From the NCBI GenBank assembly GCA_016203455.1, contig JACQMR010000014.1, positions 6,138-70,137 on the forward strand: 64,000 nucleotides of DNA, read 5' to 3'. This document shows positions 1 through 64,000 of the stretch, in pieces (the first letter of the stretch is position 1; each line of letters opens with the position of its first letter). Position numbers and translations under genes: made by a program. Under the pieces are notes generated by a model. That model worked only from the letters and a program-made list of their open reading frames with translations, was not told where the DNA came from and searched no databases. The stretch is from Candidatus Wildermuthbacteria bacterium (GTDB lineage: Bacteria; Patescibacteriota; Minisyncoccia; Minisyncoccales; UBA10102).

Positions 1-1848
1 GAGGAAAAAGAGGAGCAGGAAAAAGCGACCATCTGGATCAGCGGTATTGATCGTCTCCACCGGGCCCGGGGACTGCTTCGCACATACGATCTCACCGCTA
101 CGCCATTCAAGCCGACTGGTAGTAATAATCAGGGCGAGCAGTTGTTTGGTTGGATCGTGAGCGACTTCGGCTTGAACGATGCTATTGAGAGCGGTCTGGT
201 AAAAACGCCGAAGGTGGCGGTACGCGATGACGCATCCATAGGGGATGATTTTAAATCAAAGCTTTTCCATATTTACCCTGAAATCAAAGACGATGTGAAT
301 CGCAATGTTGATCCACAGGAAGGACTGCCGGACTTACTCACCCAGGCAATCGATATTCTTGGTGCCGACTGGCTGAAGGAAAAAGAAGACTGGTTGAAAT
401 TGCGCCCGACGATAAAGACGCCACCGGTAATGATTATGATCTGTAACAAGACCAACACAGCGGCCAGAATAGAATACGCTATCAAGAACGGCCATGTCAT
501 TACACGCGAGTTGAGCGATAAAGAGGGTTTGCTTCGCATTGATCAGGACGCACTTGATAAAGTTGAGTCAGACGAAGCTGGAGAAATGACTAAAAATAAA
601 CGCGAGCTTGCCGAATCCATTCGTGAAAAGGTAAACACTGTTGGCAAAGAAGGAAAGCCCGGAGAAAAGGTTCAGTGTGTTATCGGTGTGAACATGCTCT
701 CCGAAGGTTGGGACGCGCAGACTGTTACCCACATTCTCGGTATCCGTGCATTTACCAGCCAGCTCTTATGTGAGCAGGTTGTTGGTCGTGGGCTCCGCAG
801 AATTTCCTACGATAATCTTTCCGAGCCGGAATACGTCACCGTGTTCGGTGTACCTTTTACCTATCTGCCGGTTGAAGAGAAACCGGGACCGCCACGACCG
901 CCGGTTGCTAAAACAAAAATTGAACCGATTCAAGAAAGAAAGACTCTTGAGATTCGCTGGCCACATGTTTTGCGTGTGGATTATAAGCTCAATTATTTTC
1001 TAGAGCTGGACTGGGACAAGCTTACTCCCCTCGAGCTGTCAGCGGAAGAAACGAGAACAGTTGTTGAATTAGCCCCTGTCATTGATGGCAAGCCAGACCT
1101 ATCCCGGCTTACAGAAGTTGATTTAAGAAGTATTGGTAGCGAGAAACGATTCCAAACCGTTAAATTACAAGCGGCGGTTCGGTTGCGTGAACGGCTTGCC
1201 AAAAATTGGGATGGTGATCCGGCTAGTCATATCAGTCAGCTTCTACGGATGATTGAAGAATTTACTGACTCAAAGAAACTGGTTATCAAAGTGCCAAAAT
1301 TTGAACATACGGAACTACTTCGCCGGATTGTTGTTGCCCTTAATATCCAGCGTATTGTTGAGCATCTATCAGCTTTCATAAAAAGCTCAAGCTCGGAAGA
1401 TCCGGTCGCCATATTCGATTCTGTCCGTCCGGTGCGAAGTACGGCCACAGCTCCGGTATGGTATACGAGTAAGCCAACACAGCCGGTCGAAAAAAGTCAG
1501 ATCAGCCACATTGTGATCGACAGTAAATGGGAAGGCTCTGTCGCATTTGAGCTGGAACACGAGCGCATGCCGGGCCTTGTCTCGTGGGTGAAAAATGACC
1601 ACCTCGGCTTCGAGATTTATTATCTCTGGAAAGGTAAAGTACATACATACTATCCAGACTTTATTATCAAATTCGAGGACGACAGATACGTCATGCTCGA
1701 AGTAAAGGGACAGAAGACCGAGCAGGATGAAGCTAAATGGGCGGCCGCCAGGGAGTGGATTCGGGCAGTCAATCTTTCCGGTAACTTTGGCACATGGGAC
1801 TTCCGTGCGATCGAGAAACCAAAGGATTTGTTTGAGGTGGTTGGATAA
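1..1848 (+). CDS. Type III restriction enzyme Res subunit (SF2 helicase C-terminal part + PD-(D/E)xK nuclease), 5'-truncated by the window edge
   Basis: Frame 1 is open from base 1. Motifs DLTATPF, MLSEGWD and EQVVGRGLR; C-terminal YYPDFII...LEVKG nuclease motif. Confidence 0.85.
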   Translation, partial: EEKEEQEKATIWISGIDRLHRARGLLRTYDLTATPFKPTGSNNQGEQLFGWIVSDFGLNDAIESGLVKTPKVAVRDDASIGDDFKSKLFHIYPEIKDDVNRNVDPQEGLPDLLTQAIDILGADWLKEKEDWLKLRPTIKTPPVMIMICNKTNTAARIEYAIKNGHVITRELSDKEGLLRIDQDALDKVESDEAGEMTKNKRELAESIREKVNTVGKEGKPGEKVQCVIGVNMLSEGWDAQTVTHILGIRAFTSQLLCEQVVGRGLRRISYDNLSEPEYVTVFGVPFTYLPVEEKPGPPRPPVAKTKIEPIQERKTLEIRWPHVLRVDYKLNYFLELDWDKLTPLELSAEETRTVVELAPVIDGKPDLSRLTEVDLRSIGSEKRFQTVKLQAAVRLRERLAKNWDGDPASHISQLLRMIEEFTDSKKLVIKVPKFEHTELLRRIVVALNIQRIVEHLSAFIKSSSSEDPVAIFDSVRPVRSTATAPVWYTSKPTQPVEKSQISHIVIDSKWEGSVAFELEHERMPGLVSWVKNDHLGFEIYYLWKGKVHTYYPDFIIKFEDDRYVMLEVKGQKTEQDEAKWAAAREWIRAVNLSGNFGTWDFRAIEKPKDLFEVVG

Positions 1849-1855
1849 TAAAGAT

Positions 1856-2983
1856 ATGCAAAATAAAAAGAATGAGTATGTAATAAAGAGCACTTTTTAC
1901 GGCAAAAAGCTGAACGGCCTTAAGATTTATTATTTCGGCAATGAACAGCCGAAGATTTTACGAAAAGACGGCGGTGGATTTAATGGCGGCAAGCATATTC
2001 TTGAAGTCCTATCTCATAAACTTAAAAAGTTTGAATTCATAATCACAGGTGAAAAACGTAGTCAAATTAAGAAAATCGGCAAGAAGTATTTCGTATACTT
2101 TACTCTTACCGATATCAGATTGCTCAACAACTCAACTTTCCAGAAAAAACGAGAAGTCGGATTGAAGCTGACGAATAATTATCTGAGCTCGGTTTTCCCC
2201 AAGATTTTTACAACAAAAGAGAAGTTTTTTACTTACGAGCGAGGTATGATCGCCGAACTGCTAACTAAAGACTTTAATCCGGCCATACTTTCACGAGATG
2301 ATCTCAATGCACTGACTGCATTTCTCCCTAAGATTTATAGTCGTGCCAAGGGTAAAAATCTCGATGTCACCTCCGTTTATAAAAATAAGCAGAGTATACA
2401 GCTACTCTACCTGGAAAAGTTGATCAGCGACTTTGACGATAGAACCAAGAAAAAATATGGGGAGAGCAACTGGCAGGACTATTTTAGAAAGTACATCCTG
2501 CTTTTTCAGGACGGCTATATTAAAAAATTAGAGAAAATTAACATCGGGGTGGATATTCGTTTTCCGGATTTTTGCGTAATCACCACCGATGATTATCTTG
2601 ATGTCATCGAGATTAAAGTTCCGTCTGCCCGGTTGCTTCTGCAAGATAAGAGCCATAAAAACTATTATTGGAGTGGCGAAATATCCAAAGCGATATCGCA
2701 AACCGAAAAATATCTCGATTCAATAACCAAGAATGCTGATCAAATTCGCCGTGTGTTGGCCGATAAGCTTGGTATTAACCTACGGATCATCAAACCCCGC
2801 GGAATTATTATTGCCGGCACTACTGCCGAATTTGAAAAGAACAAAGAAAAAGCGGATGACTTTCGTTTACTTAACGAGGGGTTAAAAAATATAACTGTAA
2901 TACCATACGACGAAATGTCCCGGCGCGTACGTAATACAATTCATGTTATACGTGACCTTAAAAATATTAAAAAGAAAAAATAA
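1856..2983 (+). CDS. Shedu (SduA, DUF4263) anti-phage nuclease
   Basis: C-terminal WQDYF...FPDF...DVIEIKVP...YYWSGEISKAISQ...KPRGIIIAG...IPYDE matches the DUF4263 pattern. ATG at 1856; AT-rich. Confidence 0.8.
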   Translation: MQNKKNEYVIKSTFYGKKLNGLKIYYFGNEQPKILRKDGGGFNGGKHILEVLSHKLKKFEFIITGEKRSQIKKIGKKYFVYFTLTDIRLLNNSTFQKKREVGLKLTNNYLSSVFPKIFTTKEKFFTYERGMIAELLTKDFNPAILSRDDLNALTAFLPKIYSRAKGKNLDVTSVYKNKQSIQLLYLEKLISDFDDRTKKKYGESNWQDYFRKYILLFQDGYIKKLEKINIGVDIRFPDFCVITTDDYLDVIEIKVPSARLLLQDKSHKNYYWSGEISKAISQTEKYLDSITKNADQIRRVLADKLGINLRIIKPRGIIIAGTTAEFEKNKEKADDFRLLNEGLKNITVIPYDEMSRRVRNTIHVIRDLKNIKKKK

Positions 2984-3000
2984 ACTTAAAATATAATAAT

Positions 3001-3312
3001 ATGACAAATCTAAAACAACATTTGATTGACGAAATTGTGGGCGAGATTACCGTCAAGGACCGGGAAATTCAGGAGTCTGATCAGGAGATCACAATCCTCG
3101 GTGCAAAGCTCAAGGTTGAGAATAAAACCCTGGGCATGCAGGACTTAAAAGAGCACCTAAAAGAAGACTTTAAGTATTCGGCTCAAGCACTTGAGGGTAT
3201 ACTCGCCCAGGAACAGCAGAGAAACGCTGAGCTTAAGAAAGACCTGGAAATGCTCAAGTATCGCAAAGCAGTGATCGAAAGCCAGTTTTCCGATAACGAA
3301 TTAGATCATTAA
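3001..3312 (+). CDS. Hypothetical coiled-coil protein
   Basis: 103-aa ORF packed tightly between its neighbours; heptad-like charged sequence. Confidence 0.6.
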   Translation: MTNLKQHLIDEIVGEITVKDREIQESDQEITILGAKLKVENKTLGMQDLKEHLKEDFKYSAQALEGILAQEQQRNAELKKDLEMLKYRKAVIESQFSDNELDH

Positions 3313-3315
3313 TTT

Positions 3316-4323
3316 ATGAGTAATACTTTTAAATTGATCATCGCTATCGTAGTTTCCGAGCTAGCCGGTATTATCGGCTCGGTGTTTACGACTCCGTCCA
3401 TTGCTGGCTGGTACGTAGGAATCGTGAAGCCGGCTCTCAATCCTCCGGCATGGGTATTCGGACCCGTCTGGACAACACTCTTTGCGCTTATGGGTATCGC
3501 GGCATACCTTGTTTGGAAAAAGGGACTAGATCGCAGGGATGTAAAAATCGCCCTCGGTATATTCCTCGGTCAGCTCGTCTTAAACACGTTCTGGTCGATT
3601 ATCTTTTTCGGTCTGCACAGTCCCGGTGGTGCGCTTATTGAGATCGTATTCCTCTGGCTTGCTATTCTTGCCACGATCATCGTTTTTGCGAAAATCTCCA
3701 AACCGGCTGCTTGGCTTCTCGTGCCATATATTCTCTGGGTCAGTTTTGCTGGATATCTGAATTATTCGATTTGGCAATTAAACACTTCGGATTCCAATCA
3801 GGTCGCTTGCACTCAGGAAGCCAAACAATGCCCGGATGGTTCATACGTCGGCCGCACCGGACCCAAGTGCGAGTTCACCGCATGTCCGGGTGGAAATAAT
3901 GACTTTTGGAAAACCATGACGGACAGCAAAACCGGCATGACGTTCCAGTATCCGGAAACTTTGCTCACTACCTACATCCATACGCAGGACTGGCCACCAC
4001 AAATTCAGGTTCTGAACGAACCATATACTTGTACTGAAGCTGGATCAGAAACCGCTCGGGCCGGTAAGACAGAAAAGCGTTTGGTTGATAATCGTGAGTA
4101 TTGTCGCACAAGCATTGTGGAAGGCGCGGCCGGCAGTATTTATACGCAATACGCCTACGCGTTTCCGAAAGACAATAAGACTATTATTTTCACCTTTACC
4201 ACTCGCGCTACACAATGCGGCAATTATGACGAAGCCGATCGTAAAGCGTGCGAGGGCGAACGCGAGACATTTGATCTTGATAGTGTTGTAGATCGCATGG
4301 CGCGAAGCATAAAACAGCAATAA
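3316..4323 (+). CDS. TspO/MBR tryptophan-rich sensory protein fused to a Cys-rich extracytoplasmic domain
   Basis: N-terminal WY...KPALNPPAWVFGPVWTTL...PYILWVSFA TspO motifs, followed by CTQEAKQCPDGSYVGRTGPKCEF and a soluble domain. Confidence 0.8.
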   Translation: MSNTFKLIIAIVVSELAGIIGSVFTTPSIAGWYVGIVKPALNPPAWVFGPVWTTLFALMGIAAYLVWKKGLDRRDVKIALGIFLGQLVLNTFWSIIFFGLHSPGGALIEIVFLWLAILATIIVFAKISKPAAWLLVPYILWVSFAGYLNYSIWQLNTSDSNQVACTQEAKQCPDGSYVGRTGPKCEFTACPGGNNDFWKTMTDSKTGMTFQYPETLLTTYIHTQDWPPQIQVLNEPYTCTEAGSETARAGKTEKRLVDNREYCRTSIVEGAAGSIYTQYAYAFPKDNKTIIFTFTTRATQCGNYDEADRKACEGERETFDLDSVVDRMARSIKQQ

Positions 4324-4484
4324 TGAGAAAGAAGCGGAATCCAAAATTTAAGGTTGAGGTGATTTATAAAGATGTCCCGGACAAGAAGGACAGGGTACGT
4401 CAGCTCTGGGATTTGATGGTTGCCTTACCTGATCCGGAGAAAGCAAATAATAAAAGCCATGATTCCATCAAAAAAGAAAATTGA
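4323..4484 (+). CDS. Small hypothetical protein (MRKKRNPKFKVEVIYKDVPDKKDRVRQLWDLM...)
   Basis: ATG overlaps the upstream stop (TAATG). About 53 aa, below the ORF-track cutoff; translated by hand. Confidence 0.4.
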   Translation: MRKKRNPKFKVEVIYKDVPDKKDRVRQLWDLMVALPDPEKANNKSHDSIKKEN

Positions 4485-4704
4485 TGAGCTAAAAGAATTG
4501 GTTAAGCGAGAATTCGGTGTTGAGTGGACTGATCGTGATGCCTCGGACGCCGCCTATAATCTCGTTAATTATTATGATGCCCTTATGCGTTTCGCAGGGG
4601 AGGATATCCAGAAGTATATCGACACCGGTGGTGAACCGAGTTTCGCAGGACCGGACTATGATAAGTGGCTTTCTGAGCAAGCGGAAATCGTCAAAAAGAT
4701 TTAG
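4459..4704 (+). CDS. Small hypothetical protein
   Basis: In-frame ATG at 4459 within ORF 4420..4704 (MIPSKKKIDELKELVKREFG...). Confidence 0.55.
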   Translation: MIPSKKKIDELKELVKREFGVEWTDRDASDAAYNLVNYYDALMRFAGEDIQKYIDTGGEPSFAGPDYDKWLSEQAEIVKKI

Positions 4705-5106
4705 GCGGATAGAAACTCTAAATCCAAAAAACCGAAAGATTAGAATTGTTAAGCAATTATGACTCGATATAATTTGCTTAATTTTTGAGAAGTTAAGCAA
4801 ATCGTCCCACGCTTTCAAAATTCGTTTTACGGCTCGACTGGTTCGCAATTGGTGGCAAACTCTTACTCTCGGCACAAAGCTCGCCACAAGGGCACACGGT
4901 GGGCAAGAATTGGTTACTTACCGGCATTGAGGAAGTCATAGTTGTAAAACTTCGCAACTTTCTTGATATTGTTCATGTTTTCGCGTACCGTGATCATATA
5001 CTGCTTGTCCTCGAGTACGGTTATGAGACCGGACAAGCCGCGACCCCAATCAGAGACCGAGCAAGGCGGAAAATTTCATTGCCCCTGGGCCAAAGCGTTG
5101 CCGGCG

Positions 5107-5115
5107 TGTTATAAT
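5107..5115 (+). promoter_or_regulatory. Extended -10 promoter element (TGTTATAAT)
   Basis: Perfect TGnTATAAT just upstream of the ATG at 5122. Confidence 0.5.
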
Positions 5116-5121
5116 GAAACC

Positions 5122-5661
5122 ATGGAAGACATGGAGAGTTTTATTACCATAGCTGAAGCATCGCGGGAATTTTCAAAGACCGACGGGTTGATTATGCGCC
5201 TGGTAAAAGACGCGCTTTCTCAAGGCGCGCAAGAGCAAGATGTGTGCAAAAAAGAGATGAGAGGGGGAAGAATGATGTTTTTGGTGAACAAATCGTTTAT
5301 TTCAGAGCTGATTTCAGGAGATGAGACGCGGATGCGAGAACCGCGCGAAGAACAGCGGGTTTTTGGTTCTGTGGCGCGCGCGGAACAAGGCGCGCCCGCG
5401 GAAGAGCCGGCATACGCAATTTCCGATCTCATTCAGGCGAAAAACGAGATGATCTCCACTCTTCAAAAAGTGGTTGATGTGAAAGACGGCCAGATTCAGG
5501 ACTTGAGCCGGAAAATAGACCAGCTCATTGAGCGGGATCACGAAACGAACATTCTTTTAAAAGGATTGCAGGATAAGATTTTGCTTTTAGAGCAAAATCC
5601 CGAAGGTCAGCGGGCGCAAGACGCCACGAAGAGAGAGGATGCTGTGAAAGAGAAGAAATGA
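5122..5661 (+). CDS. Hypothetical protein with N-terminal HTH-like segment and C-terminal coiled coil
   Basis: FITIAEASREFSKT resembles an excisionase/MerR-type HTH start; long coiled-coil tail. Confidence 0.6.
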   Translation: MEDMESFITIAEASREFSKTDGLIMRLVKDALSQGAQEQDVCKKEMRGGRMMFLVNKSFISELISGDETRMREPREEQRVFGSVARAEQGAPAEEPAYAISDLIQAKNEMISTLQKVVDVKDGQIQDLSRKIDQLIERDHETNILLKGLQDKILLLEQNPEGQRAQDATKREDAVKEKK

Positions 5662-5933
5662 TGGAGAAATTGCGCTGGTTCTTTGGGGAATTTCATTCAG
5701 GAGCGGTTAATCAGATAGCGCATTTTATAGGGTTTTTGTTGCTTGGTTTTGGCTTGGGAGCGGGGAGATGGGAGTTTGTGGGCGTTTCGGGGGTTTTTAT
5801 GATGGCCGGAAATCTCTATAATTATGCTCGCGGGAGATACAGAAAAGAGTTCTGGGAAACTTTGCCTTTGCAGATAGTGAGTTGGGCTGCGTGCGTGGCC
5901 GGGGCTTTCTTTGCGGCGAATGCGTTGAAATGA
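5658..5933 (+). CDS. Small membrane protein (possibly Mpo1/DUF962-like)
   Basis: Hydrophobic helices with an H...N...H motif; ATGA overlap with the upstream gene. Confidence 0.55.
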   Translation: MMEKLRWFFGEFHSGAVNQIAHFIGFLLLGFGLGAGRWEFVGVSGVFMMAGNLYNYARGRYRKEFWETLPLQIVSWAACVAGAFFAANALK

Positions 5934-5963
5934 ATATTGTAGAGCCGCGGGTTTGTATCAACA

Positions 5964-5992
5964 ATAAAACCCCTCTAAAAGAGGGGTTTTAT
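5964..5992. terminator. Bidirectional intrinsic terminator
   Basis: ATAAAACCCCTC-taaaa-GAGGGGTTTTAT perfect inverted repeat between convergent ORFs. Confidence 0.7.
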
Positions 5993-6027
5993 GTCGCCCG
6001 GGGATGGGGCGCAAGTTCGGATGTAAA

Positions 6028-6174
6028 TTACTTCCAGTCGGTTGTTTCGTCTCCTTCTTCCTGTTCCTCCCCCGCCTCGGCCTCTTCGGTCTCCTCGTCT
6101 TCTTCCGCGGGCATTCCGGTTTCATCCTCGCCTTCAAAGGCGAACGCTCCCATGTGTTCTTTCTCTGGCATCAT
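6028..6174 (-). CDS. Small, extremely acidic protein (48 aa)
   Basis: MMPEKEHMGAFAFEGEDETGMPAEEDEETEEAEAGEEQEEGDETTDWK, followed by the terminator. Confidence 0.5.
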   Translation of the reverse strand: MMPEKEHMGAFAFEGEDETGMPAEEDEETEEAEAGEEQEEGDETTDWK

Positions 6175-6445
6175 AAAAAATAATGGATAAGTTTTTCTCG
6201 CGACCTTTTGGCGTATTCCTGTTTTCAGCGTAATACAAAAGCCATTATTGGAAATACAGAGAAACTTGTCAATACGGGCAAGGCATGTTTTTCCACAGGG
6301 TAGCAGAATTGATTTTGGCAATGCGGTATCCGGCAGTTTAGAGCCAAGTCCCGCAGTATGCTTCGCGCCCTGCTTTTGGGTACAATTGGCATTGCCGTAT
6401 CCCTTGTTTTGTGATATTCTATATGTCATGGCGGACTTCGCAAGA

Positions 6446-6519
6446 GTCCCTGTAGCTCAATTGGATTGAGCAGTTCCGTCCTAAGGAAAAGATTGGAGGT
6501 TCGAGTCCTCCCAGGGACA
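6446..6519 (+). tRNA. tRNA-Arg(CCT)
   Basis: GTCCCTG/CAGGGAC acceptor stem, GGTTCGAGTCC T-arm, anticodon CCT. Confidence 0.9.
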
Positions 6520-6520
6520 C

Positions 6521-6592
6521 GGGCCTGTAGCTCAACGGCAGAGCACCTGGCTGGCAGTCAGGGGGTTGTGGGTTCAAATCCCATCGGGTCCA
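6521..6592 (+). tRNA. tRNA-Ala(GGC)
   Basis: GGGCCTG acceptor with G3:U70; anticodon arm CCTGG-CTGGCAG-TCAGG. Confidence 0.92.
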
Positions 6593-6601
6593 CCGCGTCG
6601 T

Positions 6602-6688
6602 GGAGGCGTGCGAGAGCGGTTGAATCGGACAGTTTCGAAAACTGTTATGGCCGTAAGGCCATCGAAGGTTCGAATCCTTCCGCCTCCG
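6602..6688 (+). tRNA. tRNA-Ser(CGA)
   Basis: GGAGGCG/CGCCTCC acceptor, ACAGT-TTCGAAA-ACTGT anticodon arm, long variable arm. Confidence 0.95.
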
Positions 6689-6689
6689 C

Positions 6690-6953
6690 CTTCGGTCCGC
6701 CGAAGCGGACCTACGGCGTGACGCAGTCCGCCAGTAGGTGTGCGAAGGCGACCTTCGCCACGCTGAAGCGTGGCTACGGCGTGACGCAGTCCGCAGTAGA
6801 TACGCGAAAGCGGGCTTCGGTCCGCCGAAGCGGACCTACGGCCTGGCTACGCCAAATGGCTATGCCATGGCGAGCGTGACAAAGTCCGCCAGTAGGTGTG
6901 CGAAGGCGACCTTCGCCACGCTGAAAACTACACCGCGCTGAAAGCGGCTTCGC
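6690..6953 (+). repeat. tRNA-Ser-associated modular hairpin repeat array (locus A)
   Basis: Units start with CTTCG at 6690, 6753, 6815 and 6911. The modules are shared with 42315-42555, 43365-43408 and 46532-46744. Confidence 0.9.
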
Positions 6954-6965
6954 AATCATAGTATT

Positions 6966-7337
6966 ATGCTATCTATGTTTTCAAGAAATAAAGAGAACGC
7001 GGAGCTTTTGCCAAAAGAGCTTGAAAAGAGAGTAAAAGCTCTGGAGGGGCGCGCCGAAAAACTTGTTCAGGATATGCGCGTTCTTGAGGATGAGTTTAAA
7101 AGCGCGGTAACGAAGATCGGGATTGTGCGCTTCAATCCTTTTCGCGAGGCCGGAGGAGATCAAAGCTTTTCCGTGGCGTTTTTAAACAAAGAACACAGCG
7201 GCGTGGTGGTAACCTCGCATTACGGCAAGGATATCAACAGGATTTACGCCAAAGAAGTTCAAACCGGCGCGTCTCCCTATGCTTTGTCCGAGGAAGAGAA
7301 AGAAGCCATTGAGAAGGCGATAGCGCGCGCAACATAA
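6966..7337 (+). CDS. DUF4446 family protein
   Basis: KIGIVRFNPF...GGDQSFSVA...RIYAK...LSEEEKEA motif. Confidence 0.8.
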   Translation: MLSMFSRNKENAELLPKELEKRVKALEGRAEKLVQDMRVLEDEFKSAVTKIGIVRFNPFREAGGDQSFSVAFLNKEHSGVVVTSHYGKDINRIYAKEVQTGASPYALSEEEKEAIEKAIARAT

Positions 7338-7361
7338 CAGATAACCGATAACAAAAGACCC

Positions 7362-8831
7362 ATGGCAACAAGACCTCCTATTGTAGTTATGCTGGGACAT
7401 GTGGATCATGGGAAGTCCTCTTTGCTTGAGGCGATTAAAGAAGAGTTTCGCATTACGGCAAAAGAGGCGGGAGGCATAACCCAGCGCATTGGCGCCTATG
7501 TCGCGGAAATCGGCGGGAAATCCATAACATTTTTGGATACGCCGGGACACGAGGCGTTTTCCGCAATGAGATCTCGCGGAGCAAAAGCCGCGGATATAGG
7601 GGTTCTGGTGGTCGCCGCGGACGACGGGGTTCAGACGCAGACCAAAGAGGCCATTCGTCAGGCAAAGGAAGCGCGCATTCCCTTGGTGGTCGCCATTAAT
7701 AAAGCAGATAAACCCGGGGCGGAGCCAGAGAAAATAAAACAGCAGTTGGCCCAAGAGGAAGTGCTGGTGGAGGCCTTTGGAGGGCAGACGCCGTGCGTGC
7801 TGACCTCCGCGGTTTCAAAGCAAGGCATTCAGGAGCTTTTGGAAATGATTTTGTTGATTGCTGAAGTTGAAGACCTTTCCGCCGATGCAAGCGCGCCTGC
7901 CCGCGGACTGGTTATTGAGGCCTTCCTGGATCAAAAAAGAGGTCCCGCGGCCTCCCTTTTGGTGTTAGACGGCACATTGCGCGCGGGAGATATTGTGGGC
8001 ACTCAAACGGCATGGGGCAAGGTAAAGATTTTGGAGGATTCCCGGGGTATTTCCGCGGAGAGCGCGCTCCCCTCTTTTCCCTGTCTTGTTGTGGGGCTTC
8101 AGGGAGTTCCCGGGGTGGGAGAAGAGTTTCATGTTTTTTCGCGCGAAGAAGATGCGGTAAAAAATATTGTTCCTGTTGTGGCGCAAGAGTTTCACAGGCA
8201 CAAGGCGGCGGAGGGCGTTCCCACTCTTGATATTATCTTGAAGGCGGATGTTCAGGGTTCTTTAGAAGTGGTGAAAAGCGTATTATTGAAGATTCCGCAA
8301 GAAAAGATTGCTTTGCGCTTCGTGAATGAAAGTGTTGGAGAGATTGGAGAGAGTGATGTGAGGACGGCGGCAGGCACCAAGGCCAGGATTATAGCGTTTC
8401 GCGCCAAGTCGCAGGCCGGCATGGCGGATTTGGCGGAACGAGAAGGAGTGGTTATAGAGACATTTGAAGTGATTTACGATCTTATTCAGCGCGTGCGCGA
8501 CCTTATGGAAAAAGGCATGGCCGCCGAGACGGTAAAAAGGGAGCTTGGGTCTCTAAAAGTATTGGCCGTATTTCTCGCGGATAAAAACAGGCAGATTGTC
8601 GGGGGGAGAGTGGGGTCCGGAGAGATTTTGAAAGGCAGTAAACTTGAGGTTACGCGAGGAGAACAGGTGGTGGGCCAGGGGAAGGTGGTAAACCTGCAAA
8701 AGCAGAAAAAGGACGCGGGCAAGGCAATCGCGGGTGAAGAATGCGGCATACTGTACGAGGGGCCAGAGAAGATTCAGCAGGGGGATATATTAAGGGCTTT
8801 TGTTATAGAAACTCAATTAGCGGTATTGTGA
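7362..8831 (+). CDS. infB: Translation initiation factor IF-2
   Basis: RPPIVVMLGHVDHGKSSLL, DTPGHEAF, NKAD and KADVQGS motifs. Confidence 0.97.
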   Translation: MATRPPIVVMLGHVDHGKSSLLEAIKEEFRITAKEAGGITQRIGAYVAEIGGKSITFLDTPGHEAFSAMRSRGAKAADIGVLVVAADDGVQTQTKEAIRQAKEARIPLVVAINKADKPGAEPEKIKQQLAQEEVLVEAFGGQTPCVLTSAVSKQGIQELLEMILLIAEVEDLSADASAPARGLVIEAFLDQKRGPAASLLVLDGTLRAGDIVGTQTAWGKVKILEDSRGISAESALPSFPCLVVGLQGVPGVGEEFHVFSREEDAVKNIVPVVAQEFHRHKAAEGVPTLDIILKADVQGSLEVVKSVLLKIPQEKIALRFVNESVGEIGESDVRTAAGTKARIIAFRAKSQAGMADLAEREGVVIETFEVIYDLIQRVRDLMEKGMAAETVKRELGSLKVLAVFLADKNRQIVGGRVGSGEILKGSKLEVTRGEQVVGQGKVVNLQKQKKDAGKAIAGEECGILYEGPEKIQQGDILRAFVIETQLAVL

Positions 8832-9169
8832 CCGAACGCGTTCCACAAGTAAATGAGTTATTGCGGAAAGAAATCGGGGCAATCCTCTTGAGGGAGTTGG
8901 ATGTGGAAGACGGCGTATTGGCAACTCTTACCAGAGTTGAGGCAACTCCTAATTTGCAGTCAGCCCGGGTTTATATTAGTGTGATGCCAGAAGAAAAAGG
9001 GCTGGATTTCGTGAAGTCATTGAAGTATCAGGTGTATCAGGTTCAGCAGGAATTAAACAGGCGTTTGAAGATGCGCCCTGTTCCCAAGATAGAATGGCGT
9101 TTGGAAACAAAAACCGCTGAAGCGCACAAGATAGAGAAATTGCTGGATAGCATAAAAAAGGAAGGGTAA
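8828..9169 (+). CDS. rbfA: Ribosome-binding factor A
   Basis: GTG start overlapping the infB stop; ERVPQVNELLRKEI...MRPVPKI; conserved position after infB. Confidence 0.9.
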   Translation: MTERVPQVNELLRKEIGAILLRELDVEDGVLATLTRVEATPNLQSARVYISVMPEEKGLDFVKSLKYQVYQVQQELNRRLKMRPVPKIEWRLETKTAEAHKIEKLLDSIKKEG

Positions 9170-9170
9170 T

Positions 9171-9242
9171 GGCCGAGTAGCCAAGTGGTAAGGCAAGGGT
9201 CTGCAAAACCCTTATACATGGGTTCAATTCCCATCTCGGCCT
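9171..9242 (+). tRNA. tRNA-Cys(GCA)
   Basis: GGCCGAG/CTCGGCC acceptor, anticodon GCA, U discriminator. Confidence 0.95.
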
Positions 9243-9266
9243 CACGAGATGCGCAGGAAAGCGAAT

Positions 9267-9350
9267 GCCCGGGTGTCGGAACTGGCAGACGAGGGGGACT
9301 TAAAATCCCGTGACCGCAAGGTCGTGTGGGTTCAAATCCCACCCCGGGCA
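9267..9350 (+). tRNA. tRNA-Leu(TAA)
   Basis: GCCCGGG/CCCGGGC acceptor, anticodon TAA, long variable arm. Confidence 0.95.
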
Positions 9351-9353
9351 CAA

Positions 9354-9386
9354 AAAAACAGTCCGCCGTTGAGGCGGACTGTTTTT
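9354..9386. terminator. Bidirectional intrinsic terminator
   Basis: AAAAACAGTCCGCC-gttga-GGCGGACTGTTTTT. Confidence 0.8.
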
Positions 9387-9408
9387 GTTCAAATGTCCTA
9401 TGGTTGTC

Positions 9409-9912
9409 CTAGTCCTCCAGCACCTCAATATGGGTATCTTTTGCTCCAAATTCTTTGGCTTGTTCGTAGTTTGAGAACCAGACATCCACCATGTACTGTT
9501 TTCTCGGGTGCATGCGGTCTTCAACGACAAACACTTTTTCTCCGTATACTTCGGGCAACCTTATCTTTGTGCCAAAAGGGAGGAAGTTTGCCGCCACAAT
9601 TCCGTCTCGCACAAGTGTTCCGGATGCCGTAATGAACGGGGTGTCGTCTGTTTGTTCGGGCGTTGAGGAATATCCGGTCGCTATGATGTGTATGACTCGC
9701 TCCACGCGTTTGGGCGTGTCAAGGAGAGATACCGCCACCAACGCTCCCTGGGAGAAGATAAGCTCTTCCCCATGCGTTGTTTGAAAAAATGAAGTTGCGA
9801 TTTCTGTCCTGGGAGACGGATCCCCTGCCGTTTCCGGCGCTTGAGCGGGAGAGAGCAGGGTGCCAAACATGGCTATTCCTGCAAGCATATTGCGCGTATT
9901 GCTTTGTTTCAT
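9409..9912 (-). CDS. 3D-domain (MltA-like) cell-wall protein with signal peptide
   Basis: ATGYSS...TDDTPFITASG...VAANFLPFGTKI...VEDRM...VDVWF. Confidence 0.85.
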   Translation of the reverse strand: MKQSNTRNMLAGIAMFGTLLSPAQAPETAGDPSPRTEIATSFFQTTHGEELIFSQGALVAVSLLDTPKRVERVIHIIATGYSSTPEQTDDTPFITASGTLVRDGIVAANFLPFGTKIRLPEVYGEKVFVVEDRMHPRKQYMVDVWFSNYEQAKEFGAKDTHIEVLED

Positions 9913-10110
9913 AAAAATATACCCTTTTCAGGGTATGGACATAAGTATACTATAGTTAGGACAAAAAGTCAAGAGCGGTCATTGATAGGACATCAATGCC
10001 TGGTATGGGGTGTTTGGAATTCTCCACAGCGGTTATTTGACACGGGTTTTCCGAATGATAAAATACAAAGTGCGCGAAGGATTTTTCTTGTATGGTTTTT
10101 GATAATCTGT

Positions 10111-10126
10111 ATACAATCTGTTGATT
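10111..10126 (+). promoter_or_regulatory. Possible NrdR box
   Basis: ATACAATCTGTTGATT partly matches the acaCwAtATaTwGtgt consensus and lies just upstream of nrdR-nrdJ. Confidence 0.35.
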
Positions 10127-10135
10127 TGATATGGC

Positions 10136-10591
10136 ATGAAATGTCCTGTTTGCAGAAAGGAAACGCAGGTGACAAATTCCAGATCGGCCGATCAGGAGCG
10201 CGCCATTAAGCGCCGAAGGGTATGTTTGGCTTGTAAGCGCAGATTCACCACATACGAACGGATAGAATTATTCGGGTTGGAGGTTCAGAAGCGCGACGGT
10301 TCCAGGGAACCCTACGCCCGCCATAAGCTGGAATTGGGCCTCCGAAAGGCCTTGGAGAAACGGCCGGTATCAGAGGAGCAGTTCCAGAAGATGGTTGCCA
10401 TGATTGAGAATGATATTTTCAATTTGGAAAAAGAAGCCGTCTCTTCAGAGGAAATCGGGCATAGTGTTCTTTCGCGTCTTCAAGATGTTGATAAGGTTGC
10501 GTATTTGAGATTTGCTTCCGTGCACCGTAATTTCAGGAGTCCAAAAGCGTTTGAGAAAGAGATTCAAAAGTTAGAAAAATCAGGTCGTTAA
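10136..10591 (+). CDS. nrdR: Transcriptional repressor NrdR
   Basis: MKCPVC...RRRVCLACKRRFTTYERIE zinc ribbon, ATP cone, VAYLRFASV. Confidence 0.97.
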   Translation: MKCPVCRKETQVTNSRSADQERAIKRRRVCLACKRRFTTYERIELFGLEVQKRDGSREPYARHKLELGLRKALEKRPVSEEQFQKMVAMIENDIFNLEKEAVSSEEIGHSVLSRLQDVDKVAYLRFASVHRNFRSPKAFEKEIQKLEKSGR

Positions 10592-10632
10592 TTCCATTTA
10601 TTAGCCCCGCGCGCGGGGCATCCCTCTCGCTT

Positions 10633-13062
10633 ATGCTCAAACTCTCAAAGAAGGAAAAAGAATCCGTAAACAGCCGGTTTTCAGAGAACGCGCTCAAGAT
10701 GATGAAGAAGCGTTATCTCGCCCAAGATCGGGAGGGAAATCCAGAAACCCCGGCGGATATGTTTTTGAGAGTCGCGAATTCCATAGCTGAAGTTGAAAAA
10801 AAATACGGGAAAGACGAACGGGCCGCGGAGGCGGTTGCGCGGGATTTTTTTGATGTTATGGCGAGCAAGGAATATACCCCGGCTGGGCGCACGCTCACGA
10901 ACGCGGGGTCTGACACCCCGCTTATCGCCAACTGCATTGTTCTGCCCATTCATGACTCCATGGAGAGCATTTTTCAGACATTGCGAGACGCCGCCCTGCT
11001 CCAGCAGGCGGGATCCGGTTTGGGTTTTGACTTGTCTGAAATGCGTCCGGCCGACTACCCCACGAAGAAGTCGCGCGGAAAAGCGTCCGGACCCGTTTCT
11101 TTCTTAAAGGTGTATGACGCGGCCTTCGCGACCATAAAACAGCAGGGCCGGCACGGGGCAAATATGGCCATGATGCGCGTTGATCATCCCGATGTTTTGG
11201 ACTTTATCACCGCGAAAACCGTGGAGGGGGAGCTTCGCAATTTTAATATCTCCGTCACGGTGACGGACGAGTTCATGGAACAGCTCCAGAAGAATCCCGA
11301 CAAACAGTGGTACTGCTCGTTTAACGGCAAAAAGGTAAAGCCGCGAAAAGTGTTTCGCCATCCCAATGGAGCGGTGGACAGGGCCGAAGACATGGAGATC
11401 ACCGCTCAAGAACTTTTTGATAAAATTGTGGATTACGCCTGGTTAAACGGAGAGCCGGGTATTGCCTTTATAGACACCATTAACCGCACCAATCCGTTGC
11501 CGGATATGGGTCCCATAGCGTGTTCCAACCCTTGCGGCGAACAGTTTTTGCACCCGTATGATAATTGCAATTTGGGATCCATTAACCTTGCGTTGTTCGT
11601 AAAGGACAAGAAAGTGGACTGGAAGCGGCTGAAGTTTGTTACCCGTTCTGCAACCCGGCTTATGGATAATGTGATTGATAAGTTTGATTTTCCCGTTCAG
11701 CAGGTAACGGATCTTGCCATGAACAACAGAAGAATCGGTTTGGGCATTATGGGGTTCGCGGATATGCTGTACCAAATGGGCGTGCGGTACGACTCCAAAG
11801 AAGGATTCGCCACGGCGGAAAGAGTAATGGGATTCATCAACAAGGAGGCATACGGCATGTCTCAAGAGCTGGCGAAAGAAAAGGGTTCCTTCCCTAACTA
11901 TGAAAAAAGCGTGTTCGCCAAAAAGAAAGCTCCGCACGCCACAGCTCAAGAGTGGGGCATTGGAAAGCCCATGAGAAACGCCGCGCTGACAACCGTTGCT
12001 CCCACAGGGTCAATTTCCATGATGTTTGATGTGTCTTCCGGCATTGAGCCAAATTTCGCGCTGGCGTATATCAAACAAGATAAGGACGGCTTGCAATACA
12101 AGTATTTCAACTCGCATTTTAAAAAGTCGCTTGACGCCCTGAAGTTCTCCAAAGAAGAGCAGGAGAGCATCTTAAAGGAGGTTATTGATAAAGGCACCAT
12201 TCAGCATTTGGAATATCTGCCCAAAGAATTGCGCGAGACATTTGTGGTTGCCATGGATATTTCGGGGCTCAATCACATGAAAATGCAGGCCGCGTTTCAG
12301 AAGCATGTGGACAATTCAATTTCCAAGACCGTGAACTTTCCCAACTCTGCCACCAAAGAAGAGATTGCCGACACTTTTGTTCAGGCCTGGCGCATGGGAT
12401 GCAAGGCGTGCACGGTGTACAGGGATGGCAGCAGGGTTATTCAGATTCTCAATGTGGGAACCGGAGAGAATATCATTGCTCCAACCGAAACCCCGGTTAA
12501 AGGATTGAAAGAAAAAGAAGTTCCGATGGTGCCGCAAATTGGGACTCCCCGTCCCAGACCGGAGATTATGTCCGGCAAGACCTATCGCATTAAAACCGGA
12601 TACGGAAAGCTGTATATCACCATTAACAATGATGAAAAGGGCGTGCCGTTTGAAGTGTTTGCCACCATTGGAAAATCAGGCGGATTCTTTCAGGAGCAAT
12701 CAGAGGCGATTTGTCGTTTAATCTCGCTTTCTTTGAGATCGGGCGTGAGGCCTCAAGAAGTAGTTGGCCACTTGAAAGGAATCAGAGGCCCCATGCCGGT
12801 CTTTACCGACAAAGGCACCGTACTTTCTTTGCCGGATGCCTTGGGTAGAACTTTGGAACAGCACATAGGAGCGGTGACTCAAGTAGAAGATGTGCTTGCC
12901 CGGCCTGAAAAGCAGGAAGTACTCCCGTTCGCGGGCGCGGGAGAAAAAATAGATATGGCGGATTTTGGTTTTATGCCAGGATGCCCGGAGTGCGGTTCGC
13001 AACTGGTCATGCAGGAAGGATGCATTTCATGCAAGAGTTGCGGGTTTAGCAGATGCAGTTGA
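10633..13062 (+). CDS. nrdJ: Class II adenosylcobalamin-dependent ribonucleotide reductase with C-terminal TSCPD and Zn-ribbon domains
   Basis: SNPCGEQ, CNLGSINL, VAPTGSIS and VYRDGSR motifs; TGYGKLYITIN TSCPD domain; CPECG...CKSCG. Confidence 0.93.
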   Translation: MLKLSKKEKESVNSRFSENALKMMKKRYLAQDREGNPETPADMFLRVANSIAEVEKKYGKDERAAEAVARDFFDVMASKEYTPAGRTLTNAGSDTPLIANCIVLPIHDSMESIFQTLRDAALLQQAGSGLGFDLSEMRPADYPTKKSRGKASGPVSFLKVYDAAFATIKQQGRHGANMAMMRVDHPDVLDFITAKTVEGELRNFNISVTVTDEFMEQLQKNPDKQWYCSFNGKKVKPRKVFRHPNGAVDRAEDMEITAQELFDKIVDYAWLNGEPGIAFIDTINRTNPLPDMGPIACSNPCGEQFLHPYDNCNLGSINLALFVKDKKVDWKRLKFVTRSATRLMDNVIDKFDFPVQQVTDLAMNNRRIGLGIMGFADMLYQMGVRYDSKEGFATAERVMGFINKEAYGMSQELAKEKGSFPNYEKSVFAKKKAPHATAQEWGIGKPMRNAALTTVAPTGSISMMFDVSSGIEPNFALAYIKQDKDGLQYKYFNSHFKKSLDALKFSKEEQESILKEVIDKGTIQHLEYLPKELRETFVVAMDISGLNHMKMQAAFQKHVDNSISKTVNFPNSATKEEIADTFVQAWRMGCKACTVYRDGSRVIQILNVGTGENIIAPTETPVKGLKEKEVPMVPQIGTPRPRPEIMSGKTYRIKTGYGKLYITINNDEKGVPFEVFATIGKSGGFFQEQSEAICRLISLSLRSGVRPQEVVGHLKGIRGPMPVFTDKGTVLSLPDALGRTLEQHIGAVTQVEDVLARPEKQEVLPFAGAGEKIDMADFGFMPGCPECGSQLVMQEGCISCKSCGFSRCS

Positions 13063-13066
13063 ACGA

Positions 13067-13609
13067 ATGGGCTTTTTCTATACAGGCAAAGGGGACGCCG
13101 GGCAGTCGCTGATTGGCGGTAAAAAATACCCCAAAGACTCTCCCATTGTTATGGCTTTGGGGGACCTGGATGAGCTGAATTCTTTTTTGGGATTGGCACG
13201 AAGTTCTTGCGAGTCAAAGACGCTAAACAAAAAATTGTTTGCGGTTCAAGAAGATCTCTTTATCATTCAAGCGCGGGTTGCCTGGCTTATGTTCCAAAAG
13301 TTCCGGGCCCCGCAGATGACCCAAGAGAAGGTGAGCATGCTTGAGCAAGCGATTGAGGAGATGGAAAAACAGATTGACCCTGAACGCGGCTTTGTTGTTC
13401 CGGGCGAGCACGCGGTTTCTGCGTGGCTGGATGTTGCCAGGGCTGTCTCCAGAAGGGCGGAACGCAGTATTGTCGCCCTTTCTGGAAGGCGGAAAATTCC
13501 CCGGGAAATTCTTGCATACATGAACCGGCTCTCCAGTTATTTATACGCCTTGGCGAGAATGGAGATCGCGAAAGCAAAGATACGAGAACGAAAACCACAC
13601 TATCTGTAA
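13067..13609 (+). CDS. pduO: ATP:cob(I)alamin adenosyltransferase (PduO type)
   Basis: FYTGKGDAG, GDLDELNSFLG, RAVSRRAER and YMNRLSSYLY motifs. Confidence 0.9.
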   Translation: MGFFYTGKGDAGQSLIGGKKYPKDSPIVMALGDLDELNSFLGLARSSCESKTLNKKLFAVQEDLFIIQARVAWLMFQKFRAPQMTQEKVSMLEQAIEEMEKQIDPERGFVVPGEHAVSAWLDVARAVSRRAERSIVALSGRRKIPREILAYMNRLSSYLYALARMEIAKAKIRERKPHYL

Positions 13610-13613
13610 TTGT

Positions 13614-14159
13614 ATGAAAGAAAAGGCATTTTGGATATTTTTGTTGGTTGCCGCGGCTGGGGCAATCGGAGCGCGCTTGCTTCCCCACCCGCCTAATTTT
13701 GCCGCTATTGGGGCTTTGGCCTTGTTCGCGGGGGTGTATGCCCCGCGGGGGGCAAGATGGGCTGTTTTTGCGCCATTGGGCGCGATGTTCGCGAGCGACC
13801 TCCTTCTTGGTTTTGATGAAGTCAGGGTAACGCTTTTTGTATACGGGAGTTTTCTTTTATATGGGTTGCTTGGGATGCTGGCAGGCACATATAAAGGGGC
13901 GTGGGGCAAGATTTCCGCGTGTCTGGGAGGATCTCTTTCTTTCTTTGTTATAACAAACTGGGCTGTCTGGGCGTTTTCTTCGCTCTACTCTCATACCGCA
14001 AGCGGTCTTTTGCTTTCATACGGCATGGCTCTTCCCTTTTTTAAGTATACTTTGCTTGGGGATATGTTTTTTTCCGCCGTGTTGTTTGGCGCGTATTATC
14101 TTGTTTTGAAATTATTGCCACAAAAGGGGATATTCAAAACTACATCGGTTGAGTTTTGA
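13614..14159 (+). CDS. Putative cobalamin transporter, ECF S-component-like (DUF6580/BtuM-like)
   Basis: RLLPHPPNFA...SDL...FFVITNWAVW...Y..ALPFF...GD motifs; about 6 TM helices; lies in a B12-related operon. Confidence 0.7.
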   Translation: MKEKAFWIFLLVAAAGAIGARLLPHPPNFAAIGALALFAGVYAPRGARWAVFAPLGAMFASDLLLGFDEVRVTLFVYGSFLLYGLLGMLAGTYKGAWGKISACLGGSLSFFVITNWAVWAFSSLYSHTASGLLLSYGMALPFFKYTLLGDMFFSAVLFGAYYLVLKLLPQKGIFKTTSVEF

Positions 14160-14202
14160 GATTTAAGAGGATAAAAACTAATCCCGGCTTAGTTTTGCGC
14201 GG

Positions 14203-14273
14203 AGCGGGTAAGGGGAATCGAACCCCTATACTCTGATTGGCAACCTGATGCACTACCACTGTGCTATACCCGC
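14203..14273 (-). tRNA. tRNA-Gly(GCC)
   Basis: Reverse complement GCGGGTATAGCACAGTGGTAGTGC...TTGCCAA...GGTTCGATTCCCC. Confidence 0.88.
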
Positions 14274-14281
14274 AATATCTG

Positions 14282-14353
14282 TGCCGCGGGAGTGAATTGA
14301 ACACTCGACGCCAGCCTCTTCAGGGCTGCGCTCTACCACTGAGCTACCGCGGC
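14282..14353 (-). tRNA. tRNA-Phe(GAA)
   Basis: Reverse complement GCCGCGGTAGCTCAG...CTGAAGA.... Confidence 0.93.
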
Positions 14354-14375
14354 CTGTTTATGGATTTCGTTCGTG

Positions 14376-14449
14376 TGGGCGGTATAGGATTCAAACCTAT
14401 GGCCTACTGTGTGTAAAACAGTCGCTCTAATCAGCTGAGCTAACCGCCC
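14376..14449 (-). tRNA. tRNA-Val(TAC)
   Basis: Reverse complement GGGCGGTTAGCTCAG...ACTGT-TTTACAC-ACAGT. Confidence 0.93.
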
Positions 14450-14548
14450 CTATCCGCCTCATTTCTATGAGGATTGTAGCACGGATAAAGAGAAAACGCC
14501 AGAGTGGATTAATCTGTTTTGAGCGTATCCGTTTTTTGAAAGGAGTGG

Positions 14549-15820
14549 TTACCAACCCAGGAAGAAAAACTCAAAGAGCCACACGCCAATGGCCGCAAAA
14601 AATCCAAGAAGGGCCGGTATAAAAGCAATGCGGAAATATTTCATAAAGGTGAGCTCTTTAACCATGCCCATGGCAATGACCCCCGCGGCAGAACCTATAA
14701 CCAGCAAAGATCCTCCGGTTCCTACGGTAAGGGCGAGGAGAATCCAAAGAGAATCAATCGGTGTGTGCATAATATCAATCGCGATCGCGGTAAGGGGAAT
14801 GTTGTCTACAATCGCCGAAAGCATGCCGAGGGCCGCGTTTGCTCCCACCATGCGCCAGAGCGAGGGTTCTTGTCCGTAGAGCATGTGCGAGACATTCTCC
14901 AGTACGCCAATCGCGTTAAGGGCCGAAACGGCAAGCAGTATTCCCATGAAAAACTTGATGGAGGCAATATCAATGCGCTTGATAAACTCTTCTATGCTTG
15001 CCTGAAGATGCGTGTGTCTTGGATTTTTGCCATGCTTTAGGAGATCAACCGTAAGCCATACTACTCCTAATCCAAAAAGGAGTCCCATATAGGGCGGCAA
15101 TCCCATTAAGCTTGCCGTGAGCGGCAGAAGGAAAGCGGCGAATGTTATGGCGATGACGAACTTTTCGGAAGGGTGAAGTTTTTGGACTATTTCAGTGGTA
15201 ATATCTTGCGTTTCTTTTTTTATAGTCCGGGCGATAAGGAACGCGGAAACCCCGAACAGGGCGAGAGCGGGAAGGAATGCCTTGTATATGATTTCAAGGG
15301 TTCCGAATTTTCCCGCCAGCCAGAGCATGATGGTGGTGATATCTCCAATGGGAGAGAACGATCCGCCCGCGTTCGCGGCAATAACCACAAGAACCACCGC
15401 TTTTAGCAGGTTTTGTCCTTTGAAAAATTTTGTGGAGATTTGCGTCATGACAATGGATGTGGTGAGGTTGTCAATAACCGCGGAAAGCAAAAATGCCGTA
15501 CCCCCCACAATAACAAGCTGGGCGCGCTCCCCTACTTTTAGGGCGAAAAGTTTGCCTCGTATGACATCAAAAAATCTGTAATGCAATAGAATCTCCACGA
15601 GAGACATGGCCGCGAGCAGGAATCCGATAAGGCCAAAGATTTCTCCTCCGGTTTCGGCTATCTCGTGGCCGAGAATTTCGGGTTTTGCAATCGCCACCAT
15701 GGTCCATAACACCGCCCCTGTGATAAGGGCGAATGCCGCCTTGCTTATTCTAAATGTGCTTTCCATGGCAATGCCGATATATCCTAAAACGAAAATGGCG
15801 GAAGCGATAAATGAGATCAT
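14549..15820 (-). CDS. nhaD: NhaD/ArsB-family Na+/H+ antiporter
   Basis: SAVIDNLTT, AANAGGSFSPIGDITT, SAIVDNIPL and GTGGSLLVIGSAAGV motifs. Confidence 0.85.
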   Translation of the reverse strand: MISFIASAIFVLGYIGIAMESTFRISKAAFALITGAVLWTMVAIAKPEILGHEIAETGGEIFGLIGFLLAAMSLVEILLHYRFFDVIRGKLFALKVGERAQLVIVGGTAFLLSAVIDNLTTSIVMTQISTKFFKGQNLLKAVVLVVIAANAGGSFSPIGDITTIMLWLAGKFGTLEIIYKAFLPALALFGVSAFLIARTIKKETQDITTEIVQKLHPSEKFVIAITFAAFLLPLTASLMGLPPYMGLLFGLGVVWLTVDLLKHGKNPRHTHLQASIEEFIKRIDIASIKFFMGILLAVSALNAIGVLENVSHMLYGQEPSLWRMVGANAALGMLSAIVDNIPLTAIAIDIMHTPIDSLWILLALTVGTGGSLLVIGSAAGVIAMGMVKELTFMKYFRIAFIPALLGFFAAIGVWLFEFFFLGW

Positions 15821-15985
15821 ATAGTTCTCTGTTTTTATTGATTTTGTTTTTTAACAAGGAAAACAGCATTCGCAAGCGATTGCGAGTTTCGGATTGTTGC
15901 GCCGTATTGAGTTGTAGCGTGAGCCGGAAAAACGGGATACTTTTTCATACAAAAACCGAGTGCGATGCAAAACCGAGCTGATACG

Positions 15986-16121
15986 CCGGTGGAGTACTCT
16001 TCACCGGTCTTGAGGTCATATAAGGAGAACAGGCAGTGCGCCGGTTACGCATCGCGCGTTTTCTTTTGAAAAAGCGGGATGCGTAACTGTCTCACATGCC
16101 GAGAGGACTCCTTATGTGGCC
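15986..16121. ncRNA. Candidate structured RNA (unassigned)
   Basis: Nested stems 16014-16027/16108-16121 and 16044-16053/16078-16087, plus hairpin 15986-16007, in an intergenic region of about 400 nt. Confidence 0.35.
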
Positions 16122-16237
16122 CGCGGGTCTTGAATTATCCTTGTTTATACTGCTTATTGATTACCGTATCGCGGGTAACAAAGCAACAATAGGATACCCA
16201 AGAAAGAATGTCAATCGCAGGATCAGTAAAAATAAAG

Positions 16238-16320
16238 TGCGCGAGAGAGGAGTTGAACCTCCACGAGCTTGCGCTCACTACCCCCTCAAAGTAGCGTGTC
16301 TGCCGTTTCACCACTCGCGC
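16238..16320 (-). tRNA. tRNA-Leu(GAG)
   Basis: Reverse complement GCGCGAGTGGTGAAACGGCAGACAC...TTGAGGG...; long variable arm. Confidence 0.93.
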
Positions 16321-16329
16321 AGGGGAATA

Positions 16330-16767
16330 TTAACCAGCAGAAAGTTCTTTTTCCGCGAGAGTATCATGCTCCGCAACGGGCTCTTCCGCGATCTGTTGTT
16401 TTTGCGGCGTTTCTATATTGAATTCTTTTGCCTTAAGGCGGGCGTTTTTCCCTTTGGCTTCCCGCAAATAGTAGAGCTTTGCTCTGCGCACTTTGGATCT
16501 TCGCATAATCTCAAATTTCTCTATCATGGGAGAATGCAAAGGGAAAATCCGCTCAACGCCTATGCCTTGGGAGATTTTTCGCACAGTGATTGTCGCTTCA
16601 ACTCCTTTGCCGTGTTTTCTGGCGAGAACAACTCCCTCAAACACTTGGATGCGCTCTTTGTCGCCTTCTTTGATTTTCTGGTGTACGCGAACAACATCTC
16701 CGGGCCGTGTTTCCGGGATGTCTTTTCGTATTGTGCTTGTTCTGACTGCCTCTAAAGCGTGTACCAT
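16330..16767 (-). CDS. rplS: 50S ribosomal protein L19
   Basis: [24 protein letters not shown]...GVERIFP...[10 protein letters not shown]. Confidence 0.97.
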
Positions 16768-16808
16768 AACAGTATTAAGGGTATCACAGAGGCGGAGGAA
16801 TTGCAAGA

Positions 16809-17483
16809 TTATTCTGGCGATTCGGTGAGCAGAGAAAGAACGGCCCCAAGGTCTTTTGGGAGAGGGGCGGTGTAAGAAGTTTTCCCGGGAATGGTTATGG
16901 AAATCGCATGCAGAAATTGTCTTTCCAGTCCCGTGGGCGGTTTGTTGCCCTTAAAGCCGTACAGCGCGTCCCCCGCCAAAGGGAATCCTTTGTGAGCCAG
17001 ATGAGCCCGTATTTGGTGTTTTCTGCCTGTCTTGGGAAACAGGCGCAGAAGCGTGAACCCTTCCGCGTAGCGTTTTTGAACTTCATACTCGGTAACCGCG
17101 TCTCTGGCGGTTTCGTATCCTTCCTGTCCCAAGAGAAATCCCCTTTGCTTTCTGCGGTCTGCCGGAGATCTATTGAGCCGGGCATCCATGAGTCCCCCGG
17201 GTTCTCGCATGATTCCGTGCGCCAAAGCAATATATTCTTTTTGTATCTCTCTGTTTTTGAATTGCGCCTGTAGCAGTTCCAAAGATTCTTTGTTTTTTGC
17301 CACAAGCAAAACGCCCGAAGTGTCTTTGTCTAGGCGATGAGCGATGCCGTATCGTAATTCCGGCCCAAAGATATTAAGCTCGGGGCGCTCTTTTGCAAGC
17401 GTGGGCCCCAGGGCTTCAATATCCAAGCCAGCCGGTTTATCCACAACCAGCAAATCCGCATCTTCGTGGAGTATGGGTATCAT
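16809..17483 (-). CDS. RluA/RluD-family pseudouridine synthase
   Basis: [25 protein letters not shown] and QFLHA motifs. Confidence 0.93.
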
Positions 17484-17489
17484 GTCAAG

Positions 17490-17563
17490 TGGGCGGTACA
17501 GGGGTCGAACCTGTTACCTTCACAATGTCAATGTGACGCTCTAACCAGTTGAGCTAACCGCCC
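17490..17563 (-). tRNA. tRNA-Val(GAC)
   Basis: Reverse complement GGGCGGTTAGCTCAAC...TCACA-TTGACAT-TGTGA. Confidence 0.93.
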
Positions 17564-17570
17564 TTTTGTT

Positions 17571-17646
17571 TGGTGGGCCAGAAGGGATTCGAACCCCCAA
17601 CCACCCGGATATAAGCCGGATGCGCTAACCGTTGCGCCACTGGCCC
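17571..17646 (-). tRNA. tRNA-Ile(TAT), with encoded CCA
   Basis: Reverse complement GGGCCAGTGGCGCAAC...TCCGG-CTTATAT-CCGGG...GGTTCGAATCCC...ACCA. Confidence 0.88.
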
Positions 17647-17649
17647 TTG

Positions 17650-18312
17650 TCATTTTACGCTATTATGGATTACTTTGATGCTCATTGCGACTACCTCCGC
17701 AAGTTTTGTATTGTACGCAATTACATTGCATGTGCCATGTCCAAAACTTCCTTTGTGATTGATGCGTTTTTGCAAACTTTCTTTAAAATAAGGAGTAGTA
17801 AACTGGGCTTGGGGGATATTGAGTATCGTTGCCCAATACTCAATTTCTTTTTTAGCTGTCATGTCTCTGTATAGCTGGAGTCTTATCTTTATTTTTTCTT
17901 TTGGAACGCACAGAGCCTGCGTTAGCCAGCAGATATAAAATCTAATCATCCCGGGGTCTGTGTTTGACAGAATGATGCTGTTGGTTTGCGATTTACTTCC
18001 TTCTCCCCAATGTAGACAGAGTCCGCTCAACAGGAGTTCTCGTGTGCTTAAGGGAAGAAGATATTTTTTCTGCGCGGAGTAAATCGTTTCTAATCTTTCT
18101 TCTCGTTTACCGCGCATTGTTGCGCGAAACCTTTCAATTCTTTGTTCATTCCAATCACGCAGTTCTCGGATCCTTTCTTTTGATAAGGGATAGTTCCGTA
18201 ACCATATACTTAATGTACCCTTGCTTACTCCTAATATTTTTTTGATTTGACTATAGCTTTCTCCTTGTTGCCTTCGTCGCAACGCTTCTTCGCGTTCTTT
18301 AAGTTTGGCCAT
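17650..18312 (-). CDS. HTH + LAGLIDADG-like domain protein
   Basis: SYSQIKKILGVSKGTLSIWL HTH; LSGLCLHWGEGSK...SNTDP resembles a LAGLIDADG helix. Confidence 0.6.
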   Translation of the reverse strand: MAKLKEREEALRRRQQGESYSQIKKILGVSKGTLSIWLRNYPLSKERIRELRDWNEQRIERFRATMRGKREERLETIYSAQKKYLLPLSTRELLLSGLCLHWGEGSKSQTNSIILSNTDPGMIRFYICWLTQALCVPKEKIKIRLQLYRDMTAKKEIEYWATILNIPQAQFTTPYFKESLQKRINHKGSFGHGTCNVIAYNTKLAEVVAMSIKVIHNSVK

Positions 18313-18387
18313 AGATGAACCAATGAATTAGGAAGTTCTCAAGGCAGTTCACTAGTTTAATATAGCAAAAAGATTCTCAAAGAGCAA

Positions 18388-20223
18388 TTATGTTTTGTTT
18401 GGTTTCTTTCCCACAATCCGTTCAAACTCCTCTTGTTCTATCGTTTCTTTTTGTATCAGAATATCGGCTATCTTTTCAAGTGTTGCCCGCTTTTGGCGCA
18501 GGATTTTCTCCGCCGCCTTTTTTGCGGTTTCCAAAAGCGTAGTTACTTCTTTATCTATTTCTTCCGCCGTCTTTTCAGAGTAGTTTTTGATTTCTCCCCC
18601 GAATCCTCCGGGGTATTCTTCGCGTCCTTCCCCGCCAAAAACGACGGGTCCGAGTTTGGCGGACATGCCGTATTCTCTTACCATTCCGCGCGCAACCGCG
18701 GATGCTTTCTCCAGGTCGTTTGAAGGACCCGTGGAAACATTTTTGAAGATCAGCGTTTCCGCGGCGTATCCGCCCAAGAGCACCGCGAGTTCGCCGGCAA
18801 ACTCCGTTTTTGTTCTCATGTGCCGGTCTTCGGAAGGAAGCTTTAGGGTGTATCCTCCGGCCCTGCCGCGAGAAATAATAGAAACCTTGCGCACCGGATC
18901 TCCAAAAGGCATGGAAGCGGCAACCAGGGCGTGTCCGGCTTCGTGGTACGCCGTTACCCGTTTTTCCTGCTTTGAAAGGGCATGGCTTTTGCGCTCGGGC
19001 CCCAGGAGCACTTTGTCTATGGATTCCAGCAGTTCCGCCTGGGAGATACTTGTCTTGTTGCGCCGCGCCGCGAATATGGCCGCTTCGTTCATCAAGTTTT
19101 CAAGGTCCGCTCCGGAAAACCCCGGCGTTCGTTCCGCGACTTCCCGCAGGTTTACTCCCTGGGCAAAAGGTTTTCCTTGCGCGTGCACTTTTAGTATGGC
19201 GTCTCTGTCTCCCACATCCGGAAGATCCAGGGTTATTCTGCGGTCAAATCTTCCGGGGCGCAAAAGCGCGGCGTCAAGGACATCCGGCCTGTTTGTCGCG
19301 GCAATGACAATGCAGGTGGAATCGCGCTCAAACCCGTCCATTTCCACGAGTATCTGGTTGAGCGTTTGTTCTCGTTCATCGTGTCCTCCGCCATACCCGA
19401 ATCCTCTGTGTCTTCCTATGGCATCCAGTTCGTCAATGAAGATAATGCTTTTCTCCGCTTTTTTGGCTGTTGCGAAAAGGTCCCGCACCCTTCCCGATCC
19501 AACTCCCACGAACATTTCAATAAATTCAGAGCCGGACGCTGAAAAAAACGGCACTCCCGCCTCGTTGGCAACCGCCCGCGCGAGCAAGGTCTTTCCCGTT
19601 CCGGGAGGGCCTATGAGAAGCACGCCTCTGGGTATTTTTGCTCCCATGAGCAGATATTTCTTGGGGTTTTTCAGAAAATCCACAACCTCTTGCACTTCCT
19701 CTTTTGCCTCTTTGAGTCCGGCAACATCTTTGAACATTACTTTGTTCTTGGTATTGCCGTCAGCCCCAAAGAGCTTTGCTTTAGCTCGGGTAAAATCAAA
19801 TGCCTGGCCCAGGCCTGTTTTCGCTTGGCGAAAGATAAAAAAGAAAAACAGGACAAAAAACAAAATAGGCAGAATAATAACGGAGAGAGGCGTTATCCAC
19901 GCCAAGAATCCGGTTTCCGCCTTGCTTTGTATGTTTGCCCCGCCCAGTTTTTCTTGGGTTACCCCCAAATTAAGCAAGGTTTGCGAAAGCGCGGCATCCT
20001 GCTCTTTGAGGGATTCTTTCTTGGTTTCATCTTGATACAGAATTTCAATGCGGCCGCCAAGCACCGCAATTTCTTTTACGGCCCCTTTTTGAATGTCCGC
20101 GGCCAGTTGCGTAAGAGAAATTTGCTCTGTTTTTTGAAACGGGCGCGCGAACGCCGAAAAAAGCGCGGAAACTCCCAGCAGAATGACAACGACGAGAAGA
20201 AAATTCTTTCCCAAATGTTTCAT
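18388..20223 (-). CDS. ftsH: ATP-dependent zinc metalloprotease FtsH
   Basis: Two TM segments; GPPGTGKT, IFIDELD, ALLRPGRFDR and HEAGH motifs. Confidence 0.97.
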   Translation of the reverse strand: MKHLGKNFLLVVVILLGVSALFSAFARPFQKTEQISLTQLAADIQKGAVKEIAVLGGRIEILYQDETKKESLKEQDAALSQTLLNLGVTQEKLGGANIQSKAETGFLAWITPLSVIILPILFFVLFFFFIFRQAKTGLGQAFDFTRAKAKLFGADGNTKNKVMFKDVAGLKEAKEEVQEVVDFLKNPKKYLLMGAKIPRGVLLIGPPGTGKTLLARAVANEAGVPFFSASGSEFIEMFVGVGSGRVRDLFATAKKAEKSIIFIDELDAIGRHRGFGYGGGHDEREQTLNQILVEMDGFERDSTCIVIAATNRPDVLDAALLRPGRFDRRITLDLPDVGDRDAILKVHAQGKPFAQGVNLREVAERTPGFSGADLENLMNEAAIFAARRNKTSISQAELLESIDKVLLGPERKSHALSKQEKRVTAYHEAGHALVAASMPFGDPVRKVSIISRGRAGGYTLKLPSEDRHMRTKTEFAGELAVLLGGYAAETLIFKNVSTGPSNDLEKASAVARGMVREYGMSAKLGPVVFGGEGREEYPGGFGGEIKNYSEKTAEEIDKEVTTLLETAKKAAEKILRQKRATLEKIADILIQKETIEQEEFERIVGKKPNKT

Positions 20224-20268
20224 GGTATTGCCATTGTAGCAGAGATATTATCAATTTCAACAAAACCG

Positions 20269-20302
20269 CTTAATCCTTAACCCCGTTAAGGTGGGGATAA
20301 CT
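20269..20302. repeat. Half copy of the CCTTAACCCCGTTAAG/DnaA-box palindromic repeat
   Basis: CTTAATCCTTAACCCCGTTAAGGTGGGGATAACT, one mismatch to 25061-25094. Confidence 0.8.
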
Positions 20303-21782
20303 AGGCGGTTTTCGGGTCTGGTGTCTGTTGATCTTTGCGCAGTCCCGCAGAAATAGTAGATATAATCTCTGCAATGTGCGGACGAAGGGTTTCTGAAGAA
20401 GTTGCTATGGATTGGCGGAAGATAAGCTTGAATAAGCTGGGAACATTACCAATAACCGGCTTCCCTGGGCGTGGCATGGAGTCAAGCATAAGAAATTCGG
20501 AATCGTTCTTTATTTCCCATGGGAATGCCTGTTCTCTTTGGAAAGTTAATTCTTTATGTTCCGCGTTAAAAGAATATATGCCAGGGCGCAGAGGGATATT
20601 CATTTTGTATACGCCTTCTCTGGATATAAAGATATGAGAAATGGGTACGCGTTTTTGAAGCGCGGTATTTGCCGAGTTAAAATCAAAGCGATATTCGCCC
20701 GCGAGATGTTCTGCGATGTGGAAAAAATCCATGGGAGGCGTTTCTCTTTCTCCCAATATGCCTAGAGAGTAGATATGCAGGTCTTCCGGGGACTGGGGCA
20801 CGCATTCTTTCGCGTATATGAGCTTTGTTTTTTGATCATACATGAATGAAACGCCAAAGATTCCTTTGTATCCGTTTTTTGCAAGCGTCTCCCCGGTTTT
20901 TTCTACGATATTTCTTGCGGCAAGTTCAATGTTTTCTTCCCAGGAACAAAACCCAAGATCATGCCCAACTTGTAATCCCCCGGGTTCTTTACCGGCGAGC
21001 GTTTCTTTTATATCCATAAGCTGGAGTTGAAGCGAAGAAGAAAGTATGCCTTGACGCGTAACGCACCCTGCCATAAAAAGCGTAAGGCCTTGGAGTATTC
21101 TGGTAATATGCACCTCTTCAAATTTTTGGTTTAGGGAAAGAGCGGTCATCATGTCTTCCCAATCGTCTTCGTTTTGGATGATAAAGGGGGTTTGTTCAAT
21201 GCCGGTATTGGAAAAAGCGCGCTGCACTAGAAAGGGCATTTTATGTTGGTCTATAAATTGTTGAAAGGTATATGCGAGAAACTGTTCTCTGGGTACGCGC
21301 ATGCTCCCCATATTCGGCAGGTGCATACTCCCCAGAAGATTATGAAAGTCGGTTTTAAGCCATACAGCTTGAAATGTTTCTGGCTTATTGCCTATCCATT
21401 CAATGTTTTGCTCCTCAAGTTTTTTAACGATGTCCGGGGTTATTCTGTGAAGAAGTAAACGAACAGGCATTTTTCGCGACTTAAGAAAAGCGTGGAAGGC
21501 GTAGTTTCCAAGAAGATAGCTTGCGGAGTGTATTTTCTCTGCCGCTTTTGGAAACTTTTCTTCCATGCAGAAGATTGAAGAATATCCGTACGCGCGGAGA
21601 ATATCTACATCGGCCGTATCTTTGGCGGTATATATGGTGTAGTTCTGGAGAAAAAAAGAAGGCACAACGCGGGGGTAGGGAACCATGCCAAAACCAATAA
21701 GCGTTTTCTCTTGCATAAGAGAAAGCGTTTCTTTGAGATTTGGCACGATTCTCTGCCATGATGAGGGGAGGTTTGAATGCAT
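20301..21782 (-). CDS. Hypothetical protein, ATP-grasp-like (degenerate)
   Basis: PFLVQ...GYKGIFGVSFM...IYAKECVP resembles the ATP-grasp C-terminal strands. Confidence 0.55.
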   Translation of the reverse strand: MHSNLPSSWQRIVPNLKETLSLMQEKTLIGFGMVPYPRVVPSFFLQNYTIYTAKDTADVDILRAYGYSSIFCMEEKFPKAAEKIHSASYLLGNYAFHAFLKSRKMPVRLLLHRITPDIVKKLEEQNIEWIGNKPETFQAVWLKTDFHNLLGSMHLPNMGSMRVPREQFLAYTFQQFIDQHKMPFLVQRAFSNTGIEQTPFIIQNEDDWEDMMTALSLNQKFEEVHITRILQGLTLFMAGCVTRQGILSSSLQLQLMDIKETLAGKEPGGLQVGHDLGFCSWEENIELAARNIVEKTGETLAKNGYKGIFGVSFMYDQKTKLIYAKECVPQSPEDLHIYSLGILGERETPPMDFFHIAEHLAGEYRFDFNSANTALQKRVPISHIFISREGVYKMNIPLRPGIYSFNAEHKELTFQREQAFPWEIKNDSEFLMLDSMPRPGKPVIGNVPSLFKLIFRQSIATSSETLRPHIAEIISTISAGLRKDQQTPDPKTA

Positions 21783-21826
21783 AGGCGTTGAGTTATTATA
21801 CGATTTTTGACTAATAAAAACAGTTG

Positions 21827-21859
21827 AGGCCCGGGAAAGTATGAGTTTCTCGGGCCTTT
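21827..21859. terminator. Intrinsic terminator-like hairpin
   Basis: AGGCCCGGGAAA...TTTCTCGGGCCTTT downstream of the 21875-22756 gene. Confidence 0.5.
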
Positions 21860-21874
21860 GTTCGCCTCCTTAAT

Positions 21875-22756
21875 TCAGGAAATTTTTAGAACTGGGCGGA
21901 ACTCCCCGGGTTTCCGGGGGGTCCCGATTTGCGTGGCTCGCACCCAGGTCATGGGCGCGAGCGAGATCCGGGGATTACCTTCTTGGCGTTCCAATGCCTT
22001 GAAGTGAATGAACAGGATTTCGTTTTTTTCCACCTTGCCCGTGGCGAGGTACTTGGTAACGCCGTGCGTTGTGAGCGCGTGGCCAACCCCTGCGATTGGG
22101 GAAAAGTAGAGTATGGCGGCCCCCTGGTCGCCGTAAGGGTTGGGGCCGGGATTCCACCGGCCCGTGGAGCGGGGTGCCGTGGCCGGCACCACAATCCCCT
22201 GGTCTTTGAAGACCTCGGGGAGGTGTTTAGCCACTCCGCCCCACAGCTTTTCGTACCCGGCGCAACCCGGATACGCGAACCGCGCCGTGGGCGTGAATGC
22301 CAGACCCTCGGGGGTCTGGCTTGCCCAGCCCTGCCATTGTCGCTGGGCAACGACAAAGAATTTTTTCCCACGGGTGGCGATCCCGATCTCGGTTTGGGTC
22401 ATCAACCCAGACCGGCCGAAGGCCACAACACGGAAGTTGTCCACAGGTTCTTCCCGAGTGAACGGGAAGCCGTTATTTTGCCAGGTCACCGGGACCTGGA
22501 AAAGAAACGGGTTTCCGGGGGTAAGGGGGCGGTGTTCCGAGTTTTGTTGCTCGGAACTTTTTCCGCTCTTCCCCCAGAAGACCACCTGGGGGAGCTTGGA
22601 GGTGGCAGTAGGTGCTACTACCACATCCACGGAATCCGGGTGGTGCGCTAGCAACTCGGCGAACACGCCGAGGTATGGGATTCGCACGGTCCCCTGCTGT
22701 TCCAGGAAGACCGCGCTGATCTCCAGACCCGCCGTTTTCATGTCGGCCATAGCCAT
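21875..22756 (-). CDS. Hypothetical protein with a possible C-terminal cold-shock/OB-fold domain
   Basis: 293-aa GC-rich ORF with an AGAGGAGG SD; C-terminal ILYFS...GVGHA...EILFIHFKAL resembles the RNP1/RNP2 motifs. Confidence 0.55.
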   Translation of the reverse strand: MAMADMKTAGLEISAVFLEQQGTVRIPYLGVFAELLAHHPDSVDVVVAPTATSKLPQVVFWGKSGKSSEQQNSEHRPLTPGNPFLFQVPVTWQNNGFPFTREEPVDNFRVVAFGRSGLMTQTEIGIATRGKKFFVVAQRQWQGWASQTPEGLAFTPTARFAYPGCAGYEKLWGGVAKHLPEVFKDQGIVVPATAPRSTGRWNPGPNPYGDQGAAILYFSPIAGVGHALTTHGVTKYLATGKVEKNEILFIHFKALERQEGNPRISLAPMTWVRATQIGTPRKPGEFRPVLKIS

Positions 22757-22949
22757 GATCCTCCTCTGTGTGAAGCAAAACTGCCATATCTATATCACCT
22801 TTTTGCTCCAATGTCAATACTATGTTCTTGTACCGATTTTTTACCGAAAGCCGGCTTCTCTTGCCGCAGTTCTGTTTCTCGCAATCTTTATCTCCTAATT
22901 CTTAACCTTTTGACTCGTGTGTAACTTAGTTATGTGTAACTTAGTTAAA

Positions 22950-22994
22950 CTAAACTGTGGATAACTTGGTCGGGCCAAGTTATCCACAGTTTAG
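22950..22994. repeat. Perfect 20-bp inverted repeat containing two inverted DnaA-box 9-mers
   Basis: CTAAACTGTGGATAACTTGG-tcggg-CCAAGTTATCCACAGTTTAG. Confidence 0.85.
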
Positions 22995-23035
22995 GCAGAC
23001 TAAGTTTAAGAGAGAAATGGTGGTACTATGGGCGT

Positions 23036-23923
23036 ATGGTGTACGGGATAAAAAGGGTAAAACGCGCAAAAAAGGGTTTAGCGGGCTTACTTCTGTTTTT
23101 TCTTCTATTTCCTTTTGTTGTTTGGGCGCAGATGGGGAATGTTGCCGTTAATGAGATTGTTTTGCCCGCGGGGGTAGCTGGAACTGCACAGGGGTTATAC
23201 GGGGATGCGGTGATAATCAACGAGATTGCGTGGATGGGAAGTTTTGCGCCTGGCGTGGATGCAAAGCAAGGTTGGAGATATGAATGGCTGGAATTGTATA
23301 ATGCTGGGGCGAAGGAACAATCGCTGGAGGGGTGGGACATAGAGCTAATACAAGGCGAGAAGATCATGTTTTCCATATCTCTTTCGGGTGTCATTGGTTC
23401 AAACGGGTTTTATCTTGTTGGGGCGTCCAAAAAGATCCCGGATATTGATATAAGTTATGAAAATTTGGCGGGCAAGTTTGCCAACTCTGGCATGGAGGTT
23501 GCGTTAAAAGACGGGTCGGGTTTAGTGGTTGATGCCGTTGATGCTTTGAAGGGCTGGCCTGCCGGAGATAACGAAACCAAGCGCACCATGGAACGAAAAA
23601 GCGTAGTGGGGTCAGACCCCACTACGCAGGGCGGGTGGATTACGAGTGAGAATCCGGGAGGCACGCCAAAGGCAAAAAATAGCGCGGGGTTTAAGGATAA
23701 CTCCGCGGCAGGAAAATCCGAGAGAGAAACGGAGGCGGGTTTTGGCGTTGGCAATGTTTTTCAAAACAAGAAAGACGCCAGCCAAGCGTCTTTCTTGAAT
23801 TTCTCTACTATAAAGAGTTCGCCTATTCTGCCGGCTTTGTCTCTGGCTCTGGTGTTTTGTCTGGCTCTGGTTTTTCTGCGGAGGCGTTTGGCGCGGCAGG
23901 CGACCCGGCGGATTGGAGTTTAA
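23036..23923 (+). CDS. Lamin-tail-domain (LTD) surface protein
   Basis: Signal peptide; VIINEIAWMG...EWLELYN...GTPKAKNS LTD motifs; C-terminal TM anchor. Confidence 0.8.
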   Translation: MVYGIKRVKRAKKGLAGLLLFFLLFPFVVWAQMGNVAVNEIVLPAGVAGTAQGLYGDAVIINEIAWMGSFAPGVDAKQGWRYEWLELYNAGAKEQSLEGWDIELIQGEKIMFSISLSGVIGSNGFYLVGASKKIPDIDISYENLAGKFANSGMEVALKDGSGLVVDAVDALKGWPAGDNETKRTMERKSVVGSDPTTQGGWITSENPGGTPKAKNSAGFKDNSAAGKSERETEAGFGVGNVFQNKKDASQASFLNFSTIKSSPILPALSLALVFCLALVFLRRRLARQATRRIGV

Positions 23924-25013
23924 GAGACATGCGGTGTTCTTCGGGGCTGATGTCTATGATATAAAACGGATATGTTTCTCCGGCTTTTAAGGCGTCTTCC
24001 ATTGCTTTTCTGGAGCCGAACTCTGAAATGTGGCACAAGCCCTGGATTTTTGCCTCTATCTCCACGAATGCTCCAAAGGGATTGATCTTGGTAACTTTCC
24101 CTTGCACCTTGTCGTCTTTTTTATATTTTTTACTCGCTTCTTTCCACGGGTCTTCCTTTAGGGTTTTTAAGGAAAGCGAAGCTCTTCCGTTGGAAACATC
24201 AATGATTTGGGCTTTTACCCTATCTCCAACTTTCAGGAAATGAGAGGGATTTTCAATAATTTGCCAGTCAATTTCTGAAATATGAATGAGTCCTTCAATC
24301 TCGTCTCCCGGGCCCCCAAATTTCACAAACGCGCCAAAATCAACCACTCCGGTAATGGTTCCTTCCACAACATCTCCCGCTTTGTATTGGGCGAGAATCT
24401 CCTTGATTTTTCTGCGTTCTTTTGAGCGTTCAGACAGTATGATTTTTTCTTCTTTCGGGTCCAGGTCAAACACTTCAACCTCCAGTTCTTCGCCCATGAA
24501 TTTTTGCAGGGCCTGTAAAATGCGGGAAGAATCCCCGTCTTCCACCTTTGGGTAGTGTTCCTGGGAAAGCTGGGATACGGGCAGAAATGCCTGCTGTCCT
24601 TTGATTTCAGCGAGCAATCCGCCTTTGTTGGCCCCTATGATTTTTACCTTGATAAGTTCTTCTTTTTCTTTAAGGGATTTGAGCGTGTCCCAGGTGAGTT
24701 CCCTGCCCGCTTCTTTGAGCGAGAGTTCAATGTATCCGTCTTCGTTTTCCAATTCTGTGATTTTTGCCGCCACGAGATCTCCTATTTTTACATTTTTGAG
24801 CCGCGCTTTTTCATCCAGGAATTCTCTGCCGTAGATAATGCCCACTCCTTGAGGGCCCAAATCAAAATAGAGGGCGGATCTTCCAATGCCGACTGCTTTT
24901 CCTTCCACAATTTCCCCCACGCGATAGGGGTGCAGGGCATCCGTCCTGGCGGGAGCTTGCGCTAACATGGTTTGCATATTCTCTACCTTATCCGCCGTTG
25001 CCTTTTTTGTCAA
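23823..25013 (-). CDS. rpsA: 30S ribosomal protein S1 (four S1 domains)
   Basis: Repeated S1 motifs (NKGGLL, DFGAFV...GLIHISE, PFGAFV...GLCHISE); start codon uncertain. Confidence 0.88.
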   Translation of the reverse strand: MTKKATADKVENMQTMLAQAPARTDALHPYRVGEIVEGKAVGIGRSALYFDLGPQGVGIIYGREFLDEKARLKNVKIGDLVAAKITELENEDGYIELSLKEAGRELTWDTLKSLKEKEELIKVKIIGANKGGLLAEIKGQQAFLPVSQLSQEHYPKVEDGDSSRILQALQKFMGEELEVEVFDLDPKEEKIILSERSKERRKIKEILAQYKAGDVVEGTITGVVDFGAFVKFGGPGDEIEGLIHISEIDWQIIENPSHFLKVGDRVKAQIIDVSNGRASLSLKTLKEDPWKEASKKYKKDDKVQGKVTKINPFGAFVEIEAKIQGLCHISEFGSRKAMEDALKAGETYPFYIIDISPEEHRMSLKLQSAGSPAAPNASAEKPEPDKTPEPETKPAE

Positions 25014-25060
25014 CGAACAGCGAGCTACAAACTAGGCAGTTAGCTTGTAGGATTTTCGCA

Positions 25061-25110
25061 CTTAATCCTTAACCCCGTTAAGGTGTGGATAACTTAAAGG
25101 GGTTAAGGAT
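25061..25110. repeat. Palindromic repeat with a central DnaA-box 9-mer
   Basis: TCCTTAACCCCGTTAAG-GTGTGGATAA-CTTAAAGGGGTTAAGGA. Confidence 0.85.
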
Positions 25111-25161
25111 GGAAATTTTATGATGGTTGAAACAGGTTTTTTTGCGTGGTAGTATGCGGGT

Positions 25162-25821
25162 ATGCAGATACTTTGGAAAGGGCAATCGTGTTTTTATGTA
25201 ACCTGCGCTCCCGTCAAACAAGATCAGGCGCGCGTGTTAATGGACCCGTTTGATGAGTCGGTTGGATTAAAAATGTCTCCGGTTGAGGCGGATATTGTTA
25301 CGGTTTCTCACGGCCACGCGGATCACAGCAATGTGAAAGCCGCTAAAGGCGCTCCTTTTGTCATAAACACTCCGGGCGAGTATGAGGTAAAAGGCGTGTT
25401 TATCCAGGGCATTCCAAGCTATCATGACGATGCAAAAGGGAAAGAGCGCGGGGCAAATACCATATTTACCGTAACTGTTGAAGGCATAACTCTGTGTCAT
25501 CTTGGAGATCTTGGCCAAAAAGAACTCGCGGCAGACCAGCTAGAGAAGATTGGATCCGTGGACATTCTCATGATCCCCGTTGGGGGCGTGTATACGATAA
25601 CAGGGGAAGAAGCCGCCAAAATAATTGGGCAAATAGAGCCAAAGATCGTTATTCCCATGCATTACGCGCTTCCGGGGTTAACGCCAAAGCTGAATTCGGT
25701 TGATGAGTTTTTGCGCACCATGGGAAAAAAGGGATTGGAGGCCCAGCCAAAGCTTGTGGTGAAAGAGAAAGATATCGCGGCAGAGCGAGATGAGGTGGAA
25801 ATTGCGGTTTTGCAGGCATGA
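25162..25821 (+). CDS. MBL-fold metallo-hydrolase (Lactamase_B_3-like)
   Basis: VTVSHGHADH, HLGDLG and IPMHY motifs. Confidence 0.88.
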   Translation: MQILWKGQSCFYVTCAPVKQDQARVLMDPFDESVGLKMSPVEADIVTVSHGHADHSNVKAAKGAPFVINTPGEYEVKGVFIQGIPSYHDDAKGKERGANTIFTVTVEGITLCHLGDLGQKELAADQLEKIGSVDILMIPVGGVYTITGEEAAKIIGQIEPKIVIPMHYALPGLTPKLNSVDEFLRTMGKKGLEAQPKLVVKEKDIAAERDEVEIAVLQA

Positions 25822-25911
25822 TGTAGATGTTTTGAGTTGTGGGCGTCGCTTAGCTCGCGGTTTTTTGTGGAACCGCCCCCCGCGTTCTTTACTGCTAAGC
25901 AAAAGGTTTCC

Positions 25912-26068
25912 ATGCTCGGCATACTGTTTTTACGCGACCACCTTGTTCCGCCCCCGGCGGGGCGGACGGGTTGCGCTCTCGGTCTGCCACCCCTTGTCCC
26001 GCGGGGACTTCGGGGACCATGCTGGCAGACCTCCGAGAGCTCGCTCTAAAAACAGTACCGCCTCGCAT
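25912..26068. ncRNA. Candidate rod-like structured RNA (6S-like?)
   Basis: Stems 25922-25932/26047-26057, 25975-25989/26023-26040 and 25947-25954/25959-25966. Confidence 0.45.
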
Positions 26069-26131
26069 TTCCCCGTTTAGGCATTCAGTTATTGGGATTG
26101 GGCATTGATTAGAAATTAGGAATTAGAAATT

Positions 26132-26368
26132 GTGGCGCGATTCATTAAAAAAGTGCAAAACCTTCCCGAGAGTTCCAGGCGGGTTATCCTGTGGAGCATT
26201 ATGGGTGTTTTAGCGGCAGGGTTGGTGTTTTTTTGGGGCAGGGATGCTATACAAACAATACGGGGATTGGGCGCGTCAGCCGGTCCGGCCGATGGGAAAG
26301 AATCATTGGATCAAGTGATTCAAAAATTTCAACAAGAATTGGAATATGCCCGACAACAAGAACAATAA
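26132..26368 (+). CDS. Small single-TM membrane protein
   Basis: 78 aa, one TM helix, overlaps the gyrA start. Confidence 0.55.
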
Positions 26369-28856
26369 AAATAAAGATACGGCGGAAATCTCCACCATGG
26401 GCGAGGTGCGCCCGCGCGAGATTTCGGAAGAAATGCGTTCTTCGTATCTTGATTACGCGATGTCTGTTATTGTGGCGCGCGCTTTGCCGGATGTGCGAGA
26501 CGGGTTAAAACCCGTGCACCGCAGGATTTTGTACGCCATGTTTGAAGACGGCCTCACGCACGGGGCAAAATACAGAAAGTCAGCCACGGTTATCGGATCC
26601 GTGCTTGGGCGCTATCATCCCCACGGGGATATTGCCGTATACGATGCCTTGGCTCGTTTGGCGCAGGATTTTTCAATGCGCTATACGCTTATTGACGGCC
26701 AGGGAAACTGGGGGTCCATAGACGGGGATTCTCCCGCCGCGTACAGATACACCGAGGCAAGGATGTCTCGCATGGGCGAGTTTCTTTTGCAAGATATCGG
26801 GAAAAACACGGTGGATTTTCTGGACAACTACGACGGCACCAGAAAAGAACCCACGGTTTTGCCCGCGCCTGTCCCCCAGCTGTTGCTAAACGGAACTTTG
26901 GGCATTGCAGTGGGCATGGCAACAAACATTCCGCCCCACAATATTTCAGAACTGGTGGACGCTTTAGAGCATCTCATTAAAAATCCCAAAGCAACCACGG
27001 AGGATCTTTTTGAGTTTATCAAAGGGCCTGATTTTCCCACCGGCGGCATTATTTTTAACAGGAAAGAAATCATTGAGGCATATTCCCAGGGGAAAGGCCC
27101 CATTGTGATGCGAGGCAAGGCGGATGTCGCGGAGGACGAGAAAAAAACGCAGATTATCATAACCGAGATTCCGTATCAGGTGACAAAATCCACCCTTGTG
27201 GAGCAGTTTGCCAATCTGGTGCAAGAGAAAAAAGTGGAAGGCATACGTGACATTAGAGACGAGTCGGATAAAGACGGCATGCGCATCGTGTTTGATTTGC
27301 AAAAAGACGCGTATCCCCAGAAGATTTTGAACCGTCTGTACAAATTTTCAGACCTGCAAAAGACATTTCACTTGAATATGCTCGCTCTTGTTGACGGCAT
27401 TCAGCCCAAGGTGCTGTCTTTGGTTGAGGTGCTTTCCGAGTTTATAAAGCACAGAAGGTCTGTGGTAACAAGGCGGGTTCAGTATGATTTGGATAGAGCA
27501 AAAGAACGAGAGCATATTTTGGAGGGGTTGCATAAGTGTCTTGCAAACATTGACAAGGTTATCAAGATTATTCGCGGAGCGAATGATCGGGATGACGCCA
27601 GAGTGAAATTAATGGCAGAATTTCGTTTGTCTGAAATTCAGGCAAATGCCATTTTGGATATGCGCCTGGCGCAACTGGCGCGTTTGGAACGCCTGAAAAT
27701 TGAAGATGAATTGAAGGCGATTCGCGCCATGATTCAAGAACTTACGCTCATTTTGGGTTCTCCAAAAAAGATTGACGAAGCAATTATGCAAGGGTTCAAG
27801 GAGGCCAGGCAGTTGTTCGGGGATGAGAGAAAGACCAGGGTGCAGATACAAGGAGTGAGCGAGATTGCCGAAGAAGACCTTATCCCGCAGGAGGAAACCG
27901 TTATCGTGTTGACGCAGGGCGGATATGTAAAGCGCATCAATCCGGCAACATACAAGCTCCAGAAGCGCGGCGGCAAAGGCATTGTGGGCATGAAAACCGT
28001 CGCGGAAGACATTGTGGAGCATTTTTTGTATTGCAATACGCACGATTCTTTGATGGTGTTTACCGACTCTGGCAAGGTGTTTCAGATTCCCGCGTATGAG
28101 GTGCCGGAAGGCACCAGGGTTGCCAAGGGCAGAGGCCTCCTGAATTTTGTGGAATTAGCTCCTCAAGATAAGGTGCTTAATCTGTTTGCTTTGGGCAAAA
28201 AAGACGACGAGAGGGGAATACGGTATATGGTTATGGCGACAAAGAACGGGGTTGCCAAGAAAACCCCGCTTGAGGATTTTAAAAATGTGAGAAAATCCGG
28301 CCTTATCGCCATTTCTTTAAAGAAAGGAGACGCCCTATGCCAGGTGCGAAAGAGTACCGGAGAGGATAATATAATCGTAACCACTCAAAAGGGGCAGTCC
28401 ATCAGGTTTGAGGAGGCGGATGTGCGGCCCATGGGAAGAACGGCTTCCGGCATTAGGGCGATTCGTCTCAAAAAAGGAGACGAGGTGGTTGGCATGGATG
28501 TTATCGCGAAACAATCCAAGGTTCAGAATCCAAACGCCAAACAGGAAGCGGAGGCGGATTATCTTTTGGTGCTTTGCGAGAATGGGTACGGTAAAAGAAC
28601 TCATCTAGATGAATACAGGACGCAGACAAGAGGGGGCAGCGGCATTAAAACCGTGCAGGTTACTCCAAAAACCGGAGAGCTGGTATACGCCAAGGCGCTT
28701 TCTGGCGCCGAGGAAGACCTTATCGTTATTTCACAGCAGGGGCAGGTAATTCGCACGCCTATAGCGGATATTGCCAAAATAAGCAGATCCACCCAGGGAG
28801 TGAGAGTTATGAAGTTAGATGAAGGGGATAAAGTTGTATCCGCGGCGTGTTTGTAA
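26346..28856 (+). CDS. gyrA: DNA gyrase subunit A
   Basis: [34 protein letters not shown], GyrA-box QKRGGKG, beta-pinwheel repeats. Confidence 0.97.
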
Positions 28857-28864
28857 TACAGTAT

Positions 28865-29338
28865 ATGAATATGCGCGAAAGCACGGCAAAGACGATGGTG
28901 GCGGGTGCGTTGGCGCTTTTATTCGCGCTGGCGTTCTTTTCTGTCGCGTCTGCCGAGAATCCGGACGGTTCATGCAGGCCATGTGAAACCGACGCGCAAT
29001 GTCGTGATGGTTTCCAATGCGTAGGAGATACGGATATTACAGACGGCAAAGCCCAGGGGGTATGCCAAAATCCAGACAGTATTGCGATATGCAATCCTTT
29101 GCGGGCCCCCGGTTTTACAGACATTATTAAAAATATCCTTACCATAATTTTTAACCTCGCATTGGTTATTACCCCCGTTATCATTGTTGTTGCCGGAGTC
29201 ATGTTTCTTACCGCCGCCGGAGATCCGGCAAAAATCAGCAAGGCAAAGCAGATGTTGCTGTGGACCGCCGTTGGACTTGTCGTCATTCTTTCTGCGCGCG
29301 GGGTTGCGCTGATTGTGCGCGCGATCATAGGATTTTGA
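28865..29338 (+). CDS. VirB2/TrbC-like pilin protein 1
   Basis: Signal peptide, Cys-rich segment, two C-terminal TM helices joined by AAGDPAKISKAK. Confidence 0.75.
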   Translation: MNMRESTAKTMVAGALALLFALAFFSVASAENPDGSCRPCETDAQCRDGFQCVGDTDITDGKAQGVCQNPDSIAICNPLRAPGFTDIIKNILTIIFNLALVITPVIIVVAGVMFLTAAGDPAKISKAKQMLLWTAVGLVVILSARGVALIVRAIIGF

Positions 29339-29432
29339 CAAGGGCATTTGTATGCTATACTTATGAAAGGTCGTATGTATGATAAGTTTTGAGCGCAGAG
29401 TACTACTTAATAAATATAAATCGTAATTCATA

Positions 29433-29900
29433 ATGAAAAAACTATTGGGAGTTTTGTTAGTAGCAGGTCTTTTTTCTGTAATGGGGTTTTCTAGTGTTTC
29501 CGCTACGATAGGTGTGGAATGTTCAAGCGATGCGGGATGTAATAATGGTGAGTTTTGCGATACCGGTAGCACGCCAAATGTATGCGCGGCAGAAGTGTCG
29601 GGTACTCCCGGCAATCTTAATCAGCCCGCGGATTCTTTGCCGACAACCGGTATTCCCACAAGCGGTACTGACTTGATTGATCGCATTGCTCTTATCGGCA
29701 ATTGGATATTCGCCATCTTTTTGGCAATTTCCGTTATTTACATTGTTCTTGCCGCGTTTGAGTTTGTTACGGGCGCCGGAGATCCGGCAAAGGTGTCCGG
29801 AGCCAGGCAAAAACTCATTTATGCCGCGGTTGGAATTGGCGTGGCTCTGCTTGCCGCCGGAATTGATGACATTGTAAGAAGCATTGTTGTTGGTAGCTAG
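29433..29900 (+). CDS. VirB2/TrbC-like pilin protein 2
   Basis: Same architecture; GAGDPAKVSGARQKL. Confidence 0.75.
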   Translation: MKKLLGVLLVAGLFSVMGFSSVSATIGVECSSDAGCNNGEFCDTGSTPNVCAAEVSGTPGNLNQPADSLPTTGIPTSGTDLIDRIALIGNWIFAIFLAISVIYIVLAAFEFVTGAGDPAKVSGARQKLIYAAVGIGVALLAAGIDDIVRSIVVGS

Positions 29901-29936
29901 CGCACGCCCGCAAAGAGAATATACATTTATGCCTTC

Positions 29937-30317
29937 ATGAAGTTCTCTATTATTAACTTTGCTCTTGGTTTTCTTTTTGCGGGCGTATTTGCTCCTCTCT
30001 CTGTGTTTGGAGATACGCCGACAAACCTGCCTCCAACAAATTTTAGATTCCCCTCCATTAGCAAGCTTCCCGTAACGGGGAGCGATCTTCTTGACAGAAT
30101 AGGCCTTATTGGCAACTGGATATTCGCCATCTTTTTGGCAATCTCCATCATTTACATTGTCCTTGCCGCGTTTGAGTTTGTTACGGGAGCCGGAGAGCCG
30201 GCAAAGGTTTCCGGCGCCAGAATGAAGCTCATCTATGCCGCGGTTGGAATTGGCGTAGCTCTGCTTGCCGCCGGAATTGATGACATTGTAAGAAGTATTG
30301 TCGTGAATACTCCTTAA
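29937..30317 (+). CDS. VirB2/TrbC-like pilin protein 3
   Basis: Same C-terminal module, without the Cys-rich segment. Confidence 0.75.
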   Translation: MKFSIINFALGFLFAGVFAPLSVFGDTPTNLPPTNFRFPSISKLPVTGSDLLDRIGLIGNWIFAIFLAISIIYIVLAAFEFVTGAGEPAKVSGARMKLIYAAVGIGVALLAAGIDDIVRSIVVNTP

Positions 30318-30346
30318 TGGCTGTTTGCATGGAGATGATCATACAT

Positions 30347-31006
30347 ATGGCATATCGTAAAAAGATAAACGCAGTCATTCTTGGTATTGGTTTGCTTATT
30401 TCTTTGGCTGGCATTCCATTTAGTGCATTCGGATTAGCGGAGACGACAAATGTGTTTTTTACGTCCTGCGAGGTTTCAGATACTACTGCTCTCCCCCAAT
30501 GCACTGGGGGTCTGGTGTGTGAACCTTTTGAAGGAACATCTCGTTGCCTCTTGGTAATTGGGGCGTCTTGTGGTACTGATAAACCGGTATGTCAAAGTGG
30601 TTCTCGGTGCGTTGTTAAGGAAACTGGAGCTGATCTTGATGAATCCGGGGGGACTACGGCAGAAAGCGGTGATAATGAATGTCGTGTAGGGAGTTCTGCC
30701 GGCCCAGGTCCAGGAGGCGGTTTGCCAGGCGGCAATTTTAGATTGCCAAACGAAACCGAGATCCCCATCTCTGGCACGGCCCTTTTGGAAAAAGTGGGCG
30801 TGATTGGCAACTGGGTTTTCGCCATATTTCTTGCCATTTCTCTTATCTACATTATTCTTGCCGCGTTTGAGTTTGTTACGGGCGCAGGAGAACCCACCAA
30901 AGTTTCAGGAGCAAGGCAAAAACTCATTTATGCCGCGGTTGGAATTGGCGTGGCCCTGCTTGCCGCCGGAATTGATGACATTGTAAGAAGCATCGTTACC
31001 ACATAA
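30347..31006 (+). CDS. VirB2/TrbC-like pilin protein 4
   Basis: Same C-terminal module with a longer Cys-rich region; the start could be 30317. Confidence 0.75.
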   Translation: MAYRKKINAVILGIGLLISLAGIPFSAFGLAETTNVFFTSCEVSDTTALPQCTGGLVCEPFEGTSRCLLVIGASCGTDKPVCQSGSRCVVKETGADLDESGGTTAESGDNECRVGSSAGPGPGGGLPGGNFRLPNETEIPISGTALLEKVGVIGNWVFAIFLAISLIYIILAAFEFVTGAGEPTKVSGARQKLIYAAVGIGVALLAAGIDDIVRSIVTT

Positions 31007-31014
31007 AGAGCCGC

Positions 31015-31482
31015 ATGAAGATGAGAGGTTTATTTGCGATTGTCGCTTTGTTTGGGATATTGATGGCGGCCGGGAGCGTTGGTTTGCCGCAATCTGTTTT
31101 TGCGGCTGGGCTAGTTACGGAAGGCGGTGAGTGCTCAAGGGCCGCGGGTGCGGTTGATGCGGAAAAGTGCGCGGAAGGTCTTGTATGCATTGGAGGCACC
31201 GATACCGCTCCAGGCGAATGTTTGCCCGAGTTGCCGGAGGGTCCACAAACCCCCGGGGAGGTGTTAGATACCATTGAGGTTATCGCGAACTGGGTGTTTG
31301 CAATTTTTCTTGCCGCATCGGTTATTTTTCTTGTATGGGGGGCGTTTGAATTTATGCTGGCGCAGGGAGATCCCGCAAAGATTTCCGCCGCCAAACAGCG
31401 GCTTCTATACGCGGTTGTGGGCATTGGACTTGCAATGCTCGCGAATGGCGTAGACGATATATTGAGAAGCATTCTTACCTAA
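31015..31482 (+). CDS. VirB2/TrbC-like pilin protein 5
   Basis: Same architecture; AQGDPAKISAAKQRL. Confidence 0.75.
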   Translation: MKMRGLFAIVALFGILMAAGSVGLPQSVFAAGLVTEGGECSRAAGAVDAEKCAEGLVCIGGTDTAPGECLPELPEGPQTPGEVLDTIEVIANWVFAIFLAASVIFLVWGAFEFMLAQGDPAKISAAKQRLLYAVVGIGLAMLANGVDDILRSILT

Positions 31483-31499
31483 AACGCCGCCGCCGGCGC

Positions 31500-32564
31500 T
31501 TGATGATGTTTTTGCGAACGCGCGTTTCATGGCTTAATATCTGCATTGTATTGCCGATTGTTTTGTTTGGTTTTTTGTTTTTGGCCTTGAGTTTTAATAA
31601 AGCAAAAGACGGAGGCATTTTTTTGTATTACGCGAATATCGCCGGGGACTCGGGCGCGAGCGTCTTGCGCTGGGCCTGTTTGTTTTTAGTTGTCGTGTTC
31701 GCGGTGCGCCTGGCGTTTCTTTTGCTGTATTTTGGGCTTCGTTCCAGGCCTCTTGGCGAGTTTTTGGCATCCGTGTTTTCGTTTCAAAGCGTTTGGATTT
31801 ACGCAAAGGCCCGTTTGTTTCTTTTTGGCGCGCTTTTTTTTGGCATTGCGCTGTTTGGTTTGGCGATCGGGCAGGTAAATGTTTTTAGCGCGGACCATTT
31901 GCAGGACGCTTTGCTTGTGAAAGCAGACCTCTTTTTAACCGGAACATTCCCCGCGTTTGAGCTTGCCAAGATTTCTTATCCCGCGGCATTCGCGCGTTTG
32001 GTGGAGTTTTCTTTCTTTTATCTTGGCATTGGCATGGTGTTTTTTGCCGCGTATGTTTTTTTGCGGAACAAGGAGTTGTTTCGGGAAATGCTTGCCGCGT
32101 TTTTTTTGGCCAACCTTTTTATGCTGGCAGGATGGATAGCGTTTCCCGCCTTGAGTCCGCATGACAGGTTTTTGGATAATGCGTACGCGCTTCCCGTATC
32201 TGCCGAGATGCAAGCGCGAGTTAGCGCGTATCGCCCGCAAGCCGAGATTCAAAGCGTGCTGGAAAGCGTGCGGAGCACGAAAGACGCGACTTTAAAAACT
32301 CTTCCCACCACAGCCATGCCAAGCGCTCATGTGGTATGGTCGCTTATGTTGTTGTTTTTTGCGGCGCGAGTTTCTCTTGTTGCCGGGTTGATTGCGAGTC
32401 CGTTTGCGTTCATGTCTTTGTTTGGCACGGTATTTTTTGCCCAGCATTATTTTGTGGACATACCTGCCGGTATTTTGGTGTTCGCGGTTGTCATGCTGTG
32501 CATCCGCGCGTTGAAACGCGCGGACGAACAAAATCTTGCCCAAGGCGGCAATCCTGCTGTTTGA
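31500..32564 (+). CDS. PAP2-superfamily membrane protein (Aur1/IPC synthase-like)
   Basis: Multi-TM; AMPSAH and HYFVDIPAG motifs. Confidence 0.8.
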   Translation: MMMFLRTRVSWLNICIVLPIVLFGFLFLALSFNKAKDGGIFLYYANIAGDSGASVLRWACLFLVVVFAVRLAFLLLYFGLRSRPLGEFLASVFSFQSVWIYAKARLFLFGALFFGIALFGLAIGQVNVFSADHLQDALLVKADLFLTGTFPAFELAKISYPAAFARLVEFSFFYLGIGMVFFAAYVFLRNKELFREMLAAFFLANLFMLAGWIAFPALSPHDRFLDNAYALPVSAEMQARVSAYRPQAEIQSVLESVRSTKDATLKTLPTTAMPSAHVVWSLMLLFFAARVSLVAGLIASPFAFMSLFGTVFFAQHYFVDIPAGILVFAVVMLCIRALKRADEQNLAQGGNPAV

Positions 32565-32788
32565 CATTGCTTTTTTGGGAACGCAACGATACAATGCGTC
32601 TGGAATATAAATACAGCATCGTCTTTATGATGTTTTATCCCCATTACCTGGTTGTGCTAGAAAAAGGCAGAGAGTGATGGTTTCCGCCCTCTTGGGCAGA
32701 CCCCGGGAAACCTTCGTATGCCGTCCGCTCAAAGCGGACATGGCATAACAAAGTAGGTTTCCCCGCAAAAAACAAGCAGTTGTTTTTT

Positions 32789-32870
32789 GCGCCCGTGGTG
32801 GAACTGGCAGACACGCCAGCCTTAGGAGCTGGTGCCGCGAGGTATGGAGGTTCAAATCCTCCCGGGCGCA
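32789..32870 (+). tRNA. tRNA-Leu(TAG)
   Basis: GCGCCCG/CGGGCGC acceptor, CCAGC-CTTAGGA-GCTGG. Confidence 0.95.
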
Positions 32871-32889
32871 CAGAGTATAATGGTAAAAC

Positions 32890-32920
32890 AAAAAAAGTAG
32901 GCGATTCCGCCTATTTTTTT
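32890..32920. terminator. Bidirectional intrinsic terminator
   Basis: AAAAAAAGTAGGCG-attc-CGCCTATTTTTTT. Confidence 0.75.
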
Positions 32921-32927
32921 GGTTTTG

Positions 32928-33476
32928 TTATATTTTAACCTTGATCTTGCGCGTTCTTTGCCGTTCAATCTTTGGAATGCGCAAGGTAAATATTCCCTCT
33001 TTCATGCTTGCTTCCGCCCTGGAAGCGTCCACTTCTTCTGGCAGAATGATCTGGCGGGAGAAAGCTCCCCAGTAACATTCTTGGTAGTAATAGTTTTTTC
33101 CTTGCTCCTCCGCTACATTTTTTCGTTCGCCCGCAATGGTAACCGCGTCATTTTCTATGGTAATATCTAAATCCTCCGGCTTTACTCCTGCTACGGTGGA
33201 TTGTATGACAATATCTTTGTCTGTTTGGTACACATCAACCGCGAGTTCGCCCTCGGGCTCAAACCACTCCGCGTTCCCCCCCTCTTTTTTGGGCAGGGGT
33301 TTTTCTTCGGTTTTTGCGACAGACGCTTTTACGGTTATTTTCTTTGTTTTTCCATCCATGGTTTTTTGTTGCGCGCGGGGTTCCGCCGGTTCGTTCTTTG
33401 ATGTTTCTCTGGCATCTCCATCTTCTTCTATGCCCATGCTGTTTCGCAATTTTTCAAAAAAAGAAGCCATGCTCAA
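32928..33476 (-). CDS. Hsp20/alpha-crystallin small heat-shock protein
   Basis: AVDVYQT...GVKPEDLDI...FSRQIILP...GIFTLRIPK. Confidence 0.92.
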   Translation of the reverse strand: MSMASFFEKLRNSMGIEEDGDARETSKNEPAEPRAQQKTMDGKTKKITVKASVAKTEEKPLPKKEGGNAEWFEPEGELAVDVYQTDKDIVIQSTVAGVKPEDLDITIENDAVTIAGERKNVAEEQGKNYYYQECYWGAFSRQIILPEEVDASRAEASMKEGIFTLRIPKIERQRTRKIKVKI

Positions 33477-33490
33477 TGCGGTGTTGTTTG

Positions 33491-34192
33491 TTATCGTTTT
33501 TTTTGCAATGCCTTAAACGCGAATGAAAGGAAGATCGCGGTCCCCAGGACAATGGCAAGGGGAATAAAAATCTGTCTCGCGCCTTCTGTTTTTAGTATAT
33601 AGAAGTTAAAGAGGTAGTGCAAGGTTCCGGCCGCGCCAATACCCAGGGTAAAATAGAGCAGTTTTTTCTTTGGATCAAAAATGGTGAGCGCCAAAAAGAA
33701 GCCAAACAATCCCGAAACCAAAGCGTGCAGAAAAGTCGCCCCCACGAGCCGCATGGAGCTTAAAAAGAGGATGTCTGTGGTGAGGGCAAGGGGGCCAAGG
33801 CGAAAGAGCATGAGCATGTTTTCCGCGGCGGCAAATCCCAGGGCGGCGGCAATCATGTAGACCATGAGATCCACGGGTTCGTCCATGTTTCTGTTTTTGT
33901 AAACCGTAAGCCGCACAACCAGGAATTTCGTGAATTCTTCAATGATTGCTATGCCAAAAAACATGTATAAGAAAGTTTCCGCCGGGTTGGGGAGAGAAAG
34001 CGCGGAAAACAGGGATTTGGACGAAAGTTCAAGAATGACCGCCGGGATCGTGGAGGCCATGCCCCAAAAGAAAACCTTGCGTATGAGAGAGCCGGGTTCC
34101 GGATGTCTGTCTTTGCGAAGGTAAAAAGCAAGCCAGAGAATGCTTGGAGCGAATCCAAACAAGATAAAGAGCGCGTAGTTTATTATTTCCAT
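33491..34192 (-). CDS. PrsW-family intramembrane protease
   Basis: DRHPEP, IIEEFTK, GFAAAEN, HA and H..FN motifs. Confidence 0.9.
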   Translation of the reverse strand: MEIINYALFILFGFAPSILWLAFYLRKDRHPEPGSLIRKVFFWGMASTIPAVILELSSKSLFSALSLPNPAETFLYMFFGIAIIEEFTKFLVVRLTVYKNRNMDEPVDLMVYMIAAALGFAAAENMLMLFRLGPLALTTDILFLSSMRLVGATFLHALVSGLFGFFLALTIFDPKKKLLYFTLGIGAAGTLHYLFNFYILKTEGARQIFIPLAIVLGTAIFLSFAFKALQKKR

Positions 34193-36480
34193 GTTTCCAC
34201 GAGCAAAAGATCTTTTTTATTTTGAAAAGGCATTTCCCGATAGATTGCTTCCGTTACAAACGGAGTAAAAGGATGCAGGCATGTGAGCAGTCCCCGCATG
34301 ACTTCTTTAAGAACGAATTGTCTGCCGGCTTTTTTTTGCGCGTTTTGGAGAACGGTTTTGGAATCCTCCAGCACCTTGTCGGCGAATGCGTGCCAGGCGT
34401 AATGGTAGAGTTCCTCGGCGGCCTGGGAAAGCCGGAATGCTTCAAGATGTTTTGTGGCGCTTTTCCGTATGTTCAAAAAATCAGCAAGGATTTTTTTATC
34501 TTCTTTTGAAAGCGCGGGTTTTTTTTCAAGATCAAGATCTCCCGCGTTCATTGCCACAAATCTGCCGATATTCCAGAGTTTATTGGTAAAATTCCGGTAC
34601 CCGCGCACCCGGTCTTCAGAGAGCTTGAGATCGTTGCCCGGGCCCGCTCCGATAATCAAAGAAAGCCGGGTGGCGTCCGCTCCGTATTTGTCTATCATGT
34701 CTAAGGGGTTGATGATGTTGCCCAGCGATTTTGACATTTTTCTTCCCTGGTTGTCCCGCACCAGGCCGTGCAGGTACACGGTCTTAAAGGGAATCTGCCC
34801 CGTAAGATATGTTGACAGTAAGATCATGCGCGCGACCCAGAAAAAAAGAATGTCGTATCCGGTTTCCAAAACACTGGTAGGATGGTAATTTGCAAAATCA
34901 TTCTGTTGCCCTGGTTTACCCTGAGCGAGGCCGTGTTTTGTGGCCGAGTCGAAGGGCCATCCAAGAGTTGAGAATGTCCAAAGTCCGGAGGAAAACCAGG
35001 TATCCAAGGTGTCCTGGTCTTGTTGCGGAGTGCATGACCCGCAGATTGGGCATTTCGTTGGTTTTTCCGCCGCGACAAACATATTGATATTTTGGTCATT
35101 GGGATTTTGAATTTGTTTGGAAATTGGAAATTGGGAATTGGAAATTTCTTGTGTACAGTAGTAAACGGGTATCTGGTGTCCAAACCATATCTGCCTGGAA
35201 ACGCACCAGTCGCGCAGGTCATTGATCCAGTGGTAGTAAACTTTTTCAAACCGTTTGGGCAATATTTCTATTTGTTTTGTTTTTACCGCATGCAACATGA
35301 GTTTCTTGAGCGTGGTTTTCTCTCCTTTGCGTATTCCTTTGAGTCCCGCGTGCGGGAAAGAAAACTCTTTTGTAACCGCCACAAACCACTGCCGCATGAT
35401 TTGCGGCTCAATAACTCCTCCGCCTCGGGAATTGGTGGCGACCCGATGGATGTAGGTTGCGTCTGTGCTTGCCAGGAGCCCTTTCTCTTGGAGCCGTTGT
35501 ACAATGAGAGGCCGCGCCTTGGAAATATGCGTACCCGCCAGGGTCCCCGCTATAGGCAGAAGTTTTCGTTTAAGATCTATAATCTGCTCTTTTTCCAGGT
35601 TGTGCCGCGCCGCTATCTCAAAGTCAACGCGGTCATGCCACGGGGTAATGGTCATTACCCCTGTCCCGAATTCCATGTCAACCGCCGTGTCTTTAATAAC
35701 GGTTGCCGTTATTTTCCCGTTCAGCCAGTCAACTTGAAGGGTTTGTCCGTGCGAATATTGCGCGTACCGCTTGTCTTTTGGGTGCATAACAACGAATTTA
35801 TCCCCAAACTTTGTTTCCGGGCGCGCGGTTCCAATAATAAAGGGTCCGTATTTGAGGTAATAAAATGGGGCGGTTTCTTCTTTCCATTCTATTTCGTCGT
35901 CAGACACGGTGGTCTGCATTTTCGGGTCCCAGTTTACAATGCGGTCTCCGCGGTATATAAGCCCCTGATCATACATGGTTTTAAACGCCGTTCGCACGGC
36001 TTTGTTTCTTGGTTCGTCCAGCGTGTACGCTTCCCTGCTCCAGTCAAGCGAAGCCCCCATTTTTTTTACCTGATGCACAATGGTGTCGTGGCTTTCTTTG
36101 GCGAATTGTTGCACGAGCGCCAGGAGTTTTTCACGGCCCACATCGTATCTCGTTTCTTTTGTTTTTTTGTATAAGTCGCTTTCTACTTTTGCCTGCGTGG
36201 CAATTCCCGCGTGATCCGTCCCCGGGATCCACAGGGTTTTCTCGCCCTTCATTCTGTGATAGCGAACGAGCGTATCTTCAATGGCAAGCATTGACGCGTG
36301 TCCCATGTGCAGAGTTCCGGTTACATTGGGGGGAGGCAGAACAATGGAAAACGCTTTCGCGTTTTTTTGGCATACGCCTTTTTTGATGCACTCGTCCGGG
36401 TTGAAATATCCGCTCTGTTCCCAGAGTTTGTATATGTTGTCTTCGGTTTCTTTCGCGTTGTATGCTGTAGGCAGTTCCAT
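34183..36480 (-). CDS. valS: Valine--tRNA ligase (lacks the C-terminal coiled coil)
   Basis: PPPNVTGTLHMGH, DWCVSRQIWFGH, DTWFSS and KMSKS motifs. Confidence 0.96.
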   Translation of the reverse strand: MELPTAYNAKETEDNIYKLWEQSGYFNPDECIKKGVCQKNAKAFSIVLPPPNVTGTLHMGHASMLAIEDTLVRYHRMKGEKTLWIPGTDHAGIATQAKVESDLYKKTKETRYDVGREKLLALVQQFAKESHDTIVHQVKKMGASLDWSREAYTLDEPRNKAVRTAFKTMYDQGLIYRGDRIVNWDPKMQTTVSDDEIEWKEETAPFYYLKYGPFIIGTARPETKFGDKFVVMHPKDKRYAQYSHGQTLQVDWLNGKITATVIKDTAVDMEFGTGVMTITPWHDRVDFEIAARHNLEKEQIIDLKRKLLPIAGTLAGTHISKARPLIVQRLQEKGLLASTDATYIHRVATNSRGGGVIEPQIMRQWFVAVTKEFSFPHAGLKGIRKGEKTTLKKLMLHAVKTKQIEILPKRFEKVYYHWINDLRDWCVSRQIWFGHQIPVYYCTQEISNSQFPISKQIQNPNDQNINMFVAAEKPTKCPICGSCTPQQDQDTLDTWFSSGLWTFSTLGWPFDSATKHGLAQGKPGQQNDFANYHPTSVLETGYDILFFWVARMILLSTYLTGQIPFKTVYLHGLVRDNQGRKMSKSLGNIINPLDMIDKYGADATRLSLIIGAGPGNDLKLSEDRVRGYRNFTNKLWNIGRFVAMNAGDLDLEKKPALSKEDKKILADFLNIRKSATKHLEAFRLSQAAEELYHYAWHAFADKVLEDSKTVLQNAQKKAGRQFVLKEVMRGLLTCLHPFTPFVTEAIYREMPFQNKKDLLLVETWK

Positions 36481-36677
36481 GGGGCCAGTTTTTAGTTGAT
36501 AGTTTTTAGTTTTTATAAAACCGGCAGGATGCATTATTCAATGGCTGAATGGTTATATGGCTCAAAGGGTACGCCATTAAGTCATTTGACCATACAACCA
36601 CAGAACCACTTTTTTCTATTCCCGATCTCTTCTGCAAGATACAAAATACTAGATACAAGCATGGTTTGAGCTTTTCT

Positions 36678-37799
36678 TTATCCTATCCTTACATTGGGTT
36701 GAGCTTCAATAGTGTCGGGGTTTTTGGGGTATAATCCCTTACGGAACAAAAAATATCCGGATACCGCGGGCATTATTCCGTTATCCGTGCAGAGAAACGG
36801 GGAAGGCGCGAAAAGTTTCGCGCCGGATGCGCGTTCTTTCATGGATTTTTGCAATCGCGTTCGCAATTCTTGGTTTGCCGATACGCCTCCTCCCAGGAGA
36901 ATACTTTTCGCGCCGTATTGTTCCGCGGCTTTCATCGTTTTTACAATAAGCACATCCGCGATGGCCTGCTGAATTTCACGCGCCATTTCTTGGATATATT
37001 CTTTTGACTGCCGCGTTTTTTCGTCTGTTTCTTTGTGTTTGTAAAGCACCGCGGTTTTAAGTCCTGAAAAGCTGAAATCAAAATCCTTTGTGTGCATCAT
37101 AGGCCTTGGTAAAACAATTTCTAATTTAGAATTTAGAATCTTCTTTGTCGTTTGAGCGGCAAGGAGGGTGGGCCTGCCCGCCATAGCCGCTTTGGCTATG
37201 GCGGGACCCCCGGGATACCCAAGCCCCAGGATTCTGGCGGTTTTGTCAAACGCTTCTCCGGCCGCGTCATCTCGGGTTTCTCCGATTACCTTGTACTCCC
37301 CCATTGCTTTGGCGACTATGATTTGCGTGTGGCCCCCAGAAACCAAAAGAGCTATGGCCGGGAATACGCGCTTTGCGCTTTGCAGGCGGAATGTTTTTGG
37401 CTCTGTTTCTTTAAGCAGGGCGCAAAGCAGGTGCCCTTCCATGTGATTTGCTGGAACAAGAGGGATGTTCCAGCTCCGCGCGAGGTCTTTCGCAAAGTTG
37501 ACTCCCTCCCAAAGGCACGGAGAAAGCCCGGGGCCATAAGTAACGGCGATTGCCCGGATGCCCGGGTTTTTCCTTGGGAGGCGCGCTTTTGAAAGAACAG
37601 CGGAAAGCGCGATGGGGAGATTTTCTTTATGCGCCCGTTTTGCCTCGTTGGGGTATACTCCGCCATACTTTTTATTAAGCTCCGTTTGCGAAGAAATGGC
37701 ATGGGCAAGAATGTTAAAGAGGGGCCGTACCGTTCCGGTTGCTTCCAGGACGGCTATGCAGGTGTCGTCGCACGAAGTTTCAATGCCGAGGATTTTCAT
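36678..37799 (-). CDS. tsaD: tRNA threonylcarbamoyltransferase TsaD
   Basis: LGIETSCDDT, HMEGH, SGGHT, DDAAGEAFDK and FSFSGLKTA motifs. Confidence 0.95.
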   Translation of the reverse strand: MKILGIETSCDDTCIAVLEATGTVRPLFNILAHAISSQTELNKKYGGVYPNEAKRAHKENLPIALSAVLSKARLPRKNPGIRAIAVTYGPGLSPCLWEGVNFAKDLARSWNIPLVPANHMEGHLLCALLKETEPKTFRLQSAKRVFPAIALLVSGGHTQIIVAKAMGEYKVIGETRDDAAGEAFDKTARILGLGYPGGPAIAKAAMAGRPTLLAAQTTKKILNSKLEIVLPRPMMHTKDFDFSFSGLKTAVLYKHKETDEKTRQSKEYIQEMAREIQQAIADVLIVKTMKAAEQYGAKSILLGGGVSANQELRTRLQKSMKERASGAKLFAPSPFLCTDNGIMPAVSGYFLFRKGLYPKNPDTIEAQPNVRIG

Positions 37800-37873
37800 G
37801 TTCGTATGTTTTTGAGCATAGCGGACAGGTTGATTTTTTGCAATTTTCTGGTATACAATACACAGCAGTATTT

Positions 37874-37949
37874 GGTCCCATCGTCTAGTTTGGTCTAGGA
37901 CGCCGGGTTTTCATCCCGGAAATCAGGGGTTCAAATCCCCTTGGGACCG
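37874..37949 (+). tRNA. tRNA-Glu(TTC)
   Basis: GGTCCCA/TGGGACC acceptor, CCGGG-TTTTCAT-CCCGG. Confidence 0.93.
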
Positions 37950-38064
37950 CAGTACCAAAGCAAGCAACCTGCGTTGCTTGCGTGGGGATTTGAAGGGTTT
38001 GAAGTTATGCCGGCAGGCATCTGAAAACCCCGGGTCAAACAATCCCCTTGATCCCCTTTTTTAC

Positions 38065-39630
38065 ATGAACACCCTACCCGCGTCTTATCTCCATATCGGC
38101 AAGGCCGCCGATCTCGCGGACCCGGGCGACCGGAGATTGTTTCGGTTTTTTGAAATATTGCCGGGCCTGTTGTCTTGGGGCACCCTATTGGGTTCCGTGA
38201 TATTTTCGTGGCTGTTCCCTTCGTGGACGGCGTTTTTTATGATGGCCTTTGTGGTGTATTGGGTATTGAGAATGTTGTATTTTCTTTTCTATCTTGCCGC
38301 GGGGTATAGAAAAATGCGCCGGCATGAAAAGAAAGATTGGTTGCGGGAGCTTTCCCGTTTGAACGCGTCCGTGAGTCCTTTGGGCATTACATCCTGGAAG
38401 GATGTGTATCATTTGGTGATTATGCCTTCGTACAAGGAACCCCTTGAGGTTTTGCGGGCGAGTTTTTCCGCGCTTGCCCGGACGCGGTACCCAAAAGACA
38501 GAATTATTGTCGTGTTGGGCATTGAGCAGAGAGAAGGTCAGGAGGCGAGAGACAAGGCCGCCGTTCTTTTGCGCGAGTTTGGCTCTTCTTTTTTTCATTT
38601 TCTTGTAACCGAGCATCCGCAAGATATTTTGGGAGAGATCACGGGCAAGGGCTCAAACGAGTCATTCGCGGCGCGCGCGGCAAAAACAGAAATCATAGAC
38701 GCTCTGAAAATCCCGTATAACCGGGTTATTGTTTCATCTTTGGACGCGGATACCGTGGTATTTCCCCAGTATTTTTCATGTCTTTCCTGGCACTATATTG
38801 CCGCCAAACATCCAACGAGAACGAGTTTTCAGCCCATTCCTTTGTATATTAACAATATCTGGCAGGCGCCCCCAATCTCCCGCGTGTTCGCGTTTTCTTC
38901 CACATTCTGGCATACCATGAATCAGCAAAGGCCCGAGAAACTTATTACCTTTTCCTCGCACGCGATGTCGTTTTCCGCGCTGGTGGATGTCGGTTTTAAG
39001 GCGGTCAATGTGGTGAGCGACGATTCCCGTATTTTTTGGCAGTGTTTTTTTAAATATCACGGAGATTATCGCGTGGAATCTTTGCATTACCCCGTTTCCA
39101 TGGACGCGAATGTCGCGCCGCGATTATTTGGAACCATGAAAAACATTTACCGCCAGCATAGGCGATGGGCATACGGATGCGGGGAGATCGCGTACGCGTT
39201 TTTTGGATTTGTAAAAGACAAAAGCATATCGCGCTCGCGCAAGTTCTCTTTGGGTTTTGAGCTTCTGGAGTCGCACTGGTCGTGGGCAACATCTTCCATA
39301 TTGCTGTTTATGTTGGGGCATTTGCCCTCTATTCTGGGAGGCGAGGAATTCTCCAGAACGCTTTTGTCATACAATCTTCCACGCTTTACCAGCGATATTC
39401 TTACGATTTCCATGATTGGCGTTGTTATGGTGGCGGCATTGAGCATATCTTTGCTTCCGCCGAGAAAACCTTCGTTCGGGAAATTAAGGGTTATATGGTT
39501 CGGGGCGCAGTGGTTCATACTCCCTTTCGTGATGATCTTTTTTATGGCCCTTCCCGCTTTGGAGGCGCAGACCCGCTGGATGCTGGGCAGGTATCTCGGT
39601 TTTTGGGTTACGCCAAAAACGAGGAGGTAA
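38065..39630 (+). CDS. Membrane-bound glycosyltransferase family 2
   Basis: SSLDAD, SDD and QHRRW processive GT2 motifs; TM segments at both ends. Confidence 0.85.
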   Translation: MNTLPASYLHIGKAADLADPGDRRLFRFFEILPGLLSWGTLLGSVIFSWLFPSWTAFFMMAFVVYWVLRMLYFLFYLAAGYRKMRRHEKKDWLRELSRLNASVSPLGITSWKDVYHLVIMPSYKEPLEVLRASFSALARTRYPKDRIIVVLGIEQREGQEARDKAAVLLREFGSSFFHFLVTEHPQDILGEITGKGSNESFAARAAKTEIIDALKIPYNRVIVSSLDADTVVFPQYFSCLSWHYIAAKHPTRTSFQPIPLYINNIWQAPPISRVFAFSSTFWHTMNQQRPEKLITFSSHAMSFSALVDVGFKAVNVVSDDSRIFWQCFFKYHGDYRVESLHYPVSMDANVAPRLFGTMKNIYRQHRRWAYGCGEIAYAFFGFVKDKSISRSRKFSLGFELLESHWSWATSSILLFMLGHLPSILGGEEFSRTLLSYNLPRFTSDILTISMIGVVMVAALSISLLPPRKPSFGKLRVIWFGAQWFILPFVMIFFMALPALEAQTRWMLGRYLGFWVTPKTRR

Positions 39631-39764
39631 CCCAGAAACCGAATTTCTAATTTTTCAATTTTTAATTTCCAATGAATGAGTTAATGTCTTAATTTTTTAA
39701 ACATTAGGTCATTGGAATTTGTTTGTAATTTGGTGCTTGGAATTTTTCTGCTTTCGGCAGTCAT

Positions 39765-41945
39765 TTATTCCATGTGGAGCCGTTCTCTGTAATGTTGCGT
39801 GATTTCTTTGAGCAAGGGATGGCGCGCCAAAGAAATATCGCTGTCCAGAACTGATTTTGCCGCTTCCCTTGCTTTTGCCACAAGCTTAAGATTGGTGAGA
39901 TTTGCCATGGCAAAATCGGGAATCCCCCACTGTTTGGTTCCGGCAAAGTCCCCCGGCCCCCTTAATTGCAGGTCTTTTTCCGCAAGGAGAAATCCGCTGT
40001 TTGACTCAACAAGGGCGCGCAGGCGCGCTTGGGTTTGGGCGGATCTGGACTCTGTAAACAAAAAGCAGTATGACTGATGGTCTGATCTCCCCACCCTTCC
40101 CCTAAACTGGTGGAGTTGAGCCAGCCCAAAACGGTCAGCGCCCTCTATCATCATGACGCTCGCGTTGGGGATATCCACGCCCACTTCAACCACCGAGGTT
40201 GAAACCAGTATGTCTGTTTTTCCGCGCTTGAATTTTTTCATAACTTCTTCTTTCTCTCTCGCGGGCATTTTTCCGTGAAGCATGGCGACGCGCAGTTCCG
40301 GAAACACTTCTTTCGCGAGTTTCTCGTATTCTTCTTTCACTGTTTTTATTTCTGTTACTGGTTGCGTGTTATTTGTGGAGGGTTCTATCCTTGGGCAGAT
40401 TACAAAAACCTGTCGTCCTTTTTCAACTTCTTTTTTCATGAATACATAAGCGGCGCCGCGGTCTTTGGGAGCTATGACTTTGGTTTCTATGGGTTTTCTT
40501 CCTATTGGGAGTTCGTCTATAACCGTGGGGTCTAAATCCCCGTACAGCGTCATGGCGAGAGTTCTGGGTATGGGGGTCGCGGTCATGGAAAGAAAATGAG
40601 GAGTTAAGATAGTTTGCTTGCCCCGAGCTTTGTCGAGGGGTAGTTTGCTTGCCCCGAGCTTTGTCGAGGGGTAGTTTGCTTGCCCCGAGCTTTGTCGAGG
40701 GGTAGTTTGCAGGTGGGCTCTTTGCCTAACTCCAAAGCGGTGCTGTTCATCTACCACCACAAGGGCAAGGTTGGAAAATCGCACTTTGTCTTGTATGAGG
40801 GCGTGCGTGCCAATGAGGATGTCTATGGCCCCTTCTTTTGCTTTTTGGAGGAGTTTGGCGCGCGAGATTTCAATGGAATCGTTTGGGAGTTTGGGAGATA
40901 TGAACAGGTCGGAAGATCCGGTGAGCAGGCCAATGGTCGCCTTGAAAGGAGCAAGAGAGGAGCCAATGGTTTTGAAATGCTGGCGCGCCAAAATTTCAGT
41001 GGGCGCGAGGAACGCGGCCTGAAAGCCGGCTTTCACGCACGCGAGAGCGGCCATGGCCGCCACGACGGTTTTGCCTGATCCCACATCGCCCTGCAATATC
41101 CGGTTCATGGGCCTGGGTTTTTCCATGTCTTTAAGAATGAGCCACGCGGCTTTTTTTTGGCCGTCCGTAAGGGTAAACGGGAGTTTCGCGATAAATCGCT
41201 TCATCATGTCTACGGACAATGGGATGGACGGCGCTTTGATCTCCGCGAGTTTTTTTCGTTCCGTGAGTATGAATAATGAAATATAAAAAAGTTCTTCAAA
41301 TGAAAAGCGTTCTCTCGCGAGATCCGCCTGTTTTTGAGAGTCGGGAAAATGGACTTGCCGCAGAGCGGCGGCAAACGGCAAGAGATTGCATTCTTTTTGA
41401 ACGGATTGAGGCAGAGCGTCCTCCAGAGCATTTCCAATCGCGTTAAGAATTGAGTGGATGATAAATCGGAGCCATTTTGAAGACACTCCCTTTGTCTCCG
41501 CGTACACGGGAGCGATACGCCCTATATGAATGGGGCTGGGGCCTTCTTTTTCATGCGCGGGGTTAGACACAAAAATTCCGGTTTTGTCCCGGAGCACTTT
41601 GCCGCAAAGCAATATTTTTTCGCCGGCCCCGAATGTTTGCGCCAGATACGGCTGATTGAGCCATACGACGCGCGCGCTTCCGGTCGCGTCAGAAAATATC
41701 CCTTCAACCACGGACACCTGCTTTATGAATGTTCTTTTTTCTTGAACATTTGCGATCGTGCCGGAAAGGCAGAATTCCTTGCCCTCCGTAATCTTTGAAA
41801 CGGGGGTAATGACGGACAGGTCCCGGTATGTTTTGGGAAAATGAAACAAGAGATCTCGCGCCGTTAAAATTCCCATGCCTTTCAGCCGTTTTTGATACAC
41901 CGGCCCCACGCGGGGTACTTCAGATAGAGGAGATGAAAGGTTCAT
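39765..41945 (-). CDS. recG: ATP-dependent DNA helicase RecG
   Basis: QGDVGSGKT, DEQHRFG, MTATPIPRT, QFRGRVGR and DLQLRGPG motifs. Confidence 0.96.
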   Translation of the reverse strand: MNLSSPLSEVPRVGPVYQKRLKGMGILTARDLLFHFPKTYRDLSVITPVSKITEGKEFCLSGTIANVQEKRTFIKQVSVVEGIFSDATGSARVVWLNQPYLAQTFGAGEKILLCGKVLRDKTGIFVSNPAHEKEGPSPIHIGRIAPVYAETKGVSSKWLRFIIHSILNAIGNALEDALPQSVQKECNLLPFAAALRQVHFPDSQKQADLARERFSFEELFYISLFILTERKKLAEIKAPSIPLSVDMMKRFIAKLPFTLTDGQKKAAWLILKDMEKPRPMNRILQGDVGSGKTVVAAMAALACVKAGFQAAFLAPTEILARQHFKTIGSSLAPFKATIGLLTGSSDLFISPKLPNDSIEISRAKLLQKAKEGAIDILIGTHALIQDKVRFSNLALVVVDEQHRFGVRQRAHLQTTPRQSSGQANYPSTKLGASKLPLDKARGKQTILTPHFLSMTATPIPRTLAMTLYGDLDPTVIDELPIGRKPIETKVIAPKDRGAAYVFMKKEVEKGRQVFVICPRIEPSTNNTQPVTEIKTVKEEYEKLAKEVFPELRVAMLHGKMPAREKEEVMKKFKRGKTDILVSTSVVEVGVDIPNASVMMIEGADRFGLAQLHQFRGRVGRSDHQSYCFLFTESRSAQTQARLRALVESNSGFLLAEKDLQLRGPGDFAGTKQWGIPDFAMANLTNLKLVAKAREAAKSVLDSDISLARHPLLKEITQHYRERLHME
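40610..40710. repeat. Perfect 31-nt tandem repeat (3 copies + 8 nt) inside recG
   Basis: TAGTTTGCTTGCCCCGAGCTTTGTCGAGGGG at 40610, 40641 and 40672, then TAGTTTGC. Confidence 0.95.
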
Positions 41946-41950
41946 TGTGT

Positions 41951-42025
41951 TGGTGTCCCCACGAGGAATCGAACCTCGATCTCAAGCTCCGCAAGCTTGC
42001 GTCCTGTCCGTTGGGCTATGGGGAC
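41951..42025 (-). tRNA. tRNA-Arg(GCG), with encoded CCA
   Basis: Reverse complement GTCCCCATAGCCCAACGGACAGGACG-CAAGC-TTGCGGA-GCTTG...ACCA. Confidence 0.9.
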
Positions 42026-42103
42026 ATGAGTCGGTTATATCATATATCCGCAGGGAGTTCCACATTTGAAAATATACGAGAAATGAGATATACATATGTT
42101 CAA

Positions 42104-42121
42104 GGAGAGGTGGCTGAGAGG
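42104..42121 (+). pseudogene. Duplicated 5' fragment of tRNA-Ser(GCT)
   Basis: GGAGAGGTGGCTGAGAGG is identical to 42227-42244. Confidence 0.7.
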
Positions 42122-42226
42122 GTTGAACGGAAGCGAGCGCCCCGTTCAACGGGAATCAAAAGATTCCCGGGCGGCCTATCAGCACAATTTTTATCCGCTC
42201 TTGTTGCACAAGAGCATTATAGTAAT

Positions 42227-42313
42227 GGAGAGGTGGCTGAGAGGCCGAAAGCGGCACGCTGCTAATGTGTTAGGGGAGAAATCCCCTCGTGGGTTCGAAT
42301 CCCACCCTCTCCG
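42227..42313 (+). tRNA. tRNA-Ser(GCT)
   Basis: GGAGAGG/CCTCTCC acceptor, anticodon GCT, long variable arm. Confidence 0.95.
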
Positions 42314-42314
42314 C

Positions 42315-42555
42315 CTTCGCTCGCCGAAGCGGCGAGCTACGGCGGACGCAGTCCGCCAGTAGATCGTCGCGAAGGCGGGCTTCGGCCTGGCTACGCCAAA
42401 TGGCTATGCCATGGCGAGCGGACGCAGTCCGCTAGAAGCCCCGAACTTTGCGAAGGCGGGCTTCGCCACGCCGAAGCGACGAGCTACGGCCTGGCTACGC
42501 CAAATGGCTATGCCATGGCGAGCGGACGCAGTCCGCCAGTAGATCGTCGCGAAGG
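42315..42555 (+). repeat. tRNA-Ser-associated modular hairpin repeat array (locus B)
   Basis: Units at 42315, 42380 and 42461; ends 17 nt before the GIY-YIG ATG. Confidence 0.9.
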
Positions 42556-42572
42556 AGAGATTCGTAAAAATT

Positions 42573-42809
42573 ATGTACACCGTCTATATTCTGAAATGTG
42601 CCGATGGAAAACCCTACACCGGTTGTACTGAAAATCTTGAAGAAAGATTGGAGCGTCATAATAATGGATATGTACCAGCAACGGAGAATCTACGCCCCAT
42701 AGAACTCGTTACTCATATAGTTTTCAGCGACAAATATAAAGCTTTTGAATTTGAGAAGTATCTAAAATCAGGATCTGGCCGAGCGTTCTTAAGCAGGCAT
42801 TTAATCTGA
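42573..42809 (+). CDS. Small stand-alone GIY-YIG nuclease
   Basis: YTVYIL...YTGCT..LEERLERHN...EKYLKSGSGRAFL. Confidence 0.9.
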   Translation: MYTVYILKCADGKPYTGCTENLEERLERHNNGYVPATENLRPIELVTHIVFSDKYKAFEFEKYLKSGSGRAFLSRHLI

Positions 42810-42850
42810 AAAGTGATAAAATGTAAGAATCTTGAAGGAATCCGAACTAT

Positions 42851-43264
42851 ATGAAAATAGGCATAATTGGAAGCATGCAATATACAGAGAAAATGCTTGA
42901 AGCTCGTGACGAGCTTATTAAGCGTGGGCATGATGCGTTTGTGACGAATCTTGCCTCTCCTTTCGTTGGCAAGACTGACGAAGAGAAAGAGAAAATAAAA
43001 ATAGATCAGAAAAATAACTTAGACGCTATCCGAGAATTTTGGCGTCTCATGCAGGGTGCCGATGCAGTCTTGGTTATGAATTTTGATAAATATGGAGTCA
43101 AAAACTATATTGGCGGAAACACTCTCATGGAAATAGGATTCGCCCATGTTCTAGATCAAAAAGTATTTTTATACAATCCAATCCCTGAAATTCCTTATTA
43201 CAAGTCTGAGATTGAGGCAGTAAAGCCAGTGATAATCAATGGTGATTATTCTTTAGTGAAATAA
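42851..43264 (+). CDS. Hypothetical protein, nucleoside 2-deoxyribosyltransferase-like fold
   Basis: KIGIIGSM...ADAVLVMN...YIGGNTLMEIGFA. Confidence 0.65.
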   Translation: MKIGIIGSMQYTEKMLEARDELIKRGHDAFVTNLASPFVGKTDEEKEKIKIDQKNNLDAIREFWRLMQGADAVLVMNFDKYGVKNYIGGNTLMEIGFAHVLDQKVFLYNPIPEIPYYKSEIEAVKPVIINGDYSLVK

Positions 43265-43364
43265 CTATGGCAAAATCAAAGACAATCAAAAAGCATCTTG
43301 GTATCTCGCCAGAATGTCTGGTAGGGCCGTCCTATTGGTTCAAAGTTCCGGGCATCGCCACTGC

Positions 43365-43408
43365 CTTCGCCACGCTGAAAACTATGCCCTGCTGAAAGCG
43401 GGCTTCGC
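43365..43408 (+). repeat. Terminal module of the tRNA-Ser repeat element
   Basis: CTTCGCCACGCTGAAAACTATGCCCTGCTGAAAGCGGGCTTCGC, near-identical to 6911-6953 and 46701-46744. Confidence 0.88.
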
Positions 43409-43440
43409 TTTTTATCCCCCTTAAATGTTTGGGTTACTTG

Positions 43441-43469
43441 GTAAACTTAGTTAAAATAAGTTTACGCGC
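43441..43469. repeat. 29-bp palindromic repeat, left of the RibD-like gene
   Basis: GTAAACTTAGTTAAAATAAGTTTACGCGC; 27/29 identical to 44279-44307. Confidence 0.8.
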
Positions 43470-43485
43470 GCCTTGAAATAAATTT

Positions 43486-44181
43486 ATGAAAAGACCATAC
43501 ACAACATTGTTTCTGTTGGTTTCGGTAGACGGGAAAATTTCTACCGGAGATACCGATATTATGGATATTGATAAGGATTACAAACTTATTAATGGAGTTA
43601 AAGAGGGCAATAAGCAGTACTACGATCTTGAACAGCAGACCGATTTATATTCTCTCAATTCTGGGAGAGTTTTTGAAAAGATTGGGATGAATGAAAAAAC
43701 GGATGAGCCGCAGAAAACTCCCGTGAGTTTCATTGTTATTGATAATAAGCCCCATTTGAATAAAAAGGGCACGACTTACTTAGCAAAGAAAAGTAAGACA
43801 CTTTATGTCGTTACAACGAATCCTGATCATCCGGCTTTTGAACTTAAAAAAGAATTCCCTAACATTGAAATACTTAAATACGAGGGAAAAATTGATTTAG
43901 CGGATACGCTTAAAAAACTGAAACAGGAGTACGGCGTTGACCGCATTACAATCCAAACTGGTGGCACAATGAACGCCTCGTGGGTTCGCGAGGGGTTGAT
44001 TGATAGGTTGTTGCTTGTGGTTGCTCCCGCTATGGTTGGCGGTAAAGATACCTCTACTTTAATGGATGGCGAATCATTACATTCCGAAGATGAACTTTTC
44101 AAAATAAAATCGCTTGAACTTGTTCAAGCAAAGCCATTGGAAAATTCATATTTGCTTTTAGAGTACAATGTCAAAAACTGA
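43486..44181 (+). CDS. RibD C-terminal/dihydrofolate-reductase-like protein
   Basis: SVDGKI...IQTGGTMN...GLIDRLLLVVAP motifs. Confidence 0.8.
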   Translation: MKRPYTTLFLLVSVDGKISTGDTDIMDIDKDYKLINGVKEGNKQYYDLEQQTDLYSLNSGRVFEKIGMNEKTDEPQKTPVSFIVIDNKPHLNKKGTTYLAKKSKTLYVVTTNPDHPAFELKKEFPNIEILKYEGKIDLADTLKKLKQEYGVDRITIQTGGTMNASWVREGLIDRLLLVVAPAMVGGKDTSTLMDGESLHSEDELFKIKSLELVQAKPLENSYLLLEYNVKN

Positions 44182-44278
44182 AAAATAAGTATGGATGTTC
44201 CAGCGTAACGCCATACCTTGACGCGCAAATTGGTTTTGGTTGTCAAAAACTCAACGAACAATATGCAAAAAATGGAGC

Positions 44279-44307
44279 GTAAACTTAGTAAAACTAAGTT
44301 TACGCGC
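44279..44307. repeat. 29-bp palindromic repeat, right of the RibD-like gene
   Basis: GTAAACTTAGTAAAACTAAGTTTACGCGC. Confidence 0.8.
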
Positions 44308-44576
44308 CACCCAACCCCACCCGCTCGCCTCGCCTGCCCGCAGAAGTTTCAACGCAGGCGGGGCCCAGCCAGTGGAAAAACTAAATCCGATGTAGTTTTG
44401 CGCTTTGAGCTTGCATTGTATTATAAGAGTGTAATTATGTATAATAAGAGCGCAAGCTCTTCTCTCTTAGAAATTGATTTGCCTTAGTTGCGGATAAGGA
44501 GCATATGTTTTTCTTTTAACCTGTATTTCCAAGCAAGAAACCAATATAGTGTAAGAATTCTGGAAAAGGTTGAGCT

Positions 44577-45170
44577 ATGGACGAAAAAACAATACAAACT
44601 TACAATCAAATGGCAAAAGAGTACGATGACGAGACCATCGACTTTTGGCAAAAATTTCCTAGAACATTTTTTGACAAATTCGCGGCGCTTGTAAAAGGCA
44701 AGGTACTGGATGTTGGAAGCGGGCCAGGAAGAGACGGTCTTCTGCTCCAAGAGAGAGGACTTGAAGTGATATGTCTCGATGCCTCCGAAGCGATGGTTAA
44801 TCTTTGTAAAGAAAAAGGACTGCAGTCGGTGGTTGGAGATTTCATCTCCATGCCGTTTGAGGATAATTCGTTTAATGGTGCATGGGCGTACACATCGCTT
44901 CTTCATGTTTCAAAGGCAGACATATCTCGTGCCTTGAATGAAATACGCAGGGTGTTAAAGGATGGGGGGATTTTCGGATTGGGCATGATAGAAGGAGATA
45001 CAGAAGAGTACAGAGAGAGTGCGGGTGTGAATATGCCGCGATGGTTTAGTTTTTATCGGAAAGAAGAATTGGAGAAGTTGCTGGAAAACCACGGTTTTCG
45101 GGTTTTATATTTTGAGGAACTTAAGCCCCGCGCCAAAAACTATCTGCATTTTATTACTCAAAAGCAATAG
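44577..45170 (+). CDS. Class I SAM-dependent methyltransferase
   Basis: VLDVGSGPGRD and WAYTSLLH motifs. Confidence 0.88.
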   Translation: MDEKTIQTYNQMAKEYDDETIDFWQKFPRTFFDKFAALVKGKVLDVGSGPGRDGLLLQERGLEVICLDASEAMVNLCKEKGLQSVVGDFISMPFEDNSFNGAWAYTSLLHVSKADISRALNEIRRVLKDGGIFGLGMIEGDTEEYRESAGVNMPRWFSFYRKEELEKLLENHGFRVLYFEELKPRAKNYLHFITQKQ

Positions 45171-45481
45171 GCAGTAGTTTTCAGCCGCTGGGTAGTGTCG
45201 CTATAATCGGCATGAGCGCGATTATTCCCAATATGAAGCTGAAAACCGCGAATTTTGACAGAGGTCTGTGTGATTGGTTTAGCATATTTTCATTATATCA
45301 TAATATCATATTGTGCTCCCGGCCTTTCTAGAACTTACTTTGCCTAATCTGTTCTGAAAAGTGATAAAATGTAAGAACCCCGAAGGGAACAGAATGCCAT
45401 TTGTGGTGTCCGCCCGTAGTTCTTGACGGGCGCGAAGAAGCGTGAGAGTATATGATTGTAATACAAATAACTACATTCCTT

Positions 45482-45700
45482 ATGCGTTCTATTGTTAATA
45501 TTTCTCTTCCGCGCGAACTCAATAAAATTGTGGAACGGTTAGCAAAGAAAGGGAATTATGCCACGAAAAGCGAATTTTTACGCGAGGTGATCCGCGAGAG
45601 AATCGAGGAAGAAAATGTACTTTCCCAGATTCAAAAAAGCGAGGTTGAATTTAAAACAGGCAAGGGCAAAGTATTGCGTTCATTAAAGGAGCTTCGTTGA
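45482..45700 (+). CDS. Ribbon-helix-helix antitoxin
   Basis: IVNISLP...KSEFLREVIR RHH pattern, upstream of a RelE-like gene. Confidence 0.8.
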   Translation: MRSIVNISLPRELNKIVERLAKKGNYATKSEFLREVIRERIEEENVLSQIQKSEVEFKTGKGKVLRSLKELR

Positions 45701-45713
45701 ATCTGTTCTTTGA

Positions 45714-45977
45714 ATGGAAATTCTTTACTCGCCGGAGTTTAAGCGAAGATACCAGCGACTCTCCCCTCTCGTTAAGAAAAGAGCCGAAGCAAAAGAAAGA
45801 GTTTTTCGCAAAGATCCTTTTCATCCCCAACTCAAAACCCATAAACTGCGCGGGCGTTTGGATAATTTTTGGGCATTTTCTGTTGATTATCAGTTCCGCA
45901 TTGTCTTTGCATTTTTTGGAGAGAAAGAAGTGCGATTTTACGCGATAGGAGATCATTCGCTTTATAAGAAATTTTAG
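45714..45977 (+). CDS. RelE/ParE-superfamily (YafQ-like) toxin
   Basis: FKRRY...LKTHKLRG...SVDYQFRIVF...IGDH. Confidence 0.85.
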   Translation: MEILYSPEFKRRYQRLSPLVKKRAEAKERVFRKDPFHPQLKTHKLRGRLDNFWAFSVDYQFRIVFAFFGEKEVRFYAIGDHSLYKKF

Positions 45978-46056
45978 AGCGGTACGGTAAAAAATGTGTG
46001 AGCTTTTAGCGCGGTGTGTCTTGCGTTTTGGGTAAAATGTCTGTACAAGGGAAGCT

Positions 46057-46434
46057 ATGAGAGCAAACTACACCAAAACCTACCACATTATCTTTGACGC
46101 TTTTGGGGTGGCAAAAGAGCTGTTAAACAGCGAGGAGTTCGCGTTAAAGATTCTTTTGGAAGTTCCAAAACTCATCGGCATGAAAATTCTTTCCGGGCCC
46201 AATTTGGTGCGGGATTACGACCGGGGGCATGAGGGAGTTACCGGATTTGCCATTGTGGATTTTTCCCATGTTTCTTTGCATACTTTTGTGGCAACGCAAG
46301 AAATTTTTCTGGATATATTTTCATGCAAGCCGTTTGACTACGCGGCCGTGAGAGAGTATTTATACGGCGCGTTGCGGGTGAATCCGGATCAGGTGGAAAC
46401 GGTTGAGGTTGCGTATCCGTGGGAAAAAGAATAG
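46057..46434 (+). CDS. S-adenosylmethionine decarboxylase-like pyruvoyl proenzyme
   Basis: GVTGFAIVDFSHVSLHTF...LDIFSCKPFD. Confidence 0.7.
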   Translation: MRANYTKTYHIIFDAFGVAKELLNSEEFALKILLEVPKLIGMKILSGPNLVRDYDRGHEGVTGFAIVDFSHVSLHTFVATQEIFLDIFSCKPFDYAAVREYLYGALRVNPDQVETVEVAYPWEKE

Positions 46435-46443
46435 TTAATGAAG

Positions 46444-46530
46444 GGAGGGGTGCCTGAGTGGTTGAAAGGGACAGTCTTGAAAACTGTTAGGGGCGCAAGT
46501 TCCTCGTGAGTTCGAATCTCACCCCCTCCG
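46444..46530 (+). tRNA. tRNA-Ser(TGA)
   Basis: GGAGGGG/CCCCTCC acceptor, ACAGT-CTTGAAA-ACTGT. Confidence 0.95.
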
Positions 46531-46531
46531 C

Positions 46532-46744
46532 CTTTGCTCGCCGAAGCGGCGAGCTACGGCGGACGCAGTCCGCCAGTAGATCGTCGCGAAGGCGGGCTTC
46601 GCCCGCCGAAGCAAAGCTTCGTCGGGCTTCGGCCTGGCTACGCCAAATGGCTATGCCATGGCGAGCGTGACGCAGTCCGCAGTAGATACGCGAAGGCGGG
46701 CTTCGCCATGCTGAAAGCTACGCCCTGCTGAAAGCGGGCTTCGC
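46532..46744 (+). repeat. tRNA-Ser-associated modular hairpin repeat array (locus C)
   Basis: Units at 46532, 46597, 46627 and 46701; the first unit is near-identical to 42315-42379. Confidence 0.9.
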
Positions 46745-46749
46745 CGATC

Positions 46750-47397
46750 TTATTTATCTCCCGCCACAATTTGCGCCAGTCCTTTATAGTAGGTTTTCTT
46801 TGAGATGTTTTTAAACCCGATTTCTGCGAGTTCGTTTTGCAGGTCCTCTGCAAAAATGCCGTAGGCGTCTTTGTTCTCCACAAGAAAAAATTGAATGAAA
46901 AGAGGAACGCGAAAGATAGGGTTTTTTGGCATGTGGTATTCATATATGGCGAATCTCCCGCCCGGCTTTAGAATCCGGTATGCTTCTTTCATCACTTGTA
47001 TTCTTTGCGCGTGGGGCAGGTCGTGTATGGCAAAAGATATTGCCGCAAAGTCGGCAAATGCGGAGGGATAGGTTGCGCGGGTTGCGTCTTGCAAAGAAAA
47101 CTCAATACGCGCGTTGAGTGTTCTTGCTTTTGTTTTTGCCACGGAGAGCATTCGTTCAGAAAGGTCCGAGGCGTGTATAACGGCTTCGGGAAAAGTGTCG
47201 CGCATGGCAAACGCGTTTTCTCCGGTACCTGTGGCAAGGTCAACCAGCGCACGGGCATTTTTTGGTATCCATTCTATTATGTTGCCGCGCAATTTTCTCG
47301 GATTTCCAAACGAGGCGCAGAAAACCCACGCGTCGTATATCTTTGGAAAAAGCCAAGAGTCAAACAGCGAGCGAAAATACTTTGGTTTTCTTTCCAT
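46750..47397 (-). CDS. UbiE-like SAM-dependent methyltransferase
   Basis: LVDLATGTG, DLSERML and RILKPGG motifs. Confidence 0.85.
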   Translation of the reverse strand: MERKPKYFRSLFDSWLFPKIYDAWVFCASFGNPRKLRGNIIEWIPKNARALVDLATGTGENAFAMRDTFPEAVIHASDLSERMLSVAKTKARTLNARIEFSLQDATRATYPSAFADFAAISFAIHDLPHAQRIQVMKEAYRILKPGGRFAIYEYHMPKNPIFRVPLFIQFFLVENKDAYGIFAEDLQNELAEIGFKNISKKTYYKGLAQIVAGDK

Positions 47398-47454
47398 GTG
47401 TTCTATGATAAATGAAATCTCTCCGTATGTGAAGTTTCTCTATATGATATTACA

Positions 47455-48552
47455 ATGACACCGGGTTCTTTTAGAGTTTTGCCCTCTTCTTGCCTTGGGA
47501 TTGATATTGGCACTTCCGCGCTTAAGGTGATGGAGCTTTCCCGTTGGGGGAAACGGTTGAGCGTAAAAAATTACGGGGAAATGCAGGCGGGGTCTTTGTA
47601 TGACAGGCCGTTTCGCACGGCCGAGAAGAATTCTCTGTCGCTTTCCAGCAAGGATTTGGCCAGGGCTTTGCAGGGGATCATTGAGGAGGCAAAGATGCAA
47701 ACGCGCCGCGCTGTATTTTCCATACCGGATTTTTCCAGTTTTTTCGCGCATTTTGAGCTTCCTCCCATGGCAGATGAAGAAATTCCGCAGGCGGTGCAAT
47801 ATGAAGCCCGAAAGTTCGTGCCGATTCCTTTTTCCGAAGTAACTTTTGACTGGCAGATTATCAACAATCGCAAAGGCGTGAGAAAAAATGATCCCGCCAA
47901 GATTTTGCTGGTCGCGGTGCCAAATGAAGTCATCAATCAATACAGAGAAATCGCCGAACTCGCGAAACTTCGGCTTCTTACCCTGGAAGCGGAGGTGTTT
48001 TGCGTTATTCGCTCTTGCGCGCGCGAAGCGAAAGGTTCAGTAATTTTGCTTGATATGGGCGTCCAAACAACAACAATCAATGTGGTGACAGACGGCATAT
48101 TGAGAAATTCCCGGAGCGTGGATTTGGGTGGAGGCAGTTTCGCGGAGCGCGTCTCCCAGTCGTTTTCCATAGATAGAAAGCGCGCCGAAGAACAAAAGAA
48201 TCTCAAAGGGCTTGCCGACCCCCAGATTTTTCAAATTCTGGCGCCATTGCTGGATGAGGTTGTAGCAGACATAAGGCGCGTTGAGGAGGGGTTCCGGTCT
48301 GAAGGCCCCGTTGTAAACAGAGCGGAAGTAAACGGAGAGCATCAAAAAAAAATAGGGAAAATTTTGCTTGCCGGAGGATCCGCCTTGCTTCCCGGATTGG
48401 CCCCGTATCTAAAAGATGCTCTGGGCATAGAAACGCAAATCGCCGATCCTTTTCGCGAGATCTTTTATCTTCCCGCGTTAGAGAGTAGAATAAAAAGCAT
48501 GGGGCCGGCATGGGCGGTCTCGGCGGGCGCGGCGTTAAGAGGACTGGAGTAA
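47455..48552 (+). CDS. pilM: Type IV pilus assembly protein PilM
   Basis: LGIDIGTSALK, LLDMG and LLAGGSA actin-like motifs. Confidence 0.9.
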   Translation: MTPGSFRVLPSSCLGIDIGTSALKVMELSRWGKRLSVKNYGEMQAGSLYDRPFRTAEKNSLSLSSKDLARALQGIIEEAKMQTRRAVFSIPDFSSFFAHFELPPMADEEIPQAVQYEARKFVPIPFSEVTFDWQIINNRKGVRKNDPAKILLVAVPNEVINQYREIAELAKLRLLTLEAEVFCVIRSCAREAKGSVILLDMGVQTTTINVVTDGILRNSRSVDLGGGSFAERVSQSFSIDRKRAEEQKNLKGLADPQIFQILAPLLDEVVADIRRVEEGFRSEGPVVNRAEVNGEHQKKIGKILLAGGSALLPGLAPYLKDALGIETQIADPFREIFYLPALESRIKSMGPAWAVSAGAALRGLE

Positions 48553-48717
48553 CGAATAACCGATAACACATAACGAATAACCAAACTCTCGCCTCTTATT
48601 TCCCGTTTGAAAATTAGAGCATTGAAAATTGATTAGGAATTTTGTACCAGGTTTTCTAAAAGCTATCCTTCCACGCTGGTCAGGACAAGTAAACTACATA
48701 CTAAAAACTGATTTTTC

Positions 48718-49263
48718 ATGGAGATTATTCCAAAAATACCCCAGAAACATTCTCTCGTTTCAAGCGTTCTTTTTTTCGTTTCCATAGCGGGATTCGCGGC
48801 CGCATTGGGCGGGTTCTGGCTATTCTTTTTTCTTGAAGCGAGAGGGCAGGGCGATGTTGAGCGGTTAACCGCGGCTTTGGGAGCGGGGAAAACCCAAGAA
48901 GAAATCGCGCTGGAAGATTCCGTGGGGGGGCTTAAGAAAAAACTGGATGATTTTACGGGCGTTATTTCCAGCCGCAAGGACTTTGCTCCCGCTTTCGCGT
49001 TCTTGGAAAACGCCGTTCATCCCGCCGTGGTGTTTAGCTCGGTGTCCATGGGATCTGAAAGTTCCAGGGTTCAGTTGCGCGGAACGGCCGATTCGTATGT
49101 GTCTTTGGAGGAACAGCTCGCGGTTTTTAAGGCCAGACCGGAAACGAGGAGCGTATCCCTTACGGATTTTCAGGGAGGGGAAAGTTCGGGCGTTTCTTTT
49201 CAGGTTGAACTGGAATTTCCGGCGGATTTTTTTCAGGATACATTAGAGCGAGAAACTCCATGA
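48718..49263 (+). CDS. PilN-like protein
   Basis: N-terminal TM, coiled coil, VQLRGTADS; position after pilM. Confidence 0.7.
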   Translation: MEIIPKIPQKHSLVSSVLFFVSIAGFAAALGGFWLFFFLEARGQGDVERLTAALGAGKTQEEIALEDSVGGLKKKLDDFTGVISSRKDFAPAFAFLENAVHPAVVFSSVSMGSESSRVQLRGTADSYVSLEEQLAVFKARPETRSVSLTDFQGGESSGVSFQVELEFPADFFQDTLERETP

Positions 49264-49781
49264 ACCGGACTTTTTTCACGGTGATTTTATTATGTTCCGC
49301 CCTGGGAGTAGGCATCTTTTTAACCTGGCCAAAGTTTCAGGAATACTCGGTGGTTGCGGAGCAATCCCAGAGTAAACGGAAAGAACTGCAAAGCAGAGAA
49401 GAATATTTCGCGCGTCTTCGCGAGGTGAAAGAAGGCCTGGCGGCGTACGCGGACAAGATAGCAAAAGTTGACGCCGCCGTACCCGCGGATTCCCAACTGC
49501 CCGCTTTGTACGATTCTTTGCAGAAAGAAGCGTCATTTTCCGGCCTTGTTCTTAGAGGGTTATCCATCTCTCCCCAACCTGGGAGCGAGGCGGGATCCGC
49601 GCAGTTGCGCTTGATTCCCGCAACCATGAATCTTACCGGTTCTTACGGGGCGATAAAGCAGTTTCTTTTGAATATAAAAACCGCTTCCCGCGTTGCGAGC
49701 ATTCAGTCGGTTGCTTTTGGAGGAGATCAGGCGGGAACGACATTTTCCTTGAGCGTTGGCCTTACGGCGTATTCTTACTAA
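49260..49781 (+). CDS. pilO: PilO-like protein
   Basis: TM, coiled coil, LTGSYGAIKQFL. Confidence 0.75.
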   Translation: MNRTFFTVILLCSALGVGIFLTWPKFQEYSVVAEQSQSKRKELQSREEYFARLREVKEGLAAYADKIAKVDAAVPADSQLPALYDSLQKEASFSGLVLRGLSISPQPGSEAGSAQLRLIPATMNLTGSYGAIKQFLLNIKTASRVASIQSVAFGGDQAGTTFSLSVGLTAYSY

Positions 49782-49787
49782 CTTTTT

Positions 49788-50075
49788 TTGGCTATTTTCA
49801 TGGCGCGTACAATTCTTGAACAAAAAAAAATACAGCGGTATCTTATCGCGGCTTTGGTAGCTGTAATGTTTATAACCGCGGTTGTTTTATGGCTGGGATT
49901 TTTTAAGAAAACTCCGGCGGCGCCGGCGTCCGGAGGGGCCGCCGGTATTCCCATGAGAACCATTGATATTGATACCCGTCTTTTTGAGAACCCCATTTTT
50001 GATATTTTGAGAAGTCCCCGGGAAGCGGTGAGGATTCCAGAATCGGTGGGAAGGGAGAATCCTTTTGTAAAGTAA
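49788..50075 (+). CDS. Small membrane protein (possible PilP-like remnant)
   Basis: Single TM; ends in GRENPF like the PilP RDPF motif; start could be 49800. Confidence 0.55.
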   Translation: MAIFMARTILEQKKIQRYLIAALVAVMFITAVVLWLGFFKKTPAAPASGGAAGIPMRTIDIDTRLFENPIFDILRSPREAVRIPESVGRENPFVK

Positions 50076-50077
50076 CC

Positions 50078-51814
50078 ATGGACATCGTAAAGATTCTTAT
50101 TCAAAGAAATATCATAGACCGCGCAACGGCTTTGCTCATTGAGGCGGAGGCAAAAAAGAACCAGGTGCCGGTTGACGATCTTTTGCTTGCCAAGAAAGCG
50201 ATAGACGAAGAAATGCTGTTTTCCGTGAAGTCGGAGGTTTTGGGCATTCCTCTCCGCTATCCTAACGCCAAAGATATTCCTCTTAAGGTTTTAGAACTCA
50301 TTCCGGAAGATTCAGCCCAGCATTACAGTATGATTCCGGTGGCGCAAAAGGGGGGTGTCGTGGAGGTGGGCATGATCCATCCCGAGGATTCTTTGGCGCA
50401 AGAAGCCCTGAAGTTTCTTTCGCGAAGAGGAGCGTTTTCGTGGAAAGAGGTGCTTGTGACTCCTTCGGTATTTGAGGCCATACTGCGTTCGTATCGCAAT
50501 CAAAAAGAAGAATCGTCCGGAGCGTTGAAGGATTTACAGGAAGCGCTGGATGAAAAGCAGGAAGCGGGCAAAAAATCGGAAGCAAAGTTTCAGCGGCTGG
50601 TTGAGGAGGCGCCCGTAACCAAGATGGTCGCCGTGGTTTTGAGGAACGCCGTGGAAGGCAAGGCGTCAGACATTCATATAGAGCCGGGCAAAGAGCAAAG
50701 CAGGGTGCGGTTCAGATTTTTGGGAGAATTGTTTTCTTCCCTGTTTTTGCCAAAGAGCGTGCATAACGCGGTGGTGGCGAGAATCAAGATACTTTCGCAG
50801 TTAAAAATAGATGAAACGCGGATTCCCCAGGACGGACGGTTTTCCATGGTTATTGACGAGCGCGGGGTTGATTTTCGCGTGTCTACCTTTCCTACCGCGC
50901 TTGGAGAAAAGGTGGCGATCCGCGTGCTGGACCCCGATATAGGCATGAAAAGTTTGCAGGATTTAGGTCTTCGGGGCGATTCTTTGCAAAAGGTTGAGCG
51001 GGCGGCGGGCAAGCCCTTTGGGCTTGTGCTGGTTACTGGTCCAACGGGTTCCGGTAAAAGCACAACGCTGTATGCCATGTTGCAGAGCGTGCGCCGCGAT
51101 TCGTTAAATGTGGTAAGTTTGGAAGATCCGGTGGAGTATTTAATGGATGGCGTGAATCAGTCGCAGATGAAACCGGAGATTGGGTATGATTTTGCCCAGG
51201 GTTTGCGCCAGATCTTGCGTCAGGACCCCGATATTATCATGGTTGGAGAGGTGCGAGATAAAGAAACCGCGACCCTGGTGGTGCATGCCGCGCTTACCGG
51301 CCATGTGGTGCTTTCCACATTGCACACGAATAACGCGATCGGGGCGATCCCGAGATTGCTTGATATGGGAGTGGATAAATACCTGATTGCCCCCACCATA
51401 AGCGCGGCGCTTTCCCAGCGTCTTGTGCGCAGATTATGCGATAACTGCAAAGAGAAAGTTGAACCGCAAAAAGGCATTAAGGAACTTATTCTGCAAGAAC
51501 TTCAGCGCATGCCTCAAAAGAGATCGGGTCCCGAATTGGAATACGCGGCAACCGGAGGCAAGGATCTTGCGATTTTTGAACCAAAAGGATGCAGAGAATG
51601 TTCCAGCATAGGATACACGGGGCGTATTGGCATATTTGAAGTTTTGGAGATGACAGATGAACTCGCGGGAATTGTTATCGGAGCTCCGTCGGAGGCGGAG
51701 ATAGAAAAGGAGGCGGTCCGGCAAGGCATGATGACAATGCGCCAGGACGGCATTCTCAAGGTTTTAGACGGCATGACAAGCATGGCGGAAGTGATTCGCG
51801 TAACCGAAGAATAA
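50078..51814 (+). CDS. pilB: Type IV pilus assembly ATPase PilB/GspE
   Basis: ASDIHIEP, GPTGSGKST, LRQDPDIIMVGEVRD and CxxC motifs. Confidence 0.93.
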   Translation: MDIVKILIQRNIIDRATALLIEAEAKKNQVPVDDLLLAKKAIDEEMLFSVKSEVLGIPLRYPNAKDIPLKVLELIPEDSAQHYSMIPVAQKGGVVEVGMIHPEDSLAQEALKFLSRRGAFSWKEVLVTPSVFEAILRSYRNQKEESSGALKDLQEALDEKQEAGKKSEAKFQRLVEEAPVTKMVAVVLRNAVEGKASDIHIEPGKEQSRVRFRFLGELFSSLFLPKSVHNAVVARIKILSQLKIDETRIPQDGRFSMVIDERGVDFRVSTFPTALGEKVAIRVLDPDIGMKSLQDLGLRGDSLQKVERAAGKPFGLVLVTGPTGSGKSTTLYAMLQSVRRDSLNVVSLEDPVEYLMDGVNQSQMKPEIGYDFAQGLRQILRQDPDIIMVGEVRDKETATLVVHAALTGHVVLSTLHTNNAIGAIPRLLDMGVDKYLIAPTISAALSQRLVRRLCDNCKEKVEPQKGIKELILQELQRMPQKRSGPELEYAATGGKDLAIFEPKGCRECSSIGYTGRIGIFEVLEMTDELAGIVIGAPSEAEIEKEAVRQGMMTMRQDGILKVLDGMTSMAEVIRVTEE

Positions 51815-51818
51815 CACT

Positions 51819-52199
51819 ATGAAGATATTTTTGGTGGAAGACGATCCTTTGTTGATAGATATTTACGGCACAAAATTTCGCAACGCGGGTTTTGAGGTGG
51901 AGAATTCAGACAACGGGGAAAAAGCGGTGGGCGCGATTATGAAAAGCGATCCGGACGCGATTGTGCTGGATTTGGTTTTGCCCCATTTAGACGGCTGGGG
52001 CGTATTGTCCGCTTTGCGGAAGCAAAAAAAACTGGACAAGGTAAAGATTATGATTCTTTCCAACCTTGGGCAAGACGAGGAGATTAAAAAAGGATATGAT
52101 ATGGGAGCAAACGCGTATTTGGTAAAGGCGCATAACACGCCGAGTCAGGTTGTTGAAGGCGTGAGAAAAATGCTTGCCGGAAAAAGGAGCAGTAAATAA
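51819..52199 (+). CDS. Single-domain response regulator
   Basis: VEDD, LDLVLP and YLVK receiver motifs. Confidence 0.9.
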   Translation: MKIFLVEDDPLLIDIYGTKFRNAGFEVENSDNGEKAVGAIMKSDPDAIVLDLVLPHLDGWGVLSALRKQKKLDKVKIMILSNLGQDEEIKKGYDMGANAYLVKAHNTPSQVVEGVRKMLAGKRSSK

Positions 52200-52207
52200 C
52201 CAAAACC

Positions 52208-53275
52208 ATGTCTGTTGAAAACTCTATAGAAGAATTGCTGGAGCTTACCATGCAAGAGAAGGCGTCTGACCTCCATGTTTCCGTTGGGCATCCTCCTGTT
52301 TTGCGCATTGAGGGGAAACTGGTCCCGCTGATAAAAAAGAAGGTCGTGAACGAGGAAACCGTGGTTGATCTCCTCTCTCCCCTGCTTTCCCAAGAACAGC
52401 GCGCGCGCCTGGATAATGAAAAAGAGGTGGATTTTTCGTACAGTTTTAAGGGAGAGGCAAGATTCAGGGTTAACTTGTTTTACCAGTCGGGGTCTTTGAG
52501 CGCGGCTTTGCGCCTGGTTCCAACGGAGATTAAGACGGTGGAGGGGCTGAATCTTCCTCCGGTGCTTCATAAATTCACCCAGGCGAATCAGGGATTCGTG
52601 GTTATTACCGGGCCTTCCAGCCACGGGAAATCCACGACGCTGGCGGCGTTGATTGACGAGATCAATCACACAAGGGCGGATCATATTATTACAATTGAAG
52701 ACCCCATTGAGTATATTTTTAAAGACGACAAGGCGGTGATTGATCAGCGCGAGGTGCACCAAGATACCGCAAGTTTTTCTTCCGCTTTGCGCGCCACTTT
52801 TCGTCAGGACCCCGATGTGATTATGGTGGGGGAAATGCGGGACGCGGAAACCATAGCCACCGCCATTACGGCGGCTGAAACGGGGCATCTGGTGTTTGCC
52901 ACTTTGCATACCAATTCGGCTTCCCAGACCGTGCACAGAATCGTGGATTCTTTCGCCCCGGAACAGCAAGCCCAGGTGCGTGCCCAGCTTTCCGGATCCT
53001 TGCTTGGCGTGGTTTCCCAGCGGCTGGTTCCCAGCATTAAGGGCGGGCTGGTTCCCGCCGTGGAGGTGATGATTTCAAATCCGGCGGTTGCCAATCTTAT
53101 CAGGGAGAACAAGATTCATGAACTGCCTTTGGTGATTGAAACATCCGCGGAGATGGGCATGATCTCTTTGAACCGCTCTCTCGCGAATCTCGTGAAAGCA
53201 AGGCAAGCCACATTGGAGAATGCCCTTGCCTATTCCTTGAATCCCGTGGAGTTGCGCGCCCTTGCCAGAAATTAG
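52208..53275 (+). CDS. pilT: Twitching motility retraction ATPase PilT
   Basis: ASDLH, GPSSHGKSTT, AAETGHLV and NLIRENK motifs. Confidence 0.93.
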   Translation: MSVENSIEELLELTMQEKASDLHVSVGHPPVLRIEGKLVPLIKKKVVNEETVVDLLSPLLSQEQRARLDNEKEVDFSYSFKGEARFRVNLFYQSGSLSAALRLVPTEIKTVEGLNLPPVLHKFTQANQGFVVITGPSSHGKSTTLAALIDEINHTRADHIITIEDPIEYIFKDDKAVIDQREVHQDTASFSSALRATFRQDPDVIMVGEMRDAETIATAITAAETGHLVFATLHTNSASQTVHRIVDSFAPEQQAQVRAQLSGSLLGVVSQRLVPSIKGGLVPAVEVMISNPAVANLIRENKIHELPLVIETSAEMGMISLNRSLANLVKARQATLENALAYSLNPVELRALARN

Positions 53276-53314
53276 CAGTTTCTAAAAACTAAAAACTACA
53301 AACTAAAAACTAGT

Positions 53315-54520
53315 GTGAAGTTTAATTATCAGGGACGGGACAAAAAGGGGCAGACGCAAGCAGGCACGGTGGAGGCCTCTTCACAAGAGGCGGCTTTGCG
53401 CGTGCTGGGGACAAACGGGCTGTTTGTGACCATTTTGGAAGCCGCCGGAGAGCGGCCCATATACGCCAGGCGCATAAAACTGTTTGACCGAGTTGGCGCC
53501 AGGGAGTTAATGATGTTTTCCCGCCAGCTGTCCGTGATGTTTCAGTCGCGCGTGTCTTTGGTGGAAGCGCTGGAGATTTTGGGTTCTCAAACCAGGAGCC
53601 CCATGTTTAAAGAAAAGATCTTTCAAATTTCCTCCGCCATTGAGGGCGGCACGCCTTTTTCTGACGCCCTGGCAAATCATCCCGATGCCTTCTCCTCTTT
53701 TTATGTGAATATGGTGAAATCCGGAGAGGCGTCCGGAACATTGTCCGATGTGTTGAATTATCTGGCAGAGCACATGGAGCGGGAGTACCAGCTTTCAAGC
53801 AAAATCAAGAGCGCCATGATTTATCCCGCGTTCGTTTTGTTTCTGTCTTTCGCGGTGCTGTTTTTGATGATGTTTTTTGTTATTCCCAATCTTACGCGCG
53901 TGCTTGAAGAAACCGGCCAGGAGCTTCCCGCCGTTACCAAAGCGGTTATGGGCCTTGCCGCGTTTACAAGGGGATTTTGGTGGCTTATATTCCTTGCAAT
54001 CGGGGGGAGTATGTTTGGGATCTTGCAATGGAGAAAGACCAAAGAGGGGCGGAGATTTTTTAGCGAATTTTCCCTGCGCGTTCCCTTGCTTGCCCCGTTT
54101 TTGCGCATGGTGTATCTTTCCAGGTTTGCGGAAAATCTCGCCACCCTTATAGCGGGCGGCTTGCCCATTGTCCAGTCCCTGGATATTACTTCGCAGATTG
54201 TGGGGAACGATGTGTATCAAGATATTATTCAGGAAGCAAAGGTTGAGGTGCAGAAAGGAAACAGTATCAGCGCGGTGCTTCAACAGCATCCTCTTGAATT
54301 TCCGCCCGTGTTTACGCAAATGGTGTTTGTGGGAGAGAAGTCCGGCACCATGGACAAAACTTTGGCTAATATCGTGGGGTTTTACCAAAAAGAAGTTGAG
54401 CGGCAGGTGGACGCTTTTTTGAGCATTTTAGAGCCGTTGTTTATAGTGATTTTGGGAGTGATTATCGGGGGTCTTATGGCTTCGGTGCTTCTGCCTTTGT
54501 ACCAGATGAGCGCGGCGTGA
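53315..54520 (+). CDS. pilC: Type IV pilus platform protein PilC/GspF
   Basis: GEASGTL, AMIYP, GEKSG and LEP motifs. Confidence 0.92.
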   Translation: MKFNYQGRDKKGQTQAGTVEASSQEAALRVLGTNGLFVTILEAAGERPIYARRIKLFDRVGARELMMFSRQLSVMFQSRVSLVEALEILGSQTRSPMFKEKIFQISSAIEGGTPFSDALANHPDAFSSFYVNMVKSGEASGTLSDVLNYLAEHMEREYQLSSKIKSAMIYPAFVLFLSFAVLFLMMFFVIPNLTRVLEETGQELPAVTKAVMGLAAFTRGFWWLIFLAIGGSMFGILQWRKTKEGRRFFSEFSLRVPLLAPFLRMVYLSRFAENLATLIAGGLPIVQSLDITSQIVGNDVYQDIIQEAKVEVQKGNSISAVLQQHPLEFPPVFTQMVFVGEKSGTMDKTLANIVGFYQKEVERQVDAFLSILEPLFIVILGVIIGGLMASVLLPLYQMSAA

Positions 54521-54566
54521 TGAGCTCGTATTGCGCGGATATAGCGTGTAGATATAATAAAAGAAC

Positions 54567-55043
54567 ATGAAGAAAGGGTTTACATTAATTGAATTGCTGG
54601 TTGTTATTACTATTATAGGAATCTTGTCTTCCACCATTCTGGTTTCTTTGGGGTCTGCGCGCGCGAAAGCGAGAGACGCCAGAAGGCAGTCAGACCTGCA
54701 CCAGATCGCGCTCGCCTTGGAGCTTGCGTATTCTGATGCCGAGAAATACACCCAATACAATGCCGCCACGGTGCCGCCAAAGATTCCCTGCACAAACACG
54801 GGGTGTACCGGCATTGGGGACGGGCAGTATTTAGACCCGGTGCCGCAAGATCCGCAGGGAGTTCCCTACCAGTGGCTCAATAATGTGAATACTCTGCTTA
54901 CCAACTGCGGATCGCAGAATTTTTGCGCGTATACTCCCCTGGAATCGGGCGGATGGTTTGCCGGTTCTGAAAAGGGCACCAGAAAACTGGACTATGACCC
55001 TGCCACAGGAGGACCAAGACCGGGAAAATGCCCTTGCTGGTAG
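54567..55043 (+). CDS. Type IV pilin
   Basis: KKGF|TLIELLVVI class III signal peptide. Confidence 0.9.
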   Translation: MKKGFTLIELLVVITIIGILSSTILVSLGSARAKARDARRQSDLHQIALALELAYSDAEKYTQYNAATVPPKIPCTNTGCTGIGDGQYLDPVPQDPQGVPYQWLNNVNTLLTNCGSQNFCAYTPLESGGWFAGSEKGTRKLDYDPATGGPRPGKCPCW

Positions 55044-55108
55044 CGCTTGAAAAGAGATATGCTATAATAAAACAATTATGAACGGTCGAAAACAAAACAG
55101 ATACGCGT

Positions 55109-55642
55109 ATGAATATATTTGCAACATTGCATAAAAATAAGAATAAGAAAAAAGGATTCACGCTCATTGAGCTGTTGGTTGTTATTGCCGTCATTGGAAT
55201 GTTGGCTTCCATTGCGTTGGTTTCTTTTGGTCCCGTAAGGGCAAAAGCCCGGGACGCAAAGAGAATTACGGATTTGGGACAGATGATGACTATTATTTTG
55301 TCTGAACAAGCGAGCGGACAGGAGGGCAATTTTCTTGGTTGCGATACCGCCGATGAAGGTCTTGAAGCTTGTACCGGCCCCGGTCTTCTTTCTGAATTTT
55401 CCAAATTTAAAGATCCGGTAACCCCCGGGACACCATGTACATCCGGGAGTACGAGCACTTGCCAGTATTCCGTTAGCAAGAAAGATGGAAGTGCTGGCAA
55501 TCCAACGCTTATTGATTTTCAGATTTGTTTTTCTCTTGAACAGCCAGCTCCCACGCTTGGAGGTGGCATGGCGCAATGGAAAAATAGGATAGTTTACGAT
55601 GCGACAAGCGGCGCAAAATTCGAATCAGGAGTATGTAATTAG
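55109..55642 (+). CDS. Type IV pilin
   Basis: KKGF|TLIELLVVI. Confidence 0.9.
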   Translation: MNIFATLHKNKNKKKGFTLIELLVVIAVIGMLASIALVSFGPVRAKARDAKRITDLGQMMTIILSEQASGQEGNFLGCDTADEGLEACTGPGLLSEFSKFKDPVTPGTPCTSGSTSTCQYSVSKKDGSAGNPTLIDFQICFSLEQPAPTLGGGMAQWKNRIVYDATSGAKFESGVCN

Positions 55643-55745
55643 TTGTCCGTTAGTTTTTTTGGAAGCTGGATTAGCGGGATAAAATATGCAAAAGGTCGAT
55701 TGATAAAATGACAGATAAAGAGATTGAATAAACATATATACAAGC

Positions 55746-56231
55746 ATGATAAAATTCAAGCAAAAAGGTTTTACGCTTATTGAGTTATTGGTGGTTATTG
55801 CCATTATCGGTATTTTGGCGGGAATCGTGCTGGTATCTTTGGGAGGCGCGAGAGCAAATGCCAGAGACGCCAGAAGACAGTCAGACATGAGGCAGATAAA
55901 TACCGCCATGGAATTGTGCTATCAGGATGCCGCCTGCGAGGGTTCTGCGGCAGACGAATATCCTATTGCCGATGTTACGGGGACTGGCATTGGAACATAT
56001 TTGGCAACTGTGCCTACTGACCCGTCCGGTGATGTTTACACATGGATTGATAACAGCGCTGACGATCAGAGCTATTGTATTTTCGCCATCTTGGAAGCAA
56101 ACGCTCCCGCAGATACGGTAACTATTATTACCGCGGGGCCTGGTGGCGTGAAGCAGAAAGATGTTGCGGACACCGCGGCAGATATCGATGTGCCCGATGT
56201 GTTGCCAACTCTTGCAAACTGCACGGATTAG
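55746..56231 (+). CDS. Type IV pilin
   Basis: QKGF|TLIELLVVI. Confidence 0.9.
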   Translation: MIKFKQKGFTLIELLVVIAIIGILAGIVLVSLGGARANARDARRQSDMRQINTAMELCYQDAACEGSAADEYPIADVTGTGIGTYLATVPTDPSGDVYTWIDNSADDQSYCIFAILEANAPADTVTIITAGPGGVKQKDVADTAADIDVPDVLPTLANCTD

Positions 56232-56383
56232 TTGTGTCTGCCTTAACTGAGTTAAGGATTTAGTGAAACTTAGCCGAGCTAAGTTGTATAAAAGCAGAAA
56301 CTTAGTTTAACTAAGTTGTAGCCGAGCGGTTTCTATATCGCGAGTTCTAAACCGGGTTTGGATTTTCCAAGCCCGGTTTAGTT

Positions 56384-56435
56384 AATTTCCTTAACCCCGT
56401 TAAGTTATCCACACCTTAACGGGGTTAAGGAAATT
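56384..56435. repeat. Perfect 21-bp inverted repeat flanking a DnaA-box 9-mer
   Basis: AATTTCCTTAACCCCGTTAAG-TTATCCACAC-CTTAACGGGGTTAAGGAAATT. Confidence 0.9.
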
Positions 56436-56506
56436 TTGAAATTGTTTTGGTTATTCGTTATTTGTTTATAGTTATTTGTTGCTCACGCCGTGGTATAGTT
56501 AAAAAA

Positions 56507-57433
56507 ATGGAATATATTATTGTAGGAACGGTGTTTTTGTTTGGTCTTGCCGCAGGGAGTTTTTTGAACGCGTTTTTGTACAGAATGGCGCTGGCGGACG
56601 GGTTAGAAAATGGCCCGAAAGACGCAGAAACGAGCATATCAAAAGGCAGATCGTATTGTCCCAAGTGCGGGCACAAGCTTTCCTGGCAAAACCTTATTCC
56701 CCTTGTAAGTTTTGTTTTGCTGGGCGGGAAATGCGGACATTGCAAAAAACCAGTTTCTTTTCAGTACCCTTTGGTTGAATTGGCCGTTGGCCTGGTATTC
56801 CTGCTTGCTTGGTATCTTGCCGCTTCCGGTGAAGTTATCCACACCTTAACGGGGTTAAGGATTGGGTATTTGGCGGCTGTGGGGAGTTTGCTGATTGGGA
56901 TTTTTGTCTATGATTTGAAGCACTTTATTATTCCCGATAAGCTTATTTTCTCCGCGATTGGCCTGGCAGTACTTTGGAGAATCTTTGAGTTTTTGTTTGC
57001 CCTGACCAGCGTGGAAGGGTGGCTTGAACCCTGGGATTTCATTAGAAATTTTGAATTAGGAATTAGAAATTCCGCCCTTTTTATAAATCCATTGGCAAGC
57101 GCTTTGGGAGCGTCCTTTTTCTTTCTTTCTATCTATGTTTTGTCAAAAGGGCGGGCTATGGGCTTTGGCGATGTAAAGCTGGCGTTTTTCATGGGTCTGT
57201 TTTTGGGCTGGCCGAATATCCTTGTCGCTTTATTTTTTGCCTTTTTCTTGGGCGCTGTGGCCGGTGTTTTTCTGATACTGCAAAAAAAGAAGGGCTGGAG
57301 ATCGCAAGTTCCTTTTGGCCCGTTTCTCGTAGCGGGCGTTCTTTTCGCGCTGCTGTTTGGGGATACACTCGCGCGTTTATATCTTTCCTTGATTGGCTGG
57401 CAGGTGTATAATGATGTAATAATAATTTTATAA
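56507..57433 (+). CDS. pilD: Prepilin peptidase
   Basis: GSFLN, RSYCPKC...GKCGHC, YDLKH, GFGDVKL and VPFGPFL motifs. Confidence 0.93.
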   Translation: MEYIIVGTVFLFGLAAGSFLNAFLYRMALADGLENGPKDAETSISKGRSYCPKCGHKLSWQNLIPLVSFVLLGGKCGHCKKPVSFQYPLVELAVGLVFLLAWYLAASGEVIHTLTGLRIGYLAAVGSLLIGIFVYDLKHFIIPDKLIFSAIGLAVLWRIFEFLFALTSVEGWLEPWDFIRNFELGIRNSALFINPLASALGASFFFLSIYVLSKGRAMGFGDVKLAFFMGLFLGWPNILVALFFAFFLGAVAGVFLILQKKKGWRSQVPFGPFLVAGVLFALLFGDTLARLYLSLIGWQVYNDVIIIL

Positions 57434-57442
57434 CCAATTTGT

Positions 57443-57907
57443 ATGTTTAGCATGGAAAAATCGGGTTCTTCAAAGATGATTATCATGGGAGTTATCGGGG
57501 CGGTGGTTTTATTGGGGGCGGTGTTGTATTTCGCGGGCGGGTCAAAAAAAGTTGGGCAGACAGCAACGCCGCCGGCGAGCCAGACCGCCGTTCCTCCGGT
57601 TGAGGTTCGCAGTATCGCGGGGCGCGTAACCGCCGTGGATGCCGCGGCAAAATCGTTTACCTTGCTTCAGGCAAGAGAAAAAAGGGAGATAAAGATTCAG
57701 CTTGGGGAAGCCACAAATTTTGTGCGCCTGGTATTTCCGTTTGACATAGCAAATCCTCCGGCAGACGCCACCTTTACTCCGGAACGCCAGCAGGTAACAA
57801 TTGCTAACCTAAAAGTGGGAGACCAGGTGTTTGTAAGAGCCGCCGAAGTCATACAACCTGCAGACAAGGAGGTTGTTGGCCCAACCGAGGTGCAAATCCT
57901 TCCGTAA
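57443..57907 (+). CDS. Membrane-anchored hypothetical protein (OB-fold/DUF5666-like)
   Basis: N-terminal TM; GRVTAVD...LKVGDQV. Confidence 0.6.
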   Translation: MFSMEKSGSSKMIIMGVIGAVVLLGAVLYFAGGSKKVGQTATPPASQTAVPPVEVRSIAGRVTAVDAAAKSFTLLQAREKREIKIQLGEATNFVRLVFPFDIANPPADATFTPERQQVTIANLKVGDQVFVRAAEVIQPADKEVVGPTEVQILP

Positions 57908-57933
57908 GGAAGGATGCCGTAAGGAAGGATGCC
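57902..57933 (+). repeat. 15-bp tandem duplication spanning a stop codon
   Basis: CCGTAAGGAAGGATG x2. Confidence 0.8.
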
Positions 57934-57951
57934 TTGATTATATGAGGTTGC

Positions 57952-60900
57952 ATGGTTAAACAGAAAGAAGCATTGAGAAAATACACGAACGGTTATCGCG
58001 TTGTTTTTGCGTTTTTCTTTGCCGCGGCAATGTTTTTTGGATTGTCTGTAAATATTGCATGGGCTAGTCAGGCGTTTACCATCACTCCAGATGAATCAAG
58101 TTATGACTATAGGGATGTAGTGCTCGGCAATATGAGTATTCATAGTTATACCATAAGAAACGATGGATCGGGCGAGTGGTTGGGCGGAGAACTTGAGTTT
58201 TCGCCGAGCGGCGCAGGAGCGTTTTATTGCACAACAGGATTGGGGCATGACTGCGGCCGCTACGATCTTTTTGGTGGCGGTTCCTCCAAGACCTATGATA
58301 TAGTATTTTATCCTGACCCGGAGCGCTTGGTGGCAACGAGTTATTCGGGTTCCCTCACATTTACGAGTGAAGCTGTGGCAGGTACTCCAGACCATGTTGT
58401 GAATTTAAGAGGAAGAGGCATACTTGATACCGTTGCTCCTTCATTTAGCGTTACGAGTATTGGAGGAGATGTTGATACCCCTTATTCTACTACCGCTACA
58501 AAACCCGCATTTATATTTACGACCAACGAGGAGGCAAATTGCAGGTATTCCAGCGCCGATAGCCCTTATGATTCCATGTCTTTTCAGTGCGAAATTGGTG
58601 AAGGCACCGCATCTCACACATGCAATGGAAATTCGGGAGGGCTAAGCTATGGTATTGGATCTAATAGCGTGCATATTTCTTGTGCGGACATGGCCGGCAA
58701 TAAACATACCGGCGCAACGAATATGAGCATTGACTTTAATGTTGTTGAAGCGGCTGATACCACTCCTCCCGGAAAACCCGGTCCCCCATCCGCAACAACC
58801 CCAACTAACAATAATATGCCTACATGGAGCTGGACCGCTCCCGCAGGGGATCCCGTGTCTTATCTAATTTATTGGGATACTGTTGCCGGCGGCGGCGCAA
58901 CAGGAGCTTCTACGAACACTAATTCATACACTCATACCACCGCTCTAGCTGATGGAACTTGGTATGCGAAAGTGTACGCGTATGACGCGGCAAATAATAT
59001 ATCCGCAGTTTCAGACAACGGATTTGTCGTTATTAACACAAGTGTTTCGCCGCCTCCTCCTCCACCTCCCGCCGGGCCAACGGTTACTGTTTCTGTTTCT
59101 GCGAGTCCTTCATCTGGAACCGCGCCTTTGAACGATGTTGAAATAACCGCGAGCGTGGGGGGGACTGCTACGGGTAACATGACATATCAATTGGATTGTA
59201 GAGATGACGGCAGTTTTGAATACACGAGCGGTAGTCAGTCCGGCGCCTCGTATACTTTTGATGTTGCCGGACAGAAATGTTCTTATGCTTCTAACGGCAC
59301 ATACACTGCCAAGGTTATGGTTACGCGGCAAGGCGTAAGCGGCACGGGGACTACTAACATCACAGTGAGTGCTCCGCCGGTAGTCCCTGTTCTCCCTACG
59401 GCGTTTACATCATTTTCCGCATCGCCAAGCAGTAGCACTGTTGCCGCCAATACAAGCGTAACCTATACCGCGACTGTTAACGGAACTTTGGGATTTAGCG
59501 ATCCTCTTTCGGCTCATAACCAGCGCGCTATTGGAATTAACGATGCGGCTGGACTAGTACAGTGGTGTAGCTCCGGCACTGAATGTTCCGTTACGATAAG
59601 CGGTTCTGCGGTTACAAGAACATTTACCGCGTATTTATATGTTAATGATGAGAACGAGGGTCGCTGGAGACTCTATGCGACTTCATCTTCTCTTTCAACA
59701 ACATGGTCTGCTCCGATATCATGCGGCGCAACATCATCTTCTGCGGCAAGTCCTCTTGATATCACAAATAGGGAGCTGTGTTCAACTACCAACCTTTTGC
59801 AGTATTATTTTGTAAGAGTGCCCGACGACGGCAGGATGTATGATGTGAGATTTGTATTGGTTCCAACCACAGGATCTGATTTTAGTATAAGTTGGGAAAA
59901 TAATGTTGATCCCGCTACTTCATGGAGTGCGGCAGAGAGTACTTCAACGACCTGTAAATCATGGATATCAAGCGATGGAGAAATTTCCACTTGTTCTCGG
60001 AGTGGTCTTGGTGCCGGTGTCTATAAGGCAGTTGCCTATAGGTTTAGTACCGCTGGTTCGTATACAATTAGCGGTTCTGTATCAGCTGTTGCAGATACCA
60101 CTCCCCCTACCGTAACTATTGCCAGAAAAACAGATCAAGTCAATCCAACTAACGGCTCCCCGATTAACTTTACCGCCACCTTTAGCGAGCCGGTCTTTAA
60201 TTTTGTGTCTAGTGATGTGGTTCTCGGCGGTGGCACAGATGAAGATCCGCTCTCGGTTGCGGTTACAACAGGCGATTCTAGAATTTATAATCTAGCTGTT
60301 ACCGGCATGCTAGAGAGCGCGTTAATTACAGTGAAAATTAATGCGAACGCTGTTACTGATGTTGCGGACAACTTAAATACTGTTTCTAATGAAGCATCGG
60401 TGATTTATGATATTGCGAGGCCGGGGGTTGAGCCAATCGTGCAGACAAGCGCGAATGTCGGCGTGCCGATTAATCTTACCGCCGCAGTTTCAGATAGTGG
60501 AGGGTCGGGACTTGGCTCATGCACTTTTTATATTATAGATTCTAGCGGCGCACAGACAACTGATGGCGTAGATATGTCTGCCGTGGGCAATGCCGGCATA
60601 GCATCCCTTGCCTATACTTTTATGGCGCCGGGAGCATATACCGTTTTTGCTTTTTGTCAGGATGTCGCCGGCAATTGGAATGATAGGACTGGAGCAGTAG
60701 ATACGAAGATAGCTGTGACTATGCTCACGCAAATCACCGATTTTCGCATTGACCCCATTGATATTGCGAACGGCGGGAGTGTCGCGGTTTTGGGAGCGTT
60801 GAAAACGAGTCCCGGCGGAGTTGGTATTAGTGAAAAAATATTGGCACTGAAATGCTGGGATGGAAGAACGGATGTTTCCGTGGCCTCGGGCGCTACAAGC

Positions 60901-62415
60901 TTAAACGGCGTGCTTGACGACGGAGATGGGAATGGCAGTATTTCTTGGACTCCGGATATAACCAGATGGCAGGGCAACATATCTTGCAAGCTTGTGTTTG
61001 CGGGAGACGGTTCGTACGCGGCGAGCGAGAGCGAGTTGAAAACGCTCACCGTGTTTCCGGCGTGCGCGAATCCTGATTTTTCCGATTCACATGTTCAGCC
61101 CTATGCCCGAAGTATTTTTGCGATATGGAGTCCTATTTCCGGCGGAGGTGTAACAGAGTATAAGGTGGAATGGAAACAAGCCAGTGAAGCGAGTTGGTCC
61201 CAGTTGCATATTGCCCCAGCCGCCACTTCTTGCGTAACAAGGGAAGACGGCACATCCACATGCGGGTATCTGATCCCCGGACTTACCGAGAATACCGGTT
61301 ACGATGTGCGCGTTCAAAGTATTACAGACAATAATACCGCATGTTATGCTCCCGCGCCTACTCCCCCGAGTGTTTTTGCAAGAACAGTCATATGCGCCAA
61401 GCAAGACGAACCCTTGACCGACTCAATCATGAGCATTGCCGGGAGTTCTTGTACCGCGGTCATCACTCATATTGGCCGTGATGTAACAGACAATTCAGGC
61501 GTTTCGTACTCAAGATTAAACGGTTCGGGGTCTCACGCGACGATTGAGATGGATGATGAGTTGTCTAGCGCGAACGATTGCGATAACGATATTAGATTCA
61601 CAAACAGCTGGACTTCCAGCGCGGGGGTTTTGACGGTTACCTCGGATCTTGATGACAGCGCTTTCTTTGGATTTTTAGGCAGTACAAGCGGAGCGCATAA
61701 CTATAAATATGGGTATAAGATTTCAAGCCCCGACTGCGTTATTCAGAATATTGAGCAAAAGAATGTCGCAGGCGCATGCATAGATGGCCTTGTTACCGAA
61801 TGCGTCGCTCCTACCGGAGTTGGCACGCGCGAGGCGCTGGCTTTGCAGGATTGGCAAAATTGGCTGGGTTCTCCCCGGCTCGTTACTAAATCAGTATACG
61901 ATTTTAGTTTTGTAGGGTGCTTAACTAATGATCAATGCACCGCGGTGCCAGATCAGCAAAAATGCAATAGGAGAGCAGACGGCACTCCGATTGTTGATAC
62001 GCCAAGTTTGCGTCCCAACACATGCATTGACAGCGTGCGCCCGACTTCCACGATTGAATCGGAGACAGCGTTTTTTCCTGCGCCGGGATACGATAGTGTG
62101 CATGACCAGTATTGGTATAAGGCGGGAAGTTATGTGATTGATATTGGAGATGTTGATGATCATGCGAACAATTCTGGCATAGCTAGATGTGAGTATCTGA
62201 TTTATGATGGCCCCACTGTTATACGAGGAGGATCTAGGGACTGCGGTGGAAGTATTGACATTAGTGTGGGTTTTGATGAAACATCCGATTGTATATTGGA
62301 GGGTGTAACGCCACGATGTTTTTTGGCAACTTGGAGCGTTGATAATGCCGGAAATGAGAGTCCGCGTACTAAGACACTTTTCCTTGTTGATCGTACAGTT
62401 CCAACTGCTCAATAG
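57952..62415 (+). CDS. Large secreted multi-domain surface protein (Ig-like, PKD, FN3-like)
   Basis: Signal peptide; repeated DTTPP/D.AGN Ig motifs, PKD-like YASNGTYTAKV, poly-Pro linker; Ser/Thr/Cys-rich. Confidence 0.85.
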   Translation: MVKQKEALRKYTNGYRVVFAFFFAAAMFFGLSVNIAWASQAFTITPDESSYDYRDVVLGNMSIHSYTIRNDGSGEWLGGELEFSPSGAGAFYCTTGLGHDCGRYDLFGGGSSKTYDIVFYPDPERLVATSYSGSLTFTSEAVAGTPDHVVNLRGRGILDTVAPSFSVTSIGGDVDTPYSTTATKPAFIFTTNEEANCRYSSADSPYDSMSFQCEIGEGTASHTCNGNSGGLSYGIGSNSVHISCADMAGNKHTGATNMSIDFNVVEAADTTPPGKPGPPSATTPTNNNMPTWSWTAPAGDPVSYLIYWDTVAGGGATGASTNTNSYTHTTALADGTWYAKVYAYDAANNISAVSDNGFVVINTSVSPPPPPPPAGPTVTVSVSASPSSGTAPLNDVEITASVGGTATGNMTYQLDCRDDGSFEYTSGSQSGASYTFDVAGQKCSYASNGTYTAKVMVTRQGVSGTGTTNITVSAPPVVPVLPTAFTSFSASPSSSTVAANTSVTYTATVNGTLGFSDPLSAHNQRAIGINDAAGLVQWCSSGTECSVTISGSAVTRTFTAYLYVNDENEGRWRLYATSSSLSTTWSAPISCGATSSSAASPLDITNRELCSTTNLLQYYFVRVPDDGRMYDVRFVLVPTTGSDFSISWENNVDPATSWSAAESTSTTCKSWISSDGEISTCSRSGLGAGVYKAVAYRFSTAGSYTISGSVSAVADTTPPTVTIARKTDQVNPTNGSPINFTATFSEPVFNFVSSDVVLGGGTDEDPLSVAVTTGDSRIYNLAVTGMLESALITVKINANAVTDVADNLNTVSNEASVIYDIARPGVEPIVQTSANVGVPINLTAAVSDSGGSGLGSCTFYIIDSSGAQTTDGVDMSAVGNAGIASLAYTFMAPGAYTVFAFCQDVAGNWNDRTGAVDTKIAVTMLTQITDFRIDPIDIANGGSVAVLGALKTSPGGVGISEKILALKCWDGRTDVSVASGATSLNGVLDDGDGNGSISWTPDITRWQGNISCKLVFAGDGSYAASESELKTLTVFPACANPDFSDSHVQPYARSIFAIWSPISGGGVTEYKVEWKQASEASWSQLHIAPAATSCVTREDGTSTCGYLIPGLTENTGYDVRVQSITDNNTACYAPAPTPPSVFARTVICAKQDEPLTDSIMSIAGSSCTAVITHIGRDVTDNSGVSYSRLNGSGSHATIEMDDELSSANDCDNDIRFTNSWTSSAGVLTVTSDLDDSAFFGFLGSTSGAHNYKYGYKISSPDCVIQNIEQKNVAGACIDGLVTECVAPTGVGTREALALQDWQNWLGSPRLVTKSVYDFSFVGCLTNDQCTAVPDQQKCNRRADGTPIVDTPSLRPNTCIDSVRPTSTIESETAFFPAPGYDSVHDQYWYKAGSYVIDIGDVDDHANNSGIARCEYLIYDGPTVIRGGSRDCGGSIDISVGFDETSDCILEGVTPRCFLATWSVDNAGNESPRTKTLFLVDRTVPTAQ

Positions 62416-62427
62416 AAAAGAGCCTTC

Positions 62428-63189
62428 TTACGGAAGGCTCTGCGGGAAATGTAAAATGGCTTTTCGGTATAAGCTATATTGAAAGTCGTATAGGATTATA
62501 ACGATGTTTTTTTCTTGCTGTGTTACCCATATATCAGGGGGGTATCCTGGGCTACTTGTGAAAGGCGTGATTTGGTACCAGGATTCCCCCCCATTCGTTG
62601 AGAGGAAAAGAAAGTCGGATAGCTCTACGCGATCTCCAACTTTCATGTTATTCTTGAAATGGTGAACCGAGAATCCTGCGAGTATAACATTGGGATTCGC
62701 AGGATCCTGGGCCTTGCCAGCCGTGACTGCCCACAGGACGAGGCTTGGGCGGCCATCATATGGACTTATGTCCGGCACGAATAGTGCCGGTTTGATTTTT
62801 TGGAGATAAGCCATGGCTTCAGGCGAGGATCTTGGGTTGTAGGGGTGTCCGAGACCATCCCGGACGAATCCCTTCCCTGCTGGGAGTGTGGGCGGGAGGT
62901 CCGCAATGGACTTGACATAGAACGGCTCGCTCCACTCAACTTTGAGCGGAGTGATAACGGGTTCGGGAGGGATGGTGGGGATTGGAGTATAGATTGGGGC
63001 GACAGGCCCCACTCCCATACTCGGCGGGTTGAGGGGATCGCTCCCCCCGAACCGCGCGATCTGACTCGCGTCTTTCAAGGAAATGGAGAGGAGGGTGGTC
63101 ATGATCCCAAAAAATATAATGACCACCGCTTGGTTCCATATATCATCGATGGCTGGGCGCCATGGACGACTTATGCTTTGTGTGGTCAT
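62428..63189 (-). CDS. Hypothetical membrane-anchored protein with one BNR/Asp-box motif
   Basis: ATG at 63189 with a GAGGTG SD; TM helix, Pro-rich linker, STNGGESW. Confidence 0.6.
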   Translation of the reverse strand: MTTQSISRPWRPAIDDIWNQAVVIIFFGIMTTLLSISLKDASQIARFGGSDPLNPPSMGVGPVAPIYTPIPTIPPEPVITPLKVEWSEPFYVKSIADLPPTLPAGKGFVRDGLGHPYNPRSSPEAMAYLQKIKPALFVPDISPYDGRPSLVLWAVTAGKAQDPANPNVILAGFSVHHFKNNMKVGDRVELSDFLFLSTNGGESWYQITPFTSSPGYPPDIWVTQQEKNIVIILYDFQYSLYRKAILHFPQSLP

Positions 63190-63525
63190 GAGCACCTCAC
63201 CGCCAGGAAGATAGCAATGCAAACGACAGATACGGGGACTGTGTAGAATAGAATCTTTGTGAGTGGCCATTGCGGAGATGGCCACGAGGACGCGGGTGAA
63301 ATCCGTTGCCGTGCCATTTTGGCACCTCCTTTGCCGATTTGCTTGACAAGTCAAGCTACTAATTTGACCGTACTCCTACCCAAAGGACTTGTCAAGTGCT
63401 CTATTTTGTGGTCTGGTAATTTAGTTTTTAGTTTAGACAAACTTGGTCGGGCCCAGTTTGTTCAATTTTGCGCCGGGTTTTTGTTTGCGCGCGCGTGAAT
63501 ACAAGATATAATAAAGTAATTTGCG

Positions 63526-64000
63526 ATGAGAAAGAATGTTGGCGGGACAATGTCGGGGATTTTATTCGCTTTGTGCGTTGGTATTTTTCTATTTGGTTTT
63601 GCTCACGGGGTTTTTGCGGAGACATGCGTTGACGCGCAGGGTTCCGTGAAGAAGGAGGGTTTTACCTGTACAGCGTCATTCGCGGATACGGGCGGCTCTA
63701 ATTTGGCATCTTGCGACTATCGCGTATATGACACGGGCAATGCCCCGTCTGATTGGAGAAGCATAACCGGTTGCAAAGGTTCTTTTGTAGAATTGGATAT
63801 TGATGTTGAAGTTCGTTTGGATTCTTCATACGGTTGTACCGCGACCGGTGATAACGCGTGCACGCTGGAAACGCAGGCAACTGATGTGGCGGGAAACATA
63901 AGCTCCGCGCAGACATTTTTATTTGATATTAATTTAAACACTGCCCCGATCGCGAATAACGATTCATATTCAACAAACGAAGACACCGCGCTAACAGTCG
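63526..64000 (+). CDS. Secreted Ig-like/tandem-95-repeat surface protein, 3'-truncated by the window edge
   Basis: Open frame to the end (not in the ORF track); signal peptide, DVAGN, NTAPIANNDSYSTNEDTALTV. Confidence 0.8.
   Translation, partial: MRKNVGGTMSGILFALCVGIFLFGFAHGVFAETCVDAQGSVKKEGFTCTASFADTGGSNLASCDYRVYDTGNAPSDWRSITGCKGSFVELDIDVEVRLDSSYGCTATGDNACTLETQATDVAGNISSAQTFLFDINLNTAPIANNDSYSTNEDTALTV

Follow-up and report, generated by a model that had tools for sequence, protein, structure and literature searches.

Ssn nucleases and their hairpin repeats form the closest published system to the repeats described here, and the likeness proposed below would be one of working, not of membership. 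SsnA of Neisseria meningitidis is a protein of 94 aa with a single GIY-YIG domain, which binds its hairpin repeat only as single-stranded DNA (ssDNA) and cuts a few bases upstream (PMC11893778). It also cuts a hairpin assembled from two separate strands (PMC11893778; Chenal et al., 2025). The stand-alone GIY-YIG domains of this system are shorter than 100 aa and lie beside oriented, hairpin-forming NTS/SRM repeats, which number hundreds genome-wide and are also present without the gene (PMC11893778). The GIY-YIG gene of phage T4 SegB is found among or behind tRNA genes, and the free-standing GIY-YIG homing endonucleases have a patchy distribution and an inferred spread by cleavage and repair (PMC2330249).

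Two further kinds of element resemble parts of the locus. REP/BIME elements form mosaic clusters of structure-conserved palindromes, of which the motif GTAG is typical, and are believed to be recognised as single-stranded hairpins. The attL/attR duplications lie at the 3′-ends of tRNA and tmRNA genes, and tRNA 3′-ends are classic integration sites.

The window analysed here, a stretch of 64,000 nt from a Candidatus Wildermuthbacteria bacterium (contig JACQMR010000014.1, positions 6,138 to 70,137), carries GC-rich arrays of hairpin units directly at the 3′-ends of three tRNA-Ser genes, one of which leads into a gene for a 78-aa GIY-YIG protein. As in the Ssn system, a small stand-alone GIY-YIG domain stands beside oriented hairpin repeats that also occur without the gene, and the protein has the single domain and the length below 150 aa that are among the marks of an Ssn nuclease. 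As with SegB, the gene lies behind a tRNA gene, and as in the free-standing homing endonucleases its distribution is patchy and its GIY-YIG catalytic residues are intact. The units share their mosaic, palindromic make-up with REP/BIME, and their place at tRNA and tmRNA 3′-ends, with duplicated tRNA ends in relatives, with attL/attR. We consider it moderately probable that the units are the hairpin modules of a family of small mobile cassettes built around the ~78-aa nuclease gene. This cassette is apparently undescribed: no account of GIY-YIG cassettes that adjoin the ends of tRNA or tmRNA genes in bacteria was found in the literature searched, a scope outside which most subscription journals fall.

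Hairpin arrays behind tRNA-Ser genes

The host genome comprises 519 kb in 15 contigs and is 83% complete. It has four tRNA-Ser genes, three of them inside the window. Each of these three ends in ...CTCCGCC, and an array of three to four units opens at the very next base. A unit reads, in order, TTCG, a first hairpin (HP1), CT[A/T]C, a second hairpin (HP2), (A)G[T/A]AG, a few bases and GCGAAGGCG. HP1 has six to seven pairs, a loop of three to four and a variable sequence. HP2 is a conserved hairpin with a loop of three, CT[A/T]CG-GCGGAC-nnn-GTCCGCC, the 5′ arm of which also occurs as GGCG(T)GAC. The features are as follows.

6602–6690 (+): tRNA-Ser(cga), called by ARAGORN and the Rfam tRNA model, the last of a tRNA-Arg/Ala/Ser cluster
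6691–6953 (+): array A, directly behind tRNA-Ser(cga)
6691–6751 (+): unit A1, with TTCG, HP1 GTCCGC-cgaa-GCGGAC, HP2 CTACGGCGTGAC-gca-GTCCGCC-A-GTAG and closing GCGAAGGCGA; 87.4 bits with covariance model R1 (see below)
6752–6814 (+): unit A2, with HP1 CCACGC-tgaa-GCGTGG; 58.5 bits with the covariance model
6815–6909 (+): unit A3, equal to A1 plus a 33-nt module (6843–6875) within the HP2 5′ arm
6910–6953 (+): terminal module A4, in which CCGC-gctgaaa-GCGG and CTTCGC come after a truncated HP1
42104–42121 (+): second copy of the initial 18 nt of tRNA-Ser(gct), placed 106 nt before the complete gene
42227–42315 (+): tRNA-Ser(gct), called by ARAGORN
42316–42559 (+): array B, directly behind tRNA-Ser(gct)
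42316–42379 (+): unit B1 of array B
42380–42460 (+): unit B2, with the 33-nt module at 42387–42419
42461–42559 (+): unit B3, with the 33-nt module at 42491–42523
42573–42809 (+): 78-aa GIY-YIG nuclease gene (PF01541, E 2.5e-13, residues 1–68, the sole Pfam match)
43364–43408 (+): lone module D, of the terminal type that closes arrays A and C
46444–46532 (+): tRNA-Ser(tga), called by ARAGORN
46533–46745 (+): array C, directly behind tRNA-Ser(tga)
46533–46596 (+): unit C1, 66 nt identical to B1
46597–46626 (+): unit C2, a fragment
46627–46700 (+): unit C3, with the 33-nt module at 46634–46666
46701–46745 (+): terminal module C4, the end of array C

Tandem Repeats Finder reports array A as 2.5 copies of period 62. 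Neither BLAST nor the covariance model found any unit in the 519-kb genome outside the three arrays and the lone module, all of which are on one contig (C9), and no unit follows the fourth serine gene, tRNA-Ser(gga), which lies on contig C11. Among all the loci compared, the terminal module is confined to this genome. Module D combines a hairpin with a run of T and looks like a terminator behind the GIY-YIG gene and a 137-aa ORF. The idea of an array of intrinsic terminators was dropped, as the T-run is present in module D only; a CRISPR-like array and a tRNA-like decoy for RNase P were also considered and set aside. The 18-nt duplicate of tRNA-Ser(gct) is probably the scar of an earlier event at the same tRNA gene, and two hairpins of another type, GTTGAACGG...CCGTTCAAC and GGGAATC...GATTCCC, follow it (window 42104–42170).

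Fold, covariation and mosaic make-up of the units

The unit folds as a three-way junction of a closing stem, HP1 and HP2. In the closing stem, ..CGCC-TTCG pairs with CGAA-GGCG, bringing the GCGAAGGCG stretch back to the start of the unit, so that the tRNA gene contributes its final bases to the 5′ side of the stem. Array A, treated as ssDNA, reaches −81.3 kcal/mol against −58.3 ± 4.0 for shuffled sequences (z −5.75; none of 200 as good), and the three-way junction is the minimum-energy ssDNA fold of units A1 and B1 (z −4.8 and −5.6). The terminal module (6906–6955) folds no better than its shuffles (z −0.23). The 33-nt module sits in the HP2 5′ arm, between CT[A/T]CGGC and G(T)GAC, where it folds into a separate branch hairpin (z −4.4) without disturbing the HP2 stems. 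Its exact copies at 6843, 42387, 42491 and 46634 are those originally listed, and 100 shuffles gave no match. The same module occupies the same place in HP2 on a metagenome contig of a different, AT-rich organism (L114), and it occurs in another context on a second contig (L113).

Covariance model R1, of 68 positions and 25 pairs in a three-way junction, was built from 41 aligned short-form units of the window and its relatives. Realignment to R1 gave 47 matches (E up to 2e-7) from 39 sources, or about 35 genomes. In this alignment, which is fitted to the model and consists of mutually related sequences, standard pairs fill 90.8% of cells, compared with 34–44% when the 3′ partners are slid by one to three columns. 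Changes on both sides affect 11 of the 25 pairs, against 4.8 ± 1.1 in shuffles, and the covariation score is 0.109 against 0.062 in the control; neither value was reached in 500 shuffles. Variation lies mainly in the outer three pairs of HP1 (e.g., column pair 14:56, with CG in 17 units and UA in 14) and in the outer stem of HP2, which is CTAC/GTAG or CTTC/GAAG (pair 60:85, AU 26 and UA 7). The inner HP2 stem is nearly invariant among units that adjoin tRNA-Ser.

A covariance model over all copies had been proposed as the check on the original prediction that selection acts on ssDNA or RNA structure; the two-sided changes of the 47 units exceed those of shuffles, and the prediction holds as far as sequence can tell. 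Its three first hairpins (GTCCGC-cgaa-GCGGAC, CCACGC-tgaa-GCGTGG and CTCGCCG-aag-CGGCGAG) differ in sequence and are all paired, as described. The reading of such differences as compensatory changes stands in part. In its favour are the double changes and a stepwise HP1 series, which runs from CCACGC/GCGTGG (the window and L014) through CCACAC/GCGTGG (L016) to CCACAC/GTGTGG (L018). Within this genome, however, the HP1 variants are discrete module types that are also found in other genera, i.e., ready-made types and not local compensatory mutations. Part of the covariation signal therefore reflects the exchange of modules and not stepwise mutation.

Exact blocks of 16–66 nt occur in different combinations among the arrays. 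The longest, of 66 nt, is common to B1 and C1. A1 and A3 have 28 nt in common at their left, and the A1/A2 and A3/A4 junctions have 43 nt in common, which makes A3 equivalent to A1 plus the module. The 33-nt module is shared, together with differing flanks, by A3, B2, B3 and C3 (38–50 nt). The right half of A2 equals the right half of C3 (30 nt), and module D is a chimera of 21 nt of A4 and 23 nt of C4. Recombination or gene conversion between loci 36–40 kb apart would leave traces of this kind, and the blocks thus agree with the earlier suggestion that modules are shuffled between distant loci.

The GIY-YIG gene and a hairpin that matches the tRNA end

Array B forms the leader of the 78-aa GIY-YIG gene and stops 13 nt short of its start codon. 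The array closes with GCGAAGGAGAG, the Shine-Dalgarno-like sequence of which (GAAGGAG) lies 15 nt ahead of the ATG. The protein is a bare GIY-YIG domain that stops 10 residues past the Pfam boundary and has no separate DNA-binding domain. SegB-type enzymes are much longer and carry DNA-binding domains, whereas this protein is the catalytic domain alone. Its closest solved chains are the UPF0213 proteins 1zg2 and 1ywl, and NCBIfam gave only a sub-threshold match to group I intron endonucleases. Conservation across 78 aligned relatives is 95% or higher at Y5, Y15, R25, H29 and E61, and the family has a conserved C-terminal stretch, KYKAFEFEKYLKSGSGRAF. The catalytic SsnA residues that have been mutated, Y6, Y17 and E64, correspond to Y5, Y15 and E61 (PMC11893778).

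One genome per species was scanned, which yielded 203 relatives of the gene. The best 80 of these are 59–90% identical and come from many Patescibacteria lineages and from Bacteroidota. The Bacteroidota relatives, with identity of up to 74%, include those of Marinifilum (74%) and Niastella, two genera that the Ssn supplements name only in a genome table (PMC11893778). A tRNA gene on the same strand lies less than 300 nt upstream in 56 of the 80 (Ser 47, Pro 6, Trp 3), and in all 56 the units, the tRNA and the nuclease gene are on one strand. There was too little flanking sequence to judge in eight loci. The remaining 16 had no tRNA call; two of them are behind a tmRNA gene, and several others have by eye a tRNA- or tmRNA-like 3′-end. 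The spacers between tRNA and gene start with TTCG and contain HP2.

Among 40 related genomes, units and gene were found together in four, units alone in three, the gene alone in one and neither in 32 (hypergeometric tail ~0.002 by hand arithmetic, for genomes that are not independent), and six of the ten unit matches in these genomes lie directly before the gene. The distribution of the units is patchy (8 of 41 relatives, including this genome); a strict HP2 pattern was matched in 15 of 401 genomes of the order, and its reversed control in none. At orthologous tRNA-Ser genes across families, gene-less units are frequent (L015, L018 and L020). The gene is behind tRNA-Ser(gct) here and behind tRNA-Ser(tga) in a related genome (G002).

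In HP2, the last six to seven bases of the upstream tRNA or tmRNA gene recur as the 3′ arm, and the 5′ arm is their complement. A fixed rule set the CT[A/T]CG hairpin closest upstream of the start codon against the seven bases that precede the TTCG junction; 45 of the 80 loci could be scored. The match was 6/6 bases at 23 loci, 5/6 at 18, 4/6 at one and 2/6 at three, i.e., at least 5/6 at 41 of 45, with a mean of 5.29 compared with 4.68 in shuffles (reached in none of 2000). Of the four missing loci, L051 shows a register shift by one and L099 matches at 4/6, while at L089 and L097 the rule took the wrong junction or hairpin. The match follows the type of RNA gene. All five tRNA-Pro loci have HP2 GTCGGGC...GCCCGAC beside ...CCCCGAC, both tmRNA loci have ...GTCCACC beside ...CTCCACC, and tRNA-Trp loci have GGCAGGC...GCCTGC or GGCG(C)GGC...GCCCGCC. 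The proteins do not sort in the same way: the three Trp-linked proteins are 68–83% identical to Ser-linked proteins and 60–66% to one another, and four of five tmRNA-linked proteins are likewise closer to Ser-linked ones than to each other, so that the target has switched several times with little change in the protein.

The junction TCCGCC/TTCG is also found behind tRNA-Asp, at the 5′-end of an opposite-strand tRNA-Leu at three loci (L022, L028 and L029), where the start of the tRNA, read as its complement, gives ..TCCGCC, and at two sites that have no tRNA (L017 and L026). It thus looks as though the target is the DNA sequence and not tRNA-Ser as such. At L055 and L075, HP2 agrees with the tRNA end in its 3′ arm, with which the 5′ arm does not pair. 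This arrangement suggests that the copy relation would come first and the pairing be restored later, and HP2 as a copy of the target fits these two loci better than HP2 as a guide. In many relatives, the tRNA end recurs as a displaced copy past the gene, and a tRNA 3′ fragment travels with the unit in L043 and L114. At the three loci of the window, no displaced copy of the tRNA-Ser tail of at least 9 nt occurs within 3.5 kb downstream of the tRNA gene, so that none marks an insertion boundary here.

This hairpin sets the units apart from Ssn repeats, as do their number and motif. One hairpin of each unit copies the end of the neighbouring gene, and there are one to four units per locus, at tRNA or tmRNA ends, unlike the hundreds of Ssn repeats genome-wide. 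The word tRNA does not occur in the main text on Ssn (PMC11893778). The published SRM motif has no match in arrays A, B and C or in module D, one elsewhere in the window and five in the 519-kb genome. For the free-standing GIY-YIG homing endonucleases, neither hairpin modules nor a target-copying hairpin are described in the available accounts.

A ~35-nt conserved element, GTGATAAAATGTAAGAA..GAAGG.., lies just upstream of start codons at two places in the window (42813–42847 and 45361–45395). In other Patescibacteria (L003, L033, L034 and L038), it also occurs behind the GIY-YIG stop codon, before different genes. The genome has four more small GIY-YIG genes, of other subfamilies, at tRNA genes (C5:22420–22920, C11:6540–7300 and C14:1–520). 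One is 13 nt behind tRNA-Thr(cgt) and is followed by a foreign tRNA 3′ fragment; two, one of them truncated, flank tRNA-Ser(gga); and one lies between a tRNA-Ala 5′ fragment and the intact tRNA-Ala, after which there are more tRNA 3′ fragments.

A candidate nuclease cassette and its alternatives

Two things were not part of the original prediction, the GIY-YIG gene that follows array B and the agreement of HP2 with the tRNA end, and it is the two together that would explain the repeats. A full cassette would consist of a tRNA 3′-end, at least one unit and the ~78-aa single-domain GIY-YIG gene. Array B would be a complete cassette, and arrays A and C gene-less derivatives reshuffled by recombination, apparently of the kind seen at orthologous tRNA-Ser genes in related genera. 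By analogy with Ssn nucleases, the protein may bind the hairpins on ssDNA and cut nearby. The breaks could drive copying of the cassette into tRNA ends of matching sequence, and unequal repair of the same breaks could account both for the tandem arrangement and for modules passing from one of the three loci to another. The hairpins would then be recognition sites, with their structure conserved for that reason. The patchy spread, the identity to Bacteroidota proteins, the displaced tRNA ends and the different position of the gene in G002 may be read as signs of mobility. If this mechanism is correct, a widespread mobile element, only a few hundred bases long, shapes tRNA loci in the reduced genomes of Patescibacteria and crosses into Bacteroidota. 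Its specificity would apparently lie in a hairpin and not in a protein domain, which bears on selfish DNA and on tools for cutting ssDNA. For annotation, the cassette would explain why GC-rich repeats and pieces of tRNA recur near tRNA genes in these genomes.

A bolder proposal, which we put forward tentatively and think rather unlikely, is that HP2 serves as an exchangeable address label by which the 78-residue nuclease finds or marks its insertion site, its arms being the copy and the complement of the last six to seven bases of the target. A few base changes could then shift the cassette among tRNA-Ser, tRNA-Pro, tRNA-Trp, tRNA-Asp and tmRNA, and the system would be a minimal form of nucleic-acid-templated homing, possibly with a very small programmable ssDNA nuclease. 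Cutting by SsnA of a hairpin made of two strands is the type of mechanism that a target-matching hairpin would suggest (PMC11893778).

The sole serious rival places the action of the units in RNA, as a structured 3′ trailer of tRNA-Ser and 5′ leader of the GIY-YIG mRNA, which might separate tRNA and mRNA, shield the end of the mRNA or tie nuclease translation to tRNA processing; the HP2 arm complementary to the 3′-end would pair alternatively with the tRNA end. We give this explanation a small but real chance. The one-strand layout of the 56 tRNA-linked loci also fits an RNA role, as does the stretch between tRNA-Ser(gct) and the ATG, which has no promoter- or terminator-like site and in which the last unit ends in the Shine-Dalgarno-like motif. 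Gene-less units are kept at orthologous tRNA-Ser genes, where their persistence could mean a host function. Against a trailer or leader, however, stand the units that adjoin the 5′-ends of opposite-strand tRNA-Leu genes and those at sites without a tRNA. In addition, a related palindrome, GCCTTCGCGGGGCCGTAGCCCGCTTCGGCGTGGCGAAGGC, appears by eye in-frame in a thioredoxin-reductase-like coding region (L008 1489–1535, G030). RNA helices usually tolerate G:U, whereas the paired columns contain G:T 33 times and A:C 44 times, a count that is partly affected by the alignment and is a weak sign, giving no specific pointer to RNA. The arrays matched no Rfam family at the gathering score; sub-threshold matches reached 16.6–21.4 bits, and only the tRNAs passed.

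Far less probable is that the units are decaying att-like scars of larger elements once integrated in tRNA-Ser, inactive and with a structure that is inherited and not selected. Their place at a classic integration site, the short copies of the tRNA end inside them and the displaced tRNA ends in relatives would all be in keeping with such an origin. Unlike attL/attR, however, they have no integrase nearby, since both tyrosine recombinase genes (PF00589) are on other contigs (C7 and C3). The cassette is only a few hundred bases long, and the duplicated tRNA end, of 6–7 nt, is half of a hairpin. Decay would not yield pairing that is kept through two-sided changes across families, and the GIY-YIG protein is highly conserved with its catalytic residues intact.

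It is highly improbable that the units are REP/BIME-like palindromes spread by a RAYT (an IS200/IS605-type Y1 transposase) and close to a GIY-YIG gene by chance. They do form mosaic clusters of imperfect palindromes, and GTAG adjoins a hairpin on both strands. A search with PF01797 (Y1_Tnp), which as a control matched in 6 of 14 known genomes, found no Y1 transposase in the 83%-complete genome. Many dispersed copies would be expected, whereas the 519 kb hold only three arrays and a lone module on one contig. Unlike REP/BIME, moreover, the units have a fixed position at tRNA ends and a GIY-YIG nuclease as partner, a link that holds across genomes.

Artefacts of assembly, with the repeats collapsed or chained, can be given very little weight: although short-read DNA contigs from three runs of one study hold the region and stop at the arrays, so that the order and number of units are not independently confirmed, single units and arrays of two to three units stand at the same junction in dozens of independent assemblies, contigs of that study bridge module D in runs X1–X3 and contain the A2/A3 junction in three runs. 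The high contig depth at the arrays reflects many organisms that share the sequence of tRNA and unit.

Depth far above that of the surroundings was also seen in metagenome contigs at an intergenic GC-rich hairpin, GCCTGCCCGC...GCAGGCGGGGC (window 44300–44372), which is probably another repeat common to several organisms. A perfect tandem repeat of 31 nt in 3.3 copies (window 40610–40710) lies within a 726-aa ORF (39765–41945, −) that is RecG-like by eye, and three of the 31-nt copies preserve the reading frame.

Follow-up and report, generated by a model that had tools for sequence, protein, structure and literature searches.

We identify a specific association between the 3' end of a tRNA-Ser gene, a hairpin unit and a gene for a small GIY-YIG protein, which is conserved far beyond the genome in which we describe it first. 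The reading that we favor, at a probability of about 55%, is that the hairpin and the gene form a small selfish, homing-like element residing at tRNA 3' ends, mainly those of tRNA-Ser. Such an element would comprise two parts: a strand-specific rod hairpin of ~60 nt that abuts the last base of the tRNA and repeats that tRNA's final 6-7 bases near its apex, where they pair with their complement, and a gene for a single-domain GIY-YIG protein of 76-80 amino acids, apparently transcribed by read-through from the tRNA.

The window, by which we mean the whole 64,000-nucleotide stretch analyzed here, contains 16 tRNA genes identified by ARAGORN. Three of them encode tRNA-Ser (cga, 6602-6690; gct, 42227-42315; tga, 46444-46532), and all three end in CTCCGCC and lead directly into TT(C/T)G and GC-rich hairpin units. 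The features of the three loci are listed below with the basis of each assignment.

42227-42315, plus strand: intact tRNA-Ser (anticodon GCT) ending in CTCCGCC with no encoded CCA, the attachment point of array B (ARAGORN; Rfam tRNA model, L001).
42316-42560, plus strand: array B, three hairpin units at 42316-42380, 42381-42461 and 42462-42560 (sequence; repeat families D2, D9 and D10; restriction to three loci).
42561-42572, plus strand: A/T-rich leader from the last unit to the start codon (sequence).
42573-42809, plus strand: gene for a predicted 78-aa stand-alone GIY-YIG nuclease of the tRNA-Ser-linked subfamily (Pfam PF01541; alignment A1).
42823-42847, plus strand: conserved 25-nt motif between the nuclease stop codon and the next start codon, close to both (pattern search).
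42851-43264, plus strand: 137-aa ORF, possibly of nucleoside 2-deoxyribosyltransferase or Maf-like type (protein atlas lead).
43267-43395, plus strand: 42-codon frame that extends into the terminal module (tblastn, 83% over 18 aa).
43364-43408, plus strand: terminal module of locus B, counterpart of the modules closing arrays A and C (alignment A3; terminator scan).
6602-6953, plus strand: tRNA-Ser (CGA) at 6602-6690, ORF-less array A at 6691-6910 and terminal module at 6911-6953 (ARAGORN, repeat families, blastn-short, alignment A3).
46444-46744, plus strand: tRNA-Ser (TGA) at 46444-46532, ORF-less array C at 46533-46700 and terminal module at 46701-46744 (ARAGORN, repeat families, blastn-short, alignment A3).

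The units of array B are 65, 81 and 99 nt long. Each starts with TTCG, ends with GCGAAGG(C/A)G, and contains the tail-copy hairpin GGCGGAC-GCA-GTCCGCC (for example at 42341-42357); units 2 and 3 also hold a nested 33-nt palindromic module, which is found at the same point in four units altogether. The tRNA and array B together fold with -187.7 kcal/mol (z = -7.05 against 100 shuffles), and unit 1 adopts a rod-like fold of -47 kcal/mol (z -4.98). Arrays A and C consist of 3-4 units each and contain no ORF. The first unit of array C is identical to unit 1 of array B at 64 of 65 positions (98.5%), while the tRNA-Ser genes in front of these two units are only 75% identical. The closing modules of the three loci (A, 6911-6953; B, 43364-43408; C, 46701-46744) align with 35 invariant columns of about 45 (alignment A3); upstream of the module, A and C share a unit end, and B has unrelated sequence. 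Spurious ORFs are called across the GC-rich arrays in the window.

We searched the surrounding assembly (519 kb, 15 contigs, 35 tRNA genes) with blastn-short, using four array pieces against the 15 contigs, and obtained 79 HSPs. Matches are confined to array A (6690-6953), array B (42316-42566), the displaced module (43331-43420) and array C (46533-46746), apart from five chance-sized matches of 13-23 nt elsewhere in the assembly. No GC-rich unit follows any of the 13 remaining tRNA genes of the window or any of the rest of the 35 in the assembly. ARAGORN, blastn-short, Pfam and the module alignment thus bear out what the first-pass annotation had observed: three tRNA-Ser genes that run straight into one hairpin family shared with no other tRNA of the window, a terminal module that closes A and C and is displaced at B, and a 78-aa GIY-YIG nuclease at B. 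Its comparison with REP/RAYT systems fared less well; unlike dispersed REPs, the units are few, occur at three tRNA-Ser loci only in the 519 kb, and are bound to tRNA genes. No GC-rich unit accompanies the fourth tRNA-Ser of the genome, gga, which lies outside the window at G000:C11:6864-6949; this gene has AT-rich hairpins and GIY-YIG genes of another subfamily on both sides. Small GIY-YIG genes adjoin tRNA genes in five of six cases in this genome, and at 14 of 22 examined loci in relatives.

The ORF at 42573-42809 matches the Pfam GIY-YIG family (PF01541) over residues 1-68 with an E-value of 2.5e-13 and 50.6 bits (cut-off 22.6). This is the protein's only Pfam domain; the chain ends 10 residues past it, with no separate DNA-binding domain. 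NCBIfam and PHROGs returned no match. The protein has at least 551 relatives and is strongly conserved, with Y5, Y15, R25, H29 and E61 invariant in alignment A1. Three of these, Y5, Y15 and E61, align with Y6, Y17 and E64 of an ortholog of SsnA, the mutation of which in SsnA is reported in the main text of the Ssn study to abolish cleavage (PMC11893778). The 94-aa SsnA ortholog used here came from another Neisseria representative genome, the search of two commensal Neisseria genomes having returned only UvrC and a YhbQ-like protein. In hhalign comparisons, alignment A1 matches this ortholog with a probability of 69% (E 4.4e-5, 25% identity) and a YhbQ-like UPF0213 protein with a probability of 89% (E 2.1e-6), which would place the protein about equally far from both. 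The best sequence matches among solved structures are UPF0213/YhbQ-like, namely PDB 1zg2 (E 1.3e-10) and 1ywl (E 1.7e-5). We take the protein to be a probable nuclease on the strength of its domain and catalytic positions; its substrate, discussed below, is likewise proposed from sequence.

The last unit of array B ends in GAAGGAGAG, which is Shine-Dalgarno-like, and neither a promoter-like nor a terminator-like site was found between the tRNA and the nuclease ORF at locus B. The only plus-strand terminator-like hairpin with a T-run in 42030-43500 lies at 43388-43402, inside the terminal module. Downstream of the nuclease gene, TGATAAAAT, an extended -10-like sequence, precedes the 25-nt motif. 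The exact degenerate pattern of this motif has a single site in the genome, and the motif recurs at the same position after the nuclease gene in loci L004, L015 and L046 despite a differing next gene. The 137-aa ORF that follows at locus B had been annotated as an NDT-like part of the element. It has no match in Pfam, NCBIfam or PHROGs; in a protein atlas its clusters are automatically named "Maf-like", with a nucleoside 2-deoxyribosyltransferase cluster only at rank 29 (score 0.92), so that "NDT-like" is a lead only. Since none of the other nuclease loci holds a homolog, we rejected the ORF as conserved cargo and take it to be local cargo or a neighbor outside the conserved element. L046 has, in the equivalent position, a Fic-like ORF whose beginning matches residues 1-18 of the 42-codon frame at 43267-43395, which is probably what is left of a truncated gene. 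Pfam scans of selected ORFs between 39.8 and 47.4 kb and of the ORF at 6966-7334 beside array A returned no integrase or transposase domain, in line with the earlier statement that none lies nearby.

We examined the association across genomes in the 80 best loci of the subfamily, drawn from Patescibacteria and Bacteroidota. A tRNA-Ser gene lies on the same strand 52-371 nt upstream of the nuclease gene in 55 of these 80 loci (gct 20, tga 14, gga 12, cga 8, act 1), and another tRNA gene is found there in seven more (Asp in three, and Trp, Ala, Pro and Glu in one each). Nine loci have no tRNA upstream despite at least 500 nt of sequence, and nine are cut by a contig end. Setting aside those cut by a contig end, 62 of 71 loci sit behind a tRNA, against a chance expectation of ~0.2%, and most of the nine loci without one keep a tail-plus-TTCG junction or a tRNA 3' fragment. 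Gene and tRNA share a strand in all 62 tRNA-adjacent loci, a count that is partly set by our selection of same-strand tRNAs; a listing of the nearest tRNA showed no closer one on the opposite strand. One carrier, the soil bacterium Niastella soli strain MAH-29 (locus L044), is in culture. The proposed co-occurrence of tRNA-Ser and GIY-YIG genes therefore holds in 55 of 80 loci.

The spacers between tRNA and ORF share a common design. TT(C/T)G at the tRNA end opens 55 of the 62 spacers, and 52 of 62 contain a hairpin whose 3' strand matches the last 6 nt of the adjoining tRNA, compared with 0 of 62 upstream stretches of equal length and 3 of 62 reversed spacers. At all seven non-Ser loci the apex is changed to fit the locus's own tRNA; L042 and L085 show the Asp-type and Pro-type versions. 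The first-pass annotation had missed the tail copy and its complement inside the hairpin. Five of six units fold as one long rod, and the helices are backed by compensatory changes, with the observed covariation reached in 0 of 500 shuffles. From the MAFFT alignment, RNAalifold recovered only part of the consensus (13 pairs), owing to misalignment 3' of the apex; the covariation was accordingly counted in the named helices, leaving the middle stem out of the count. Within the rod helices G.T pairs outnumber A.C pairs 17 to 2, which identifies the folded strand as the tRNA-sense strand. This strand bias would suit an RNA structure no less than single-stranded DNA.

The units might act at the level of RNA, as structured 3' trailers of the tRNA-Ser precursor, with a GIY-YIG gene that merely exploits tRNA transcription and with arrays that are terminator-like leftovers. 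Their role could be that of a processing signal, a stabilizer at the 5' end of the downstream mRNA once RNase Z has cleaved, or an anti-tail switch between the real tail and its copy. Several features speak for such a role besides the strand bias: one and the same 5' strand has two pairings that exclude each other and that both covary, pairing of the anti-tail with the real tRNA tail is possible in 99% of cells, and the 3' strand of the outer stem overlaps the Shine-Dalgarno-like GAAGGAG. The lack of a promoter or terminator between tRNA and ORF points the same way, as does the shared strand of gene and tRNA, with the selection noted above. We nevertheless consider this explanation unlikely. 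The ORF-less arrays A and C, with their 3-4 units, have no obvious use as an mRNA element; solo units are also seen away from tRNA genes and in two genomes for which the search gave no nuclease gene; the duplicated tRNA 3' ends around the ORF, described below, are DNA events; and the patchy distribution speaks against a conserved feature of tRNA processing. The spacer also has no matching Rfam family: a search of eight loci against Rfam 15 at E-values up to 1 returned tRNA models and sub-threshold chance matches only.

The distribution of the gene and its hairpin is patchy. Among 301 genomes of the order, the nuclease gene is present in 43 (14%), in 31 of 200 genera, with one to three copies each. 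The strict apex motif occurs in 11 of the 301 genomes, nine of which have the gene (Fisher p 5e-7, with relatives that are not independent); it is missing from 34 of the 43 gene-bearing genomes, so that the motif is narrow and the co-occurrence one-sided. Four of 15 strict apex sites lie away from a tRNA, and a few non-tRNA units keep the tail-TTCG junction. Any match to array B is found in 5 of 40 relatives, and none of 18 tRNA-Ser 3' flanks from ten of those relatives has such a unit. The inference that enzyme-carrying and empty forms coexist stands: genome G002 has one ORF-less and two loaded tRNA-Ser loci, and two genomes in which our search found no gene hold solo units.

Other traces are consistent with movement. 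The 62 labeled rows of the protein tree require at least 29 changes of tRNA label (shuffled mean 36); this 78-column tree is poorly resolved, only 5 of its 76 branches being starred. The data do not establish repeated transfer between phyla: under the AU test, a tree with the Bacteroidota in one clade remains acceptable (p 0.76) and even scores higher. In three loci the ORF is bracketed by direct repeats that begin in the T-loop or acceptor arm of the tRNA, namely L074 (90 nt, 92%), L088 (54 nt, 96%) and L062 (21 nt, exact), at a spacing of 342-384 nt, and shorter tail copies lie 41-56 nt past the stop codon in L018 and L034. An 11-nt tail copy is present within 1200 nt downstream of the ORF in 7 of 62 loci, as against 3 of 62 in the upstream control; tail duplications overall span 6 to 90 nt. 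Decayed copies of the gene also exist: L062 has an in-frame stop codon, and G301 a TAA.

Two simple routes of insertion fit these data poorly. A plain target-site duplication is an ill-fitting account of the tail copy because in most loci that copy precedes the ORF, on the tRNA side, and is embedded in a helix whose covariation extends over it; integration of a circle recombining at the tail predicts an order of parts different from the one observed. Parts of the window are contained in seven DNA sequencing runs from three studies, and no RNA run was listed among the matches. The contigs of four runs contained no empty or alternative allele of locus B, and assemblies of the runs break inside the arrays. 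The expected comparison of filled and empty sites therefore yielded loaded and ORF-less loci within G002 but no insertion or excision polymorphism in those contigs. An apparent skip from 42420 to 43365 was rejected as an excision joint: it reflects cross-mapping to array C, with which 33 letters are identical.

The variation among arrays raises the question of transposition proper, of the REP/RAYT kind suggested at the outset, in which the GIY-YIG protein would be a true transposase that excises single units and re-inserts them at tRNA-Ser ends via a single-strand intermediate. In REP/RAYT and IS200/IS605 systems, HUH Y1 transposases act on single-strand hairpins. The loci described here share with them strand-specific hairpin repeats accompanied by one small nuclease gene, ORF-less copies that outnumber loaded ones, and mosaic arrays; arrays differ in unit number and composition, the 33-nt palindrome is nested at the same point in four units, and a few units off tRNAs keep the tail-TTCG junction. 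They differ in having no HUH enzyme, a tRNA-end target, another catalytic chemistry, and repeats that are not dispersed in the genome (three loci in 519 kb). To our knowledge GIY-YIG enzymes cut hydrolytically, and we know of no covalent intermediate for strand transfer in this superfamily. Terminal inverted repeats and target duplications of fixed length were not seen in these loci, the tail duplications ranging from 6 to 90 nt. We judge transposition of this kind very unlikely.

The nearest published precedent is the Ssn/NTS system, comprising SsnA of Neisseria meningitidis and the cd10448 family (Chenal et al., Nat Commun 2025, PMC11893778). As described in the main text of that study, Ssn proteins are single-domain GIY-YIG nucleases for single-stranded DNA that are paired with hairpin repeats and cut a few bases upstream of the hairpin, and SsnA/NTS is proposed to restrict incoming single-stranded DNA in Neisseria (PMC11893778). 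Its authors compare the NTS-ssnA-NTS arrangement with IS200/IS605 and REP/BIME, the same analogy as the REP/RAYT-like one weighed above (PMC11893778), so that with this precedent the idea of a GIY-YIG enzyme in place of an HUH enzyme beside hairpin repeats is not wholly new. Going by that text, the likeness extends to a small single-domain protein (94 aa in SsnA and 78 aa here, in a class of up to 150 aa) with the same three catalytic positions, and to a gene next to oriented repeats that form hairpins and accompany it from genome to genome, in an architecture whose IS-like and REP/RAYT-like character the authors note. The differences lie in the repeats. The hairpin described here falls outside the published SRM search pattern, and a different hairpin family flanks the gene; the pattern given in the Methods of PMC11893778 has one match in the window (19276-19309, unrelated) and five in the 519 kb, against a shuffle mean of 0.45 per window. 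Our repeats are also few, tied to tRNA 3' ends, and copy the tail of the neighboring tRNA. The word "tRNA" does not occur in the main text of PMC11893778, whose supplementary homolog lists could include members of the subfamily. We found no published description of the tRNA link or of the tail-matched hairpin.

A host may also have domesticated an Ssn-like system of this kind, keeping nuclease and hairpins to police recombination or DNA uptake at tRNA loci with no current selfish spread. The shared protein class, single-domain architecture and catalytic positions would fit, as would the oriented hairpin repeat beside the gene, the strong conservation of the protein in at least 551 relatives, and Bacteroidota copies that may form one clade. 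Against it stand the numbers: three arrays per genome, compared with the hundreds of NTS copies in Neisseria given in the abstract of PMC11893778, and a gene carried by only 14% of the order's genomes. Moreover, the published SRM pattern has no match near the gene, and the switches between isoacceptors, the pseudogenes and the duplicated tRNA ends are in keeping with a selfish life cycle. We consider domestication quite unlikely.

For the selfish, homing-like element that we favor, GIY-YIG homing endonucleases provide the other comparison. Typical homing GIY-YIG enzymes carry a DNA-binding domain, which is absent from the 78-aa protein. This counts against the selfish reading and makes sequence-specific homing by such a protein a conjecture. 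Likewise, tblastn at 1e-5 found no homolog of the nuclease in a phage collection of 50,697 records or in a plasmid collection, leaving the element with no known vector, which also counts against it. Compared with the Seg/I-TevI type, the 78-aa ORF lacks the separate DNA-binding domain, but shows sporadic presence at a fixed target (43/301 genomes; 62/71 loci) and a pattern expected of flank co-conversion (98.5% identity in unit 1 against 75% in the tRNA). In phage T4, the available text on SegB describes a free-standing GIY-YIG homing endonuclease gene among tRNA genes that promotes its own inheritance and that of flanking tRNA-region DNA by cutting the rival allele (PMC2330249). The likeness, as far as that text goes, is a GIY-YIG nuclease gene lodged among or by tRNA genes; the difference is that SegB is a phage protein, whereas the protein described here has no homolog in the 50,697 phage records. 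We know of no cognate hairpin or tail copy for SegB. Integrative islands targeted to tRNA genes are tyrosine-integrase elements that restore the tRNA 3' end; like them, our loci keep an intact tRNA at one junction and have a displaced tRNA 3' copy at the far side in L062, L074 and L088, but they have no integrase and an inserted segment of only ~0.35 kb. UPF0213/YhbQ-like proteins share the minimal single-domain architecture and give the best solved-structure matches; we found no report in the literature of tRNA linkage or a cognate hairpin for them, and the available text of a 2006 survey of the GIY-YIG superfamily mentions tRNA only for a methyltransferase fusion (PMC1564403).

We propose that the nuclease recognizes its own hairpin on the single-stranded tRNA-sense strand, which could be exposed as the non-template strand of a heavily transcribed tRNA gene, during replication, or upon DNA uptake. 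It would cut near the junction of tRNA and hairpin, much as cleavage by the related Ssn enzymes falls a few bases 5' of their hairpin, and recombination repair or gene conversion would then copy the element into other tRNA-Ser genes in a homing-like manner. Loss of the ORF would leave solo hairpin units, and arrays like A and C would accumulate through repeated events. The apex that matches the tail may either define the target tRNA or be regenerated at each insertion. Overall, the interpretation of the first-pass annotation survives in its link between tRNA-Ser, hairpin and GIY-YIG gene and in its loaded and ORF-less forms, with repeats that are bound to tRNA-Ser rather than genome-wide and a tail-matched hairpin in 52 of 62 tRNA-adjacent loci; the NDT-like gene drops out of the element. 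None of the computational outcomes that the first-pass annotation had named as refuting its proposal was observed.

A bolder proposal, which we put forward tentatively as rather unlikely, is that the 6-7-nt tail/anti-tail at the apex is a nucleic-acid specificity module that aims the nuclease at one tRNA gene by base complementarity, so that a change of apex retargets the element. The variants in which Ser has given way to Asp, Pro, Ala, Glu or Trp suggest such retargeting. Patescibacteria and Bacteroidota would then share a new class of tRNA-gene parasite, a DNA-guided homing system of ~350 bp that is programmable by nature.

If our favored reading is correct, the most reduced bacterial genomes known, of ~0.5-1 Mb, would carry a dedicated tRNA-gene parasite that at ~350 bp is among the smallest protein-coding mobile units. 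This would account for the small GIY-YIG genes that adjoin tRNA genes in such genomes (5/6 here and 14/22 in relatives), and the GC-rich arrays behind tRNA-Ser would be annotated as remains of the element and not as genes. With a carrier in culture, Niastella soli MAH-29, the reading is open to testing at the bench. The Ssn principle of a single-domain GIY-YIG protein with a cognate single-strand hairpin would extend to a hairpin that tracks a cellular target sequence, suggesting a route to easily retargeted nucleases for single-stranded DNA.

ARAGORN places 16 tRNA genes in the window, which corresponds to G000:C9:6138-70137 of its own assembly (G000; 519 kb, 15 contigs, 83% complete). Three of these encode tRNA-Ser, and all three end in ...CTCCGCC with no encoded CCA and run directly into TT(C/T)G and a series of GC-rich hairpin units:

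6602-6690, tRNA-Ser cga, followed by array A
42227-42315, tRNA-Ser gct, followed by array B
46444-46532, tRNA-Ser tga, followed by array C

Searching all contigs with four pieces of the arrays (blastn-short) returned only the three arrays and one displaced module, besides five matches of 13-23 nt; array-type matches are thus limited to these three loci. No GC-rich units were found behind its other 32 tRNA genes (blastn-short, 15 contigs). Array B comprises units of 65, 81 and 99 nt, followed by a 12-nt A/T leader, a 78-aa ORF, a 25-nt conserved motif, a 137-aa ORF, a 42-codon remnant and, last, the 44-nt module that directly closes arrays A and C. The 78-aa ORF encodes a GIY-YIG domain (Pfam, E 2.5e-13). 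These searches bear out the first-pass annotation, which had described three unit-bearing tRNA-Ser genes, a displaced module and a nuclease gene at locus B, and had distinguished this loaded locus from the ORF-less A and C. Pfam assigned the neighboring ORFs to RecG, a RibD_C protein, two methyltransferases, an AdoMet decarboxylase and a DUF4446 protein, and found no match for one 101-aa frame; among these scanned ORFs we found no integrase or transposase, as that annotation had stated.

Several further features lie in the window. Four units across the three arrays each carry, at one and the same point inside the anti-tail (the complement of the tRNA's last bases), a nested 33-nt palindromic module that begins CCTGGCTACGCC and is apparently a second small insertion carried by the first:

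6832-6894, stretch with the nested module
42376-42438, stretch with the nested module
42480-42542, stretch with the nested module
46623-46685, stretch with the nested module

Mechanical ORF lists contain frames crossing tRNAs and hairpin arrays at 42289-42542 and 6466-6879 (e.g., 6466-6879, 137 aa), which are almost certainly not genes. The RecG ORF (39765-41945, minus strand) carries three perfect, in-frame tandem copies of a 31-nt GC-rich repeat (40610-40710), which add a repeated peptide between helicase motifs. A 44-nt palindromic element with core TTATCCACA and flanking arms TCCTTAACCCCGTTAAGG occurs four times (20274-20317, 25066-25109, 56388-56431 and 56818-56861); we take the core to resemble a DnaA box. 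Four diverged tandem copies of a 238-nt segment (29162-31478, 60-85% identity) are apparently paralogous small genes. ARAGORN also identifies a tRNA-Ile with anticodon TAT (17571-17646), whose ortholog is present in the relative G015 (L134). Finally, tRNA-Ser gct and tga lie 4.2 kb apart here (42316-46056 compared) versus ~550-750 nt in G001 (L098) and G002 (L010), where the intervening ORF of G002 resembles the AdoMet-decarboxylase-like gene at 46057-46434. The surplus sequence includes not only the nuclease but also the 137-aa ORF, a RibD_C gene and a methyltransferase, so the insertion behind tRNA-Ser gct may be larger than the nuclease alone.

The association with tRNA-Ser extends to other genomes. 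With the nucleotide sequence of array B as query, five of 40 relatives gave matches, and in G008, G025 and G002 these abut tRNA-Ser (gct, cga, gga and gct, plus a displaced unit behind tga), with a 76-97-aa nuclease ortholog 3' of the unit at four of these five places. Using an alignment of five nuclease proteins, we identified at least 551 stretches encoding relatives of the nuclease (one genome per species searched), the best 80 of which come from Patescibacteria and Bacteroidota records. A same-strand tRNA-Ser lies 52-371 nt upstream (median 98 nt) in 55 of these best 80 (gct 20, tga 14, gga 12, cga 8, act 1), against a chance expectation of ~0.2% for a position this close behind tRNA-Ser. 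Co-occurrence with tRNA-Ser 3' ends, Ser-gga included, holds in these loci. Another tRNA is upstream in seven loci (Asp in three; Trp, Ala, Pro and Glu), nine have none despite at least 500 nt of upstream sequence, and nine lie less than 500 nt from a contig end. By sequence reading, most of the 18 loci with no called tRNA keep the tail-plus-TTCG junction (the tail being the tRNA's last 6-7 bases) or the 3' portion of a tRNA that is truncated where the contig stops.

The hairpin copies the tail of the tRNA that it follows. A canonical unit opens with TTCG, continues with one strand of a 6-nt stem, GAA, a middle stem and the apex GGCGGAC-NNA-GTCCGCC, and closes with return strands ending GCGAAGG(A/C)G.., followed by the A/T leader and ATG. 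In the apex, the tRNA's final 6-7 bases recur as the 3' strand, opposite a complementary 5' strand. The TT(C/T)G junction is present in 55 of the 62 loci adjacent to a tRNA, and in 52 of the 62 the 3' strand of a hairpin reproduces the six terminal tRNA bases (≤1 mismatch), compared with 0 of 62 stretches of equal length taken 5' of the tRNA and 3 of 62 reversed spacers; L020 and L029, counted among the 52, appear to match by chance through a CTTCGC stem. Moreover, the apex is altered to the tail of its own tRNA in all seven non-Ser loci (e.g., GACCGCC for Asp, GCCCGAC for Pro, CTCCACC for Ala), and two tRNA-Ser genes with variant tails have matching apex variants (L083 and L037, the latter despite the resulting stem mismatch). 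We found no published description of a tail-copying hairpin, or of bacterial tRNA-linked GIY-YIG genes, in our searches of open-access literature.

Five of six units fold into a single elongated rod interrupted by a 3x3 GAA/GAA internal loop (z -2.9 to -5.8; the sixth, z -1.45). We aligned 23 first units, leaving out L074, whose spacer is a different, terminator-like hairpin. Pairing holds in 89-96% of cells for the outer stem and apex of the rod, for an alternative local hairpin and for an outer TTCG/CGAA helix, compared with only 31-50% in slid controls; compensatory changes occur in the counted helices, and 0 of 500 shuffles reached the observed covariation. Because the alternatives share one 5' strand, these counts do not choose among them. 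The rod helices contain 17 G.T and two A.C pairs; the strand that folds is therefore the tRNA-sense one, whether this is RNA or non-template DNA. Were it RNA, the unit could act as a trailer or switch, a reading we hold as a minority possibility. RNAalifold also pairs the real tRNA tail with the anti-tail, and Rfam returned no match for the unit. Between tRNA and ORF we found no promoter-like or terminator-like site, the sole plus-strand terminator-like site in a scan of locus B being in the terminal module; the nuclease would thus be expressed by read-through from the tRNA promoter.

The best solved-structure matches of the nuclease are UPF0213 proteins (1zg2, E 1.3e-10). SsnA is described as a 94-aa single-domain GIY-YIG enzyme that binds a hairpin repeat solely as single-stranded DNA, on one strand only, cleaves a few bases upstream of the hairpin, and requires Y6, Y17 and E64 for cleavage; repeats flank ssnA in an IS-like manner, which its authors liken to IS200/IS605 and REP/BIME (PMC11893778). 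A 94-aa SsnA ortholog that we obtained has all three residues, matched in our five-protein alignment by Y5, Y15 and E61 (hhalign, E 4.4e-5). A YhbQ-like protein aligns about equally well (E 2.1e-6), and the SRM hairpin pattern of PMC11893778 occurs here at background level. We therefore liken the element to Ssn/NTS in the outline of its working, with a hairpin of a different kind and a place in cd10448 that is no more than possible. The Ssn family is the closest functional precedent; the other near analogue is phage T4 SegB, a GIY-YIG homing enzyme inside a tRNA cluster. The proposed novelty of pairing hairpin repeats with a GIY-YIG enzyme is partly anticipated by Ssn/NTS. The link to tRNA genes, the matching of hairpin to tail and the occurrence in two phyla appear not to have been described before.

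Within the order, the nuclease subfamily occurs in 43 of 301 genomes, 31 of 200 genera and 35 of 248 high-quality genomes, in 1-3 copies each (E ≤1e-20, a specific threshold, since own-genome paralogs score no better than 4.7e-15). A strict apex motif yields 15 sites in 11 of 301 genomes, compared with three sites for a reversed control; nine of these 11 genomes have the nuclease gene versus 34 of 290 others (Fisher p 5e-7; relatives are not independent). By reading, 11 of the 15 sites lie behind tRNA-Ser or directly before the nuclease gene, those in G240, G166:C37 and G185 being placed by adjacency to the gene only. Of seven solo sites that we retrieved, three lie behind tRNA-Ser; the other four, of which two keep the CCGCC/TTCG junction, are without a tRNA within 500 nt. 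No unit was seen at 18 tRNA-Ser 3' flanks of ten relatives, and CCA is encoded at seven of these 18.

Several loci bear signs of mobility. Between arrays B and C, unit 1 agrees at 64 of 65 positions while their tRNAs are 75% identical, suggesting recent copying within the genome. Direct repeats of the tRNA end, starting in its T-loop or acceptor arm and spaced 342-384 nt, bracket the ORF in L074 (90 nt, 92%), L088 (54 nt, 96%, whole unit included) and L062 (21 nt exact, then an apparent native terminator). Shorter tail copies are found at a distance of 41 nt from the stop codon, on its 3' side, in L034 and of 56 nt in L018, another lies 3' of the ORF in G002, and in L017, L051 and L075 other sequence separates the intact tRNA from a displaced tail, unit and ORF, suggesting further insertions. 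Decay appears as an in-frame stop in L062 and a TAA in G301. On a weakly resolved 79-protein tree (78 columns), the 62 rows that carry a tRNA label require no fewer than 29 label changes, a sign of isoacceptor switching, compared with a mean of 36 and a minimum of 30 for shuffled labels. Counting against mobility, an 11-nt tail copy lies within 1200 nt downstream in only seven of 62 loci and upstream in three. An AU test does not reject a single Bacteroidota clade (p 0.76), leaving repeated exchange between phyla unsupported. We found no copies in phage or plasmid records and no empty allele in sequencing-run contigs compared with the locus. True transposition is highly improbable in our estimate, and a domesticated Ssn-like function, which the matched residues would allow, is unlikely.

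We consider the best explanation, at a probability of roughly 0.55, to be a hairpin-binding nuclease spread among tRNA-Ser genes by recombinational repair. The nuclease would bind its own rod hairpin on the tRNA-sense strand while this is single-stranded and cut near the tail/TTCG junction; repair would then carry unit and ORF to other tRNA-Ser genes, and loss of the ORF would leave solo units and arrays. The tail/anti-tail apex may either set the target or be a by-product of insertion. The core of the original proposal stands, namely a hairpin/GIY-YIG element bound to tRNA-Ser that occurs both loaded and empty; its mechanism is conjectural, and the NDT-like 137-aa ORF does not hold up as its cargo gene.

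Stand-alone GIY-YIG genes of other subfamilies also adjoin tRNA genes. In the own genome, five of six Pfam GIY-YIG matches lie beside a tRNA (3' of tRNA-Thr, 5' of tRNA-Ala and flanking tRNA-Ser gga), and displaced tRNA halves adjoin the tRNA-linked genes. The stretches covered outside the window are:

G000:C14:1-520, tRNA-Ala 5' half before a GIY-YIG ORF flanked by a perfect 15-nt inverted repeat; intact tRNA-Ala and two tRNA 3' halves after
G000:C5:22450-22980 (minus strand), GIY-YIG ORF beginning 2 nt after tRNA-Thr, then a tRNA-like 3' fragment
G000:C11:6500-7300, tRNA-Ser gga with a GIY-YIG gene before and a truncated one after
G000:C7:5350-5950, also covered

An AT-rich counterpart of the unit, two A/T-rich hairpins of which the second ends in a tail-like ..CCGCC and then TTC, lies behind some tRNA-Ser genes (L098, G001:C1:62150-63350; L115; G000:C11:6950-7035; L055), with a GIY-YIG gene next after it in G001, G000:C11 and L055. 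A search of 25 relatives gave 71 GIY-YIG matches, including the six of G000, with loci for 30; we left out eight with frames >300 aa (UvrC-like). Among the remaining 22, which include L113 and L131 of G000, a same-strand tRNA lies within ~300 nt in 14 (Gln, Ala, Asp, Glu, Gly, Ile, Ser, Pro); the other eight comprise six without one and two at contig ends. Given these other-subfamily genes beside tRNAs, the tRNA-Ser element appears to be the most clearly marked example of a wider GIY-YIG habit of residing beside tRNA genes.
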